Virus record (IMG/VR): IMGVR_UViG_3300031566_000057
Location: 1 to 50,862 of that record
Source of the DNA: a virus
Taxonomy: Duplodnaviria; Caudoviricetes
Direction: 5' to 3' (one strand)
Length of the DNA stretch: 50,862 nucleotides
Under the pieces are notes generated by a model. That model was not told the origin of the DNA and did no database searches. It worked only from the letters and a program-made list of their open reading frames with translations. Below are positions 1 through 50,862 of the stretch, piece after piece. Position 1 is the stretch's first letter; each line of letters begins with the position of its first letter. The translations under genes were made by a program, and so were the position numbers.

Positions 1-136
1 TGGTGTCGATTGGGCGAGGGCGTATGAGGTCGAAAAACCGGCAACGGCGAACCTCAACTACTTCGCCGGGCTGGTTGCTGGAGAGTCCGATTCCAAGACG
101 GGTCCGTGCTGGGTCAACATTATTGTGCCCGGCTCG
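1..136. repeat. Terminal direct repeat (circular assembly overlap), left copy
   Basis: 1-136 matches 50727-50862 except G127 vs A50853; unit genome about 50,726 bp. Confidence 0.97.
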
Positions 137-535
137 CCGCCTGGGGTCCTTTGCAAGGCGTGGACCTACGTAAGCTCCACGATTCTCACGACTCGGCTGG
201 CGGTCACTAACGATCAGTGGTATCTGACCACGGCCAGTTCCTCGACCGTCACGGTTGCAAGGGCGATGCAGACGTTGAACACCGCATCCACCGCCGCTCT
301 GACGTTGTGCCAACTGGAAGGTGCGCCGAGTGGGGGGATCGATGTTGTCGCCCTGGTTACTCCCACTGCCCCCACGCTTACCGGAGGCACCACTGGGGGC
401 GGGGCGGCCCTTGTTGGAACTACAGCATTGATCGGCGACATGCAGCGCGTCTTTGATGGCACGGCGAAGAACACAACGGACATTGCCGCGATCATCACGG
501 CGTTGAAGAACGCCAACCTGATGTCACTTACATAG
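1..535 (+). CDS. 3' part of short head-fibre/decoration protein (starts at 50599, crosses the join); paralog of 48550..50556
   Basis: Frame is continuous across the terminal repeat; shares N-domain (FAGxVA..ESD.K.GPCWVNII) and C-terminus (IITALxNANLM) with the long paralog. Confidence 0.85.
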   Translation, partial: GVDWARAYEVEKPATANLNYFAGLVAGESDSKTGPCWVNIIVPGSPPGVLCKAWTYVSSTILTTRLAVTNDQWYLTTASSSTVTVARAMQTLNTASTAALTLCQLEGAPSGGIDVVALVTPTAPTLTGGTTGGGAALVGTTALIGDMQRVFDGTAKNTTDIAAIITALKNANLMSLT

Positions 536-554
536 GGAGTCCTTCCCTGTCCCG

Positions 555-591
555 GACCTTGGGGGGGCCTTCCCCCCCAGGGTCTTTGTTT
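555..591 (+). terminator. Intrinsic terminator after capsid/head-fibre genes
   Basis: GACCTTGGGGGGG-cctt-CCCCCCCAGGGTC 13-bp stem followed by TTTGTTT. Confidence 0.75.
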
Positions 592-603
592 GGAGGATCA
601 TCA

Positions 604-1062
604 ATGTTCTTAGCAAGAGATCACATAGCCCTGACCGGGACTACGCAAGCGTTCATTGTCTTTCCCGTAGATGAGAACGGACTTGTCCTGCCGGTCGCCA
701 CAACTGCCGGACAGTCCACGGGCAACAGTTCCCTGGCGGTGATCGCCGCCCTGAAGGACCTGCTTGCGCCCACTGGGCAGACGACTTTGGGCAGTACCCT
801 GGCCGGAACTACGTGGGATGCCGCCACCGCGATCACGCTGCCTCTCGGTACGGAGTGGATCTACGTCACCCCAACAGAGGCCACGATGTTCTTCGTGAAC
901 ACCACGGGCAGTTCGGCCACGGCAAGTGACTGTGCCGACCTGACTGCGGACCAGTCCCATCAGTTCCGCGCGCCTTCGTCCACTGGAACCACGGGGTATC
1001 TGCACTACAAGGCCCCCGTTACGGGTGGAACGTTCAGAGTCACTGCGCTGGGGAACTATTGA
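604..1062 (+). CDS. Virion structural protein, Thr-rich beta protein
   Basis: GGAGG RBS before ATG 604; lies in the structural operon. Confidence 0.6.
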   Translation: MFLARDHIALTGTTQAFIVFPVDENGLVLPVATTAGQSTGNSSLAVIAALKDLLAPTGQTTLGSTLAGTTWDAATAITLPLGTEWIYVTPTEATMFFVNTTGSSATASDCADLTADQSHQFRAPSSTGTTGYLHYKAPVTGGTFRVTALGNY

Positions 1063-2498
1063 TGGCTGCAACAGTCATAACGGTTGACCCAAACAGCGGA
1101 GCCGGGTTCGACTTCACGACCATCCAGGCTGCGCTCGATGCGCATTCTATCGAGGCCCAGGAAGTTTATGATCTCGCTGAGGGATATGAAATCCAATGTC
1201 GCTCCGGGGAATGCGGGGCCTTCGACATCTCCTCCTGGACCCCCGTTCCGAGCGAGGCGTACCCACTCGTCATCTGTAACGCACCCGGTTACGAGCAGGT
1301 CGCGGCGAAGGGGGATAGGACCGGACCCTACATCACCCACACCAGCGGGAACGGTTGTCTCATCCGAGAACCTTGGGTGACCATCCGGGGCCTGCGGTTC
1401 TTCTCTACCGGCTCGTCGGCGGCTGTGACAGGACTGCTGGTGCAAGCCCAGTTTGGGGCAGATAACGTAACCATCGAAAACAACGTCGTCGAACTCACTG
1501 CCGACACTTCGCATTCGATGGGAATCAGGTGCGATTACGAAACCACCGCAACCGGCACGAAGGCTATCACGATCCGTCGGAACATCGTGTACGGTAACGA
1601 TGTCGCACTGGATTATATGTATGGCATCCTGGTCAAGGCTAGCAACGCAACGCAGGCCCGTGGCGATACGGCGCTCACGATGAATGCCGCCGTTTACTGC
1701 AATACGGTCAGTAAGATCAGTGCGAACGGGAACTTTGGTTGCGGCATCTGTGCGCTATCCTACAGCAACGCGGTGGCTGATTACAACCGCACCGTTGCGT
1801 CCGTAAACGCGGGGACGGATACCATCACGTTCACTGCCGCCCACAGTTGCCCCTATGACGGCTATGCCATCAAGTTCACCACGACGGTAGGGGATCTTCC
1901 AGCACCGCTTGACACCGCAACGACCTACTACACGCATGTGGAATCGGCTACCGAGATCACCCTTTTCGACACACGCGCGAACGCCTGGACGGACTATGAT
2001 GGCACGATGGGCCTCATCAACTTGACCGATGGTGGTAGTGGCACGCACACCGGGGTCTTCACGGACGACACGAACGACGTGACGACGATTAACATGACGA
2101 CCAAGGACAACGCCGTTGCCATGACCGGCGACGGTGAGTGTTACGTCGAGGCGGAGACCCTGACAGGTTCGGGTAGTGCGACCGTGGACTGGACCACGGG
2201 CGTCAGCGACTACAACGCCGGGACGGACACGACTGCCACGAGCGTGTGCGGCGGGGCGAACAACGTGGACAGCGCGACCATTGGGGACCTGTGGGCGGAT
2301 GCTGACGCGAACCTGGCGGTCGCGGCCGGCAGTCCCCTGATCGCCGCCGGCGTGGCGATCCCCGGCATTGCCACCGACGCGATCGGCAATCCCTACAAGG
2401 ACCCCCCGAGCATTGGGGCACTGGAATACATCCGGCCTACGTCTACCGGAACATCCACTACCACTGCACGGCGACTTGGATTGGGGTTCTTCCCATGA
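1059..2498 (+). CDS. Right-handed beta-helix (pectin-lyase-like) virion protein with inserted beta domain; possible spike
   Basis: DFTTIQAALDA start, VTIRGLRF/VTIENNVV/ITIRRNIVY rungs, GSPLIAAG...DAIGNP..PSIGALEY cap. Confidence 0.6.
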   Translation: MMAATVITVDPNSGAGFDFTTIQAALDAHSIEAQEVYDLAEGYEIQCRSGECGAFDISSWTPVPSEAYPLVICNAPGYEQVAAKGDRTGPYITHTSGNGCLIREPWVTIRGLRFFSTGSSAAVTGLLVQAQFGADNVTIENNVVELTADTSHSMGIRCDYETTATGTKAITIRRNIVYGNDVALDYMYGILVKASNATQARGDTALTMNAAVYCNTVSKISANGNFGCGICALSYSNAVADYNRTVASVNAGTDTITFTAAHSCPYDGYAIKFTTTVGDLPAPLDTATTYYTHVESATEITLFDTRANAWTDYDGTMGLINLTDGGSGTHTGVFTDDTNDVTTINMTTKDNAVAMTGDGECYVEAETLTGSGSATVDWTTGVSDYNAGTDTTATSVCGGANNVDSATIGDLWADADANLAVAAGSPLIAAGVAIPGIATDAIGNPYKDPPSIGALEYIRPTSTGTSTTTARRLGLGFFP

Positions 2499-3448
2499 GC
2501 GAACCGACGATCAACTTGGCGTTTCTGGACCTCTATACGGAGGTGGCTGATTATCTGGGATGGGGAAGAACTCCTACCACGGCCAGGGTCGCCGAAGCCA
2601 AGCGCTATGTGAACAACGGCTATCGGAGGTTCCTCTACCCCATCGACCCGAGAACCAGCAAAGCATACCACTGGAGCTTTCTGGCCCCTGAAGCCACTAT
2701 CATAGCCTGGCCGACCACGGGAGGGTCGATGACCGTGACGGACAGCACGACGGTCACGGATACAAGCAACACGCCATTTCATGCCTCCATGATCGGGCAT
2801 ACGATTGTAGCAGATGACAGCGAGAACGAATATACCATTACGGCCTACACCTCGACTTCCGTGGTGACGATAGGCACCACCGGCACTACGGATACGGGGG
2901 AAGCGTTTACGATTACTGCGGACGGGACGTATTCCCTGCCGGATGATTTCGGGGGCTTGATAGATGGGCCTGCCTTCGATTCCACCGGCGGTCTTAGTGA
3001 CATTCGAGAACGAACCGTTGCCTGGATGCGCGACCGCATCGCGGGAGGAGGCACACAAACTGGCGAGATGGATTCTTTTGCCATCCAGCCCATGACGTTT
3101 GCCACAGCTACGGGGCAGAGATACGAAATACTCGTCGGACCAATCCCCACGGCGGACAAGACGCTCTACTACCGTTACCGCATCAACCCTGCGAAACTGA
3201 GTGCCGACACAGATTACCCGTATGGGGGTCCGGCTCACGCCGAAACCATACTGGAATTGTCCTTGGCCGCCGCCGAGGAACGACTTCAGGACGGCCAGGA
3301 CTTCCATCAGGTGCGCGCGCAGCGGTTGTTGGCTGCAAGTATAGATTTGGACGCCTCATTCAAGGGCAGGAACTTAGGCTACTGCGGGGACTACTCCGAC
3401 GATACGGGTCCGATTTGGGACCGGCGCATCAACGACGTGACTTACTAA
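2495..3448 (+). CDS. Putative head-tail adaptor protein
   Basis: N-terminal helices (AKRYVNNGYRRF), YSLPDDFG and GPIPTAD..LYYRY motifs typical of podoviral adaptors; upstream of nozzle. Confidence 0.6.
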   Translation: MSEPTINLAFLDLYTEVADYLGWGRTPTTARVAEAKRYVNNGYRRFLYPIDPRTSKAYHWSFLAPEATIIAWPTTGGSMTVTDSTTVTDTSNTPFHASMIGHTIVADDSENEYTITAYTSTSVVTIGTTGTTDTGEAFTITADGTYSLPDDFGGLIDGPAFDSTGGLSDIRERTVAWMRDRIAGGGTQTGEMDSFAIQPMTFATATGQRYEILVGPIPTADKTLYYRYRINPAKLSADTDYPYGGPAHAETILELSLAAAEERLQDGQDFHQVRAQRLLAASIDLDASFKGRNLGYCGDYSDDTGPIWDRRINDVTY

Positions 3449-3458
3449 GGAGACTTCG

Positions 3459-3806
3459 ATGTCCGTCAACAATCTTACTCAGAAGATGAAAGAGGCGCGG
3501 ACCTGGACGGTGAAGACCGCCACCGCGGCCCTCACCAGCCCCGAAATCAGGTTCGGGTTCGTCAAGGCTGTCCACGCGCTTACGGCTATCGTTCTGACGC
3601 TCCCGCCCGCATCCGCATCGTTTGAGGGTGCTGATCTTCTGATCGCCAGCGGAGGCGCGGCCAGCGTGAAGGTCTACGTGTTGGCCGGGTTCGGAGGGAC
3701 AACGTCCAAGGACACCTTTACTCTGGCGCAAGGGGACATGGTTCATTGTTTCTGCGATGGGGCTTACTGGTACGGAACGAACGTGACAACTGGGGCCGCA
3801 ACATAA
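3459..3806 (+). CDS. Small virion protein, paralog A
   Basis: AAGGAG RBS; C-terminus DTFTLAQGDMVHCFCDGAYWYGTNVTT shared with next gene. Confidence 0.7.
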   Translation: MSVNNLTQKMKEARTWTVKTATAALTSPEIRFGFVKAVHALTAIVLTLPPASASFEGADLLIASGGAASVKVYVLAGFGGTTSKDTFTLAQGDMVHCFCDGAYWYGTNVTTGAAT

Positions 3807-3816
3807 GGAGAGGCAC

Positions 3817-4152
3817 ATGGCTTCGATAATCAATCTGCACCACCAGATGGTCAAGGCGCGGCGCTTCACTGCCAAAACCGCCACGGCCACGCTGGTGAAG
3901 AACGAGGTTCGGTATGGCTTCGTCAGCGCCACGTCGGGCAGTTCGGTGGCTTTGACTATGCCGGATGTTGACGGGACGATGAAGGGGTATGACTGCCTGA
4001 TCGCGGCCGGGGGAGCCGGTGCGGTGACGGTCGTTGACTCTGACGGCTTCGGGGGTGGCGCGGACACCTTCACTCTCGCCCAGGGTGATATGGTTCATAT
4101 GTTCTGCGATGGTGTCTACTGGTACGGCACGAACGTCACCACAAGTGCATAA
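3817..4152 (+). CDS. Small virion protein, paralog B
   Basis: AAGGAG RBS; aligns end to end with 3459..3806. Confidence 0.7.
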   Translation: MASIINLHHQMVKARRFTAKTATATLVKNEVRYGFVSATSGSSVALTMPDVDGTMKGYDCLIAAGGAGAVTVVDSDGFGGGADTFTLAQGDMVHMFCDGVYWYGTNVTTSA

Positions 4153-6335
4153 TGGCTAAAGAGGTCCAGTGGCCGTTTCCCATCAAGGGATACGACGCGA
4201 ATTGGGCGTACTCGGATCAACCCCCGTTTACCACCCCCTCCGCGTCGAATGTGCGGGGGTACTCCGCCGACAGCGAGCGCGCGCGCGGGGGCTCACGACC
4301 CGGTATCAAGCAAGCCTACTCTCAGCAGGTGGGGGATACATCCAACCCCATCCAATGGGTCGGGTGGCTTGATAAAGGGTTTGGGGATACCGTCCTCTAC
4401 AAGGACCTGTTCGCCTACACCAATGGTGCGCTCAGCGGTCAGACTGCGTGGACTGGGGATACTGAGGTAGTCGTCAAGAACGGCTACGTCCACCTCAATA
4501 GCATGGTAACTGATAAGGCAGTTACCTATGCGAGCTTCGCTTCGGATGACTGGCAGGACTTCACCCTCGAATGCGACCTGGCGTGGAACTGGGGGTCTAC
4601 GGGTTCTATCTCCCTGTGGGTCTCCAGTGCCAGCGATGCAGGAACCGATGGGGCCAAGGTCACTGTGTCATTCACCAGCACGGAGATCCCCTCTCCGGGG
4701 TTGGGGTTCAGCAGCGTAGTCCAGATCGACCTTGCCTCTGGTGCGAACACGGACAAGTACACCGCCTCCTATGGGATGCTGATGTCCGTGAGGGGTAGTA
4801 ATCTCATTATCAAGGCGACCAAAGATCGGGTCACCGTCAATTGGCTCGGGGCGGAAGTGGCCTCTGTGGCAAGAGATGATGGTACTTGCGATCAGGCCGG
4901 GTTCAAGATGACCATGAGCAATCCGGTGACAGCGGCATGGTGGCCGGACACTCTGGTTGACTTCCGCATCATGGACTGGCTCCTGACGGCTGTGACACGA
5001 CCTACGACCTTGGCGCGAGAACTGGTGACTGTCTCCAACCGAACCATCTGGGCGGAGTCCGCTGAAGGAACGATGGGGAGTAGCTACGTCGATTCCAACC
5101 AGCTAACCTCCGGTATCTCCCTGATCTCCGCCGCGTACTGCAACGGGAACCTGTTCTTCCTGGATGGTACTCAGCCCTTGTGGTACAATCCTATGGCTGC
5201 CTCCGATTCGGTTGTTACCTGGAGCGCCCGGAAGGGGAAGATCGTCAACACCTGTCGGGGGATAGTGAACTGGCGCAACCGCGTTGTGCTGTTCAACTCG
5301 GTGGAAGACCCTCAGAACTACTACATGAGCCGATTGGGAGACCCTTGGGACTGGGATTACGGCAAGATGGACGCCGAAAGCGCCGTCGCCGGTAATCAGA
5401 CCATGAACGGGCGGATCGGCGATCCCATCAAAGCAATGTGCCCGATCTCCGACGACGTGCTTATCATCGGCTGCACCCGTTCGGTGTGGGCGATGTACGG
5501 CGACCCAATGGCGGGGGGGTACGTCACAAGACTCTCCGACCAGACCGGAATCGTCGGTCAGAACGCCTGGACAACCGACCCCCAGGGGAACCTCTACTTC
5601 ATGGGCGAGGAAGGTCTGTTTGTCCTTCCTCCCAGGGGAAAGCCGCAGAACCTCACGCGCCATCGGATACCGAGTCTCGGAAGCCACGACCCCGTAATGA
5701 CTGGTACTACCGGGAGCGCGGGGGAATACTACGTTACTCTGGCTTACGACGCCGACAGGCATGGTGTGGTGATCTTCCAGACTCCCTACTCTACTGGAAC
5801 CGCGGAGCACTACTTCTACGACATTCGGACGGATGCCTTCTGGCCCGAAGCCTATCCCACAACCGTTGGACCGACTTGTGCGGCCTTCTACAACGCCGCC
5901 GGTCCTACCTATCGCAAGCTCCTTCTGGGCGGGACGAACGGGTATCTGTACGAATATTCAGATTCCCAGAACTACGACCTTCCTACAACTGGTGGGACCA
6001 CGGCGATTTCAAGTTACGTCTGGTACACCCCCAGGCAGTTTGGGGGACCCATCAGGGATGCGATTGTCACGAAGGTTGTAGGAACACTGTCTTCGGGAAG
6101 CGAGAGTACCATCTTCGGGGTCTATGCTGCTGACGTACCAGAGACACTCACAGGGATGTCATCTGGGGTGGTGGGGTCTAGTGGCAACTGGACCGCGGGG
6201 TTGAACTACGCGGACAGAACAAGGGTAAGGGGAGGCGCGCACAGCATCAAGGTCTCCAACGCGACAGCGGATCAGGGCTGGGCCGTTGAGAATGTAACCG
6301 TCGAGGTCTTCCCCGGTGGGGAGTTGAGGAAGTGA
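4152..6335 (+). CDS. Tail nozzle/stabilisation protein (P22 gp10 / T7 gp12-like beta-propeller) with inserted lectin-like domain
   Basis: 727 aa; NVRG..RGGSRPG N-terminus, [29 protein letters not shown]; position after adaptor. Confidence 0.7.
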
Positions 6336-7147
6336 GGCCCCCGAGAAACCCCCCAGATAAGGTAATCATCCAGCAGGGCGCTCAGACCCTAGACGAGGCC
6401 CTGCGGAACCTGCGCTTGGTCTACTCAGGGTCCTTGGCTGATGGTAGGTCGCTTGAAGGAGAGGATGGGGTTTATACTGTACGGGTCATTCCTCCCTTGG
6501 AAGTGACGGACGAAGGCTTAGTCATCAACCTGCACGACCCGATGATGCAGGTGCTTCTGCGGGTCAGGTTTGATAATGAGGACCCCGAGCTTGTTCTTCC
6601 GTCCGAGGTGGGAGTTACTGCCGGGGGGACGGCGGGCGTAACTTCGTTGCCCGCCCGCAGGGATCACGTACACGGCTTGCAGATGTTCGACGGGGTGCCG
6701 GAGACAGTCACCACCGCTGTAGGAGATGCAGGGACCACTCTTTCTCCGGCTCGCGGGGACCATGTCCATCAGGGCGTAGGATTAACGGGGCCTATAGGGC
6801 CAACAGGCGCAACGGGCTCAACAGGTGCAACAGGCCCTCAAGGGACAACAGGGCCAACAGGCTCAACAGGCCCAACAGGCGCAACAGGTTCAACGGGCTC
6901 AGCGGGTTCCACAGGGCCAACAGGACCAACAGGGCCAACAGGGTCAACTGGGGCTACAGGCTCGACAGGGGCTACAGGTTCAACGGGGCCAATAAGCGGC
7001 GGCGACAACCTCTGGACGTTCGTTGCGGGGGCCAACTTGGTGCATGGGATAATTGGCGCTGGCGGGGCAGGGCTTGTCGGAACCACGGTCAGTCCAGTGA
7101 ACACAATTGTGTTCGATCAGGCGGGGCACATACTGAGCGCGTCTTAG
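6332..7147 (+). CDS. Collagen-like tail fibre protein
   Basis: Two ARxDHVH motifs then 24 Gly-X-Y triplets. Confidence 0.75.
6779..6994 (+). repeat. Collagen 9-bp repeat, 24 Gly-X-Y triplets, mostly G-X-T
   Basis: GPT/GAT/GST run in the translation. Confidence 0.9.
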
Positions 7148-7611
7148 GGTTTCTGTGGCTTATTCGGGAGTTCTTTGTCGCGCCAGTGGCCGAGTTTAGC
7201 GCTCCCGATTGTTTCCCCTTGGTAGCGCAGTTCGACTAGTAGGGGAGCGCCCGAGAAGCCCTTGTGTCGTTTCAGCCATTGTTCGCCGAGAGTCTGGCAG
7301 GAAGCGTTGGCCGCCTCCTCAAAGCGCTGTTTGTCAGCTTGGCGGACCTGATACCCGCTGGCGCGCAGAAGGATGTGGTTGTCTGTCAGCCGGGCACCAA
7401 GTTCGGTGATGAAAGTGAATCGGTTCAGCATAATCCGTTCGGCCGTGCGGAAGCCACTCAACCGACACTCCCACTCTGCCTTCGTCATGGAGACTTCGGT
7501 GTTGAGGGAATCCGACAGGTACGGGAACTTCTTCTTCTCGGCTTCCTTCCCCGCGGCAAAAGCACCGGCGACGAGAAGCCCGACCAGACAGACGATCAGC
7601 AGACGTTTCAT
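7144..7611 (-). CDS. Exported/membrane protein moron; candidate superinfection-exclusion protein
   Basis: Signal peptide [28 protein letters not shown], own promoter, inverted within the virion operon. Confidence 0.65.
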
Positions 7612-7632
7612 GGCGATGCTCCTTTCGCCTCC

Positions 7633-7661
7633 ATTATAGCACCCTCGGAGGGATTAGTCAA
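7633..7661 (-). promoter_or_regulatory. sigma70 promoter of the moron
   Basis: Minus strand TTGACT-17 bp-TATAAT with extended TG. Confidence 0.85.
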
Positions 7662-8239
7662 TGCCAACACCCGCAAGTATCGAATCCATGAGGCTGGAGC
7701 ACGAGCGCCGGGAGGGCCGCCGCGCCCAGCAGGCAACCGCCCGCACTGCTCGGATCGCCCGGAACACCGCCCGCTACGGCAAGAAGCCTGCGGCGCAAAC
7801 CAAGATAGTCAGGGGCCTTAGCCCCGCCGGGGCCTTCCGGCGCAAGATGATGCAGTGGATGCAGGGGTCCCTTTTCCAGCAACTCCAAGGGGAGCAGGCT
7901 TCAGCGAACAAAGCAAACCTCCAGAGATACTACCAAGCCTTGGCCCAGTGGAACCAGGTAGGACAGGCCGAGATGCAGACCATCGGGAGGAACCTTCGCC
8001 AAGGCCAGGCGATGGGCAGGCAGTCGCTCATCAACCGGGGTTTGGGGAACACCACCGTCGTCGGACCCATGATGAACAGGATGCAGGAGTCCGCGGACAT
8101 CAGCAGGCTGAACGTCCGGGGAATGGTGGCTAGGGGGAAGGCTGGGATCATCGAGCGCCGGACGGACTTGGGGCCGAACATGCAGGCTTACGGTCAAGCG
8201 CTGAGGGCGTGGGGTCAGACAGGCAGGCCGGTGGACTGA
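7661..8239 (+). CDS. Putative ejection (pilot) protein 1
   Basis: Gln/Ala/Arg-rich helical protein with QSLINRGLGNTTV motif; follows tail genes. Confidence 0.5.
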   Translation: MPTPASIESMRLEHERREGRRAQQATARTARIARNTARYGKKPAAQTKIVRGLSPAGAFRRKMMQWMQGSLFQQLQGEQASANKANLQRYYQALAQWNQVGQAEMQTIGRNLRQGQAMGRQSLINRGLGNTTVVGPMMNRMQESADISRLNVRGMVARGKAGIIERRTDLGPNMQAYGQALRAWGQTGRPVD

Positions 8240-8240
8240 T

Positions 8241-9755
8241 ATGCCAATCACGATACAGCATGGTAATGTAGGTCGCTACACCAAGATGATGTACCGTCTT
8301 GGCAGAGTGGAGCGCGCGGATGCGGAGGAACTCCGCCAGCGGAAGCTCCAGGACCAGCAGGCCAAAGAAGAGAGAGAGTGGGGCCGGTGGCAGCAGAAGC
8401 AAGCTGCTGAACAGGAGGCGTGGAGGGGGCAGGAGGCTACTCGACAGGGAGGGCGCAGGGAACTCGCACAGTACGGGACCGATGTTGGCTTTGCGATGGA
8501 GGCGTATCGGCAGCGCGGGAGGGAAGGTGCGCAGGGCCGTGCGAGAGGATATGCCCTTCAAGACCAGAAGGCCAAGAGGGACAAGGAGACTGCTGAGGCC
8601 AATGCGGAACTCGCCATCTTCTCGTCTACGGGTCTCCTGGAAGCTATTGATATAGCCGACCCGATGATGGGGAGGCTGACTCGACAAGTCCTGCAAACTG
8701 TTCAACAGGGGAAGGTCAAGCCTTCTGACGCTGCAAGGTTTCTCCGGGGGAAGATGACACAGTTCAATACCATGTCGAAGGTTCAGGCCCAAAGGGCTAA
8801 GGCGGGAGAAGCCACTGAGGCGAAGGGGAAGAAGCTCAAGCTGACAACCACGAACACGAACCTGAAGGCGGATGTCAAGAGGACGCAGGGGAACATCTCT
8901 CTGCTCCAGAAGCTCACTGCTGAGGCCACGAAGGTGAAGCAGGCGCGCAAACAGATAGCAACGGCGCGGAAGAAATACGAATCGGGAATCGACAAGGAAA
9001 TGACCGAGAGTACGGCCAGGGACAAGAATCAGGCGGCCTTGGAGAAAGCTCAGGACGCGGAAGCAACATCACTGGCGGCGATTGGCGCTGGGATGGTCGC
9101 CCTTGGATTAGATGGGCAGAACCCAAAGGCGGTGGAGGCTTTCATTGCGGCCCCTCTCGTCCATATCGCTCAGGCACAACAGCAGCTCCAGCAGCAGGAA
9201 GGCGCTCTTGCTGAGAACGTCACACAACAAGGAGAAGCCGAGTTGGGTATCGAGGCTGCCCAAGATCCGACACTCGGACCCCCAACTGACTGGGCCGCCC
9301 AGCGCGAGGCACAGGGGGCACAATGGGCAGAGGCTGATGCACAGGCACCCGCCCAGCCCGTTCCTGTCGAACCCATGATGGGTCCAAGTGAACCCCAAAT
9401 GGGTCCAGAGCAACCGCCCGCAGCCGAACCCGAAATGGCCGGGGTTCCCGACCCCAGCACAGGATCGGAAGAGCAGATCGCCGCCTTTGTGGGCCGGGAC
9501 ACTACCGCCGACCTTGCTCGCAAGATGACGCTTCGGATCGGGGAGGCGGAGACCCGCCGGTGGATTGCCCAATACCTTCTGCGCAAGTCCCCAAGCGAGG
9601 GGATTCGGCGCGAGGCTTACAAGCGGATGCTGGGTATGGCGGCGATGGGGATGATTCCTCCCCTTCGGAAAGGACAGCTTGACCCTGAAGACGAGGAGCA
9701 GTTCGTGATCTTCATGCAGGCTATCGGACTCTTGAGGCCAGCAAGTGCCGACTGA
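8241..9755 (+). CDS. Putative ejection protein 2, coiled-coil
   Basis: 504 aa Gln/Ala/Glu/Lys-rich; middle gene of a small-medium-large trio. Confidence 0.5.
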   Translation: MPITIQHGNVGRYTKMMYRLGRVERADAEELRQRKLQDQQAKEEREWGRWQQKQAAEQEAWRGQEATRQGGRRELAQYGTDVGFAMEAYRQRGREGAQGRARGYALQDQKAKRDKETAEANAELAIFSSTGLLEAIDIADPMMGRLTRQVLQTVQQGKVKPSDAARFLRGKMTQFNTMSKVQAQRAKAGEATEAKGKKLKLTTTNTNLKADVKRTQGNISLLQKLTAEATKVKQARKQIATARKKYESGIDKEMTESTARDKNQAALEKAQDAEATSLAAIGAGMVALGLDGQNPKAVEAFIAAPLVHIAQAQQQLQQQEGALAENVTQQGEAELGIEAAQDPTLGPPTDWAAQREAQGAQWAEADAQAPAQPVPVEPMMGPSEPQMGPEQPPAAEPEMAGVPDPSTGSEEQIAAFVGRDTTADLARKMTLRIGEAETRRWIAQYLLRKSPSEGIRREAYKRMLGMAAMGMIPPLRKGQLDPEDEEQFVIFMQAIGLLRPASAD

Positions 9756-12700
9756 CCCAAAAGACCAATGGGAGTATTCGGCGGGGCGTCTCCTCAAACC
9801 GGAGACGTTTGACAAGCGGTTCTTCGTCACGACCCCCGGGCAGACGAGCATCGTGGATGTGGCGCGGGAGAAGTATGGACTTGTCCCGACGGACTCTATC
9901 CTCGATGTCGCCTATGAGAAGTATGGGTTGGTCCCCAAGGGGGGAAGACCTAAGACGGCTGCCGAGAAGGGCATTCTCTCGTCCTTCGGCCACGCCTTCG
10001 CGCGCCGCGCTATCGGCATGGTCGGGGCCTTGGCTCGGAGTGGCGCAAGAGAAACCCGGTTACTGCTGGCAGATCCCGAGGGGATGTTCGATCCGATCAG
10101 CGAATGGTCGGAGGAGACCCTTAGAGCGAATCCCCAGTGGGAGACCGGGAAGCCGGAAGCGATCCTCGATACCCTTACCAATCCTGCGGCTATCGCAGAC
10201 TTCATAGGCGAGCAACTCCCCTTCTACATGGGCGCTGCTGGTGCTGGGATAGCCGGTGGCCTCGCCGCCGGGCCGAGGGGTGCTACGGGTGCTGTTGTCG
10301 GCTTTACCGCTGCCGTTGAATCGGACGAACTTTATCAGGACCTCCGCAGTAGTGGTATCCCAGACAGTGACGCTCGCACAGCCGCCAACATCCACGGTGT
10401 TGTTGCCGGGCTGATCGAGAGCGTCCAGGTCTCTGAAACCCTTCGTTTGGCAGGCGTGAACCCGAGGCGCTTCACCTTGGGAGTGTTCCGCAGGGCGATG
10501 GCGCGGATGCCGAAGGGCGGGTCGATAGCGGCAGACGTGTTGTTGACGAGTTTTCGGGAGGGCGGGGAAGAGGTTCTCCAAGGCATATCCCGCGATATGA
10601 TGCAGAAGTACATGACCGAAGGAACCTGGGATGCTCTGTCTCAACTGGGGGATGAGGACTTCTGGAACCGCCGGGTCCAGGAAGGGATTGCGGGGTTCGG
10701 TGCTGGTCTGCTCTTGGGTGGACCCGCTGCCGCCATAGGTGTGATGCAGAAGCAAGAAGCCCAGCCCGAGTTGCCCCCGCCCGAACTGGCCGGAGCGGAA
10801 TGGCGCACAGAAGCGCTCCCCGACATCCCGGAACAAGTCAAGGCCGAAGTGGCTGCGGAGCCCGTCGTTGCGCCCGCAGAAGTCCAAGTAAAGGCCCCTG
10901 AGCCCCAAGTAGAAGCTCCTGATGTCCAAGTAGCTCCAATCCCCGCAGAAGCCAAGCCTACTGTCACCCAGAAAGCCAAGGCAGTCAGGGAAGCCAAGAA
11001 GACTGCCCATGAGGTAGCCAAGGAGGCCAAGAAGCGGGTAGAGGCTGAAACTGGTAAGCCGATGATCCTGCGGGACGTGACTTCGCATATCAACGAGGCC
11101 CTGAAAACTCTTGGTCTGACTCGCAAGGACATCACAATCAAATGGACGAATAAGGCCAGCGACATCAGCGCGGTGGGCAATACAATTACGCTTCCTGGCG
11201 TATTGCGTGGAGACAAACGACAGCTAGTTCGCAGCGTGGCACACGAAGCGAAGCACGTGCAACTCACCAAGACAGGAGAAGGGTTCGATCTGTCGGCAGA
11301 AGCGATTGAGACACTGGCCCGCCAAGCTGAAGATGTAGCCGAACAGAAACTCTTCGGCTCGCTGGAGGCCAAGAAGCGGGTAGAGGCTGCGCCGAAGAAA
11401 TATCTTCCGTCTGGGCTGTCTGAAGAAGCCACCAAGTTCAACACCGATGCTGACGCCTTGGAGGGTTACGCCTGGCGGCTCATGGGCGCAAAGGAGTTTG
11501 AGAGGCTCCAGGCCGGCGAGAAGGTCTACGGGGGTAAGGCTGCCGGTAAAGGCAACTTCCTTGCGCCAACTCCCCAGTCAGCCGCACAGTACAAGGCCAA
11601 AGGTAAAGTCTTGGTCGAGTTCGCCGGTGTGGAGATGGCTGAGGGGGAGACGGTTTCCAACAAGGTCGGATTGCCCAACGTCACCAGCGCCAAGCGATGG
11701 ACGGGAACGGAATGGGCGGCTGTTACTCCAGCAGAGGTCGCAGAACGCGATGTCAAAGCACCCGCAGAGGGGAAGCGACCGTGGCAACTAACACGTACCG
11801 AATACTATGCATTACGCGCCAAGCGGAAAGACACCGGGATTGGCGTAGGCTATTACGCTGGTGATGTCCACGCTCTCGCCAAGCGCCATGAAGCATCGGT
11901 TCGTGCGGCCGTCTCGCGCGGGCAACCCGTATCGTTGGAGGTGTTGGAGGATTACCGCGGCAAGGCGTGGGCGCATGCTGCGATTGTTGCACTCGAAGCC
12001 CCCGCTGAGGTCACAAAGCCTGAAGCAGAGGGCAAGCAGCCGTGGGAGATGACAGTAAAGGAACTAGACGCTGCTATTGGAGAGTCGAGCGAATCGAGGC
12101 GCGCGAGCGGCATAGAGCCGTGGATGGTGACGAAGCAGCAGGCGATAGATTACTGGCGGCTTCGGAATAAGAAAACCAAACAGAACAAGACCCACCTCGG
12201 CGGAGATCCAACAAAGACCCGCCCCGTAGAATTTATACATCTACGTGCCATCAAAGATGCCGTTGCTGAAGGCAAGCCCGTCCCCCGCTCTGTTCTCCAG
12301 GACTACGTGGGCGAGAAGTGGGCCGACGAAGCCCTTGCTCGGAAGCCAGCCCCGGCTGTCACAGCTCCTGTCACACCTACTGTCACAGAACAGGGGGAGT
12401 TGCAGGAAGCATACCAAGAGGCAGAGAAGACCGTCGAGGAGGTCAAGGCCAAGCCCCGGAAGCGCTTTGTCTCCGACGACGCTATGAACACGGCGGCGGA
12501 GAACATCAAGAAGAAACTCGGCAGCCTTCATATTGGTATCGACCCGACCATTCTCAAGGACATGGCCGTCTACGGTGTCGGTCTGGTCGAACGAGGTGCA
12601 ACTGAGTTTGCCGAATGGGCTGCGGAGATGGTCCGTGGGTTGGGAGAGTTCGTTGGACCTCACTTACAAGACATCTGGAAGCACATCCAGGCAGGCACGG

Positions 12701-14937
12701 TAGAACAAGCCCATGCCAGCATCGACCGGGCCATGGCGACCGGAGAAGTCACCAGCATCAAGAACGCGGCGGTGGATCAGGAGCGGGCCATTCTCGGACT
12801 CGGACCCGCAACCCACGGAGAAGCCGTTGAGTTTCAGACTGAGATAGACAAGGCACACGCCGACCCCGACAACCCCGTTAAGACTCGGAGACTCGTAGCG
12901 GAACTCCTCGGGCGGCCTCGACCGTTAGATGCGCAGGAAGATGCTGTTCTCTTCGTGGAACAGCGCCGTCTGACGACGGATGCCAGTAAACTCCGCGCGG
13001 ACTATATACAGGCCACGGAAGTCGGGCAGCAGGACCGTGCTTCTACTGCTGCACGGGTGCTGGAGCGGGTCGAGAAGGACCTGGAAGACCTCGGGGCCGC
13101 AGCCACACTCGCCGGGACCAAAAGCGCTCAAGGGCTCGCCATGCGGCGGGTGCTGGTCAAGGGGGACTACAGCCTCCTTACGATGACCCGCAAGGCGCGA
13201 ATGGCCCAGGGGGGCAAGGAGCTGTCCGAGAAGCAGGCCGCCGAGATCAAGGAACTCCACAACCAGCTCGCGGAAACCAACCGGCAACTGGGTCTGAGGC
13301 AGTCTGAGCTGGACCGGCGGGAAGCGAAGCGCAAGCCAACACCCCGGAACCGCCTCTTCACCAGGGCGAACAAGGACGCCGCCGTGCGTCGTATTCGGGA
13401 GAAGCTGGGTCGAGTCTCCGTGGGTGTCGATCCCACCATCCTCGCCGACATGACGATTGTGGGGGGCTACTACGTCGAGGCTGGGTTGAGGAACTTCGGG
13501 ATGTGGTCGGCCAAGATGATCTCCGATCTTGGGGAAAGCGCCAAGCCGCACCTGCGGGCTGTATGGGACAGGGTTCACGAAGAGCTGGACACGGCCCGCC
13601 GGGAGAAGAAGGAAGCCCGTCTCCAGCGTGGGATTGCCACGTATGAGGAACGATTGGCCCAGGGGGACTTCGAGACTCGGACCCGCGCACCTATCATCCA
13701 TGATGCGAAGGGCCGGAAGCTCCAATATGAGTACGACAGGGCTCGGTCCAAGTTCCATGAAGCCGTCCTTCGCTATCGGCGGAAGAACATGAGCCTCGCC
13801 GGGAAGGCCCTTGGTGCGGGGGCGGAGGTCATCAACACGACCCGCGCGCTGGTTACCAGTGTTGACGTATCCGCCGTGGGGAGGCAGGGGCTGTTCGCCG
13901 CGCTCTCTCACCCCATTATGACGCTCAAGAACTTCCCGCCCATGTTGCGGGCCATGCTCTCCGAGAAGAGGCGTCACGCCGTTGACTATGAGATCCTCCA
14001 GCGCCCGAACGCCGCGCTCTACAAGCGGGCGGGGTTGGCCCTGACCGAGCGGGGTAGTTCTCTGGCGAAGATGGAAGAGGAGTACATGAGCCGGTGGGCG
14101 CAGAAGATCCCCTGGGTTGCGGCGTCGGAACGTGCTTTTTCCACCTTCCTTAACCGGATGCGCGCGGACCTGTTCGATAGCTTGGTTGCTTCGCTGGGGC
14201 GCAACGGCGGTCAGGATATGACGCTAAACGAGGCCAAGGCCCTCGCCTTCTACGTGAACTGCTCCACTGGCCGGGGGTCTCTGGGCAAGCACGATTCAGC
14301 CCTGGTGACGCTCAACACGCTATTCTTCGCCCCTCGCCTGTTGGCCAGCCGGGTGCAGTATATCACCGGCGCTCCTCTCATGAGGGGGACGTGGCGGACC
14401 CGTCGCCTGCTGGCAAAGGAGTACGCCAAGTTCCTGATCGGGGTTGGTACGGTCTATGCCCTGTCGAGCATGATAGGAAGGCCCCCGGAGGACGACCCTC
14501 GGTCGAGCGAGTTCGGCAAGTTCCGGGTGGGTGATACAAGAATCGACCCCATGGGCGGCCTCTTACAGGTTCTTGTGTTCGGCACTCGGCTGATTACGGG
14601 CGAAACCAAGACCGGCAGGGGCAAGATTCATCCGATCCGCGGGGATGTCCCTTATGGTCGAGACGATGCGGCGGATGTGATATGGCGCTTCGTCCGGTCC
14701 AAGTTCGCCCCTGCCCCCAGCACGGTCGTCAACTTGCTCTCCGGGGAGAATGTGGTCGGCGAGCCCGCAACCGCAACCAGTCAGGCTGCACAACTGACGA
14801 TTCCTTTCAGCGTTCGGGATACTTACGAGGCCATGATCTCGGAAGGTGCGGGCAAGGGCTTGGCCCTGGGGATGCTGGCCGTTCTCGGGGTGGGGCTGCA
14901 AACGTACACGCAGAAGAAATCCAGGAAGCATAAATAG
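9745..14937 (+). CDS. Large ejection/polyvalent protein with zincin-like HExxH domain and internal repeats
   Basis: 1730 aa; Gly/Ala hydrophobic N-region, VAHEAKH, PW(Q/E/M)xT repeats, duplicated GxDPTIL.DM domain. Confidence 0.65.
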   Translation: MPTDPKDQWEYSAGRLLKPETFDKRFFVTTPGQTSIVDVAREKYGLVPTDSILDVAYEKYGLVPKGGRPKTAAEKGILSSFGHAFARRAIGMVGALARSGARETRLLLADPEGMFDPISEWSEETLRANPQWETGKPEAILDTLTNPAAIADFIGEQLPFYMGAAGAGIAGGLAAGPRGATGAVVGFTAAVESDELYQDLRSSGIPDSDARTAANIHGVVAGLIESVQVSETLRLAGVNPRRFTLGVFRRAMARMPKGGSIAADVLLTSFREGGEEVLQGISRDMMQKYMTEGTWDALSQLGDEDFWNRRVQEGIAGFGAGLLLGGPAAAIGVMQKQEAQPELPPPELAGAEWRTEALPDIPEQVKAEVAAEPVVAPAEVQVKAPEPQVEAPDVQVAPIPAEAKPTVTQKAKAVREAKKTAHEVAKEAKKRVEAETGKPMILRDVTSHINEALKTLGLTRKDITIKWTNKASDISAVGNTITLPGVLRGDKRQLVRSVAHEAKHVQLTKTGEGFDLSAEAIETLARQAEDVAEQKLFGSLEAKKRVEAAPKKYLPSGLSEEATKFNTDADALEGYAWRLMGAKEFERLQAGEKVYGGKAAGKGNFLAPTPQSAAQYKAKGKVLVEFAGVEMAEGETVSNKVGLPNVTSAKRWTGTEWAAVTPAEVAERDVKAPAEGKRPWQLTRTEYYALRAKRKDTGIGVGYYAGDVHALAKRHEASVRAAVSRGQPVSLEVLEDYRGKAWAHAAIVALEAPAEVTKPEAEGKQPWEMTVKELDAAIGESSESRRASGIEPWMVTKQQAIDYWRLRNKKTKQNKTHLGGDPTKTRPVEFIHLRAIKDAVAEGKPVPRSVLQDYVGEKWADEALARKPAPAVTAPVTPTVTEQGELQEAYQEAEKTVEEVKAKPRKRFVSDDAMNTAAENIKKKLGSLHIGIDPTILKDMAVYGVGLVERGATEFAEWAAEMVRGLGEFVGPHLQDIWKHIQAGTVEQAHASIDRAMATGEVTSIKNAAVDQERAILGLGPATHGEAVEFQTEIDKAHADPDNPVKTRRLVAELLGRPRPLDAQEDAVLFVEQRRLTTDASKLRADYIQATEVGQQDRASTAARVLERVEKDLEDLGAAATLAGTKSAQGLAMRRVLVKGDYSLLTMTRKARMAQGGKELSEKQAAEIKELHNQLAETNRQLGLRQSELDRREAKRKPTPRNRLFTRANKDAAVRRIREKLGRVSVGVDPTILADMTIVGGYYVEAGLRNFGMWSAKMISDLGESAKPHLRAVWDRVHEELDTARREKKEARLQRGIATYEERLAQGDFETRTRAPIIHDAKGRKLQYEYDRARSKFHEAVLRYRRKNMSLAGKALGAGAEVINTTRALVTSVDVSAVGRQGLFAALSHPIMTLKNFPPMLRAMLSEKRRHAVDYEILQRPNAALYKRAGLALTERGSSLAKMEEEYMSRWAQKIPWVAASERAFSTFLNRMRADLFDSLVASLGRNGGQDMTLNEAKALAFYVNCSTGRGSLGKHDSALVTLNTLFFAPRLLASRVQYITGAPLMRGTWRTRRLLAKEYAKFLIGVGTVYALSSMIGRPPEDDPRSSEFGKFRVGDTRIDPMGGLLQVLVFGTRLITGETKTGRGKIHPIRGDVPYGRDDAADVIWRFVRSKFAPAPSTVVNLLSGENVVGEPATATSQAAQLTIPFSVRDTYEAMISEGAGKGLALGMLAVLGVGLQTYTQKKSRKHK

Positions 14938-14946
14938 GGGAACACC

Positions 14947-15222
14947 ATGTCCGACGAGGATTTCCGAAGTATCTGTCACGCGGTCAAAGACATCGCAGTG
15001 AGACATGCGGAGATGGGGGAGCACCTGAAGGGCATGGATGAGAAGCTGGACAACATCGGTAAAGCGGTCTTGGGGAACGGGGACACGAAGAACTCCCTGA
15101 CCTCCCGCGTGACTGCCTTGGAGACGACGCATACGAACGCGCAGCAACACGGTGATCGCTGGTGGAAGATTGCCTCTGTGGTGATCGCAGGGGTCGCCGT
15201 ACTAATAGCAGTAGTGGGATAG
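14947..15222 (+). CDS. Coiled-coil protein with C-terminal TM helix, lysis region
   Basis: WWKIASVVIAGVAVLIAVVG C-terminal anchor. Confidence 0.55.
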   Translation: MSDEDFRSICHAVKDIAVRHAEMGEHLKGMDEKLDNIGKAVLGNGDTKNSLTSRVTALETTHTNAQQHGDRWWKIASVVIAGVAVLIAVVG

Positions 15223-15232
15223 GAGACACACA

Positions 15233-15541
15233 ATGGCAACGGAAGAGAAACAAGATCCTGGTGTGAAGACGAGTGAGTGGTGGACTTCCCTGATAGTGAT
15301 GGTCACGGCCATGCTGCCTGCGGTGGTGGCGGTGGTTTCGGGCTACGCCTGGGCGGGGGCCGCGTTCGGCGTGATCGCGGTGGTTGCCCCGACCGTCTAC
15401 ATCATCGGAAGGGCCTGGCTGAAGGCGGAAAGGGCCAAGCAGATCGACTTCATCCCCGAGGTGTGGGAAGATCGTCTTGACGGATTGTTCGTCCTGGTCG
15501 AACAACTGGCGGAACAAGTCAAGGCGAAGAAGGCTGAGTAA
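15233..15541 (+). CDS. Putative holin
   Basis: PGVKTSEWW start, two TM helices, YIIGRAWLK, charged tail. Confidence 0.65.
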   Translation: MATEEKQDPGVKTSEWWTSLIVMVTAMLPAVVAVVSGYAWAGAAFGVIAVVAPTVYIIGRAWLKAERAKQIDFIPEVWEDRLDGLFVLVEQLAEQVKAKKAE

Positions 15542-15768
15542 TGGCGACCTACGACAAGGTGAACAGAGAGTTGGTCCCGTGTTTTGACCTTCGCCACATA
15601 CCGCCCGATGTTACAGAGGCGTGTATCGACCTTGGGATTTCCATGCACTATGAGAACGCGCTGGCGCGCGTGGGCGAGGAAGATGATGACGTACTCGTTG
15701 AATGGCTCAAGGCGCAGGGCGTGGAGTTCAAGAACGGGGTGGCTCACTTTGGCATCTGGGTGGATTGA
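15541..15768 (+). CDS. Hypothetical protein
   Basis: Coupled to the holin by TAATG. Confidence 0.55.
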   Translation: MATYDKVNRELVPCFDLRHIPPDVTEACIDLGISMHYENALARVGEEDDDVLVEWLKAQGVEFKNGVAHFGIWVD

Positions 15769-15771
15769 CTA

Positions 15772-15966
15772 ATGGCGGCCTGGCTTCCAATACTTGGCGG
15801 TCTACTCTCCATCGCGGGGATGCTCTTGACGTGGTGGCTCTCTACCCGGCCCGAAAGGAAAGAGAAGGCACGGAGGAAGGAAAATGCGGAGATTGACGCT
15901 GCTGTTCGTTCTGGCAACGAGCGTTTTGTTGCTGACTGGCTGCGGGACAAGCGCGCAGAGCGTTGA
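15772..15966 (+). CDS. Putative i-spanin (Rz-like)
   Basis: N-terminal TM helix then charged helix; overlapped by a lipoprotein gene. Confidence 0.55.
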   Translation: MAAWLPILGGLLSIAGMLLTWWLSTRPERKEKARRKENAEIDAAVRSGNERFVADWLRDKRAER

Positions 15967-16177
15967 CCCGGAACTCCAAGGCATCGCCCAGTGGCTTGAC
16001 GACGGCTACTTTATTCCCACGGCCACCGCGAACGCGATTTGGCATGAACCCGACGAGGCCAAGCGGAAGGATCTCTTCGTGATGAACGCGAAGCTCATCC
16101 AGAAGAAGTGGGCCATCGACCGCGAGAGCCTGATCTGGCTGATGCAAGAGGCCGCGAAGGGCAGGCAGATACCATGA
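15884..16177 (+). CDS. Putative o-spanin lipoprotein (Rz1-like)
   Basis: Signal peptide with lipobox LLTG-C; overlaps preceding gene in another frame. Confidence 0.6.
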   Translation: MRRLTLLFVLATSVLLLTGCGTSAQSVDPELQGIAQWLDDGYFIPTATANAIWHEPDEAKRKDLFVMNAKLIQKKWAIDRESLIWLMQEAAKGRQIP

Positions 16178-16419
16178 GGCTCTTGAAGCGGCACATCGGC
16201 CTTCCCCTCAAGGTCTTGGTCTGGGACCACACGGAGAATGTGGGCGCGGCGGTTGTCTGCGAGGTCTACGGGAAGCTCATCGCCTTTGATGGCAAGACAA
16301 TCACCCTCTGGGCCTGGAGCGTCCCGAGCGAACCCACCGTAAAGGGCGCGCGAACCGAGTTTGTGCTGCTGAGACAGACCGTGAAGCGAGGTGGGATAAT
16401 TCCACTGATCCCTGAGTAG
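16174..16419 (+). CDS. Hypothetical phage protein
   Basis: ATGA coupling; ends just before the terminator. Confidence 0.55.
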   Translation: MRLLKRHIGLPLKVLVWDHTENVGAAVVCEVYGKLIAFDGKTITLWAWSVPSEPTVKGARTEFVLLRQTVKRGGIIPLIPE

Positions 16420-16439
16420 AACCCCCGACTGACCTGATG

Positions 16440-16470
16440 CCCCGTTCCCGAAAGGGAGCGGGGTTCTTTT
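16440..16470 (+). terminator. Intrinsic terminator ending the late operon
   Basis: CCCCGTTCCC-GAAA-GGGAGCGGGG then TTCTTTT. Confidence 0.85.
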
Positions 16471-16535
16471 ACGCGCTGATTGTCAAGCCTAACCCCTCTC
16501 ATTGTAAAGCGCGGTTTCACCAAGCGGTGAATGCC

Positions 16536-17363
16536 CTACAGCCGGTTGACGGCCTCCCTGCCAAACTCAGGAGACAGGTGCGCGTAGTATTTCTCGGTCA
16601 TCGTGATACTGGAGTGGCCCAGGAGCTTGGAAACAACGCCTATCCTCTCCCCCCTGGCGACTAACAGGCTGGCGAAAGTCCGTCTCAGGTCCCTCCAGCC
16701 CCCGCCCGCCCTTGCCATCTTGGGTATCTGCCGCTTCATGTCTACCAGCATCCTGCCCCACGTCCTCTCCGACAATCCCCCGAAGATCCTATCCTCAGGG
16801 TCCCCAGGTCCCAGGCGGGCCAGCAAGGCCCCTAGCCGGGGGTGTACAGGCACCGAACGGACTAGACCGGTCTTGGTAGCCTCATGGGTGCCAAAGACCA
16901 GCACAGGCCCCCTGGATGTCTCTTGCAGCGAACTCCAGCGGAGGTTCCTGATCTCGCTCATGCGCCCTCCAGTCAGCAAGGCAGCCAAGGCAGGTGGGCA
17001 GGTCTGCTCCGCGATCTCCAGGGCCTTTGCGAACTCCGCATCAGTCAGGTAGATGATGGCTTTTCTCACCACTTTCGGCCTCTCCATTCTCTTGGCGGGG
17101 TCTGTGGACAGTTGGTTTCTGGAAATGAGCCAGCCGGCGAACCGGGCGATCATGTCGAACTTATGGCGTAACGTCTGGCGGGACATGCCTTTGTCTTCCT
17201 GACAGGCAAGGTAGTGGTCGATTGCTTCGGGGGTGATGTCAGAGGCCATGTAAACCCCGGCGCTGGAGACAAAATCCTCCAGAACCCGGATTTTCTGCGT
17301 GAGATGACGGGGGCAGTTTCGTCCCCTCTCGCTATCCTTGAAACGGGCGATCAGCGTTACCAC
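16536..17363 (-). CDS. int: Tyrosine recombinase/integrase (start uncertain: GTG 17363 or ATG 17510)
   Basis: TGGRMSEI, ATKTG, RDLRRTFAS, LGHSSITMTEKYYAH. Confidence 0.9.
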   Translation of the reverse strand: MVTLIARFKDSERGRNCPRHLTQKIRVLEDFVSSAGVYMASDITPEAIDHYLACQEDKGMSRQTLRHKFDMIARFAGWLISRNQLSTDPAKRMERPKVVRKAIIYLTDAEFAKALEIAEQTCPPALAALLTGGRMSEIRNLRWSSLQETSRGPVLVFGTHEATKTGLVRSVPVHPRLGALLARLGPGDPEDRIFGGLSERTWGRMLVDMKRQIPKMARAGGGWRDLRRTFASLLVARGERIGVVSKLLGHSSITMTEKYYAHLSPEFGREAVNRL

Positions 17364-17462
17364 AGGAACCCCAGGCCCCGACCCCGGCTGATCGGAGTAT
17401 CGGCCTCCCCCGGACTGACTTGAATGGAAAGCGAGATTGCCGAAAGTTTTTTTGGTTTCCGG

Positions 17463-17491
17463 TTGACTTGGGGGGATTGGCTGCCGATAAT
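17463..17491 (+). promoter_or_regulatory. sigma70 promoter of rightward early operon
   Basis: TTGACT-17 bp-GATAAT, T-tract upstream, inverted repeat GCTTCATGG/CCATGAAGC just downstream. Confidence 0.8.
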
Positions 17492-17548
17492 GAAGGGTAA
17501 CAGGCTTCATGGCATCAGCCCATGAAGCTGAAGACAAAGGAATTCGCC

Positions 17549-17830
17549 ATGAGCACAACTTGCAGAGCGGACAAACGGCGGCGGGCGGCTAGGGTTTCGG
17601 CGGATTCCTCTAGCCTGCCCGCTGCTTTTGTAGCGGCCGGGGCAGGGACACGGAGAGTTGAGACTGGGCACGGCTGCCCGCCCCGGCTGCGTGTAGTCCT
17701 GTGGCGTGGTCACTACCTGATAACCCGAGGACATCTGACTCCTCTCGGGCATCCTGCCGGGCCGCCCCCTTACTTCCATAGCGGCATGTCTATTCTAGCA
17801 CTGACGGATAGCTTTGGCAAGGAGAACTGA
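17549..17830 (+). CDS. Possible small leader protein overlapping structured RNA
   Basis: AAAGGA RBS; stop lies in the GGAGA(A)(C/T)TGAGCCATG junction shared with following genes. Confidence 0.35.
   Translation: MSTTCRADKRRRAARVSADSSSLPAAFVAAGAGTRRVETGHGCPPRLRVVLWRGHYLITRGHLTPLGHPAGPPPYFHSGMSILALTDSFGKEN
17578..17631 (+). terminator. Terminator-like hairpin in early leader
   Basis: GCGGCGGGC-GGCTAG...CTAGCC-T-GCCCGCTGC then TTTTGT. Confidence 0.55.
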
Positions 17831-17833
17831 GCC

Positions 17834-18082
17834 ATGCACATTCCCAGCCGGGCCGTTCTGCTGAAGTCCCACGATGATGGTCATCGCGTGGTGCGTTTAT
17901 GGGAACTCCGCCGTGGGTATCAAACAGGCGAGGAGGGCTGGTTTGTCGCGCCTGGGCGCTGGGTTGAAATCGTTGATGATGGTAAAGAGACCTGCCTGCG
18001 CTTTGCGGGGAACAGCCTGCATCGGGCTGAGCGCTATTATCAGGAACATGCCGACTACGACGCTGCGGTGAAGGGAGATTGA
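17834..18082 (+). CDS. Hypothetical early protein
   Basis: AAGGAG RBS. Confidence 0.6.
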   Translation: MHIPSRAVLLKSHDDGHRVVRLWELRRGYQTGEEGWFVAPGRWVEIVDDGKETCLRFAGNSLHRAERYYQEHADYDAAVKGD

Positions 18083-18085
18083 GCC

Positions 18086-18463
18086 ATGACACACGAAGAG
18101 AAGCACACTTGGCTTGCCTTGTTCGCATCACGCATCGGGGCCTGCCTGGACTTGGAAGCGGAGTGCGGGTTCGGTCGGGAATGCGTCGGCTTGACAACAG
18201 ACGGCAAGTTTCCCGACTTGCCGGAAGATTCAACGGTACCGTTACCGGACCACGCCTACCACAAGCACCCCTGCCTCGCTGTCCTGGGGAGAGGGGAAGA
18301 GGCCGAAGCTGAGTTGTACGACTGGTGCAGGGCGTTGGAGGCGGAGGGCTTCACAAAGATCATCGTGGAGCCGAACCCCGACTGGAAGGGGAAGGACGAT
18401 ATGATCGGCGCACTGTTCGGCAACCACCAGATTGTGCGACTCGCACGACCAGGGGGAGACTGA
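18086..18463 (+). CDS. Hypothetical early protein
   Basis: GGAG RBS in repeated junction motif. Confidence 0.65.
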   Translation: MTHEEKHTWLALFASRIGACLDLEAECGFGRECVGLTTDGKFPDLPEDSTVPLPDHAYHKHPCLAVLGRGEEAEAELYDWCRALEAEGFTKIIVEPNPDWKGKDDMIGALFGNHQIVRLARPGGD

Positions 18464-18466
18464 GCC

Positions 18467-18625
18467 ATGAGTGCATTCACAGACGAACTCGAACGGCTGG
18501 TCATCAAGCAGGTCCGCCAGGATATGGAGCATTTCCCGGAGTATGACGATGTCCGCGACGCGGCTAGGCGCAAGCTCGAAGACATGGCCGAGAAACTGTT
18601 CAAGCTGCTGACTGAGGAGAACTGA
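18467..18625 (+). CDS. Small helical hypothetical protein (52 aa, not in ORF track)
   Basis: MSAFTDELERLVIKQ...TEEN*; RBS and coupling at both ends. Confidence 0.6.
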   Translation: MSAFTDELERLVIKQVRQDMEHFPEYDDVRDAARRKLEDMAEKLFKLLTEEN

Positions 18626-18626
18626 C

Positions 18627-18992
18627 ATGAACGATGGTGGACCGGCATTTCCGATGCCAAGCGGACCAGAACCACAAGTCAACGCGGCCACTCACTTCAA
18701 TGAAGGCATGTCCCTCCGGGACTACCTCATCGCCCACGCGCCGCTGGTGCCTTACTGGTTTGACGTGGAAATGCCCACGCCCAAGCCCGAGCAGCAGATC
18801 ACGCCCGTTGGCGGGAACATGGTGGAAATCAAGGACGGTGGGCCCGCCTGGGAGAAAGACCGCGAGTGGCTCAGATGGACTCAATGGCCGATTGCCTGGG
18901 CCGACGCCATGCTCGCCGAGCGGGAGCAGCAGTCGCACAGTGACGCAACTTTCGCCGCCCAGCTTGAGGGCCAGAAGGAGAACAACCCATGA
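18627..18992 (+). CDS. Conserved phage protein of the DGGPAFP...GMSLRDY...ADAML family
   Basis: Recognisable motif set of a widespread small phage family. Confidence 0.7.
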   Translation: MNDGGPAFPMPSGPEPQVNAATHFNEGMSLRDYLIAHAPLVPYWFDVEMPTPKPEQQITPVGGNMVEIKDGGPAWEKDREWLRWTQWPIAWADAMLAEREQQSHSDATFAAQLEGQKENNP

Positions 18993-19294
18993 ACCAGACA
19001 GCAACAGGCGAACGTGTGCATTGGACCTCTTCGGGCCTTGTGGATGACTGGCAGGATGAAGTCCCAGCCCTCATTCAGACGCACATGAACCGGAACAACC
19101 AGCCCATGCTGGACACAAAGACCCTGCGAATCAATCTGGAAAACCACTGGGGGGAAGAAGGTCTGCGTGAGATACCAGCAATTATCTCGGTCTACAGCGA
19201 CCGCGCTGGCGTCATGCTGGAGTTCATTCTGACGCTCAACCCCAACAGTTTCGCGGGCAAGAGCGCCGTCTACAACATCGACATGGAGCACTGA
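18989..19294 (+). CDS. Hypothetical protein
   Basis: AAGGAG RBS, ATGA coupling. Confidence 0.6.
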   Translation: MNQTATGERVHWTSSGLVDDWQDEVPALIQTHMNRNNQPMLDTKTLRINLENHWGEEGLREIPAIISVYSDRAGVMLEFILTLNPNSFAGKSAVYNIDMEH

Positions 19295-19306
19295 GGGAGA
19301 GGACTG

Positions 19307-19567
19307 ATGACAACCGCATTACAAGAGCTACAGGTCCTTGGGATCAAGAACATCGACCACATGGAGGGCGAGCTTCTGCCGGACATGGAAGCCATCGGAA
19401 GGCTTGCTGGCGCAGCCAAAGACAAGGGCAGAGACTTTGTGTTTGAAGGGTGCCTGCATCACAAACCGGCAGGGGCCTTGCTGATGTGCGTGTTTTGGTA
19501 CGGCTACCAGCGCCTTCTCTGCCGGGAAATGGAAGACGCGGTGACGGAACAGGAGTTGCCGAGATGA
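19307..19567 (+). CDS. Hypothetical protein
   Basis: GGAGAGG RBS. Confidence 0.55.
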   Translation: MTTALQELQVLGIKNIDHMEGELLPDMEAIGRLAGAAKDKGRDFVFEGCLHHKPAGALLMCVFWYGYQRLLCREMEDAVTEQELPR

Positions 19568-19902
19568 GCGAGAAATGCCCCAAGTGCGGGAAGAGGGGCC
19601 TCGGGACGATTCTGGATGGTCTGTGCGCGTGGTGCTGGCGAGATCGCTGGGCCGAACGGTGCTGTAATCTCGCCATAGAAATTGCCAAGCGGAAGGATGA
19701 ACTTGCCGACCTCCGCCGCCAGCTTGCCACGGCCAAGGAGCAGATCACCAAGCTGCGGGAGGCGTTGCGGGAGCATCGTCACACGGAAAAGTGCTTTAAC
19801 TACGCAGTCAAGACGGCTCTGAAGAGCGGCTGTTACTACTGTATCAAGGAGTGCGCCGACTCTCGACGCGCCGCCCTTGCCGACACGGAGCCCCCGAAAT
19901 GA
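19564..19902 (+). CDS. Zn-finger plus coiled-coil protein
   Basis: CPKC...CAWC then heptads; ATGA coupling. Confidence 0.55.
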   Translation: MSEKCPKCGKRGLGTILDGLCAWCWRDRWAERCCNLAIEIAKRKDELADLRRQLATAKEQITKLREALREHRHTEKCFNYAVKTALKSGCYYCIKECADSRRAALADTEPPK

Positions 19903-19982
19903 GACTCTGGCAGGCGCTACTGCTACTGTCCCTGGTCGTCACGGGGCTGATGATCTACGCGATTCTATCAGGTGGAAACTGA
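19899..19982 (+). CDS. 27-aa single-TM peptide (not in ORF track)
   Basis: MRLWQALLLLSLVVTGLMIYAILSGGN; ATGA coupling, GGAG upstream. Confidence 0.45.
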   Translation: MRLWQALLLLSLVVTGLMIYAILSGGN

Positions 19983-20054
19983 GTGGGCGCTAGGCCGTGG
20001 GCTGGGCGGGTCTCCCTCCGCCCGCCTCCCTGCGGCCGATGAAGGAGAAGTGAC

Positions 20055-20609
20055 ATGGACGAACGGGAAGAGAAACGCATTGCGGCAGGTGTGTTAAGGG
20101 TACTGGCCGAAGAGTACGCGGCTTTGGATTGGCCTGCCCATGCGGACGCCTGTAACAAGATTGCCCACAAGCTCGACCCGCCCGCTCCCCCTCTGCCGAA
20201 GCCGAAGTTCAAGGATGGGCAGTGGGTGACAACGAAGCATGGGACTGTGGGACAGATCATCAGCTGGTGTGGGCTTGAGCGACAGTACCACGTAGACGTG
20301 CGAGGACCTATCGGTCGTTGGTATCGAGAGAGTCACCTCTCCCCCTGGTTCGAGCCGGGGACGCTGGTGACATCAGAGACGGACAAGGACAGCCTCGGGT
20401 ACATCGACTCTGCTGGGCGGGTCGCGTGCTTGCCGGACGGATCGCTACACCACTTCGCTCGCGGCTGGAAACGAGCTGACTTTTCCGACGTGGAGCGCTG
20501 GCATCGGCAGTATTACCACTCTGCGACTAGCACGATAATGGCCTGGAACAAACAACTCCACGGCCAGCCCGCCGATGAGGGCGGGGCGACAGACAAGACA
20601 ACTGAATAG
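20055..20609 (+). CDS. Hypothetical protein with SH3/KOW-like PKFKDGQWV motif
   Basis: AAGGAG RBS. Confidence 0.6.
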   Translation: MDEREEKRIAAGVLRVLAEEYAALDWPAHADACNKIAHKLDPPAPPLPKPKFKDGQWVTTKHGTVGQIISWCGLERQYHVDVRGPIGRWYRESHLSPWFEPGTLVTSETDKDSLGYIDSAGRVACLPDGSLHHFARGWKRADFSDVERWHRQYYHSATSTIMAWNKQLHGQPADEGGATDKTTE

Positions 20610-20615
20610 AGAACA

Positions 20616-20811
20616 TGCTGGTGTGCGCTGGAGCGGAGGCGAAAGCCGTTGATGCGATGAAGGCGCGCGGTACTGGCGTCCTGCTACTGATAGTCGCGAC
20701 CGACAGGAGCGGCAAGCCGACGACAACTCGGCGTTCCACTGTGGCAGATTATGAGATCACGCGAGCCGAAGAAGCCCACGAGCGCCAGGGGCATAGTAGG
20801 CCACACCAGCA
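20616..20811 (+). ncRNA. Candidate structured ncRNA directly 5' of the tRNA
   Basis: Perfect 10-bp closing stem TGCTGGTGTG/CACACCAGCA; inner stems CTGGCGT/GCGCCAG, GGC-GAAA-GCC, GCCGA/TCGGC. Confidence 0.5.
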
Positions 20812-20814
20812 CCT

Positions 20815-20888
20815 GCGGCGGTAGCTCAAGTGGCAGAGCGCGTCCCTTATAAGGGCGAGGTTTGCAGGTTCAACTCCTGCCCGCCGCA
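20815..20888 (+). tRNA. tRNA-Ile, anticodon UAU (20848-20850), no encoded CCA
   Basis: Acceptor GCGGCGG/CCGCCGC, D arm GCTC/GAGC, anticodon arm CGTCC-CTTATAA-GGGCG, T arm GCAGG-TTCAACT-CCTGC, discriminator A. Confidence 0.92.
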
Positions 20889-20891
20889 ATC

Positions 20892-21040
20892 GAAGCGCGG
20901 GACGTTCCCGTGCGAGTTTCAGAGTCTCACAGCATGAAAGGTCCGTGGCAGTTGTAAGCAAAACCTGAACGGATAGTTATTCCAAGGCCCCCTCCGCGAA
21001 GCGAACCATGAGGGGGTCCGCAGACAACCCCGAAAGGGCA
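20892..21040 (+). ncRNA. Candidate structured RNA 3' of the tRNA
   Basis: Hairpins GCGCGGGA/TCCCGTGC, TTTCA/TGAAA, TCCGT/ACGGA, GGCCCCCTC/GAGGGGGTC, CCC-GAAA-GGG. Confidence 0.4.
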
Positions 21041-21052
21041 AGGAGATAGACC

Positions 21053-21916
21053 ATGAGTACCGAACCCATCTGGATACCGACGCCGGAGCCCGGAATCTAC
21101 CCGGGAATCCCTGCGGAGACGTACCACAAGTGGGACGCCATGAGCAATAGCTGGCTTAAGCTGCTGGCCGATGCGAGTCCGAAGCACTTCCACTACCGGC
21201 GGGGGCATCCCAAGGCCCCCACGAAGTCCATGCTGACGGGTACCTTGCTGCACAAGCTCTGTCTGGAAAGGCATCATTTCCCTGAGAGCTACGCCGTGGC
21301 CCCCGTAGGATTGCAGCGGACGGCCACGAAGAAATGGGCGGCGTTTCTGGAGGCGAACGCGCCAAAAAGGTGCATCACGGCCACAGAGTTCGCCCAGGCT
21401 TGTGGCATGGCCGATGGGATTATGGGGCATGGGGACGCCTCCACCCTCCTGATGCAGGGCGAGCCGGAAGTCAGCATTGTCTGGGACAACGAGGAGTTCG
21501 GGGTCCGCTGCAAGCTCCGCCTCGACTATCTGGCCAGGGCGGACAAGATGATCGGGGACATCAAGTCCACAAGCGATGGTGACGACCACGCCGTTTCCTC
21601 CTCGGTCAACAAGTACGGCTATCATCGCCAAGCAGGTTTCTACCTGGATGGGACGAAGGCGGTAGGGCTAGACATCGAGAGGTTCATCCTGATCTTCGTC
21701 GAGAGCGAGCCTCCCTACGACGCCTACGCCGCCGTTCTCGACACCAACGCCCTCCAGATCGGGCGGCACGAGTACAAGAACGCCCTGCGCATCTACCAAC
21801 ACTGCGTCAAGACGGGGCAATGGCCCGGTCGGCACGAGACGGACGTGCCCGCCATCCCCCTGCCCCGCTGGGTACTTCAGTCCTATGGAATCCGAGCAGA
21901 AGGAGTCCAGATATGA
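21053..21916 (+). CDS. RecE/exonuclease VIII-like PD-(D/E)xK nuclease (DUF3799-type)
   Basis: YH..DAMSNSWLK, GTLLHKLCLE, EVSIVW, CKLRLD, DIKST, YGYHRQAGFY. Confidence 0.85.
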   Translation: MSTEPIWIPTPEPGIYPGIPAETYHKWDAMSNSWLKLLADASPKHFHYRRGHPKAPTKSMLTGTLLHKLCLERHHFPESYAVAPVGLQRTATKKWAAFLEANAPKRCITATEFAQACGMADGIMGHGDASTLLMQGEPEVSIVWDNEEFGVRCKLRLDYLARADKMIGDIKSTSDGDDHAVSSSVNKYGYHRQAGFYLDGTKAVGLDIERFILIFVESEPPYDAYAAVLDTNALQIGRHEYKNALRIYQHCVKTGQWPGRHETDVPAIPLPRWVLQSYGIRAEGVQI

Positions 21917-22683
21917 GCGCCAACGGGAAACCCAAGTTGGGCCTCATCTACGAACGAATGGCGCGGATCATGGAACAGGTCCCGGCGATTGGCAAGGATG
22001 GTGAGAACAAGGTACAGAACTTCCGATTTCGCTCCATTGACCAGGTGTACGACGTGCTGCACCGGCTCCTGGCCGACAATCACGTCTTCTTCACGCCCCA
22101 CGTCGTTTCGCAGGAACGGCAGGTCTTGGACCGGCTGGACAAGCAGAGCGGGAAGAAGGTCGGGCATACGGTGTTGACGTGCCTGAGCGTCAAGTACATC
22201 TTCCACTGTGCTGATGACGGCTCCTGCCTGGAGGTCGGGCCGATCCCCGCAGAGGCGGCAGACAGCGGGGACAAGGCCAGCGCCAAGGCCCTGAGCATGG
22301 CCCTGAAGTACGTCCTCCTCCAGACCTTCTGCATCCCCATCCAAGCCGAGGCGGACTTCAAGACCGAGCCTGACGAGTCCGGGGCTGATGCGGCGCAAGC
22401 CCTGGCGGAGAAGCGCCTGAAGGGCAACGGCGGCGAGGACGAGGTGGCGAAGGCGTTGCAGGCCAAGTCACAGGCCGAGTGCAACAACTTCTCCCTCTCG
22501 CCATCGGACTTGGGCAGCCTCAAGCGACAGGTGTTTGAGATGGGTGCTCGAAGCCCCAAACAGGCCCTCGACCTGTTGAACAATGTTTCCATGCGGATCA
22601 TGGAAGACGGGGCGGGCATGGTATTGGGCGTCCACCTGGAAGAGATACCCAGGGATGGCGCACGAAAACAACCTGCGGCGTAG
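21913..22683 (+). CDS. ERF-family single-strand annealing protein
   Basis: IGKDGENKVQNFRFRSIDQV and DSGDKASAKALSMALKY...FCIP; coupled to the exonuclease. Confidence 0.85.
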   Translation: MSANGKPKLGLIYERMARIMEQVPAIGKDGENKVQNFRFRSIDQVYDVLHRLLADNHVFFTPHVVSQERQVLDRLDKQSGKKVGHTVLTCLSVKYIFHCADDGSCLEVGPIPAEAADSGDKASAKALSMALKYVLLQTFCIPIQAEADFKTEPDESGADAAQALAEKRLKGNGGEDEVAKALQAKSQAECNNFSLSPSDLGSLKRQVFEMGARSPKQALDLLNNVSMRIMEDGAGMVLGVHLEEIPRDGARKQPAA

Positions 22684-22691
22684 CGGGTCCA

Positions 22692-22727
22692 GGCCCGGTG
22701 GGGCAACCTGAACTGCTCCACCGGGCT
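22692..22727 (+). other. 14-bp intergenic hairpin without U-tract
   Basis: GGCCCGGTGGGGCA-acctgaac-TGCTCCACCGGGCT. Confidence 0.6.
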
Positions 22728-22740
22728 GTAGGGAGAGCAC

Positions 22741-22932
22741 ATGCCGACCAAATGGCCGAATCACATGACGGAGAGAGAGATGGCCCGGCGCATCAAGGCA
22801 GCCTCAAAGGGCGAGTTCTGCGGCTGGTACTGTCCCGGCTGTGGTGAGGACTGGCCCCGACAGCGGAAGCGCTGCCCCAAATGCGGGGGGTGTACTCCTG
22901 AGAAGATCATCAGACCGAAGCAGATCGCGTAG
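22741..22932 (+). CDS. Small Zn-ribbon protein
   Basis: CPGC...CPKC. Confidence 0.55.
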   Translation: MPTKWPNHMTEREMARRIKAASKGEFCGWYCPGCGEDWPRQRKRCPKCGGCTPEKIIRPKQIA

Positions 22933-22942
22933 GAGCATGACC

Positions 22943-23149
22943 ATGCTAAGAGGACGAAAGTGGCGCGATTGGCTAGAACCGAAGAGGTATTCATTTGAGG
23001 TAGTGCCATGCCCTGGAGAGGGAACAATCACTCTATGGATTGCGGAGTATGCAGAGAGTGTTACCCCAACGAAACTGCGCGCCCGCCAGGCCCGCGAGGT
23101 GGCTGAGTATCTCCGCAAATGCGCAGACCAGATTGAGGGCAAGACATGA
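22943..23149 (+). CDS. Hypothetical protein
   Basis: AGGAG RBS. Confidence 0.5.
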   Translation: MLRGRKWRDWLEPKRYSFEVVPCPGEGTITLWIAEYAESVTPTKLRARQAREVAEYLRKCADQIEGKT

Positions 23150-23328
23150 TCCCCCTACGAATCTTTCGCATGTCCTGGTACTGGGCTTACAAGCGCTGCT
23201 GCCTGTTCTTGGGTATTGTCTGGCGGAAAGACGACCCTCAATGTTCCCGCATTGACTGGTGTACGGCATGGGAAGTGGCCGGGATCACCTGGGGGCCTAA
23301 AGCATGGAAGCGGTGGTGCAAGCCATGA
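23146..23328 (+). CDS. Small Trp-rich hypothetical protein
   Basis: ATGA coupling at both ends. Confidence 0.45.
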   Translation: MIPLRIFRMSWYWAYKRCCLFLGIVWRKDDPQCSRIDWCTAWEVAGITWGPKAWKRWCKP

Positions 23329-23477
23329 AAGAGAAAGAGCAGCTATCCGAAGCCGATGCCTACCAATGGGCTGCCCAATGCCTGCGGGGGATACGCATCT
23401 CCTCCGAGGATGCGCAGATTCTCGCTGACCGGATAGTCTCGGCACTCATAGGCAAGGATGCGAACGATGGCGAATGA
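23325..23477 (+). CDS. 50-aa hypothetical protein (not in ORF track)
   Basis: MKEKEQLSEADAYQW...; fills the gap with overlapping start/stop. Confidence 0.45.
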   Translation: MKEKEQLSEADAYQWAAQCLRGIRISSEDAQILADRIVSALIGKDANDGE

Positions 23478-23760
23478 CTTTGAGCATTGGTGGGAGCGGA
23501 CGATGGGTGAGCGGATGTCGCATTCCAAGTACCTGGCTCATAATGCCTGGGACGCTGCGCTGGATAGTGCCGGGGCGGATGATCTGCAAGAGTGCCTGGA
23601 CGATATCCAGATCATCGCCAGCGGTTACGACGGGTATTGCACCGACGAGGGGTTGATGGAACTGATCGACGAACTGAGAGAACTGGCGGCCACTGGAAGG
23701 CCAGTCCCCATTGTCAAGGAAGACGAGAATGGCACGGAAGACCAAGAAGACAAAACGTGA
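23467..23760 (+). CDS. Acidic hypothetical protein
   Basis: AAGGA RBS. Confidence 0.5.
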   Translation: MANDFEHWWERTMGERMSHSKYLAHNAWDAALDSAGADDLQECLDDIQIIASGYDGYCTDEGLMELIDELRELAATGRPVPIVKEDENGTEDQEDKT

Positions 23761-24214
23761 ACCTGTAGCATGGGCAACGTCCTGGTGCGGCAAGGCTGAC
23801 GATGAAGTAACCGAGTATTTCAAGCACCAAGTCTGTGCGGTCTGCGGAACGCCCATCAGCGTGTGCGGGCACCATATTATCCCTCGCCGCCGGTGTGTAC
23901 ATCGTCGGCACACCTTCTGGAACCTCCTCCCCCTCTGTCCGAAACACCATAGGTTTTCTGTCGAGATGGCGGCCCATTCCGAAAGCTGTCTTGTCGTGGA
24001 CCGCTTCAATGCGTGGCTCAAAGCCAACCACCCCATCCGGTGGGCCAACTCCAAGCGGGACGAGCATATCGGCGTCGAAACAGAGGGCAAGGTCAACTAC
24101 AAGGAGGCTTACGAATGGTGGCGCGACCTGAACGAGGAACATGCGGAGTACCGCTACACCTGCCGAAGGCTGGGCATTCACAACCAAGAGAAGGAGACTG
24201 ACGATGGGACCTGA
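23729..24214 (+). CDS. HNH-type nuclease (NinG/DUF968-like)
   Basis: CAVCG...GHHII...NLLPLCPKHH...AAH. Confidence 0.7.
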   Translation: MARKTKKTKREPVAWATSWCGKADDEVTEYFKHQVCAVCGTPISVCGHHIIPRRRCVHRRHTFWNLLPLCPKHHRFSVEMAAHSESCLVVDRFNAWLKANHPIRWANSKRDEHIGVETEGKVNYKEAYEWWRDLNEEHAEYRYTCRRLGIHNQEKETDDGT

Positions 24215-24626
24215 CGACTACATCCCGATCTGTGACGCGCTTGGGGAATGGCCGGAGTGGCGGAATGACGACGAGGGGCTTCAAGAGCGGCTGAAGCCCT
24301 GGACGCGCCAAGCCTCGCACAAGTGGTGGTTCGAGTGGATGGATGGTAATTGCAAATGGCACAGGGGTATGCAGCTCGCCCCCCACGTCGCCCTGTGCAT
24401 CCTGGAGAAGTGGTTCCGTGAGAAGCTGACCAAGGCGGGTATCAGCATCATCCGCAGGGGGACGACCTACTACTGCACAAGGGACGGCGGGGCCTACTTG
24501 GCATTAGATGGAACAGGGTGGCATTTCTGGGGCGACGGCAACGCAACGCGCTTCGACACCTACGCCGAGGCCCAGCTCGCCGCAGGCAAGACGCTGTGCA
24601 AGGAGACTGACGATGGCGAAGCGTAA
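24204..24626 (+). CDS. Hypothetical protein flanked by 17-bp direct repeats
   Basis: AAGGAGACTGACGATGG at 24191 and 24600. Confidence 0.6.
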   Translation: MGPDDYIPICDALGEWPEWRNDDEGLQERLKPWTRQASHKWWFEWMDGNCKWHRGMQLAPHVALCILEKWFREKLTKAGISIIRRGTTYYCTRDGGAYLALDGTGWHFWGDGNATRFDTYAEAQLAAGKTLCKETDDGEA

Positions 24627-24825
24627 GGTGACGGTTCGTGGACCGAACAAAATCAGAGTAGCTGAGGCGGCTAGGGTCCCTCGCACGGATCTAATCCGCA
24701 TTGGTGTCCGATGGGCTCGTGAGCGCGCCGGGGAAGGGCCGGGCTCTTGCCTAAAGATAAACGCCGCCCGCAAGCTCGCCCAGGGCATCAACGCCATCTG
24801 CGACGGCATGGAGGCTGAGAAATGA
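24613..24825 (+). CDS. Small basic hypothetical protein
   Basis: AAGGAG RBS. Confidence 0.5.
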   Translation: MAKRKVTVRGPNKIRVAEAARVPRTDLIRIGVRWARERAGEGPGSCLKINAARKLAQGINAICDGMEAEK

Positions 24826-25010
24826 GTTGGTACGACCACACCTGCCACGAATGTAGCCATTGGGACGATATCAACGGCTGCTGGGCTGGGCAGGAAACCG
24901 ACGGACCATATGAATGCGCCTGTCCCCACTATCAGGGCGATGACTGGGACGATGATGATATCTCCTTCGACCATCCAGACTGCGATGGTCAGGAGGCCAA
25001 GGGTGATTGA
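24822..25010 (+). CDS. Small Cys/Asp-rich protein
   Basis: CHEC..C..CxC; GGAGG RBS. Confidence 0.5.
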   Translation: MSWYDHTCHECSHWDDINGCWAGQETDGPYECACPHYQGDDWDDDDISFDHPDCDGQEAKGD

Positions 25011-25055
25011 GCCCCAGAAACTACCCCGCCGCGGCGGGCTGTTCCAGGAGGGGAA

Positions 25056-25583
25056 ATGAAGTGGCACCTCTCCCATCGCGCTGATCCCGAGTGTCTGCCC
25101 CTAGCGGATAGGCACTACAACCGGCAGAAGCCCGGTACGCCGCAGTTTGTTCCTCCTGGGCGATGCTTGGTCCTCAAGCACTACAACGCGGACGGAAAGG
25201 TGGGAGCTGTCTGGGTCACATCCTGGCCGTATGCCAAGTTCGTCAAGCACGACTGGGCCGGAGCCTGGGTCAACAGCATGTTCCGCAAGGAATGTGACGG
25301 AGAGGCCAGCGAGTTCATCCGTGACGCGGTCGCGGTCACGTGCTGGCGGTACATCAGCGTTCCCAAGCTGGGCATGGTTTCGTTCATCGACCCGAAGCAC
25401 GTCTGTCCCCGGATGGTTCGGGGTAGACCCACCTGGGGGCATTCGTACCTCAAGGCGGGCTTCAAGCACGTTGGCTACACGAAGGGCGGACTGTGGGCCT
25501 TTCTGCGGGCCGCAACGGATATGCCGGAGCCAGAGCCCCCAGCTGGCTGCCTGCCGCTGTTCCAGGAGGGGAAGAGTGGCTAA
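25056..25583 (+). CDS. Putative Mom-like GNAT-fold DNA-modifying protein
   Basis: ADRHYNRQ..PPG, S.FIRDA, VSFID, GHSYLKAGF..VG resemble the Mom-superfamily pattern (recalled, not searched). Confidence 0.45.
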   Translation: MKWHLSHRADPECLPLADRHYNRQKPGTPQFVPPGRCLVLKHYNADGKVGAVWVTSWPYAKFVKHDWAGAWVNSMFRKECDGEASEFIRDAVAVTCWRYISVPKLGMVSFIDPKHVCPRMVRGRPTWGHSYLKAGFKHVGYTKGGLWAFLRAATDMPEPEPPAGCLPLFQEGKSG

Positions 25584-26322
25584 ACAGCCCATAGACTACG
25601 TATCTCTCAAGCCTGCGGACTTCCTGACGGATGCGGATGTGAGGTCCTGGCCCGCTCGGGAAGTGGGGGCTTACTGCCTCCTGATCTTCTTCCTTTACAA
25701 GAACCACGGCAAGGCCAACAGCGACCCCAGAGCCCTCTGCCGGATTTGCCAGTGTCAGGAATCTGAGTGGTCGGAAGTGTGGAGCACAATCGCGCAAAAG
25801 TTTTCAGAACGCGAACACGTTTTAACGCACAAGCGCGTCTCCTTGGAACTCCGCAAGGCCCGGAAGCGCATGGAAAAGGCGAAGCGGGCAGGAGTTATAG
25901 GGGCCAAGGCGCGATGGCAACCGCATAGCAACCGCAATGCGAATGCCATAGCTAAGTTAAGTAATGTAATGGTAAGTAAAGAAGATACACCCCCTACCCC
26001 CTCTGAGGGGGAATGGCTTCTCGGCTGTCAACTCCCCTCTTCTCTGGACACCCCGGAGTTTGGGGAAGCATGGCGGGATTGGTTCGACTATCGGAAGGGG
26101 ATTCGACACGCCCTGACTCCGAAAACGATAGAGCGCCAGTTAGCGAAGCTGGCCCGCGACCCCAGTACCGCAGTGGCGGTGATCGAGCAGAGCATTGAGA
26201 ACGGCTGGCAAGGACTGTTTGAGGTGAAAGATGGCAGACGTGGAAAGACTGGCCTTGGGAAAGACGGTGGAGCAGTTGAAGGCAAAGTACGGTTCGATGG
26301 TGGAGACTCCGTTGTCGCCTGA
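25576..26322 (+). CDS. Replication initiator (YdaU/DUF1376-type N-domain)
   Basis: PADFLTD....EVGAYCLL N-domain; AWRDWFDYRK...IEQSIENGWQGLF C-domain; precedes DnaC-like gene. Confidence 0.75.
   Translation: MAKQPIDYVSLKPADFLTDADVRSWPAREVGAYCLLIFFLYKNHGKANSDPRALCRICQCQESEWSEVWSTIAQKFSEREHVLTHKRVSLELRKARKRMEKAKRAGVIGAKARWQPHSNRNANAIAKLSNVMVSKEDTPPTPSEGEWLLGCQLPSSLDTPEFGEAWRDWFDYRKGIRHALTPKTIERQLAKLARDPSTAVAVIEQSIENGWQGLFEVKDGRRGKTGLGKDGGAVEGKVRFDGGDSVVA
25915..26012. other. Probable replication origin inside the initiator gene
   Basis: Short GCATAGC/GCAATGC/CCATAGC repeats then AT-rich TAAGT/TAATG pentamers; lambdoid ori position. Confidence 0.5.
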
Positions 26323-26860
26323 CCTGGATTTCACCACGGGCCTGCCTCCACGCTTCACTCGATGGCGCATGAAGGACTTCTCCCCCAGCTTAATAGACGC
26401 CGCGCGGCCGTTCTTCCAAGCTGTTGGCTGCTGGTCGCTCTATCTCTGGGGCGAGACGGGAACCCGCAAGACCTCATTCGCTATCGCCTCTCTGATTCAC
26501 ATGCGCGAGCACACAAGAACGCTCACGGGGCTCTTCCTCCCAGCCTACGAGTGCGTTCGTCAGCTACGGAACATCCATGACCCCATGAACGATGCCGTCT
26601 TGGCCCGTTGGCGCAAGGCGATGTGGCTGGTCTTTGATGATCTTGGAAAGCACAGGGACACACCCCACATCGTTGAACAACTCCTCTTCTTGTTGCACTA
26701 TCGGTACGACTGGCACGAACCAGGCTACAAGACGATCATCACGGCGAACATGAGCCTCGACCAGCTTGCGAAGACCATTGACCCGGCCACGGCGCGCAGG
26801 TTGGAAGAGGGCAAGGTACTGAAACTTGAACTACCGCAGGAGAACACAGATGGACATTGA
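26231..26860 (+). CDS. DnaC/IstB-like helicase loader ATPase
   Basis: LPPRF, GETGTRKTS, LVFDDLG, TIITAN, ARRL. Confidence 0.8.
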   Translation: MADVERLALGKTVEQLKAKYGSMVETPLSPDLDFTTGLPPRFTRWRMKDFSPSLIDAARPFFQAVGCWSLYLWGETGTRKTSFAIASLIHMREHTRTLTGLFLPAYECVRQLRNIHDPMNDAVLARWRKAMWLVFDDLGKHRDTPHIVEQLLFLLHYRYDWHEPGYKTIITANMSLDQLAKTIDPATARRLEEGKVLKLELPQENTDGH

Positions 26861-27416
26861 CACGCGAGAAGCATGGATCACAACGGTCAGTGGAGTACGA
26901 GTGGACCTGGTAGACCCCGACCCCGCAACGATTCACATCGCCGACATCGCGCATTCGCTGGCTGCGCAATGCCGGTACAACGGGCATTGTAAGCCTTGGT
27001 ACAGTGTTGCCGAGCATTCTGTCTTGGTCAGCCACTGGCTTGAGGGGCACGGGGAGACGGAACGGGTGCAACTGCTGGGGTTGCTGCATGATGCGACGGA
27101 AGCCTACATCGGGGACATTACGTGGGGCGTGAAGCAGCTTATCCCGGAGATTCGCCAGGCAGAACACAGACTGGCCCCGCACATCTACAACGCGCTGGGT
27201 ATACTGCCTCCAACCGAAGACGAAGAGCACATCATCAAGCTCGGGGATCGCGTACTACTGGTGACGGAGTTTCAGGACATGATGGGTTGCGGATTGGTAA
27301 TGGATGGGCTGCCCGACGCGGATGAGGGCATGGTTTTCTGCTACCTCGACGCCAAGAACGCCAGGGAATGCTTCTTGGCGAACTGGCGCTGCTTGGCGGA
27401 GAAGGTTGGGATATGA
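26850..27416 (+). CDS. HD-domain phosphohydrolase (YfdR/YfbR-like deoxynucleotidase)
   Basis: DIAHSLA..CRYNGH, YSVAEHS, LLHDATEAYIGD. Confidence 0.85.
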   Translation: MDIDTREAWITTVSGVRVDLVDPDPATIHIADIAHSLAAQCRYNGHCKPWYSVAEHSVLVSHWLEGHGETERVQLLGLLHDATEAYIGDITWGVKQLIPEIRQAEHRLAPHIYNALGILPPTEDEEHIIKLGDRVLLVTEFQDMMGCGLVMDGLPDADEGMVFCYLDAKNARECFLANWRCLAEKVGI

Positions 27417-27646
27417 CCTTCGTTCTCTGGTTTGCGGCGGTGTTCAACTACTGGATTCACGTCCGGCGGTACTGGTGGGCTCCCATCGTGGGGTTGGTCT
27501 GCCAAGTGCCCTGGATTGCTTACGGGCTTTGGGTTCGTGCCTGGGGCCTTGTGGGATGTGGTATCACCTTCGGAGTGATTGCGGCGTTGGCAATACCGAC
27601 GTGGGCAAGGACGAAAGGAGCTACGGATGGCAGAGAGAATCAATAA
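27413..27646 (+). CDS. Small multi-TM membrane protein
   Basis: Three hydrophobic segments. Confidence 0.55.
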   Translation: MTFVLWFAAVFNYWIHVRRYWWAPIVGLVCQVPWIAYGLWVRAWGLVGCGITFGVIAALAIPTWARTKGATDGRENQ

Positions 27647-28463
27647 CCTGGTGATCGTGTCTGATTTGCACTGCGGGTGCAGACTGGGCCTGTGTCCGCC
27701 TGGGGATATTCCCCTGGATGATGGGGGCACGTACAAGCAGAGCAAGCTACAAGCGAAGGTGTGGAAGTGGTGGATAGAGTTCTGGACGAAGTGGCTGCCC
27801 GAAGCCAGTCGCCACGAGCCCTACGCTGTTGTTGTCAACGGGGATTCGCTGGACGGTGTTCACCACAACTCGACCACGCAAATCTCCCACAGCCTGAAGG
27901 ATCAGGCCGGGATTGCTGCGAGCATCTTATCGCCTGTGGCGGCACAGTGCAAGGGCAGATTCTACATGACGCGAGGAACTGAGGCGCATGTTGGTCCTAG
28001 TGCGGTAGAGGACGAGCGGCTTGCAGAGAAGCTGGCTGCTGTCCCCGATGAACAGGGGCGGCACGCGCGGTATGAACTTTGGTTCAAGCTGGGAAGCGGC
28101 TTGATTCACGTCATGCACACAATCGGCACTTCGGGTTCCATGCACTACGAGTCAACGGCGGTGATGAAAGAGCTTGTGGATGAGTACGTTGAAGCCGGGA
28201 AGAACAGGCTCCAGCCCCCGGACGTAACGGTGCGATCCCACCGGCACAGGCTCCTGGAGGTGCGCGTGCCCACACGTCTTGGATATGGGATCTCCTTCAC
28301 AACCCCCAGCTGGCAACTCAAGACCCCTTACACCTACAGGTTGGCTGGGGCGCGCGTGTCAACTCCCCAGATCGGGGGAAGTCTGATCCGCCAGGGGGAC
28401 GAGGACCTGTACACCCGACATCGTACATGGCACATCGAGAGGACGAAGGCGGTGACGCTATGA
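27627..28463 (+). CDS. Calcineurin-like metallophosphoesterase
   Basis: SDLHCG, NGDSLDG, RGTEAH, MH, RSHRH. Confidence 0.8.
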   Translation: MAERINNLVIVSDLHCGCRLGLCPPGDIPLDDGGTYKQSKLQAKVWKWWIEFWTKWLPEASRHEPYAVVVNGDSLDGVHHNSTTQISHSLKDQAGIAASILSPVAAQCKGRFYMTRGTEAHVGPSAVEDERLAEKLAAVPDEQGRHARYELWFKLGSGLIHVMHTIGTSGSMHYESTAVMKELVDEYVEAGKNRLQPPDVTVRSHRHRLLEVRVPTRLGYGISFTTPSWQLKTPYTYRLAGARVSTPQIGGSLIRQGDEDLYTRHRTWHIERTKAVTL

Positions 28464-28729
28464 GCAAAGACACGGTCACGGAAGATGAATGGCGGGCGGC
28501 GCTGGCCGAGGCGACGAAAATGGAACATCAAGATCCCGGCCCAGGGTGGAAAAGCAATCTAGAGCTTGCTAGTTTGGTGGGCCTATCACGACAGCGCATG
28601 CGCGCCAAGCTGGCGGCCTTAGACAAAGCCGGGCAGCTCGAGACTGCGATGCGGACCAAATTGGACACGCGGGGTCGCAGGTATGCCCATCCCGTCTACC
28701 GCCTCAAGAAACCTAGCAAGGGAGAATGA
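28460..28729 (+). CDS. Winged-helix DNA-binding protein
   Basis: ELASLVGLSRQRMRAKL...G; follows the phosphoesterase. Confidence 0.6.
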   Translation: MSKDTVTEDEWRAALAEATKMEHQDPGPGWKSNLELASLVGLSRQRMRAKLAALDKAGQLETAMRTKLDTRGRRYAHPVYRLKKPSKGE

Positions 28730-28732
28730 GCA

Positions 28733-28945
28733 ATGGCAAAGATAGTGACTGCAAAGGTGTGGAAACAGGACATGCCGAAGACAAACACCAAGAAGGCCGA
28801 GACGCTCTGGGATATTTGGTTCCTGAATGATGGCGGAAGGTGGGCAGTGCAGGGAACCTATGACACCCAGGACGAGGCCGAACAGGCGGTGGACAGCCCC
28901 CGCAGCGTCATAGTTGAGGTGCCCCTTCCCGAGATGGAATACTGA
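28733..28945 (+). CDS. Hypothetical protein
   Basis: GGAG RBS. Confidence 0.55.
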   Translation: MAKIVTAKVWKQDMPKTNTKKAETLWDIWFLNDGGRWAVQGTYDTQDEAEQAVDSPRSVIVEVPLPEMEY

Positions 28946-28960
28946 CCCAGGAGAATAGCA

Positions 28961-29236
28961 ATGGCAAAGGATGTGGAAAAGCGGCTGGTGGTGCTGGAAT
29001 CCAAGGCCGAGTGCGCTGCCAATGTCCATCGGTGGAGCGCGTGTGTGGTTGTCAAGTCGTTAGGGAAGTGTCCTCGCCGCCGCAATAAGTTTGGGATCGC
29101 CCACGAAGACCGCCGAGTAAGGGTCTGGCAGAATTGTACCCGTTGCTGGCATGAACGGACAAAGGAGCTTTGGGCTGAGGATGGACGGGAACTGAAGGCA
29201 CTGGGGAAGCTCATCAGGGAATGGCAAGGCAACTGA
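28961..29236 (+). CDS. Hypothetical Cys/His protein
   Basis: AGGAG RBS; C...HRW...CTRC. Confidence 0.55.
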   Translation: MAKDVEKRLVVLESKAECAANVHRWSACVVVKSLGKCPRRRNKFGIAHEDRRVRVWQNCTRCWHERTKELWAEDGRELKALGKLIREWQGN

Positions 29237-29261
29237 CCCCCAGCACGGCCAGGGAGGGCCG

Positions 29262-29462
29262 ATGACGAACACAGAATCAGCATGGCAGAGGCTCACTGAG
29301 ATCCAGAGGCGCAGGGTAAAGCTGTACCTCATGGGCTTCTCACAGAGGCAGATCGCAGCGACAGAGGGGGTGACGCAACAGGCAATCTGGGATACCCTGA
29401 CAAGGGCCTACAAGAAAATACCTGCTTTAAGGACAGTGGTTTACGACTGGCAGAGACTCTAA
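29262..29462 (+). CDS. sigma70 region-4/LuxR-like HTH regulator; candidate late activator
   Basis: LTEIQRRRVKLYLMGFSQRQIAATEGVTQQAIWDTLTRAYKKI. Confidence 0.75.
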   Translation: MTNTESAWQRLTEIQRRRVKLYLMGFSQRQIAATEGVTQQAIWDTLTRAYKKIPALRTVVYDWQRL

Positions 29463-29501
29463 ATGCCTTGTCAAATTCCGTATAGGTAGAGAGAGAACCC
29501 T

Positions 29502-29768
29502 ATGCGGATGGTATCCTGTGACAACTGCGGGCGCGAGGTTAAGGCATCAAGAACTCGTTGCCCGCACTGCAATTACTGGTTCGTCCACCCCACCTACGGC
29601 GATGTTCGCCACGATCCGGCCACGGTCCCCTTGTCCACGCGAAAGGATCCGGCCCGGCCGGACGAGATAGCTCAAGCGAAGGAGGATGGCTGCTGCCCCA
29701 GGTGTGAGACGAACGGTGATTTCGTAGACATAGGCGGGCGCTGCGTCAGGTGCGGCTTCTCGTACTAA
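29502..29768 (+). CDS. Double Zn-ribbon protein
   Basis: CDNC, CPHC, CPRC, CVRC. Confidence 0.6.
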   Translation: MRMVSCDNCGREVKASRTRCPHCNYWFVHPTYGDVRHDPATVPLSTRKDPARPDEIAQAKEDGCCPRCETNGDFVDIGGRCVRCGFSY

Positions 29769-29789
29769 CCCCCGCGCTGAGGCGGGGGT
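29769..29789. terminator. Hairpin between convergent operons
   Basis: CCCCCGC-gctgag-GCGGGGG. Confidence 0.45.
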
Positions 29790-29817
29790 GACTGATTGAA
29801 AACTCGGTTGCAGATGG

Positions 29818-30123
29818 TCAGGGCTTGGCCTTGGCGATCGCGGCACGGGCAGCTATGCAGGCTTTCTTCACAGCAACCATGCCCGCCGAGGCGCTGTGCG
29901 TGGAGCAGGCATCAGAGGCCACGGTCGCAAGATTCTCGCACGCTGTCAGCAGATCATCATGGGCGTTGCAGGCACGGGCAATGAACCGCATGTAAGCATC
30001 GCCCTGCTCGATGAAGGCCCTGATATTGCCTCCGTGGCTGTTAGAGCAGACATGATGGCCGTTGGCGTCGAGGATTTCGCGGCCCTCGGATCGCCAGGGA
30101 AGATTCAACGCTGTCTTGCTCAT
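29818..30123 (-). CDS. Small early phage protein (PW...FIARACNAHDDLL...ARAAIAKA family)
   Basis: Widespread phage motif set; AAGGAG RBS. Confidence 0.7.
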   Translation of the reverse strand: MSKTALNLPWRSEGREILDANGHHVCSNSHGGNIRAFIEQGDAYMRFIARACNAHDDLLTACENLATVASDACSTHSASAGMVAVKKACIAARAAIAKAKP

Positions 30124-30329
30124 GCTGTTGCTCCTTTCTTGGCCTTGGCGATAGCGGCGAGGGTGCCCTCAAAGAAGGCGCAAAACTCGCCGTCGCTTGA
30201 CTTGCTCAAGAAGCCCTGCGCTGCTTGGTGTGCATCACAGGGGAAGTAATCAAGCCACATAGGATGTTGGCTAAAACACCAGTGGCAACATTGGCCGCAC
30301 GACTGTTTGGGCTGTTCGGGTTCGCTCAT
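30120..30329 (-). CDS. Small Cys-rich early protein with AAIAKAK tail
   Basis: CGQCCHW..C..C; AGGAG RBS. Confidence 0.55.
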   Translation of the reverse strand: MSEPEQPKQSCGQCCHWCFSQHPMWLDYFPCDAHQAAQGFLSKSSDGEFCAFFEGTLAAIAKAKKGATA

Positions 30330-30526
30330 CTTCTGCTCTCCTGACCGCGTTGGAGGACATCCTCGACGTGGTGGATTTGATTTTCCAAGTCTCGGCGCAG
30401 TTCTGCGCGCCAGTCGGCTGCCCGGTTGATGGCCACCCACAAGGCCGCTCCAGTGCTGTCCAGTTGGTCTTGAAGGGCCTGGATTCTGTCCTCTAGGGCA
30501 CTGATCTGCTCTGCTGTCTTGCTCAT
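30326..30526 (-). CDS. Small coiled-coil early protein
   Basis: GAGGAG RBS; heptads. Confidence 0.6.
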   Translation of the reverse strand: MSKTAEQISALEDRIQALQDQLDSTGAALWVAINRAADWRAELRRDLENQIHHVEDVLQRGQESRR

Positions 30527-30672
30527 GGTGTTGCTCCTCATCTGCGGGCCTGCTGGCCCTGGGTCACTGCCCTGCCATTTGATTCTGCACGGTTCTCAGT
30601 CAAATGGCCGTCAAATAGGACCATCCCGGCCCATCCCCTCACCCTCCGCAGAGGGATCGGGGGCGGGTCGCG

Positions 30673-30861
30673 CTAGTTGACCAGCTCGGCCGTGCCTACT
30701 ATGTTTCCGTTGAGATTACAGAGCGGAACTTCGCCCAGCCTTCCCAACCTTGACCAGTCGCTGGCCAATGTGTCCGCCAGTTCTCGGAGGATGCGGGCGA
30801 CCTCAACGCCACGGTGATCCTCGAACGCTGCATTGTCGGTGTCGATCTTGATCTGCAACAT
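30673..30861 (-). CDS. Conserved small phage protein (DNAAFED..EVARILR..NGN.VG)
   Basis: Recognisable motif; AAGGAG RBS. Confidence 0.7.
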   Translation of the reverse strand: MLQIKIDTDNAAFEDHRGVEVARILRELADTLASDWSRLGRLGEVPLCNLNGNIVGTAELVN

Positions 30862-30867
30862 AGCTCG

Positions 30868-31065
30868 TCACTCCTTCTCTGTGCTGTTGGCCTTGGCGAT
30901 AGCGGCGCGGGCTTCGTGCCTGATGGCCCTGCGACAGCGCCGGCGGATTAACTGTGTCAGAATGCGGTCAAGTACGGCCCTCGCCTGTTCTGCCTCATCA
31001 TTGCCAATACTGGCCAACTGCCCGAGAGCGGCAATCGCAGTTTCCAGGGCCGTTTCGCGGGTCAT
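30868..31065 (-). CDS. Small early protein with ARAAIAKA tail
   Basis: AAGGAG RBS in repeated leader. Confidence 0.6.
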   Translation of the reverse strand: MTRETALETAIAALGQLASIGNDEAEQARAVLDRILTQLIRRRCRRAIRHEARAAIAKANSTEKE

Positions 31066-31087
31066 AGCTGTGTCTCCTTGTGCTGGG

Positions 31088-31312
31088 TTAGTCACTTGTC
31101 GGGCGCTTGATAGCGCGGACACTCTCGATCTCGTCAAGCTCATAGACTGTTCGGTCCACGAACTCCCAGGCGCACGGCCGCAGCTCTGATCGCGTCAGCT
31201 TACGTGGCACCCAAAACTCGAACGGTGTCCCAAGGGCGACAGCGCGATACCACTGACCGGCGACCATCCCGTCGGTGGTGTTGTAGCTCCACGGCGTTGG
31301 ATAGGTTGTCAT
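31088..31312 (-). CDS. Small early protein
   Basis: AAGGAG RBS in repeated leader. Confidence 0.6.
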   Translation of the reverse strand: MTTYPTPWSYNTTDGMVAGQWYRAVALGTPFEFWVPRKLTRSELRPCAWEFVDRTVYELDEIESVRAIKRPTSD

Positions 31313-31335
31313 AGCTCGTCTCCTTGTGCTGTAGG

Positions 31336-31509
31336 TTAGTCGTGTAGTGATGGATACCAGCGACGAGCAAACCTAGCTGCCGCTGCGGGGCTGTCGCCTT
31401 CGTCGTAGAACTCGGTCAGGATGTACTCCAGCGAGGGCAGGTCGTCAGGCTCAAGATTTCTGACTGCATGGAGGTACGCCGTGATCCACTTTGTGCGTGT
31501 CTGTTCCAT
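31336..31509 (-). CDS. First small early protein of the leftward operon
   Basis: AGGAG RBS; FYDEGDSPAAAA. Confidence 0.6.
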   Translation of the reverse strand: MEQTRTKWITAYLHAVRNLEPDDLPSLEYILTEFYDEGDSPAAAARFARRWYPSLHD

Positions 31510-31524
31510 GACTGTGACTCCTGT

Positions 31525-31624
31525 AAAAAAACAAGCCCCCCGCCAGGCGGTGACACAATGCAACCGGGGTCGCTTTGTGAACCTGACGGGAGGCATGTAG
31601 GTTTGTCGTCTGCATTGCGTCACC
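31525..31624 (-). promoter_or_regulatory. Structured 5' leader; two-state attenuator candidate
   Basis: Two interleaved long helices with G-U wobbles on the minus strand, then a U7 tract. Confidence 0.6.
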
Positions 31625-31630
31625 ATGGGT

Positions 31631-31660
31631 ATTATCGACTGGACCAAGTGTCCACGTCAA
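31631..31660 (-). promoter_or_regulatory. sigma70 promoter of the leftward operon with palindrome in the spacer
   Basis: TTGACG-18 bp-GATAAT; TGGAC-N5-GTCCA at 31640-31654. Confidence 0.7.
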
Positions 31661-31694
31661 GCACAAAATGAGAAATACTTGCAGATTGTGGTAA

Positions 31695-32234
31695 ATGACT
31701 GAGACACAAGAGATTGCAGCAGCACAAGCGCTGGCGTTGCAGGAGGCCGCAGCAGCAGAGCGCAAGGCCAAGCTTGAGCTTGCCGTGGTGGGTGTGCTGC
31801 CCAAAAAGGACCGGGCGCTGGCTTGTCTGGCTGCTGGTGGGCTTGTGCGCGAGGCTGCTGAGTTTGCTGGCGTGAGTGCGGAGACCCTGCGGCGCTGGCG
31901 TCATGCTGATGCTGACTATGCAGCAGCTTGGGAGCTGGCGTGGCAGGACGGAGCAGACCAGCTCGAAGACACGCTGCAGACCTGCGCAGAGCACGCTTGC
32001 CACGACCCCCGCTATCAGACGAGCCTCATCTTCAGCCTCAAGAACCGTAGACCCGACAGGTGGCGGGACGTTCAGGACTTGCGCCATACTGGCGACATTC
32101 GCCAGAGTCAGACAGACAAGGGGCTGCTGGTGCTGATAAGCCAGGTCAGGGAAGCGATAGTAGGGCCTAAGTTGTTACCGGCGCTGGATGAGGTAGACCC
32201 GCGCCAGGATTCGCAGCAGCAAGCGCCAGAGTAA
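31695..32234 (+). CDS. terS: Terminase small subunit
   Basis: HTH (EAAEFAGVSAETLRRWR), DQLED, LIFSLKNRRPDRWRD; upstream of TerL. Confidence 0.85.
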   Translation: MTETQEIAAAQALALQEAAAAERKAKLELAVVGVLPKKDRALACLAAGGLVREAAEFAGVSAETLRRWRHADADYAAAWELAWQDGADQLEDTLQTCAEHACHDPRYQTSLIFSLKNRRPDRWRDVQDLRHTGDIRQSQTDKGLLVLISQVREAIVGPKLLPALDEVDPRQDSQQQAPE

Positions 32235-32358
32235 GCCTACCGCTGCCAGAATCGACTCACGCCAGCAAGGTGGCCCCTGGGGTGGGTAAGCCCGAGATAA
32301 TCGATCCTGGGGCATCCTGAGCAGCCTCATGGCCTAACAGGGACCGTACAGGGAAGGA

Positions 32359-32586
32359 ATGAGCATGGATGAACGGCTTAAAGAACAGTTTGCGTTCGAG
32401 TTCTCTACTATCGGGGCAGGCCAGGCCGATCTCAAGCGGGCACTTTTCCACATAGGCGCCCGCCTGGACCGCATAGAGGCCAAGCTGGAGAAGCTTATCC
32501 CATCGTGGACTATGGGAAAGCTACTCCCGATGACCGGCGGCGTGGTGGACTGCACTGGCGGCGACCCCTTAGCAGACCTTGACTAG
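32359..32586 (+). CDS. Small coiled-coil protein
   Basis: GGAAGGA RBS; homologous to N-half of 32869..33282. Confidence 0.55.
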   Translation: MSMDERLKEQFAFEFSTIGAGQADLKRALFHIGARLDRIEAKLEKLIPSWTMGKLLPMTGGVVDCTGGDPLADLD

Positions 32587-32667
32587 TGCCAGCAATCACC
32601 GGGGCGATAGACTGTCAAGCTGTAGGGATAAGTGACCCAAGGAATCTATACCGGGAAGGATGGAGCC

Positions 32668-32853
32668 ATGAAACGAGACAACCGCTACCGGCAGGAGCCC
32701 AACCGCAGGCAGGACGATGGGAAGGCACGCTTGGATGCTGTGGAGGCTGAAGAGCCCTGCGCCGAAGTAGCTGGCGAACGGCCCGAGGCTTGCGAGGCTG
32801 AAGCGCAACTCCTGGAAAGCCTGTTCTTTGCAAAGCTTCTGTGCACATTGTAG
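32668..32853 (+). CDS. Small hypothetical protein
   Basis: CCGGGAAGGATGGAGCC leader. Confidence 0.45.
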   Translation: MKRDNRYRQEPNRRQDDGKARLDAVEAEEPCAEVAGERPEACEAEAQLLESLFFAKLLCTL

Positions 32854-32868
32854 GGAAGGAGAACGAGC

Positions 32869-33282
32869 ATGGATGCAGAGCAATTGGCCGAAGAGGTCCA
32901 ATCCATCCGACGGACCCTCATCTACTTAGCGGCCCGTATAGAGAGCGTAGACACCAACTTGGGACTGCTTATCCCCATGTGGCCCACGGACCCGGCCCCC
33001 CATGTCTACAACGGCCCGATCTTGGACAGACCGTTGCCGCAGTCAGCTTCAAAGGTCTCCCCTGCCCCACGGGAATACGATCAGAGGTACAGAAGCCCGC
33101 CCTGTCACTGTACCCGTTGTGAGGCCATTCGGGCGAAGCGCGAAGAGGACAAGGGCAAGCCCTATGTCATGTCCACCGGCTGGGAGGGGTACATCTGGGA
33201 TAGCTGGACCTGTAACGAGCAGGAGGACCATGACCAGTGGCAGCGGGAGCGGGACAGGGCTTCCGGGAAGGATGAAGCATGA
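32869..33282 (+). CDS. Two-module hypothetical protein
   Basis: Coiled-coil module plus PPCxCxRC...GYIWDSWTC module. Confidence 0.6.
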   Translation: MDAEQLAEEVQSIRRTLIYLAARIESVDTNLGLLIPMWPTDPAPHVYNGPILDRPLPQSASKVSPAPREYDQRYRSPPCHCTRCEAIRAKREEDKGKPYVMSTGWEGYIWDSWTCNEQEDHDQWQRERDRASGKDEA

Positions 33283-33506
33283 TTGAACAGAAGACAGTGC
33301 GGCGACCCAGAACCCCGCCTTGCCAATGCACCCGCTGTAAGGGGATCCGGCTGGGCCGGGAAGACCCCAGACCTGAACATCCCTATGAAGGCTTCACGGG
33401 CTATATCTGGGACAGTTGGACCTGTGACGAGCAGGCCGACCAGACGCGGCGGCAGAACATGGGGCTTGAATTCACAATCGAGTGGTATGGCGAGGATGAA
33501 ACATGA
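33279..33506 (+). CDS. Cys-motif protein, paralog of C-half of 32869..33282
   Basis: PPCQCTRC...GYIWDSWTC. Confidence 0.6.
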   Translation: MIEQKTVRRPRTPPCQCTRCKGIRLGREDPRPEHPYEGFTGYIWDSWTCDEQADQTRRQNMGLEFTIEWYGEDET

Positions 33507-33736
33507 ACGAGCGGCACGTCTACTTCTGCTGCGTTTGTCATGTTGGGCAGGTAGGGGAACCCGGCTTGGTCTACACCAAGGGGGGCTATTACCCACCCCC
33601 GATAGGCTGGTGGGTATGGGAGAGCGGGGGCGATAGGCAGCCGCATCAGGCGTGTTCTGTACGATGCAAAGAGGCATGGATGAACAAACCCAGCAACTCA
33701 GCCATTTTCAAGCATGACATGGACCGGGAAGGATGA
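33503..33736 (+). CDS. Small Zn-finger protein
   Basis: CCVC...PPIGW...CSVRC. Confidence 0.55.
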   Translation: MNERHVYFCCVCHVGQVGEPGLVYTKGGYYPPPIGWWVWESGGDRQPHQACSVRCKEAWMNKPSNSAIFKHDMDREG

Positions 33737-33739
33737 AGC

Positions 33740-33943
33740 ATGAGCGGCCATGACCTCAAGAGCCTTTTCGGGCTTGAGTATGACCTTCGCGGGATAGCAT
33801 GGTACGCCTGCAAGCGCGCCTGTCCCTACGGAGACCCGCCAGGATTCGTTGCTGAGGAATGCAGCCTGGATTGCCCCGGCTTCGAGTCGCTGATGGCGTC
33901 ATGGGGGAAGGAACCGGATGTCCCATGCCAAGCTGCTCCTTGA
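33740..33943 (+). CDS. Small Cys-rich protein
   Basis: Repeated leader; CKRACPY..CSLDCP. Confidence 0.5.
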   Translation: MSGHDLKSLFGLEYDLRGIAWYACKRACPYGDPPGFVAEECSLDCPGFESLMASWGKEPDVPCQAAP

Positions 33944-35684
33944 CTGCCTACCCAGGAACCCCGCCGACAACCTCGACTCCCGCGAGCGCATGTTACGTCT
34001 TCCCAGGAAGTGCAGGGAAGCCCAGCTTCGTGCTTGTGAAGAGGCTTCTGCTTACGGCTTCCTCTACTGGTTGAATGCCTTTGGCTGGACCTACGACCCC
34101 CGCAACAAGAAGACTGGGGGCAAGGTCATCCCCTTCTGCACTTGGGACATTCAAGATAGAGCAGGCACAGAACTCTGGAACGCGATAGACCAGGGGCATG
34201 ACATACTGCTCGACAAGTCAAGGGACATGGGGGCTTCGTGGTTAAGTGTTGCTGCATTGGTATGGTGGTGGCTGTTCGTACCCCAGACACCCCTACTGGT
34301 AGCATCGAGGAAGGAAGACTATGTTGACGCGGCTGGGAACCCGGACTCCTTGTTCTGGAAGATTGACTTTCTCGTGGACCATCTACCCCCCTGGATGGCC
34401 CCAAAGGGACGAACACGTCGTCACATGCACCTCGGACACCCTTCTGGAAGTGTCATCGACGGAGAATCCACTAACGTGGACCTGGGCCGAGGTGGGCGTC
34501 GGAAAGCCATACTTCTCGATGAGTTTGCAGCCGTAGAGAATGGCCGGGAAATCCTCTCTGCTACTGCCGACGCTACCCCCTGTAGAATCTTCAACTCCAC
34601 TCCCAAGGGTAGAGCAAATGCTTTCGCGGAGGTGCGGTTCTCCGGCAAGGTGCAGGTAGTCACACTCCACTGGAAGGACCATCCGCTCAAAGGTAAGGAC
34701 AAGCGCGAGGTTGAAGTCGATGGCAAGAAAACCTGGACATCCCCCTGGTACGAAGCAGAGTGCGCCAGAAGGACCAGCCGCAAGGAAATCGCCCAAGAGA
34801 TTGACATCGACTATCTTGCTTCCGGGGATGCCTTCTTCGATCTCGATGTTTTGCAGAGGATGCGCATTACGGGGGTGTTGCGAAAACCTGCACAAACGGG
34901 TGAGCTCCGCTTCAAGGTAAAGACCCAGGTAGAGGGAGTCTCATACAAGTTGACCGACCCCCAGTGGGTGCCAGATGGAGGGCGGCGTCGGCTAGCGCTG
35001 TGGTGCCCACTGGTGGACGGTCGGCCCTTGCAGAACAGGAACTACGTCGTCTTCTGCGATATAGCGCATGGGACGGGGGCCAGTAACTCCGCGATCAAGG
35101 TCTACGCGGTCAACCCAAGGGAAGAGGTGGGTTCGTTCGTCTGCCCCGATACCCCACCCCACGAGTTGGCTAGGTACGCCGTAGCGCTTTGTAAGTGGTT
35201 CGGGGGGATCGTACCAGTCCTGATGGGCTGGGAAGCCAACGGACCCGGTGGGATATTCGGACTTGAGGTGTACCGCCTCGGCTACCGCTTTGTGTTGGGG
35301 AACGTGAATCCGAGTATCCCCTGGAGCCCCCAAGACAACAAGATCGGCTGGAGCAGCACCCAGGAGAAGAAGGAGAGCCTATTAGGTGATCTCCGGGGCG
35401 CGTGGGCCAGGGATGAACTGGTCCTCCACGACGAAGCAGTTGTGACTGAGGCGGAGCAGTACATCCGCTACCCCTCTAACAGCATTGGCCCAGCACAGAT
35501 GGTGGAGGACACTTCAGGCGCAAGAGCGGCGCATGGGGATAGGGTCATTGCTACAGCGGGTATTCTCCTGTGCCTGAAACAACAGCCCACGGTGAAAGCG
35601 ACCCCGCCGAAGCCGGAGGAGGGCTCGTTTGCGGACAGGTGGCGGTGGAAGAAGCAGAAGGACAAGGCAACTAGGGACTGGTAA
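33918..35684 (+). CDS. terL: Terminase large subunit
   Basis: KSRDMGASW Walker A, ILLDEFA Walker B, NSTP, nuclease CDIAHG, WEANGPG, HGDRVIA. Confidence 0.93.
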   Translation: MSHAKLLLDCLPRNPADNLDSRERMLRLPRKCREAQLRACEEASAYGFLYWLNAFGWTYDPRNKKTGGKVIPFCTWDIQDRAGTELWNAIDQGHDILLDKSRDMGASWLSVAALVWWWLFVPQTPLLVASRKEDYVDAAGNPDSLFWKIDFLVDHLPPWMAPKGRTRRHMHLGHPSGSVIDGESTNVDLGRGGRRKAILLDEFAAVENGREILSATADATPCRIFNSTPKGRANAFAEVRFSGKVQVVTLHWKDHPLKGKDKREVEVDGKKTWTSPWYEAECARRTSRKEIAQEIDIDYLASGDAFFDLDVLQRMRITGVLRKPAQTGELRFKVKTQVEGVSYKLTDPQWVPDGGRRRLALWCPLVDGRPLQNRNYVVFCDIAHGTGASNSAIKVYAVNPREEVGSFVCPDTPPHELARYAVALCKWFGGIVPVLMGWEANGPGGIFGLEVYRLGYRFVLGNVNPSIPWSPQDNKIGWSSTQEKKESLLGDLRGAWARDELVLHDEAVVTEAEQYIRYPSNSIGPAQMVEDTSGARAAHGDRVIATAGILLCLKQQPTVKATPPKPEEGSFADRWRWKKQKDKATRDW

Positions 35685-35700
35685 CGGGAAGGAGAGCAGC

Positions 35701-35841
35701 GTGGATAGGTTGGTAGAAATCATTGTACGTGTCCTAGTTGTAAGTATCTTGGTGTTTTGGCCCTGGGTTGTCTTGTTTACCATTCTTCACCTGACCAGGG
35801 CCGGGAAGGGGAATGACCCTACCCCGCCCAGAATGGGTTAA
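35701..35841 (+). CDS. Small single-TM protein
   Basis: GTG after AAGGAG; hydrophobic helix. Confidence 0.5.
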   Translation: MDRLVEIIVRVLVVSILVFWPWVVLFTILHLTRAGKGNDPTPPRMG

Positions 35842-35857
35842 CGGGAAGGACAGGACA

Positions 35858-36088
35858 ATGGCAATATGGGCTATTGTGTTACTGTGCATCGTGGGTTGGA
35901 TCGTCTCCTTTGCAATCAGCTACCCCATCATACGTGCAGCGGGGCGACGGTACCCCAAGGGGTGGACAGTGTCCAGGCGCAGCGAGTCCATTGTGCTCCT
36001 GTTGCTAATGGGCCCCATTGGTATCGTGTTCTCGACTCTCGATTGGCTGACTGAATTGCAAGAGGATGATAGCCCAGCGAGTTGGTAA
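35858..36088 (+). CDS. Small two-TM protein
   Basis: Two hydrophobic helices; motif leader. Confidence 0.55.
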   Translation: MAIWAIVLLCIVGWIVSFAISYPIIRAAGRRYPKGWTVSRRSESIVLLLLMGPIGIVFSTLDWLTELQEDDSPASW

Positions 36089-36103
36089 CGGGAAGGAAAG
36101 ACA

Positions 36104-36703
36104 ATGGACCTATGGAATGTTCGGATGGCCATTGAGGGCAAGGACTTCGACTATCCTCTTGTGCGAGGCGTGCTGTTCGATGGTGCCCGCAAGGCCGTCG
36201 AGGCGTGGAGTGGCGGGGTTGTACGTTTCTATCTGGAACGAAACGGGGCATCGACCGTTACCATCCCGGCAGACGACCTGGAAGAGGACGAACCAAAGCC
36301 AACAAGGAAGCAAATCTGGCAGAAGCTCGATGATGCAATCCGCCTTTGTGAGGGAGGGCTTCTCCCGCCCGAGTCACCCACGGGGCGGGTCATAAGCAAC
36401 AGCACGACCCACCCTCGGCCGATTGTGCGGCCTAAACAGTCACCGAAGGAAGAGGCAGTAACCGTATCACATAACCCGTATGACATACTGCCGCCCTTGC
36501 CCCCCAAGGGGCAGGCCCGCTTCCTCACTCCCACGGTGTTCCTGACCTCGAAGGGCTGGGTGCTTATCAACACGGATTCGGAAGCCCTCGCTGGTGGTAG
36601 ATTGGAACGGTTTCAGACTTTCTGTCAAATGGTCGAGGACCTTCCGGCAGACAGAATATTTCACAATGAGCGGTGGCCCGGATTTGTGGTTCGGACGCCG
36701 TAA
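36104..36703 (+). CDS. Hypothetical protein
   Basis: Motif leader; flanked by 20-bp repeat. Confidence 0.6.
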   Translation: MDLWNVRMAIEGKDFDYPLVRGVLFDGARKAVEAWSGGVVRFYLERNGASTVTIPADDLEEDEPKPTRKQIWQKLDDAIRLCEGGLLPPESPTGRVISNSTTHPRPIVRPKQSPKEEAVTVSHNPYDILPPLPPKGQARFLTPTVFLTSKGWVLINTDSEALAGGRLERFQTFCQMVEDLPADRIFHNERWPGFVVRTP

Positions 36704-36719
36704 CCGGGAAGGAAAGACA

Positions 36720-36905
36720 ATGGACACGGAAGAGACAGCGTTGACGCCCGAACAGGAACGGATCGAGAAGTTGCTGGACGCCCTTCGCTGGTGTAGTGGG
36801 TCGGCGGACTTCGGCGAAGGCGGACAGGCGCGCGAAGGGTGGTTGATTCTCGTGCAACCCTTGTTTGACAAGAACGACCCATGCCCAAACCGGGCGAGCT
36901 GGTAA
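36720..36905 (+). CDS. Small phage protein (LRWCSGSADF..GGQAREGW)
   Basis: Motif leader. Confidence 0.55.
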   Translation: MDTEETALTPEQERIEKLLDALRWCSGSADFGEGGQAREGWLILVQPLFDKNDPCPNRASW

Positions 36906-36926
36906 CGGGGAAGCATCGGAGGGGAT

Positions 36927-38681
36927 ATGCCAGAAGTCATCGACAAGAACAGCGCCGTCAAGCGCCTTATGGAAGCTGTGCGCGTGGCGGACGCCCGCCT
37001 GAAGCCCTTCCGCGACAACCGCAGGACGTTTCTCAAGGAGTACGTCGGACCCTACTACACCAGGACTGGTGATGGTGCCGGCGCGAGTGCTACCGGACCC
37101 GAACCCATCAACATGCTCTTCTCCCTGGCCTCGGTGATCGTGCCCCACCTCGTCTCGCAGAATCCAAAGGCGATGGTCACTAGCAAGAACCCCCAACTCG
37201 GTCCCACTGCAAGGATGTTTGGGGAAGCCTGGAATGCCTTAGCCAAGGAAATCGACCTCTGGCGGGCACTGAGATCCTGCATCTTCGATGCCTTGTTTGG
37301 TATGGGGATTATGAAGGTGGGCTTGTCCCCAGGTGGGGAACTCATGGAGATGGAGGAGGGGTATCTCCACGACAACGGCCAAGTCTACGCCGATGCTGTT
37401 GACTTGGACGACTATGTAATAGATGCCGCCGCCAAGAGCCGGGAAGCAGCATCCTTCGAGGGGAACCGCTACCGCGTCCCCCTCGAATGGGCCTTGGAGT
37501 CCGAGCTATACGACCCCGACATTCTCCGCAAACTTCCAATCCACTATTCAGATAACACCAGTCGAGAACGTGGGGCCGCGGAACTCTCCCGTGGTGCGGC
37601 GAACTTACAGGAGGCGGCGGAGTACAGCGAACACGTCGAACTCCTGGACCTCTGGCGACCCCTGGAAGGTGATATAGTCACCATCCCCGGTAGTCCTGAT
37701 ATTGTGGTGCCCGACTTCATCGCCCAGTTTGAATACAATGGTCCTGAAAGAGGCCCCTTCGTTGACCTCAACTTCTTCCCGGTTCCGCATAACGTCATGG
37801 GGGTGTCCACAGTCGCCGAAGTCTATGACTTGCACGTGATGATTAACAAGCTCGCGCGCAAGGCCGGAAGGCAGGCGGACAGGCAGAAGGAACTGGTCTT
37901 GTTCGATGAGGTTGTTACCGAGGAGGCCGAAAGAGTCAGGGACGCCAGCGACGGGGAAATGGTGGGCGTGGGGAGTGTCTCTCGTTACGCCCAAGTGAGT
38001 TTTGGCGGAGCTAGTGAAGACACCTACAAGCAACTGGGTTTCCTGTTCGAGCAGTTCAGCCGTATCGCAGGGAACATCGACCTCATCGGGGGATTGCAAG
38101 CCGAAAGTAAGACACTAGGTCAGGACCAGATGCTCTACCAAGGGGCTTCTGGTCGCTTAGAGGACATGCGAACTCTCGCGCACACGTTTATGAAGTCCGT
38201 GGGCGAGCGGATGGCGTGGTATCTCTGGTACGACCCCCTGGCCGATCAGCCCATCACGGTCCAGGGCGCTGGTGGAGTACAAATCCCCGCCCAGTGGAAT
38301 GAGGACGAGAAGGAAGGAGAGTTCTTAGAACTCAACTTCGACATCGAACCCTACTCGATGCAGCGGGACGATCCTACCTCGAAGTTTGAGAGAGTGATGA
38401 CCTGGATCACCGGAGTTGTCCTTCCCACCGCGCAGATTGGGGCCATGCAGGGGGCGATACTCGACGTACCCAAGCTGGTGGAGATGACGGGGAAGATGCT
38501 GAACCTCCCAGAGGCGAGTGAGATTTACATGCCCGGCCCGCCGATGGGGATGGGGATGGATGCAGTTCAGCCTCCTGGGGGTAGCAACACCACGAATGTA
38601 AGCTCGGGGCGCGGAGGAGGGTCGCGCCCTGAGCCTTCTAATACGCAGTCTTCCAAACCTGCACAGGGGCCGGGTCAATGA
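36927..38681 (+). CDS. Portal protein
   Basis: 584 aa after TerL; PINML..PHLVSQNP, DALFGMGIMKVG, P22-like layout. Confidence 0.85.
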   Translation: MPEVIDKNSAVKRLMEAVRVADARLKPFRDNRRTFLKEYVGPYYTRTGDGAGASATGPEPINMLFSLASVIVPHLVSQNPKAMVTSKNPQLGPTARMFGEAWNALAKEIDLWRALRSCIFDALFGMGIMKVGLSPGGELMEMEEGYLHDNGQVYADAVDLDDYVIDAAAKSREAASFEGNRYRVPLEWALESELYDPDILRKLPIHYSDNTSRERGAAELSRGAANLQEAAEYSEHVELLDLWRPLEGDIVTIPGSPDIVVPDFIAQFEYNGPERGPFVDLNFFPVPHNVMGVSTVAEVYDLHVMINKLARKAGRQADRQKELVLFDEVVTEEAERVRDASDGEMVGVGSVSRYAQVSFGGASEDTYKQLGFLFEQFSRIAGNIDLIGGLQAESKTLGQDQMLYQGASGRLEDMRTLAHTFMKSVGERMAWYLWYDPLADQPITVQGAGGVQIPAQWNEDEKEGEFLELNFDIEPYSMQRDDPTSKFERVMTWITGVVLPTAQIGAMQGAILDVPKLVEMTGKMLNLPEASEIYMPGPPMGMGMDAVQPPGGSNTTNVSSGRGGGSRPEPSNTQSSKPAQGPGQ

Positions 38682-38839
38682 TTAAGCACGTCAAAGGGGG
38701 CCACAAGGTCTGGTCTTCACGCAAGCATCGTTACCTCTCGACGAAGCCCAAGAGTTACCGCGCCGCCGCCGCACAGTTAGGCGCGGTGGAGCGGAGCAAG
38801 AAGGCTCGGGGCGACACGGGCGGTTGCAAAGCACGATAA
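38678..38839 (+). CDS. 53-aa basic phage protein (not in ORF track)
   Basis: MIKHVKGGHKVWSS...AQLGAVE; ATGA-coupled to portal. Confidence 0.55.
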   Translation: MIKHVKGGHKVWSSRKHRYLSTKPKSYRAAAAQLGAVERSKKARGDTGGCKAR

Positions 38840-38860
38840 TCGGGGGCTGGGGAAGGAACC

Positions 38861-40192
38861 ATGAAAGTCACCCTCATTGCAGGGAAGTATTTCAATTCCT
38901 GGGAAGCCCTTGGACTGGGGTACATCGGGGCGTACCTGAAGCGGCACTGTGATGTGGAATTGAACTTCTTCCATCCGAACTTCGACTCGGACCATGCCAT
39001 TCTCGAAGGCACCGCGGGCACCGATATTTGCATGTTCTCCTGCACCTCTCCGGCAATAGATTATGCCTTGACGCTGGCCGGAGCGATCAAGTGCCGGGAT
39101 CCCAAAGTTCGCACTGTGTTCGGTGGGTATCACCCATCGGCCCTGCCGGGGGATGTTAAACAAGCCGGGTTTGTCGATTACGTGGTTGTCGGCGAGGGCG
39201 AAGTTCCGGCCGAGGCAATCGTTCGGGGTTATCCATATTGGCGTCTCGACGGCCGCCGCATGTCTTTCGACGAACTCTCCTGGCCCGACCGGGAACTGAT
39301 CCGCAACGAGCGCCACATCGCCGTCGCGGAGAAGGATACGGGGCTCCGCATCACCTCCTTCCAAAGTCGTAGAGGTTGTCCATACGGGTGTAAGTATTGC
39401 CTGGACGGCCAGAAGGTGATGTACAAGGGCAAACCCTGCGAGCGCGACATCAAGGACCTATTAACCGAGATCGACTCCGTAGCATACAAGTACCGACTCG
39501 ACCTCATCAAGTTCTGCGATCCTACGTGGAACACCAATCCGCAGTACGTGAAGGACTTCTGCAAGGAAAAGATCCGCTGGAAGCTGCACATCCCCTTCTT
39601 TGCGAACATCCACGCCCGTAATGGGGATCAGGAGATGTTCGACATGATGGCCGAGGCGAACTGTACAACCATCGGCTTGGGGGTGGAGACGGGTTCCGAG
39701 CGTATCTTGCAGCAGATGGGCAAGGGAACCACGAAGGATGACGTGCGCGGAACCGTCCGCATGGCGAAGAACTCTGGCATTGGCATTCGGGGCTACTTTC
39801 TGACAGGGATGCCGGATGATGACAACGAGTCTCTTCAGGAGACGATGGACTTCGCGGACGAGTTGGAACTGGACGAATACGGGTTCACCATCCTCTGTCC
39901 CTATCCGGGGACCGCCTTTTATGCGGAAGACCCGGAGAGGTTCAAGGACGTGAACTGGGAAGGGGCTGACGAGTACCGCAACGACTTCTGGCGCACTAAG
40001 TACCTCACGAACGCGGAATTAGTTGCATGGCAGGACAGGTTGATGGAGCGCTTCTGCAAGAAGCTCACGGGACGGAACAAGACAGTAGGGAAAGGGACAG
40101 GAAATGAAGGTAGTGGTGATTCCCCCGGAGCAACCGGGTGCACTCCCGACTCCGACGGAGAAGGAACTGGTAGCCCTTCTGCAAGGCGCTGA
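38861..40192 (+). CDS. B12-binding radical SAM enzyme (class B methylase-like)
   Basis: LGLGYIGAYL, VFGGYHPS, VGEGE, RGCPYGCKYC, GVETGS, PYPGT. Confidence 0.9.
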   Translation: MKVTLIAGKYFNSWEALGLGYIGAYLKRHCDVELNFFHPNFDSDHAILEGTAGTDICMFSCTSPAIDYALTLAGAIKCRDPKVRTVFGGYHPSALPGDVKQAGFVDYVVVGEGEVPAEAIVRGYPYWRLDGRRMSFDELSWPDRELIRNERHIAVAEKDTGLRITSFQSRRGCPYGCKYCLDGQKVMYKGKPCERDIKDLLTEIDSVAYKYRLDLIKFCDPTWNTNPQYVKDFCKEKIRWKLHIPFFANIHARNGDQEMFDMMAEANCTTIGLGVETGSERILQQMGKGTTKDDVRGTVRMAKNSGIGIRGYFLTGMPDDDNESLQETMDFADELELDEYGFTILCPYPGTAFYAEDPERFKDVNWEGADEYRNDFWRTKYLTNAELVAWQDRLMERFCKKLTGRNKTVGKGTGNEGSGDSPGATGCTPDSDGEGTGSPSARR

Positions 40193-40961
40193 AGGCGTAG
40201 TCGCGGGGACGGAGCAGTATACCCGAACCGTACTCTCGCAGTGTCCGAAGCTTCGCGTCATCTCTCGCATGGGCATCGGGGTTGATAACATCTGTCTGGA
40301 ATACTGTAAGAACCGCGGCATTACAGTCATGGCGGTTCCCAATGGCCCGACGCAGGCCGTGGCAGAACACACCATCGGGCTCATGCTCGCCCTGCTCAGG
40401 CATACCGTGGACAACCACGCAAGTATGTTGGCGGGGGCGTGGGAGCCGAAGATCGGGAAGCTGCTCTGCAACCAGACTGTAGGCGTTATAGGGCTCGGGC
40501 GCATTGGCTGTACGGTGGTCCGACTTCTCCGGGCGTTCGGAGCGAAGGTCATCGGGAACGAGATTGAGGAGAATCAGTTCAATGCTTCTCTTGGGCTGGC
40601 ATGGACCTCACCCATCGACCTGCTTCTGATGTCGAACATCGTCTCCTTGCACGTGCCGCTCACGGAGTCCACCCGGCACATGATTGACGATGTGGAGTTG
40701 GCCTGGATGCGGCCCGGCACGCTCCTTGTGAACACGGCACGCGGGTATGTGGTTAATGAAGGGGCGGTGTATAGTGCCCTCCAATCCGGTCATCTCGGGG
40801 CTTACGCAGTAGACGTGTTTGCGCACGAGCCCTATGCGAGTTTTCTGTGCGGTTGTCCCAACGTGTTGATGACTCCCCACATCGCCGGATGCACGGAAGA
40901 GACCTGGGAAATGATGCGCGAGACGGCTATCCGTCATTGTAACGAGGCTCTCAATGGGTAA
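40104..40961 (+). CDS. D-2-hydroxyacid dehydrogenase (SerA-like)
   Basis: GIGVDNI, AVAEHT, GLGRIG, NTARG, DVFAHEP, TPHIAG. Confidence 0.9.
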   Translation: MKVVVIPPEQPGALPTPTEKELVALLQGAEGVVAGTEQYTRTVLSQCPKLRVISRMGIGVDNICLEYCKNRGITVMAVPNGPTQAVAEHTIGLMLALLRHTVDNHASMLAGAWEPKIGKLLCNQTVGVIGLGRIGCTVVRLLRAFGAKVIGNEIEENQFNASLGLAWTSPIDLLLMSNIVSLHVPLTESTRHMIDDVELAWMRPGTLLVNTARGYVVNEGAVYSALQSGHLGAYAVDVFAHEPYASFLCGCPNVLMTPHIAGCTEETWEMMRETAIRHCNEALNG

Positions 40962-41301
40962 AGGAAGCAAGCGACGGCCCGGCAACACCGAAGCATACCG
41001 ACGGGGCCACAAGAGAGCTTTTGGGACTGGGCCGCGAGACTCCACCAGTGGCACCTTTGTACTGCGGAATGGCACTCTCGTACCTGGCAGAGTAAACAAG
41101 TGCGACAGCAAGAATATCGAGAGCCTTGCTGCGGGGGTACAGGCGGAACAAGCCCCACAGGCCCGGAAGGACATTGCTGAGGCAAAGCTGTCGGGGGTGA
41201 AGGTACTACCTAACGGCAACTACGTCTTTGCCACCCGTCGGGACAAGCTGCGGTTTCTGAAACACGCCAAGATGCACGATAGGGACGAAGTGAGAGGATA
41301 G
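40954..41301 (+). CDS. Small basic phage protein
   Basis: MGKGSKRRP start; SLAAGV..Q...G..VF..R motif. Confidence 0.6.
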   Translation: MGKGSKRRPGNTEAYRRGHKRAFGTGPRDSTSGTFVLRNGTLVPGRVNKCDSKNIESLAAGVQAEQAPQARKDIAEAKLSGVKVLPNGNYVFATRRDKLRFLKHAKMHDRDEVRG

Positions 41302-41304
41302 GGA

Positions 41305-43536
41305 ATGATTACGAATTGGGACGGGGAAAAGCAGTTCATGATACCCTTGCACCGGGCGAAGATGGGGTTGGATGTGTTCCTCTGTTGCCCAGGACCGTCA
41401 TTGGCGGATGTGGACACCAGCATCCTGCGCGGCCCAGGTCGGTATGTGGTGGCCCTGAACACGGCCTACCCCGCAGTGAAGCCTGATCTCTGGATCGGGA
41501 TGGACCTACCTTCATGCTATGACCGGGGCCTCTGGTGGGAACCCTTCCCGAAGATCGTCGGGAACAAGTTCGCCGATACCCCCTTCGGGGGGATGACGGT
41601 CAAGGAACTGCCAAACGTCTGGCTACTCTCTGGTACAGGTACTACGGCGGCCGGTAAGGAGTTCTTCAGCCGCAACGAACAGAACTCCTGGCACATCTGG
41701 GTCGGGAACGCCTACACCACAGCTCTTCATGTTTGCATCTGGCTGGGTGCGCGGACGATCAACCTGGTGGGGTGTGACTTCGGGGGCAAGACCGACTACC
41801 ACGACGGGCGGAAACTCTCCCCCGAACACCGGGAGCGGAACAGGATACTCTATGAAGCGCTTGTGCAGGACACCAGGCTTCTGGCGGAAGAGGGGAAGGC
41901 ACATGGGTTGGAACTTGTCTCCTGTACGCCAGATTCTCCGATCAACACCTTCCTGAACTATGTACCTGTGGAACGGGCCATCGCCGCCGCTGAGGGCGCG
42001 ATACCATTACCTGTTGACAACCGAATATGGGATTCTGAAAACGCCGAAATGCTCCAGTGGTCTACCCAGCATGAGGGAGACGGGGTTGTCGTCGTCGCGG
42101 ATCACCAGATGGAGTGGATGTTGCCCTGGTGGTATCAGAACCTTCGGGAGCACAACCCCGATGTTCAGATAGCCTTCTGCGACTGGGGCATGACCGAAGA
42201 GGGCAAGAAGTGGTGTGCGGAGCGGGGGCTTGTCTATCCCGTACTCAAACCCGCCAACCTGATGCACCGCAAACCCTTTGCGATTCTTCATGCACCCTTC
42301 TCCCGGATCATCTGTATGGATGCGGATTGCGAGATCAAAGCAGATATTACGCCCCTGTTCGAGAGGGGGAGCATGTGCGTCACCGAAGATCCCTTCAACC
42401 CGTGGTCCAAGGACTATCGGCCAGTCCCATATTCGACGGGGATGATCGCCTGTCATCATGGAGAACCCCTGATTGACGAATGGGCGCGGTATGTGCTCCA
42501 ACCGGAGTTAGCCAAGGGGGAGGTCTGGACCGACGATCAAGCGTTCAACTTGATGATCGCGGACATGGAAGAGGGGTTAAGCGACACTTCACGCCTCCTC
42601 GTAACCCTGGAACCCGAATGGCAGTGGCTCCGCCTGGCTTCGAGGTCGGGGGACTCAACAGCCAAGATCATCCACTGGACCGGCGCAGAGGGCAAGCAGA
42701 TCATCGACCGGAAGCGCAAGGAGGCATCTCATGGGGTGGAGCGAGATAGTGTTACTACTGGTGGGGAGCATGATAATCCTGTGGTGGAAACTGGTCCGCT
42801 CGTCTCCATCCTGATGCCCGCCTTCAACAGTTCGGAGTTCATCGAGAAGGCGATCCAATCCTGTATCGACCAGACCTATCAGAACTGGGAACTGATTGTC
42901 CTGGACGATGGTAGCAAGGATCAATTGCAAACCGCCAACATCATGCAGATGATGGCCAATAAGGACAAGCGAATCCGTCCCTTCTTCGAGCATCATCGGG
43001 GCAGACTGGAGGCGCACAATCGCTGCTGGCGACTTTGTAAGGGAGACATCATTGCCCGGCTGGACTCCGACGACTTGCAGGAACCGACACGACTGGCAAA
43101 GCAAGTGGCGCATTTGCAGAACTCCACCGATTCTATCGTCAGTTGTGAGAGTTATCACATTGATCGGGATGGGGCTTCTCTCGGGCGGCGTCCATGTTCT
43201 CCGTTTGGCAACTGTGTCGAACTTGCCACGACAAATATGACGGGATCGGCAACTTATTGGCATCCTCCGCAAGCAGGGAATATGATTACGCGCTCGTTGT
43301 ACGAAGCGATCGGGGGACTTCCGGGAGACAACAACTACTGTACCGAGGAGGGGTTTCTTTACGCTGCCATCTTATTGGGACACACTATCGGCCATGTCCC
43401 CGAAGCCTTATACGTCTACCGTCGGTATCCCGAGCAGATGTCCCAGAATGACCGTTGTGGCGCAGACGAAATAGCATGGAAACAACAGTCACGTCGGTTT
43501 ATAGAAGAAATGCGAACTCGGGGACTCACGGAATGA
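41305..43536 (+). CDS. Tri-domain glycosyltransferase: Maf/DUF115-like + GT8/GT77-like + GT2
   Basis: GPSL..ALN..D..LG...LVGCDF; KPFA..MDAD..DQ..IIHWTG; VSILMPAFN..DDGS..LDSDD. Confidence 0.85.
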   Translation: MITNWDGEKQFMIPLHRAKMGLDVFLCCPGPSLADVDTSILRGPGRYVVALNTAYPAVKPDLWIGMDLPSCYDRGLWWEPFPKIVGNKFADTPFGGMTVKELPNVWLLSGTGTTAAGKEFFSRNEQNSWHIWVGNAYTTALHVCIWLGARTINLVGCDFGGKTDYHDGRKLSPEHRERNRILYEALVQDTRLLAEEGKAHGLELVSCTPDSPINTFLNYVPVERAIAAAEGAIPLPVDNRIWDSENAEMLQWSTQHEGDGVVVVADHQMEWMLPWWYQNLREHNPDVQIAFCDWGMTEEGKKWCAERGLVYPVLKPANLMHRKPFAILHAPFSRIICMDADCEIKADITPLFERGSMCVTEDPFNPWSKDYRPVPYSTGMIACHHGEPLIDEWARYVLQPELAKGEVWTDDQAFNLMIADMEEGLSDTSRLLVTLEPEWQWLRLASRSGDSTAKIIHWTGAEGKQIIDRKRKEASHGVERDSVTTGGEHDNPVVETGPLVSILMPAFNSSEFIEKAIQSCIDQTYQNWELIVLDDGSKDQLQTANIMQMMANKDKRIRPFFEHHRGRLEAHNRCWRLCKGDIIARLDSDDLQEPTRLAKQVAHLQNSTDSIVSCESYHIDRDGASLGRRPCSPFGNCVELATTNMTGSATYWHPPQAGNMITRSLYEAIGGLPGDNNYCTEEGFLYAAILLGHTIGHVPEALYVYRRYPEQMSQNDRCGADEIAWKQQSRRFIEEMRTRGLTE

Positions 43537-43607
43537 AGAGGGCGCGGTCTATAGCGCGGCGTCTGGAGACGGGGAACTGATATGTCGTTACTGCGAGTGG
43601 CCGAAAG

Positions 43608-44378
43608 ATGAATGCCGCAATCATAACCGCACGGGGTGGATCGTGCAGCCTGTCGAACAAAAACCTCTGGCCGATCCTGGGTGAGGCGATCCTGTCTCGG
43701 ATCATTCGGACTGCACAGGCGGCTGATCTTGTCTCTGCCGTCTATGTGGATACGGATGGGAAGGAGATAGCCAAGTGCGCATCCCGGTGGGGATCGCAGA
43801 TTCTTGACCGACCGGAATATCTCGCCGAGGGCACGGGCAATCACGGGGAAGTCATCCAGAAGGCGGTTCGCGTCGTAAATGCCCGGCAGCGCGGGCACTT
43901 GGAAAACGTCGTGATCCTCCTCGGTAATTCCTGCATGTACGGCCCGGAACTCATTGACGAAGCTCTTGCGACGTTGCAGGCCCGCCCCGACCTGACAGGG
44001 GTGATGTCGGTCTGGCAGGCGGCAGACGACCATCCTTTACGCGCAATGGAGATGGACCAAGAAGGCATACTTCTTCCCTGGCGTGATCCCCATCGGGACG
44101 TGCCCAATAACCGACAGGCATACTTGCCCGCCTTCTTCTACGATCAAGGAGTCTGGGCGTTTCGGAAGGAATGCGTTGAGAAGCACGACGGCCCGAGTCC
44201 CTGGTGGTGGATGGGAAACAAAGTAGGCGCGATTGTCCGCCCGTGGATTGGTGGCAGGGATATTCATAACTTGTTGGATGTTGCAGTGACGGAGTGGTGG
44301 GTTGGAAGAAACATACGCAGACTACGTTCGGGGCAAGCGCCTGGTGATCGTGGGTCCGGCCCCACAGATCCGGGGTAG
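43608..44378 (+). CDS. CMP-ulosonate synthetase-like cytidylyltransferase (NeuA/KdsB family)
   Basis: ITARGGS..L.NKN, VDTDG..I, DRPEYL, DIH...D. Confidence 0.85.
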   Translation: MNAAIITARGGSCSLSNKNLWPILGEAILSRIIRTAQAADLVSAVYVDTDGKEIAKCASRWGSQILDRPEYLAEGTGNHGEVIQKAVRVVNARQRGHLENVVILLGNSCMYGPELIDEALATLQARPDLTGVMSVWQAADDHPLRAMEMDQEGILLPWRDPHRDVPNNRQAYLPAFFYDQGVWAFRKECVEKHDGPSPWWWMGNKVGAIVRPWIGGRDIHNLLDVAVTEWWVGRNIRRLRSGQAPGDRGSGPTDPG

Positions 44379-44967
44379 CTGTCAGGGGGACTACATCGAC
44401 TCGCACGATGTAGTCATTCGCATTGCCAACGCACTTCCGATCCCCGAACACCTTCGGTGTGATGTTGGGTCACGAACGGATGTCTTGTATACCAGCTTCT
44501 ACAGTGGACCGAATCCCCAGGAATGTAACCCAGTGGCCCCGGAGATGTGGAAGGCAAATGGGGTGCAATGGGTGTGCCTTTCGTCAAAGTTTGACGACCC
44601 CTATATCTGGCCGGGATTGAATAGGTTCGTCGCCTTGAATGCCGGCCGACTCCCATTGTACATGGTTCCTCCAGACGACTGCCGGGTGCTGGAGGCCGAA
44701 CTAGAGTGTAAGCCAAATACCGGGTTCGTCGCCATCTGGGATTCGCTGCGGTTTGATATTCAGAGCCTTTATGTGACGGGGATTTCCTTCTTTCGGGGTG
44801 GGTATCTGACAGAGTACCGCCCGATGAATGAAGAGGAAGCGATGGCATTCTTGGGGAAAGGGGAACACAAACAACCGCCGCAGATTGCTAAGATGCGCAA
44901 GTTAGTCCAGACGGATAGCAGGCTGACGGTGGATGCAACCCTTCAGGCGATCCTGGACGAAACATGA
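44302..44967 (+). CDS. GT29-like sialyltransferase
   Basis: Sialylmotif L-like VIVGPA...GDYIDSHDVVIRI..LP....DVGSRTD; S-like PNTGFVAI; VS-like His; TTG start. Confidence 0.8.
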   Translation: MEETYADYVRGKRLVIVGPAPQIRGSCQGDYIDSHDVVIRIANALPIPEHLRCDVGSRTDVLYTSFYSGPNPQECNPVAPEMWKANGVQWVCLSSKFDDPYIWPGLNRFVALNAGRLPLYMVPPDDCRVLEAELECKPNTGFVAIWDSLRFDIQSLYVTGISFFRGGYLTEYRPMNEEEAMAFLGKGEHKQPPQIAKMRKLVQTDSRLTVDATLQAILDET

Positions 44968-45653
44968 TCCTCTTGCCTGACGACCATGCGGTGTACATCT
45001 CACATCCCAGATGTGGCAGTCACACGATGTTCGCCGTACTCAAGAAGTATTATGGGGGATTGTTCTTCACCGGCGACGGATATCACAGTCGCATCCTCCC
45101 GGAGTCGGTAGCGGGATGGTATGTCTTCTCCACCTGTCGTAACCCCTATTCTCTAGCTGTATCCATCTGGCGCGCGACTACCAGTACGGGAAGTGACTTC
45201 CAGCGAGAGAGATGGAAGTTCTCTGAGCACATGCAGGACGCGGACGCGGATACCTATCTGGATGGACGTGCGGCGGGGAGTACGGAGAGTCGGTCATTCG
45301 GGGCGTTTGCGAGACTACTGGCGAAGACGGATTTCACCGACCCCAACTATCTGCTGATGGACTGCCGGTTCTCTCCACTGGCGTATCCCCAGCACATCTG
45401 GTTCTCCTTGGTTGTGTATCAGAACGTCTTGTGCAGGGTAATGCGATTGGAGAGATTGGAAGCGGAGTTTCGACTACTTCCGTTCTGGCACGGACCCAAC
45501 TTTCTTCCCAGGGCGGCTAATAGCACCAGTGACGGCAAGGGACCCCCGTGGCAGAAGTTCTACGAACAGCCTGGGGTGGCAGCGGACATAGAGAAATGGG
45601 CGGGAACGGACTTTGAGATGTTTGGGTACAGGAAAGGAAACTATCGTGACTGA
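44964..45653 (+). CDS. Sulfotransferase (Sulfotransfer_2-like)
   Basis: ISHPRCGSHT, RNPYSLAVSIW, PQ, RLERLEAEF, DFEMFGY. Confidence 0.8.
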   Translation: MILLPDDHAVYISHPRCGSHTMFAVLKKYYGGLFFTGDGYHSRILPESVAGWYVFSTCRNPYSLAVSIWRATTSTGSDFQRERWKFSEHMQDADADTYLDGRAAGSTESRSFGAFARLLAKTDFTDPNYLLMDCRFSPLAYPQHIWFSLVVYQNVLCRVMRLERLEAEFRLLPFWHGPNFLPRAANSTSDGKGPPWQKFYEQPGVAADIEKWAGTDFEMFGYRKGNYRD

Positions 45654-46329
45654 GGAATCCTGTGTAATGGCGGAGCGGGAGGTAGGAAAGTTCCGTCCCG
45701 GATGGCAACCGTTCTTCGACCGGCTTCTGGAGTTGCCGTTTCATTCGGTTGTAGACTTCGGATGTGGCTATGGTTTTCAGGTCCGCGATTTCGCCAAGGC
45801 CGGCAAGTCGGCAGAGGGTGTTGACAGGATCATTCATCCCTTTGCGAGGGCAGAGGCGGAGCAGAACGGCTACATACTCTGGGAGAAGTCCTGGGATGAA
45901 CTTGCCCCGGCAAGCTACGGGGCGGGCTGGTCGCACCACTGTCTTGAGCACTGCCGTGACCCCGTAGGTACACTTCATACATGGGGGCAAATCATCCAAC
46001 CTGGAGGCTTGCTATGTGTGATGGTTCCGATCCACCGCACTGATGCCCTGGCGGGACACATTGCCACGGGTTGGAACATCAGCCAACTGATGTACCTGCT
46101 GGCAGTCGCAGGATGGGATTGTCGGGACGGGGAGTTCCTGGTCGCCGATGAGACTATCGGTGGCATTGTCAGACGACCGGAACAAATGATTATGGCCGAC
46201 CCTTGGCAGGGGCTTGGTCCCATCCTTCCTCTGCTGCCCTTCACCTGCGATCCGGCGACAACCAGGGGGTTCGAGTACAAGACTACCAACGTCAACTGGC
46301 GTGGTAACAAATCCGGCACTACCCGATAG
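45646..46329 (+). CDS. Class I SAM-dependent methyltransferase
   Basis: VVDFGCGYG, HHCLEH..DP, PGGLLCVMVP. Confidence 0.85.
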   Translation: MTEESCVMAEREVGKFRPGWQPFFDRLLELPFHSVVDFGCGYGFQVRDFAKAGKSAEGVDRIIHPFARAEAEQNGYILWEKSWDELAPASYGAGWSHHCLEHCRDPVGTLHTWGQIIQPGGLLCVMVPIHRTDALAGHIATGWNISQLMYLLAVAGWDCRDGEFLVADETIGGIVRRPEQMIMADPWQGLGPILPLLPFTCDPATTRGFEYKTTNVNWRGNKSGTTR

Positions 46330-46385
46330 CCGTTGGTCTACGTTGATCTGCGAGATTGGGATGTCCCATTACTAGGAGTTTTATC

Positions 46386-47342
46386 ATGGCTGAGGAAGCC
46401 ACAGAGACAGAGGAAGTCACACCAACAGAGGCAGTCACACCAACAGCAGCAGAAGAGGCGTTCTTCACAGAGAAGGAGCCTGTGGATGCGCTTGCTCCGC
46501 CCCAGGAGGATGCCGAGGACAAGGGTTCGGATGCACCTGAAGCTACCGAGCCCAAAGTCCCCGAAGCTACCGAATGGACCGCGAAGCAGGCCAGTGCGTT
46601 ACGGCGGTTCGGGTACGACCAGGACGAGTTGGAGAAGGCGTTCGGTCCCGACAAGGCGCAGACCTTCGCTGATAAGCTGGCGAAGACTCATGCCGATGTC
46701 GGGAGGCGCTATGCCCAGCTAGGTCGGGCCGAACGAAAACCCGAACCAACCGCAGAGGCGCCCCCGGAAACCGGGGCCGAAGAGGCGCTTGAGTTCAAGT
46801 ACGACCCGGAAGAGTCGGTGCTGAGTGCTACCGAAGGTCAGGCTGTCGAGAAGCTCTTTGCCACGGTGAAGGGTCTTCGGGAGAGCCTGGCCGGGGCCAC
46901 GAAGCACCTGGAGGTTCAACGAGCACAACAAAGGGAGCAGACAGCGGACACCTGGTTCGCGTCTCTCGATACGGACGTATACCCCATATTCGGTGAGGGG
47001 CCTGGCGGCAAGCTCGAAGAGGATTCCGAAGAGCTTGCGGCACGGCTGGAGATTCTGGACTATGCCCGGGAACTCACTGCCGGTCACCTCGCTGTACATG
47101 GGGAGGAAATGCCCATCGAGGATGCGCTAACCGACGCGCTGCTGCACTGTCATCCCGATGCAAGAGCCGCGGCGAGAAAGAAGACCACGGCGAAGAAAGT
47201 CAAGACCCGATCAGGCCAGCTATCCGCCCGCCCCGGAACACGTCAGGCGCAGGGTGCGCCCAAGGACGTGCATGAGGCGGCGCTGGACGCAATGGCCGAA
47301 CATCAAAAGACCAAGGGCCACGGCTTCTTCAAAGACGTGTGA
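46386..47342 (+). CDS. Capsid scaffolding protein
   Basis: Acidic helical protein directly upstream of MCP; AGGAG RBS. Confidence 0.7.
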   Translation: MAEEATETEEVTPTEAVTPTAAEEAFFTEKEPVDALAPPQEDAEDKGSDAPEATEPKVPEATEWTAKQASALRRFGYDQDELEKAFGPDKAQTFADKLAKTHADVGRRYAQLGRAERKPEPTAEAPPETGAEEALEFKYDPEESVLSATEGQAVEKLFATVKGLRESLAGATKHLEVQRAQQREQTADTWFASLDTDVYPIFGEGPGGKLEEDSEELAARLEILDYARELTAGHLAVHGEEMPIEDALTDALLHCHPDARAAARKKTTAKKVKTRSGQLSARPGTRQAQGAPKDVHEAALDAMAEHQKTKGHGFFKDV

Positions 47343-47367
47343 TCTCGGGCGGTAACTGGAGGGGATC

Positions 47368-48492
47368 ATGGCAGACGGAATAGACATGAGACGCACTGCG
47401 TCCCTGTCGAACACAACCCTTATGGACATTCTGAAGAACACTCAGGATGTCGAACCGTATGATGGGAGTTTCGAGACACTCCAAAACCTGCACGATTACG
47501 AAATCTGCAACCGATGGATGGCCAAGGACAAGATCACCTTCGATGGTGGTACGTCCATCGTCCGTCATGTCCAGGTCACGGAAAGCGGGGCGGCCCAGTG
47601 GGTCGTGCCCTATCAGACCACCGAGCCCAGCGTTACGGACGTGCAGGCTCGGATCAGGGCGAACTGGTGCTATATCCAGACGGATTACTCCATCGCCCGC
47701 GAAGAGATGCTGGTCAACCGTTCGCGCCCGAAGCTCATCGACCTGATGAAGTCGCGCAGGCTTGCGGCGATGATGGACCTGGCGGAGCTTCTGGAGCTGT
47801 GGGTCTGGCGTTCTCCCACCAACTCATCCGATGCACTTCACCCGTTCGGCGTGCCGATGTACATCACGCCGATCATCACGGCACAGACGTATGGTCACGT
47901 CGGATGCAATCCCCTCTACAACGACACCTCTGCGGTGGCGGACTGTGCGGGGATTGACTCGTCCTTGTCGGCTTACTCTCGGTGGCGCAACTATGCCGAC
48001 CGCTGGAATCTGGCCGACAGTTTCGAGGGCGTGATTGAGGATGAGGATATCATCAAGATCACCCGCATGTTGCGTCGGCTGCACTTCAAGTCACCGACGT
48101 TCGTGACGGATATCGACAACGGTTCCTACAAGAACCTGCGTCTGTATACGGGCGAAGAGGTGATCGAGTCTCTGGAAGAGCGTGCCCGGAAGCAGAACGA
48201 TCAGTTGGGTTCCGATGTCGCCCGGTACGCCGGGGCTACGATCATCAAGAACCTGCCGGTCATCTGGATCGAACGGCTGGACTACGCGAACTCCTCGACG
48301 TATCCGTTCTACGCGCTCAACCACACCTACTTCAAGCCCTTCGTCATGGAAGGGAACTGGCTGAGAGAGAACGAGCCCATCAGAAGCAAGGGCCAGCACA
48401 ACGTGTTCACGACCTTCGTGGACGCGCAGATGAACATCATCTGCACCAACCGGCAGCGCGCGGGTGGGATCATCAGCGCTGTCGTCGCATAA
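47368..48492 (+). CDS. Major capsid protein
   Basis: 374 aa after scaffold; FDGGTSI, NIICTNRQRAG end; strong RBS. Confidence 0.8.
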   Translation: MADGIDMRRTASLSNTTLMDILKNTQDVEPYDGSFETLQNLHDYEICNRWMAKDKITFDGGTSIVRHVQVTESGAAQWVVPYQTTEPSVTDVQARIRANWCYIQTDYSIAREEMLVNRSRPKLIDLMKSRRLAAMMDLAELLELWVWRSPTNSSDALHPFGVPMYITPIITAQTYGHVGCNPLYNDTSAVADCAGIDSSLSAYSRWRNYADRWNLADSFEGVIEDEDIIKITRMLRRLHFKSPTFVTDIDNGSYKNLRLYTGEEVIESLEERARKQNDQLGSDVARYAGATIIKNLPVIWIERLDYANSSTYPFYALNHTYFKPFVMEGNWLRENEPIRSKGQHNVFTTFVDAQMNIICTNRQRAGGIISAVVA

Positions 48493-48510
48493 CCGGAGGA
48501 ACTCACACAC

Positions 48511-48547
48511 GGGCGCAGGGTCTACCCCTGCGCCCCGGAGGGTTAAC
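48511..48547 (+). promoter_or_regulatory. Hairpin+RBS leader shared by both head-fibre paralogs
   Basis: GGGCGCAGGG/CCCTGCGCCC stem; GCGCCCCGGAGGGTTAA here and at about 50579. Confidence 0.6.
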
Positions 48548-48549
48548 AA

Positions 48550-50556
48550 ATGACTCAAACCACGTACAAGAGTGAGAAGCTCTCTAAGAAGAGAGTCTGG
48601 TACACCGGCACAGATACCCTCTACGAAGGGTACGCTCTGTGCTACGACCGCGATATCGGCACGGTGACTGCCGTGGATATCGCGCGGGCTTACTCTGTTC
48701 TGAAGCCCGCGACGGCGTATCTAAACTACTTCGCCGGTGTTGTGGCTCCCGAGAGCGACAACAAGAAAGGCCCGTGCTGGGTCAACATCATCGAGCCGGA
48801 CGGTAGTGGTGGAAGGATCTGCAAGGGTTACTGCTACGTCAACGCCACCATTCTCACGACTCGGGTTGCAGTGACCGATGGGCAGTATTACCTCACTTCC
48901 ACAAGTTCGTCCAACGTGACGGTTGGCCGGGCGATGCAAACCCTGAACACGGGGACCACGGCGGCCCTGACGATGATCTCGCTGGAGGGGGTTAGCGCCA
49001 GTGCGACGGTTGATGCAGCCGCGCACGTCACCAACCTGACGAACTCCACTGGTGGCACGAGTGAGGCGGCAGAGACGCTGGCTGATGTCTTGTCTGCCCA
49101 GACGGCCCCGGACCTTACGGGCACGACTTCGGGTGCTGCTACCACTGTCACGTTCTCGGCCACGTCTCCCACCCTGACTGGTGTTACCACGGGAGGCGGA
49201 GTGGCCATCGTAGGCTCCGACACAGGGCCGACACTGACGGGTACGACCACGGGGGCGGCGGCGTCTGTTACGTTCTCCGCCACGGCTCCTACCCTCACCG
49301 GAGTCACCACCGGCGGCGGGGTCGCTATCGCAGGTTCCGATACTGGTCCTACTCTGACCGGCACGACCACGGGAGGTGTGGCGACTGTTACATTCTCCGC
49401 CACATCCCCGGCCTTGAGTGGTACGACCAGCGGCGGCGCAACTACGGTCACATTCAGCCAGACAGCTCCAACTCTCACGGGTGGAACCACTGGTGGGGGA
49501 GTGGCCCTAGTCGCAAGCGATACCGGCCCGACCCTTACAGGTACGACCACCAGTGCTGCGGCCACCGTTACCTTCTCGGCAACCTCACCCACCCTTTCTG
49601 GTACGACCAGTGGCGGCGCAACAACGGTCACGTTCTCGGCGACTGCGCCCACGCTGACCGGAGGTACGACTGGTGGTACTGTGGGCGTTGCATTCACCGC
49701 AACGGCACCGACACTGACGGGGGGTTCGGCTGGTGGGACCGTGGCTCTTATCGGCACTACGGCGCTGTATGGTGATGTCGCGCGTGCCTTCAACGCGACC
49801 GCCCTGAACACGGCCGACATTGCCAGTTTGTTTGTTCTGGACCAGCGGGTTGGTGATGCCACCGCCAAGAACACGGCCGACATCGCCAGCCTCTTTGTGC
49901 TGGACCAGAGAATTGGTGCTGCGGCAATGGCGAACCAGGCCGACATCGCCTCTCTGTTCGTTCTCGACCAGAGAATCGGCGAGGGCGTCAACCATGTCCG
50001 ATCCGACATGACCAACGCGGTTGCGGACATTAAGCGGTGTGCGGATGCAACGGCAAAGAACGCCGCGGATGTTGCCGCACTGTATGTTCTCGACCAGCGC
50101 GTTGGTGCTGCGGCCATGACAAACAAGGCCGACATTGCCTCTCTCTTTGTACTCGATCAGCGCATTGGTGCTGGGGTTGCTGCCCTCAAGACAGACATGA
50201 CGAGTGCCGTCGCTGACATCAAACGCACGGCGGATGCTGTCGTGAAGAACTCGGCGGACATTGCAAGTCTGTTCGTGCTCGATCAGCGCATTGGTGCTGG
50301 CGTTGCTGCTCACACCGTAGACATCACATCTGCCGTGGCGGACATCAAACGGACGGCGGATGCGGTGGTCAAGACCAATGCTGATGTCGCCGCACTGTTC
50401 GTGCTCGTCCAGCGATTGGGTCACGCGATTCTCCACCAGAAGGCCGATGTTGGGGGCATCATCAGCACCACCAACAACAACCTGACGGACCTCACGGAGA
50501 AGATCGACGACATTATCACCGCGCTGGAGAACGCCAACCTGATGGCGACTGCGTAA
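48550..50556 (+). CDS. Long head-fibre/decoration protein with mirrored repeats
   Basis: Follows MCP; 11x20-aa Thr/Gly repeats, 11x21-aa heptad repeats, KIDDIITALENANLM head-fibre-type end. Confidence 0.75.
   Translation: MTQTTYKSEKLSKKRVWYTGTDTLYEGYALCYDRDIGTVTAVDIARAYSVLKPATAYLNYFAGVVAPESDNKKGPCWVNIIEPDGSGGRICKGYCYVNATILTTRVAVTDGQYYLTSTSSSNVTVGRAMQTLNTGTTAALTMISLEGVSASATVDAAAHVTNLTNSTGGTSEAAETLADVLSAQTAPDLTGTTSGAATTVTFSATSPTLTGVTTGGGVAIVGSDTGPTLTGTTTGAAASVTFSATAPTLTGVTTGGGVAIAGSDTGPTLTGTTTGGVATVTFSATSPALSGTTSGGATTVTFSQTAPTLTGGTTGGGVALVASDTGPTLTGTTTSAAATVTFSATSPTLSGTTSGGATTVTFSATAPTLTGGTTGGTVGVAFTATAPTLTGGSAGGTVALIGTTALYGDVARAFNATALNTADIASLFVLDQRVGDATAKNTADIASLFVLDQRIGAAAMANQADIASLFVLDQRIGEGVNHVRSDMTNAVADIKRCADATAKNAADVAALYVLDQRVGAAAMTNKADIASLFVLDQRIGAGVAALKTDMTSAVADIKRTADAVVKNSADIASLFVLDQRIGAGVAAHTVDITSAVADIKRTADAVVKTNADVAALFVLVQRLGHAILHQKADVGGIISTTNNNLTDLTEKIDDIITALENANLMATA
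49102..49761 (+). repeat. 11 x 60-bp repeats (TxPxLxGxxxG...)
   Basis: Counted in the translation. Confidence 0.9.
49783..50475 (+). repeat. 11 x 63-bp coiled-coil repeats (ADIASLFVLDQR / DMTSAVADIKR types)
   Basis: Counted in the translation. Confidence 0.9.
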
Positions 50557-50598
50557 GCCACCAATATGAGGGCGCGTAGCGCCCCGGAGGGTTAATTC

Positions 50599-50862
50599 AT
50601 GGTGCAAACCACCTACAAGACCGAGAAACTCAACAAGAAGCGTGTGTACTACACGGGGACCGCCACTCTCTATGAAGGGTACGCCCTGTGTTACAACCGC
50701 GACTCCAACACTGGTACTACCATCACTGGTGTCGATTGGGCGAGGGCGTATGAGGTCGAAAAACCGGCAACGGCGAACCTCAACTACTTCGCCGGGCTGG
50801 TTGCTGGAGAGTCCGATTCCAAGACGGGTCCGTGCTGGGTCAACATTATTGTACCCGGCTCG
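50599..50862 (+). CDS. 5' part of short head-fibre paralog (continues to 535 across the join)
   Basis: MVQTTYKTEKLNKKRVYYTG matches MTQTTYKSEKLSKKRVWYTG; GGAGG RBS. Confidence 0.85.
   Translation, partial: MVQTTYKTEKLNKKRVYYTGTATLYEGYALCYNRDSNTGTTITGVDWARAYEVEKPATANLNYFAGLVAGESDSKTGPCWVNIIVPGS
50727..50862. repeat. Terminal direct repeat, right copy
   Basis: Matches 1-136 with one mismatch. Confidence 0.97.

Follow-up and report, generated by a model that had tools for sequence, protein, structure and literature searches.

Some RNAs are cut from tRNA precursors, such as "species 1 and 2" of the T4 tRNA cluster and the 3′ETS-leuZ spacer RNA of E. coli, and in the MALAT1/mascRNA system it is RNase P that makes the 3′ end of the upstream RNA. 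Stable or processed RNAs typically have paired ends. The mRNAs of type I toxins, hok among them, fold back on themselves through long-distance pairing between their 5′ and 3′ regions, and in the msr-msd RNA of retrons, the a1 and a2 inverted repeats close about 150–250 nt. GOLLD and ROOL RNAs are often found near tRNAs and in prophages, and ROOL has a size of about 581 nt (PMC5737381). At the level of DNA, invertons with short inverted repeats are known, and viral ones have been suggested (10.1101/2023.03.11.532203, PMC13501310).

The locus described here lies in a virus record of IMG/VR that was analysed as a whole (the window: 50,862 nt, rated 100% complete), and identical contigs were found in three soil metagenome DNA runs, which are possibly the source samples. 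The window phage is a temperate tailed phage, because PHROG and Pfam scans find an integrase, an early operon, replication genes, terminase, portal, and head genes (Table 1). Within the early operon, between the gene for a 184-aa ORFan protein and the only tRNA gene of the genome, a sequence-only reading had proposed an unrecognised multibranch RNA of about 196 nt, closed by a 10-bp helix and released by RNase P cleavage of the tRNA. Of this proposal, the closing helix has survived comparison with a relative, where it is kept with compensatory changes, while the multibranch fold of the interior is unshared.

The element resembles GOLLD and ROOL in its phage setting and its tRNA neighbour, ending as it does 3 nt before a tRNA-Ile gene in an integrase-bearing phage, but at 196 nt it has the wrong size, it lacks a conserved interior fold or junction architecture, and it matches no Rfam model, so that identity with either RNA was rejected. 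With the RNAs cut from tRNA precursors, it shares, in outline, a putative co-transcription with the tRNA, an end that would be set by processing, and paired termini; it differs from them in its unconserved interior and in being known from sequence alone. The likeness to invertons of the fimS type consists of short perfect inverted repeats, a segment of a couple of hundred base pairs, and a tyrosine recombinase in the genome, but neither a second orientation (in contigs) nor an internal promoter was seen here, and the arms abut a tRNA within an operon. As in hok, again in outline, the 5′ arm in the window covers the start codons of an open reading frame (ORF69) and pairs near the 3′ end; however, ORF69 has no transmembrane-like toxin character, the unit of the relative has no ORF, and, unlike in hok-type systems, we know of no antisense RNA for the element. 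Finally, retrons are similar in size and in having a closing stem of terminal inverted repeats that differ between systems, but scans of the window phage (60 proteins with PHROGs, 64 with Pfam) and of the seven proteins encoded next to the element (with both collections) found no reverse transcriptase.

Table 1. The element, its neighbours, and the genes that characterise the phage, with positions in the window.
Feature	Position	Strand	Basis or remark
Tyrosine integrase	16536–17558	minus	PHROG and Pfam scans; 3 kb from the element
Rightward early operon of small ORFans		plus	PHROG and Pfam scans
Gene for the 184-aa ORFan protein	20055..20609	plus	ORF list; stop TAG 20607–20609
A-rich 5′ block, GACAAG...TG[A/C]ATAGAGAACAT	20592..20616	plus	Kept in L083 and L084
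ORF69, 69 aa (67 aa from GTG 20621)	20615..20824	plus	ORF list; codon usage
5′ arm of the closing helix, TGCTGGTGTG	20616..20625	plus	Inverted-repeat search; comparison with the relative
176-nt interior (body of ORF69)	20626..20801	plus	Same length in L084 4665–4840
3′ arm of the closing helix, CACACCAGCA	20802..20811	plus	Ends 3 nt before tRNA G+1
tRNA-Ile, anticodon UAU	about 20815–20888	plus	ARAGORN; Rfam RF00005, 60.9 bits
DUF3799/exonuclease VIII-like PD-(D/E)XK nuclease	21053–21916		PHROG and Pfam scans
Erf annealing protein	21913–22683		PHROG and Pfam scans
Replication genes, small and large terminase, portal, major head protein			PHROG and Pfam scans

What the sequence-only reading had seen directly in the letters is there. 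The perfect 10-nt inverted repeat is present with 176 nt between its arms, it spans the gap from the upstream stop codon to the tRNA, and the inner helices that had been listed, namely CTGGCGT/GCGCCAG (with one G.U pair), GGC-GAAA-GCC, GCCGA/TCGGC, TCCTG/CAGGA, and CTGCTAC/GTGGCAG, can all be read in the sequence. Of the ATG at 20615, 2 nt fall in the 5′ arm, which also contains the alternative GTG start at 20621 in full. In the window alone, neither the helix nor the fold exceeds chance. Perfect 10-nt inverted-repeat pairs with a spacer of 3–300 occur 16 times in the whole window, against 18.6 ± 6.1 expected from 40 Markov simulations, and an apparent clustering of such repeats near 20 kb was ruled out, as it was not seen at k = 9. 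The minimum free energy of the 196-nt RNA is −76.4 kcal/mol, compared with −72.4 ± 4.3 for dinucleotide shuffles (z −0.92), with 30 of 200 shuffles folding as well or better; the opposite strand of the segment gives a z of −0.75, and the interior alone one of +0.54. In isolation, the segment is predicted to form the closing helix with a probability of 0.95, which drops to 0.66–0.70 with 100–200 nt of flanking sequence and to 0.00 when 20055–21052 is folded in one piece.

Comparison with known families and mobile elements was equally sparing. An Rfam 15 scan (E ≤ 10 over 19500–22000; gathering score over the whole window) matched the tRNA and, below threshold, one model on the opposite strand of the tRNA; the GOLLD and ROOL models were included, and neither matched. 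A MITE-like mobile element was rejected, since the exact-arm pattern has 0 matches in IMG/VR, the element has one copy in the genome, and no direct repeat of the kind expected from a target-site duplication flanks the arms in the window. In 596 Gb of genomes, the same pattern gave 34 matches with unrelated interiors, against a rough chance estimate of ~17. The ornate inner helices are what GC-rich, probably coding, sequence yields by chance, which makes the locus a cautionary case: the single feature that is kept was picked out by comparison with a relative and not from the window alone.

The window phage is, as far as these searches reach, nearly an orphan. The 184-aa protein has a single relative cluster (P0005, 244 aa), with 34% identity over 68% of the query, which is carried by two JGI metagenome contigs, L083 and L084, from two samples. 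Given that the two contigs are identical over their last 400 nt, they count as one independent relative; both end at the same base (L084 4854), 1 nt past the 3′ arm, which may reflect a break in assembly, the end of a genome, or a variable junction. According to tblastx and blastn, the window and L084 have a collinear module in common, which encodes a Zn-ribbon-like protein and a small membrane peptide besides the 184/244-aa protein. The gene for the 184-aa protein is the last of this small early module, which L083/L084 share; the rest of L084 is organised differently. The element adjoins the module on its 3′ side, in two temperate soil phages that are different in other respects. Searches of IMG/VR with ORF69 and with the 184-aa protein found no relatives, and the two-protein alignment found nothing in IMG/VR or in GTDB genomes. 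One partial match to P0005 in IMG/VR (L082) proved to be unrelated, as did a low-GC phage (L085). Among cultured phages, blastn with 20000–21100 found tRNAs only, the spacer of L084 gave matches at E = 1 only, and tblastn with P0005 gave none. A search of IMG/VR for the anticodon-arm pattern of the tRNA returned 0 matches. For the exonuclease, 179 relatives were found in IMG/VR; the best 80 of the 179 are all at or below 32% identity, and their loci have a tRNA in 0 of 80 cases and no similarity to the region.

Neither ARAGORN nor Rfam finds a tRNA in L084, and a candidate tRNA there was accordingly dropped. As a separate observation, L084 4603–4623 (also present in L083), between the 244-aa gene and the shared block, is identical in 19 of 21 positions to 20863–20883 of the window, that is, to the T arm and the start of the 3′ acceptor of the tRNA-Ile. 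This tRNA-like stretch has a local score of 32, and the highest scores among shuffles were 27 to 31 (0/200 per test); it may represent the relic of a tRNA on the far side of the unit.

The last collinear blastn HSP pairs L084 4634–4653 with window 20597–20616 (18/20 identical), and within the A-rich block, the 11-mer ATAGAGAACAT is identical in the window and in L083/L084. In the window, the stop of the 184-aa gene and the start (ATG) of ORF69 both overlap the block, which in L084 lies at least 66 nt past the stop of the 244-aa gene. The 11-mer is not repeated in the window beyond chance, with 6 sites at up to two mismatches against 5.76 expected. In both phages, the block runs directly into the 5′ arm of a long-range helix, and the arms of the L084 helix, ATCCCGCGCCG(TG)/(CG)CGGCGCGGGAT, form 11 perfect pairs, or 13 with one U.G. 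When the two helices are aligned from their inner ends, 10 of 10 pairs hold in both phages despite the different helix sequences: in 6 of them both partners differ between the phages, in 1 a single partner does (A to G, giving U.G), and 3 are the same, a count of compensatory changes that is drawn from two sequences only. The same C.C and G.G mismatches terminate both helices, at the inner boundaries GTG-CG ... GGC-C[A/G]C (hyphens at the boundaries), and the interior between the arms measures 176 nt in both. In L084, the transcribed strand has U.G as the imperfect pair, where the other strand would have C.A.

How often such a helix arises without selection was estimated by counting pairs minus half the G.U, with simulated helices starting within a few nucleotides of the motif and spanning 100–320 nt. 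A helix of at least 12.5 anchored at the motif appears in 0.03% of 3,000 L084-like simulations (P = 0.0003), and one of at least 10 in 1.6% of window-like simulations. In a control on real sequence (1.06 Mb), 2 of 1,725 motif-like sites outside the family, with up to 3 mismatches, reach 12.5, and 24 reach 10. IMG/VR contains 17 loci that combine the motif with GTGCG, which we regard as chance loci; 16 of the 17 could be scored, the remaining one running off its locus, and the best reached 9.0. The best look-alike among them (L121) is antisense to a coding gene and was set aside. No discount for multiple testing was applied, as the sole available relative is the only one that was tested.

We therefore take the frame, meaning the block and the closing helix, as conserved between the two sequences, and we consider it probable that the terminal helix is real and under selection. 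It is highly improbable that the two inverted repeats are unrelated coincidences in GC-rich DNA and that the segment is a plain spacer or leader. Such an explanation would agree with the chance frequency of 10-nt inverted repeats in the window, with the 24 of 1,725 control sites that reach the window's score, and with the exact-arm genome matches around unrelated interiors; however, the helix stands directly after a shared 11-mer, only 2 of the 1,725 controls reach the L084 score, and both the interior length and the inner boundaries are the same.

Nothing comparable was found inside the helix. In an ungapped comparison, the two interiors are identical at 54 of 176 positions (P 0.17), or at 39 of 176 when one is reverse-complemented, and global and local alignments are no better than those of shuffles; the MAFFT alignments of the two units were unusable for structure. 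The gapless RNAalifold consensus of −13.95 compares with −14.16 ± 3.32 for rotated controls, 46% of which equal it. Covariation, of the kind that the sequence-only reading called for, is thus suggested for the closing helix (both partners differ in 6 of 10 pairs, in two sequences only), and the interior does no better than its rotated controls. The L084 domain with its helix folds at a z of −3.10, with 0 of 200 shuffles as stable, and the L084 interior alone gives −1.34 (other strand −1.84), so most of the fold signal in L084 is due to the closing helix. Each of the six reading frames of the L084 unit contains stops, the coding scores of the unit are negative, and its interior is predicted to be non-coding.

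With a fold energy no better than shuffles in the window and an interior unshared with the relative, a multibranch or pseudoknotted interior is not supported. It follows that the original view, a discrete trans-acting multibranch ncRNA with a functional interior fold that RNase P would release, is very unlikely. The covarying closing helix and the L084 domain z of −3.10 speak for it, together with paired termini, which are typical of stable RNAs. That GOLLD and ROOL lie near tRNAs and in prophages (PMC5737381) is a further point on its side. Yet the interior z scores are +0.54 in the window and −1.34 in L084, neither structure nor sequence of the interior is shared, the L084 signal is mostly that of the closing helix, and there is no Rfam match at E ≤ 10 besides the tRNA.

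An interior of fixed length and free sequence, with no shared structure, fits spacing at the level of DNA at least as well as it fits RNA. The arms could then be recombinase sites, as in a switch of the fimS or inverton type, or protein-looping sites; they would change together since both have to fit the same protein, and the 176-bp spacing would be kept for geometry. We consider this unlikely, while recognising that several observations suit it: the arms are perfectly identical (10/10 in the window, 11/11 in L084), the interior is exactly equal in length, with unrelated sequence and no shared or significant fold, a spacing with a free interior that is better accounted for in this manner than by RNA, and a tyrosine recombinase is encoded 3 kb away on the minus strand. 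Invertons with short inverted repeats, including the suggested viral ones (10.1101/2023.03.11.532203, PMC13501310), provide a precedent. Against DNA inversion, the contigs of the three soil runs are identical over 20000–21300, with no variants, and contain no joint or strand-switching piece, which is weak evidence as contigs only were compared. In addition, there is no promoter-like site inside the segment; no invertase-type serine recombinase was found among 60 proteins compared with PHROGs and 64 with Pfam, and the only recombinase resembles a phage integrase. The L084 interior is unlike that of the window in either orientation, and the inverted form of the window segment was rejected as a source of a second ORF, as it gives merely 42 aa. 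Should the element turn out to be a DNA switch, the early operon of this phage would contain a very small inverton.

The interior in the window is also the body of ORF69. In line with the sequence-only reading, no GGAG-type ribosome-binding site, of the kind present in many other genes of the window phage, precedes either ATG 20615 or GTG 20621, and the frame runs into the tRNA gene, where its stop codon lies (20822–20824), so that RNase P processing would leave a non-stop message for ORF69. The start is 5 nt past the stop of the 184-aa gene, and gene callers predict ORF69 with the GTG start. With training on 18 long genes of the window phage, the codon log-odds of ORF69 comes to 0.178 bit per codon, which corresponds to the 15th percentile of true in-frame 69-codon windows, lies above 99.3% of off-frame windows, and exceeds all 203 spurious open frames of 50–110 codons that overlap real genes (maximum 0.170). 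Among 2,979 random open frames from an order-2 Markov model, 0.77% score at least as high, as do 0.67% of 300 region shuffles that stay open. GC by codon position is 0.70/0.54/0.68 in ORF69 and 0.60/0.48/0.70 in phage genes. The codon read by tRNA-Ile(UAU), ATA, accounts for 60 of the 435 Ile codons counted in 19 genes of the window phage, and one ATA is found within ORF69, at codon 26.

Protein-like conservation of ORF69 is absent, for it has no credible homologue and the unit of the relative is non-coding. A search of 5.8 billion clusters returned ORF69 itself only, and HMMER against 1.84 billion representatives returned itself and one WD40 protein; homology to the latter was rejected, as its E of 1.8e-5 adds up the scores of six near-identical repeats, 23.5–25 bits each, and ORF69 has no Pfam match to support it. 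There was no match in Pfam, PHROGs, NCBIfam, PDB sequences, or the ESM Atlas, and a single-sequence AF2 model (pLDDT 58, pTM 0.19) is uninformative. ORF69 is, on the strength of these comparisons, specific to the window phage. One could still regard it as an ordinary small ORFan gene, translated by coupling to the upstream gene, with repeats that have no function of their own, and its gene-like codon score and GC by codon position, its start 5 nt past the upstream stop, and its prediction by gene callers are in keeping with that. We find this decidedly unlikely, given that ORF69 lacks a Shine–Dalgarno sequence and stops inside the tRNA, is without family, PDB, or Atlas match and has a poor AF2 model, and that no frame of the homologous L084 unit is free of stops and its coding scores are negative; the conservation of the helix, with a chance probability of about 1e-3 or less, would also go unexplained.

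Our tentative explanation, held with somewhat less than even confidence, is that the block and the helix close a free 176-nt insert and act in RNA, as part of the 5′ leader of the tRNA. Selection on a folded nucleic acid is suggested because the arms change together while the pairing, the inner boundary, and the single-stranded 5′ block are kept. RNA is favoured because the unit lies inside a same-strand operon, because it ends 3 nt before the tRNA, with a U at position −1, because the sole imperfect pair is a U.G on the transcribed strand, and because stable or processed RNAs usually have paired ends. Within 20400–21100, this operon has neither a promoter-like nor a terminator-like site. In a polycistronic early transcript, the helix would pair both ends of the leader segment of tRNA-Ile(UAU). 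RNase P would cut 3 nt past the 3′ arm and an endonuclease might cut within the single-stranded A-rich block, and the two cuts would delimit a piece of roughly 200 nt with paired, protected ends. Alternatively, the helix could serve as a stalk for processing or for the control of translation. In the window, its 5′ arm covers the ATG and GTG of ORF69, so that it would also hold ORF69 shut, and a ribosome terminating 5 nt upstream could open it.

Several points count against an action in RNA. The window fold is no better than shuffles, and the closing helix is gone from the predicted ensemble when the upstream gene is folded in; 10 bp is short for RNase III, and a helix that begins at −4 could hinder rather than help RNase P. 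There is one independent relative, and its contigs stop 1 nt past the 3′ arm. With two members, the element is a candidate motif rather than a family, and no described family fits. If the frame is real, it would amount to a cis-element or small RNA, linked to a phage tRNA, of a kind not yet described, and it would show phages packaging a variable insert beside a tRNA, with an end defined by tRNA processing. It would be a long shot to go further and see in it a new class of tRNA-linked phage RNA of roughly 200 nt, with ends in a covarying helix, a 5′ end set by the block, a 3′ end set by RNase P, and a free interior of fixed length. Were this true, the arrangement would suit an RNA that differs from phage to phage and acts as a decoy, as a sponge, or in a guide-like manner, and it might work with the KOW/Tudor-like 184-aa protein, the two travelling as one module.

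The 184-aa protein itself has no match in Pfam, PHROGs, or NCBIfam. Its AF2 model (pLDDT 65.9) combines an N-terminal helical hairpin with small beta-barrels, and a Foldseek search with this model gave no match at E ≤ 0.001; weak matches to KOW/Tudor folds (Spt5, NusG, L24, SGF29) were obtained, with a best E of 3.2e-3. The 244-aa protein of the relative carries an extra PEFKVGDW repeat in comparison. On the other side of the tRNA, the 163-nt spacer (20890–21052) contains a GC-rich hairpin, GGCCCCCTC...GAGGGGGTCC, near 20985–21020, which has no U tract, and the fold z of the spacer is −1.50.

Elsewhere in the window, some features were observed that are independent of the element. A sigma-70 region 4 domain (Pfam E 1.8e-6) is encoded in a 66-aa protein at 29262–29462, adjoining a block of small ORFs on the minus strand (29818–31509). 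At 9745–14937, a 1,730-aa protein without a Pfam match contains a DarB-like antirestriction stretch (PHROG 10089, E 8e-26). Finally, a Pfam scan of 38861–46329, between the genes for the portal and the major head protein, revealed a sugar or modification cluster that includes a B12-binding radical SAM enzyme, a D-2-hydroxyacid dehydrogenase, a cytidylyltransferase, and a methyltransferase, as well as a GT2 glycosyltransferase within a 743-aa protein and a GT29 (sialyltransferase-like) protein.

Follow-up and report, generated by a model that had tools for sequence, protein, structure and literature searches.

The capsid fibre protein P0001, encoded near the end of the 50,862-nucleotide stretch of viral DNA analysed here (the window), carries two long arrays of repeats whose subtypes follow one another in mirrored order, and this order is confirmed when whole units are compared. 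Read from sequence, it suggests that the shaft of the fibre folds back on itself as a hairpin, a reading to which we give slightly less than an even chance. Cement-anchored capsid fibres are already known, usually with shafts regarded as simple linear rods. Should the hairpin exist, the mirrored subtype order would record long-range antiparallel packing in the sequence itself, a rare kind of signature that can be read without a structure, and the fibre would represent a new architecture, with a beta-type outer layer laid on a trimeric coiled coil. It would also show how a repeat protein grows under a pairing constraint, and it could offer a tunable scaffold of defined length for capsid display. 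If, on the other hand, the mirror is a coincidence, P0001 is still an unusually long member of its family, of ordinary interest.

Organization of the fibre gene

The gene occupies positions 48550..50556 of the plus strand, on which its parts, the short paralogue and the genes for the head protein and the acidic protein described below also lie, and encodes 668 residues in an open reading frame located 3' of the major head protein gene. The protein begins with a capsid-anchoring domain (approximately residues 1–150; 48550..48999), assigned to the beta-tulip cement-protein fold through a structural model of a paralogue and Foldseek. It is followed by a linker (49000..49101) with a divergent unit, A0 (..LTNSTGGTSEAAETLADVLSAQ), which would be the twelfth of the outbound arm and which resembles the first unit of the relative P0007; the stretch that HMMER aligns between these two proteins corresponds to query residues 1 to 216. 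Next come the A array (residues 185–404; 49102..49761), made of eleven Thr/Gly-rich units of 20 residues, and the turn or helix start ALYGDVARAF (residues 405–414; 49762..49791), which a colinear alignment with P0011 crosses. The B array (residues 415–645; 49792..50484) comprises eleven units of 21 residues, that is, three heptads each, and leads into a conserved C-terminal tail (..IDDIITALENANLMATA; 50485..50553) that supplies a twelfth 21-residue stretch (646–666). The tail motif is common to the short paralogue and to at least 28 of 31 aligned relatives, and the P0001 chain itself ends in ..ITALENANLMATA. The A and B units are thus present at 11:11, or at 12:12 when A0 and the tail are counted, with 258 residues before the helix and 260 helical residues.

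The layout of the arrays agrees largely with the preliminary description, made from the letters of the DNA. The eleven A units begin at nucleotide 49102, exactly where it had placed them, and A1–A11 are contiguous and gap-free, with strict 20-residue spacing and no indels; the turn that it had read as ALYGDVA lies within the ten residues given above. Its eleven B units hold for B1–B10, which are clear and share a single heptad frame, whereas B11 (625–645) is degenerate, with at most 4 of 21 residues identical to any other unit. Tandem Repeats Finder independently returned periods of 120 nt for the A array and of 63 and 126 nt for the B array. In composition, the A array is 41% Thr plus Ser and 19% Gly, with 4 charged residues out of 220, and its hydrophobic residues recur with periods of 2 and 4. 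The strongest hydrophobic period of the B array is 3.5 residues, and one unbroken heptad frame, as is characteristic of an alpha-helical coiled coil, runs from residue 415 to 668. Large hydrophobic residues occupy 64% of the a and 50% of the d positions, and the e position holds one in 39% of the heptads. In the “L-type” B units, four hydrophobic residues stand in a row (L-F-V-L) at positions d, e, f and g. Most B units have a Gly at position 21, and AlphaFold2 (AF2), at low confidence, predicted strands for some of the L-type units. By analogy with trimeric relatives of the anchor fold and with the trimeric protein gp45 of phage B2, we infer that the coiled coil is three-stranded.

The anchor domain and its genomic context

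Several lines of evidence support the identification of P0001 as a capsid (head) fibre, as it had been called from the outset. The model of the short paralogue P0006 reaches pLDDT values above 90 over residues 11–150, its N-domain, to which that of P0001 is 65% identical. Foldseek relates this modelled domain to proteins of Pam3, TW1, Sf11, HFTV1, T1, E217, XM1 and Pa193 and to the N-terminal base of phi29 gp8.5, with E values from 1e-4 to 1.5e-2. Eight PDB matches lie at E ≤ 1e-3, TM scores by target range from 0.55 to 0.65, and all matches among those listed are capsid cement or decoration chains. The model therefore displays the beta-tulip fold of a capsid-binding domain. The position of the gene points the same way: the major head protein (47368..48492; phrog_9953, E 4.7e-11) ends at 48492 and the fibre gene starts at 48550, and all 15 of the related viral loci have the family gene directly after a homologue of this capsid gene. 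Matches in BFVD with the same anchor include a “capsid fiber protein” and collagen-repeat fibres of 576–794 residues. None of the Pfam families Phage_cement_2 (PF09956), Phage_cement (PF22758) and Phage_head_fibr (PF11133) was matched by P0001, and a Pfam scan of 33 N-domains gave none below E 0.01 and one at E 0.059 (PF22758). Neighbours of the family in the ESM Atlas carry these cement and fibre families, and are taken as leads only.

Beta-tulip cement proteins are described as trimers at local three-fold axes in solved cases (PMC10329688, PMC11456595), and P0001 would by analogy with these fold relatives bind the capsid as a trimer at three-fold or quasi-three-fold axes. The cement and decoration proteins of Pam3, TW1, HFTV1, E217 (gp24), Pa193 (gp25), XM1, T1 and Sf11 resemble P0001 in the fold of the N-domain and in that their genes adjoin the capsid gene. 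They end, however, after the cement domain or a short extension, while P0001 carries a shaft of 518 residues. A closer parallel in this respect is the head fibre gp8.5 of Bacillus phage phi29, which likewise combines a beta-tulip capsid base (6qyy_B; E 1.9e-3, TM by target 0.65 against the model) with a long, repetitive, trimeric shaft. Trimers of gp8.5 are reported at quasi-three-fold axes, with a suggested role in host adhesion (PMC7602432). The repeat designs of the two shafts look different, that of gp8.5 being a helix-turn-helix supercoil, whereas that of P0001, as far as its sequence tells, consists of 20-residue non-helical units followed by 21-residue heptad units in mirrored order; nor is there a sequence match between P0001 and the Pfam family Phage_head_fibr.

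Mirrored order of the repeat subtypes

When the units are labelled by their motifs, A2–A10 read V T V T S G T S G and B2–B10 read D M K D M K W K W. All motif labels of the preliminary description were found, and all nine positions are consistent with its rule that A(i) pairs with B(12−i). For two of the label pairs, the agreement is confined to short motif windows: over the whole unit, A7 shares more residues with A2 and A4 (16/20) than with A10 (13/20), and B2 more with B8 (18/21) than with B5 (16/21). Clustering without labels yields {A2,A4,A7}, {A3,A5,A8} and {A1,A6,A9} in one array and {B4,B7,B9} and {B3,B6} in the other, and the resulting strings, s[XT][XT]s[XT]sss for A and sss[K-DA]s[K-DA][K-DA]s for B, are exact reversals of each other.

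A Mantel correlation between the two identity matrices, with natural unit boundaries, gives r=0.74 for the mirror at k=11 and at most 0.26 for parallel order. The mirror itself thus stands, but the register first proposed, k=12, reaches only 0.185; the true register lies at about 11.5 and is ambiguous by half a unit. Across 367 combinations of phase and offset per orientation, the maximum is r=0.90 for the mirror and 0.36 for parallel order. In simulations of independent block duplications (3000 runs per setting, with equal A and B counts given), a mirror of r≥0.74 arose in 1.6–2.6% of runs, and such a correlation in either orientation in 3.0–5.0%. Because the pattern was picked post hoc from a very large scan, the mirror may still be a coincidence, at the 2–5% level. 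Complementarity of side-chain volumes between the arms singled out no register, and P0011 does not clearly reproduce the subtype “code”, since a K-like element comes first after its turn. An inverted repeat in the DNA was also considered as the origin of the mirror and rejected, as none links the two arrays.

The history of the duplications can be read in part from synonymous divergence. Blocks of two units near the capsid-proximal ends show dS values of 0.96 and 0.82 in the two arms, and turn-proximal blocks of three units show 1.34 in one arm and saturation in the other. Judged from these sequences, the capsid-proximal blocks look younger and the turn-proximal blocks older in both arrays. 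This age order does not favour the “Russian-doll” scheme originally put forward, in which new units are inserted, nested, at the turn; being shared by both arrays, it fits paired duplications at matching heights instead. The accompanying claim that simple slippage cannot produce such a pattern was overstated: in about 2% of the simulations, block duplications occurring independently in the two arrays led to a comparable mirror. Block dN/dS values of approximately 0.06–0.27 indicate purifying selection on the unit sequences; A2 and A4, for instance, keep 18 of 20 residues identical at a dS of 1.35, with a block dN/dS of 0.06.

Relatives of the fibre

The anchor domain has 272 relatives, which carry many different distal modules and almost no annotation, and the fibre thus points to a large, uncultured and modular family. 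The fibre gene itself comes from a soil phage. No homologue with long arrays was present in the collections searched. A word-index search with residues 385–668 found none, and among the 150 matches listed for a HMMER search of whole P0001 against 1.84 billion representatives there was likewise none, 149 of them aligning through the anchor and one, P0081, through the A array. The repeat part of P0011 retrieved only P0011 itself. Scans of viral contigs with the N-domain, the B region and the capsid protein returned no long-array relative, and a degenerate ADIASLFVLDQR pattern had no match in viral contigs; a looser form of the pattern gave two matches in metagenome contigs, both by chance in unrelated proteins. 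Searches by tblastn with P0001, the 58-residue module and P0026 against 50,697 cultured-phage records produced no match, and the exact P0001 sequence is absent from the protein collection. Neighbours of residues 365–668 in the ESM Atlas were not meaningful (best score 0.75), and eight family members compared with PHROGs gave nothing except one weak C-terminal match (phrog_12102, E 7.6e-4). Keyword searches of the open-access literature returned no description of a mirrored double-array head fibre, which does not establish its absence from print.

The expectation that A and B counts are equal in homologues could be put only to a weak test among these shorter proteins, and it fared unevenly. The helices of the four relatives with two units measure 41–62 residues, and the median of the 22 one-unit forms is 33.5 (p=0.006), in line with the expectation, whereas over all 26 rows the lengths before and within the helix are not significantly correlated (r=0.27, p=0.19). 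The automatic split between the two parts failed in 5 of 31 rows, placing the boundary at residue 1, and these were dropped from the 26-row tests; with the mis-split rows kept, r becomes −0.48. Other members, among them P0044, P0050 and P0082, have helical repeats directly after the anchor and lack both A-type units and the ..NANLMA tail.

Similarity to other fibre and decoration proteins

Among solved proteins, only gp45 of Shigella phage B2 (PDB 9D82), a decoration or “head fiber” protein, resembles the shaft module in sequence. P0001 alone had no match in the PDB; a profile of 31 family members matches residues 43–99 of 9d82_J, up to the chain end, with E 2e-4, the alignment covering profile positions 161–215 of 217 and ending at the C-terminus of the chain. 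By this family profile, the two share a G/T-rich stretch, a helix and a C-terminal ..LKxAG(I/L)MA, which in gp45 reads ..LKAAGIMA; the comparison is one of sequence alone. Described as a homotrimer on the capsid, gp45 is a protein for which its authors, in the same report, state no structural homologue (PMC11654681). It differs from P0001 in having 99 residues, no beta-tulip anchor, a position at quasi-six-fold axes and a single module without arrays.

The second similarity concerns the A array. P0081, with 1601 residues, contains about sixteen 20-residue repeats (T.PTL.G...G...), which share 35% identity with the A array and stand before an endosialidase-chaperone domain (PF13884, Peptidase_S74), with no helical partner, so that A-type units are probably able to form a fibre alone. 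Proteins of this type have the C-terminal Peptidase_S74 domain and neither a cement anchor nor a heptad array; PF13884 was not found in P0001.

Two further systems, with no homology to P0001, illustrate how the proposed hairpin would work. Class I viral fusion proteins form a trimer of hairpins, in which a central three-helix coiled coil is covered by an outer layer running back along its grooves, and the antiparallel coiled-coil arms of SMC and Rad50 are two arms whose lengths are kept matched. In contrast to the fusion proteins, the outer layer would here be the non-helical repeat array, that is, the N-terminal arm. No paper on a trimer-of-hairpins phage fibre was found in the open-access literature.

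A proposed fold-back shaft and its alternatives

In the arrangement that we propose, P0001 would be a trimeric capsid fibre held by its N-terminal beta-tulip domain of about 150 residues, most likely at local three-fold positions, as in the solved fold relatives. The shaft would be a trimer of hairpins, in which each chain runs outward as twelve Thr/Gly-rich units (A0–A11), turns at ALYGDVA and comes back as an unbroken three-stranded coiled coil built from twelve three-heptad units. Each outbound unit A(i) would lie beside one returning unit, B(about 11.5–12 minus i), and the conserved ..ITALxNANLMA tail would end near the anchor domain. Were the shaft to lengthen only when both arms are duplicated at matching heights, the counts would stay equal and the subtypes would fall in mirrored order. 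Like the function proposed for other head fibres, that of P0001 is likely to be adhesion or spacing at the surface of the capsid.

The equal counts, the mirror order, the matched duplication ages and the longer helices of the two-unit relatives all speak for the hairpin. Moreover, the L-F-V-L runs could hardly lie open on a bare stalk, which makes it probable that the surface of the helix is covered. Geometrical reasoning speaks against it: a helix of 21 residues rises by about 31 Å, which would leave the A unit a rise of only about 1.5 Å per residue, neither that of an extended strand nor that of a standard fibre fold. So do the repeats of P0081, which have no helical partner, the lack of a significant overall length correlation among the relatives and the half-unit ambiguity of the register. 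The single-sequence AF2 monomer of P0001 (pLDDT 43.9, unreliable) is weak evidence against it, with the A units stacked into a beta-solenoid-like body in place of a hairpin, and a three-copy prediction of residues 265–561 without alignment (score 0.01, no controls) speaks neither for nor against it.

Alternatively, the fibre may be linear and built of two segments, the A array forming a trimeric beta shaft of its own (triple-beta-helix-like, with by analogy roughly 14 Å per unit) and the B coiled coil continuing outward to a tail at the distal tip; equal counts and mirror would then be a coincidence of independent block duplications. Known phage fibres are mostly linear, which counts for this arrangement, as do P0081, whose similar repeats lack a helical partner and precede a chaperone typical of triple-beta-helix fibres, and the low-confidence AF2 monomer, which stacks the A units on each other. 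Independent simulated histories do reach the observed mirror at the frequencies given above, and the pattern was selected post hoc. Yet several coincidences would be needed at once, namely the 11:11 counts, the reversed 2+2 and 3+3 blocks and the matched dS ranks, and a linear fibre leaves unexplained the helices of the two-unit relatives, longer by about 20 residues, the L-F-V-L runs on the helix surface, and the members whose helices sit directly on the anchor and which lack A units and tail motif together. A linear fibre is a serious possibility, even if we lean to doubting it. It is improbable that the A array is instead a flexible or stiffened Thr-rich spacer, O-glycosylated in a mucin-like manner by the sugar cassette of the phage, with the B array alone as a structured stalk. 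The high Thr and Ser content and scarcity of charge would suit such a spacer, the cassette sits within the head module, and capsid glycosylation by phage glycosyltransferases has been suggested for a mycobacteriophage (PMC11256854). The strong conservation of old duplicates and the strict 20-residue spacing are nevertheless untypical of a disordered spacer, the mirror order and the equal counts are left unexplained, and glycosylation and a hairpin are not mutually exclusive.

The remaining alternatives carry far less weight. The A arm of one extended trimer might run along the B arm of another, at a neighbouring site or on another particle, with the same i+j=12 signature, as the mirror mapping is formally identical for antiparallel pairing within and between molecules. 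Such pairing is very improbable, as a shaft of about 35 nm would have to be anchored to a capsid at either end, neither the one-unit relatives nor the short paralogue are long enough for it, and no evidence points to pairing between molecules. That the arrays are an artefact of assembly or annotation, or an inverted duplication of DNA read on the other strand, is hardly credible. Long antisense reading frames (415 and 340 aa) do overlap the arrays, but the same sequence recurs in contigs made by another assembler from three runs, perhaps of the source samples, with 0–1 differences and no indels; the units are only 56–80% identical in DNA and differ in length (60 against 63 nt), and the plus frame continues a domain with 272 relatives.

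A more specific form of the hairpin is possible, though well short of an even chance. The trimer of hairpins might be self-registering, the non-helical Thr/Gly-rich strand array and the three-heptad helical array pairing unit by unit through a small subtype “code”, in which GG-rich units would face L-F-V-L units and the Asp-bearing GSD-TGP junctions would face ADIKR units; predicted partners of this kind are D224, D264 and D324 with the ADIKR motifs of B9, B7 and B4. The fibre could then lengthen only if a duplication in one arm were compensated by another at the same height in the other arm. If true, such growth would be to a protein what compensatory change is to an RNA stem. The sugar cassette of the head module might, in addition, glycosylate the outer Thr-rich layer.

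The short paralogue and neighbouring genes

Directly after the fibre gene begins a short paralogue, whose 5' part (50599..50862) continues across the genome junction, marked by a terminal overlap of 136 nt (135/136 identical), into a 3' part (2..535) delimited by its open reading frame and HMMER. This second part encodes the rest of the N-domain, an A unit, ALIGDMQ, the helix and the tail. The preliminary description was right about this gene: it has one LTGGTTGG unit, followed by ALIGDMQ, ..DGTAKN.. and the tail. The whole protein is P0006, of 220 residues, which is present in the protein collection; in its model the anchor is well resolved and the A unit reaches a pLDDT of only 51–74. It would be a one-unit version of the same design, sharing or partitioning capsid sites with the long fibre.

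Upstream of the head protein gene lies an open reading frame for an acidic protein (46356..47342) with no family match, which by gene order alone would be scaffold-like. It separates the head protein from the sugar-modification cassette (38861..46329) inside the head module, which comprises a B12/radical-SAM enzyme, a 2-hydroxyacid dehydrogenase, a cytidylyltransferase and a methyltransferase. The glycosyltransferase of this cassette is a 743-residue GT2 enzyme with a sialyltransferase-like N-terminal part.

Genomic context of the fibre gene

The virus record is a complete genome of 50,862 nt, with an estimated completeness of 100% according to the record itself. Its ends (positions 1-136 and 50727-50862) overlap by 136 nt, of which 135 are identical, so the genome is terminally redundant or circularly closed. 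The fibre ORF (48550..50556, + strand; protein P0001, 668 aa) lies 58 nt downstream of the gene for the major head protein (47368..48492, + strand; phrog_9953, E 4.7e-11). From residue 185 (nt 49102, the start given in the preliminary description) the protein carries the A array, eleven contiguous Thr/Gly-rich units of 20 aa with zero indels, followed directly by a turn decapeptide, ALYGDVARAF. The B array of 21-aa units begins at residue 415 and comprises ten clear units and a degenerate eleventh (625-645), after which a twelfth 21-aa stretch holds the C-terminal tail ..IDDIITALENANLMATA. Tandem Repeats Finder assigns periods of 120 nt to the A array and of 63 and 126 nt to the B array. Two long antisense open frames overlap the arrays (48888-50135 and 49585-50607, - strand; 415 and 340 aa); considered as genes they have no homology support, and they are taken as by-products of GC-rich, periodic coding.

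A short paralogue (P0006, 220 aa) is encoded in tandem on the same strand at 50599-50862 plus 2-535, spanning the genome junction, so that the linearisation point splits its gene. The two proteins are 66-77% identical over their matched parts. As first described, the paralogue has one unit of each kind: after the same N-domain come one LTGGTTGG unit and the sequence ALIGDMQ, and the protein closes with 36 aa of helix type that include DGTAKN and ..ITALKNANLMSLT. The long and the short protein may compete for capsid sites or divide them between themselves; in each of 15 related loci a single copy was seen within the stretch covered.

The arrays are not explained by artefacts. An inverted duplication of DNA was rejected, as no inverted repeat joins the arrays and their units differ in length (60 vs 63 nt); the sole inverted pair within 48550-50862 (16 nt, 81% match) lies elsewhere. 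Misassembly was rejected as well, because contigs of three soil-metagenome runs, built with a different assembler, show 0-1 differences and no indels, two of them spanning 47300-50862 whole. The genome itself may come from these runs, which therefore support the assembly without counting as an independent occurrence. Between duplicated units, identity is 56-80% in DNA and 62-90% in protein.

A probable capsid fibre on a cement-type anchor

Searched whole against Pfam, PHROG and PDB sequences, P0001 had no match. HMMER retrieved 272 relatives at E<=1e-3 from 1.84 billion representative proteins; residues 1-150 carry the match in 149 of the 150 listed, and in the remaining one, the 1601-aa fibre protein P0081, it is the A array. 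Modular and almost unannotated, the family has, among P0002-P0154, varied distal modules after the anchor domain. It occurs as the bare domain (about 150 aa), as anchor plus a lectin-like or beta-helix-like module (350-430 aa in total), as anchor followed at once by Ser-rich helical repeats, and as a form of about 200-270 aa in which one or two units of 'LTGGTTGG' type precede a turn and a helix with the end ..ITALKNANLMA. Relatives with more than two units were found neither among the representative proteins nor in the viral and metagenome contigs or cultured-phage records searched.

From the last form, 31 members chosen by eye were aligned, and with this alignment AF2 modelled the short paralogue at pLDDT 83.6 (N-domain >90, A unit 51-74, helix 186-213 81-86). 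The top Foldseek matches of this model in the PDB are capsid cement or decoration proteins, namely those of Pam3, TW1, Sf11, HFTV1, T1, E217, XM1 and Pa193 and the N base of phi29 gp8.5 (E 1.9e-3, TM by target 0.65). According to published accounts, they form beta-tulip trimers at three-fold or quasi-three-fold axes, and in gp8.5 a fibre shaft extends from a beta-tulip base (PMC10329688, PMC11456595, PMC7602432, PMC12494034). Among predicted viral structures, 113 matched the model at E<=1e-3, including a 'DUF2190 family protein', a 'capsid fiber protein' and fibres of 576-794 aa in which the same anchor carries collagen repeats. By sequence, none of 33 N-domains of the family scored below E 0.01 against the Pfam cement families, so the anchor was not placed in them. 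The profile of the 31 short forms matches one solved protein through its shaft module: Shigella phage B2 decoration protein gp45 (9d82_J, E 2e-4; residues 43-99, up to the C-terminus of the chain). The published account describes gp45 as a 99-aa homotrimer akin to annotated 'head fiber proteins' and with no known structural homologue (PMC11654681).

Synteny points the same way, since a homologue of the head protein lies directly upstream of the family gene in 15/15 viral loci, these being the loci found with a family motif. Taken together, the cement-fold matches, the synteny and the gp45 match give good support to the original reading as a head fibre, and P0001 is very probably a trimeric capsid fibre on a cement-type anchor. 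The nearest phage, L008, has a major head protein 53% identical and a fibre of the two-unit form; tblastn against 50,697 cultured-phage records gave no match for P0001, the 58-aa module or the relative P0026. Cement-anchored capsid fibres are already a known kind, with phi29 gp8.5 and fibres of the collagen type as examples; for a shaft of two mirror-ordered arrays, no description was found in the open-access text searched.

Mirror order of the two arrays

The subtype labels of the preliminary description run V T V T S G T S G from A2 to A10 and D M K D M K W K W from B2 to B10. The mirrored order that it reported is real: 9/9 positions fit a pairing of A(i) with B(12-i), two label pairs depending on short motif windows, and label-free clusters agree ({A2,A4,A7}, {A3,A5,A8}, {A1,A6,A9}, {B4,B7,B9}, {B3,B6}). 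By whole-unit identity, A7 is nearer A2/A4 (16/20) than A10 (13/20), and B2 is nearer B8 (18/21) than B5 (16/21); {B4,B7,B9} have at most 6/21 residues in common with the seven other clear B units. An A3-type unit comes after each A2-type unit, and a 'DA..K' unit after each B4-type unit. With s for a single and d for a dyad, the A array becomes s d d s d s s s and the B array, its exact reverse, s s s d s d d s; three dyads and five singles can be ordered in 56 ways.

With natural boundaries, Mantel correlation of the unit-identity matrices is 0.74 for the mirror at k=11, where A(i) pairs with B(k-i), 0.185 at the originally proposed k=12 and at most 0.26 in parallel. Over 367 phase/offset combinations per orientation the maximum is 0.90 for the mirror (95th percentile 0.80) and 0.36 in parallel, so the true register is about 11.5. 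The distinctive A element, GGGVAxxxSD-TGPTLTGTTT, spans two nominal units.

As a null, two arrays were grown independently by random tandem block duplications of 1-3 units, given equal final counts. In 3000 runs per setting, mirror r>=0.74 arose in 1.6-2.6% and either orientation in 3.0-5.0%. The earlier statement that simple slippage cannot produce the pattern was therefore too strong; the pattern, noticed after the fact, is unusual but not impossible by chance.

A possible fold-back shaft and its rivals

Several features couple the arrays. Unit counts are 11:11, or 12:12 when the tail stretch and a divergent linker unit, ..LTNSTGGTSEAAETLADVLSAQ, which resembles the first unit of the relative P0007, are counted; an automatic split of P0001 gives 258 residues before the helix and 260 within it. 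Two-unit blocks have similar synonymous divergence (A[2,3]/[4,5] dS 0.96; B[7,8]/[9,10] dS 0.82), in each array the three-unit blocks are the older ones (dS 1.34; saturated), and dN/dS on blocks is 0.06-0.27. Since capsid-end blocks are younger and turn-end blocks older in both arrays, paired duplications at matching heights fit, and nested insertion at the turn does not. Across the family, helices measure 41-62 aa in four two-unit relatives vs a median of 33.5 aa in 22 one-unit relatives (Mann-Whitney p=0.006), and A units and the ..NANLMA tail are both missing from members with helices straight on the anchor. In the B array one heptad frame holds over residues 415-668, the dominant period being 3.5 residues, and the heptad positions d, e, f and g of seven B units hold an exposed L-F-V-L, a run unlikely to face solvent, which suggests an outer layer over the helix.

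A fold-back hairpin would account at once for counts, mirror order, ages, helix lengths, heptad frame and L-F-V-L run. Three Thr/Gly-rich arms would run outward along a returning three-helix core, with one 20-aa A unit per three heptads. D224, D264 and D324, the only Asp residues in A2-A11, lie 9.0, 7.0 and 4.0 units from the turn, and three ADIKR motifs lie at 8.8, 6.8 and 3.8 units; the fold-back would bring them level, a correspondence that depends on the mirror order and is not separate evidence. The hairpin is, tentatively, the best single explanation of the coupling, although unproven. Against it, a 21-residue helix rises about 31 Å, leaving about 1.5 Å per residue for an A unit, which is not an extended strand, and we know of no outer-layer fold with such a rise.

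A serious rival, which we consider possible but rather doubtful, is a linear two-segment fibre; its mirror order would be coincidental, one of the infrequent chance mirrors of the simulations. In its favour, about sixteen repeats of 20 aa (T.PTLYGN..GNTAT.T.S.), with 35% identity to the A array, precede a Peptidase_S74 (endosialidase-chaperone) domain in P0081 and have no helical partner, which argues that A-type units could build a fibre alone; P0081 is otherwise unrelated, and the likeness may be homology or convergence. An AF2 monomer model of the long protein shows a solenoid-like stack of A units (pLDDT 43.9). Against the hairpin, too, pre-helix and helix lengths of 26 relatives are not significantly correlated (r=0.27, p=0.19), five rows where the split algorithm failed being left out; with these kept in, the correlation is negative. 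Colinear with A10-A11-turn-B1-B2 at 41% identity (E 4e-9), the relative P0011 has a K-like element first after the turn and does not clearly repeat the subtype code. A volume-complementarity test between the arms singled out no register. A glycosylated Thr-rich spacer, a minor rival compatible with the hairpin, seems improbable; the A array is 41% Thr+Ser.

Sugar cassette and other features

The head module includes a sugar-modification cassette (38861-46329, + strand), which lies after the portal gene (36927-38681) and ahead of the scaffold-like and capsid genes. The cassette encodes, all on the + strand, a B12-binding radical-SAM enzyme (38861-40192), a D-2-hydroxyacid dehydrogenase (40104-40961), a GT2 glycosyltransferase of 743 aa (41305-43536) whose N-part is sialyltransferase-like, a cytidylyltransferase (43608-44378) and a methyltransferase (45613-46329), and may glycosylate virion proteins such as the A array of the fibre. 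Elsewhere, 9745-14937 (+) encodes a 1730-aa protein with a DarB-like antirestriction region (phrog_10089, E 8e-26, residues 1036-1279), possibly an ejected or internal virion protein. A 271-aa protein (6332-7147, +) matches many PHROGs of tail fibres and collagen-like minor-tail proteins, with a best E of 7.6e-18, in the region of about residues 130-250. The acidic scaffold-like gene carries about three copies of an 18-nt tandem repeat at its 5' end (46392-46452), which code for a ..TEEVTPTEAVTPT.. stretch.
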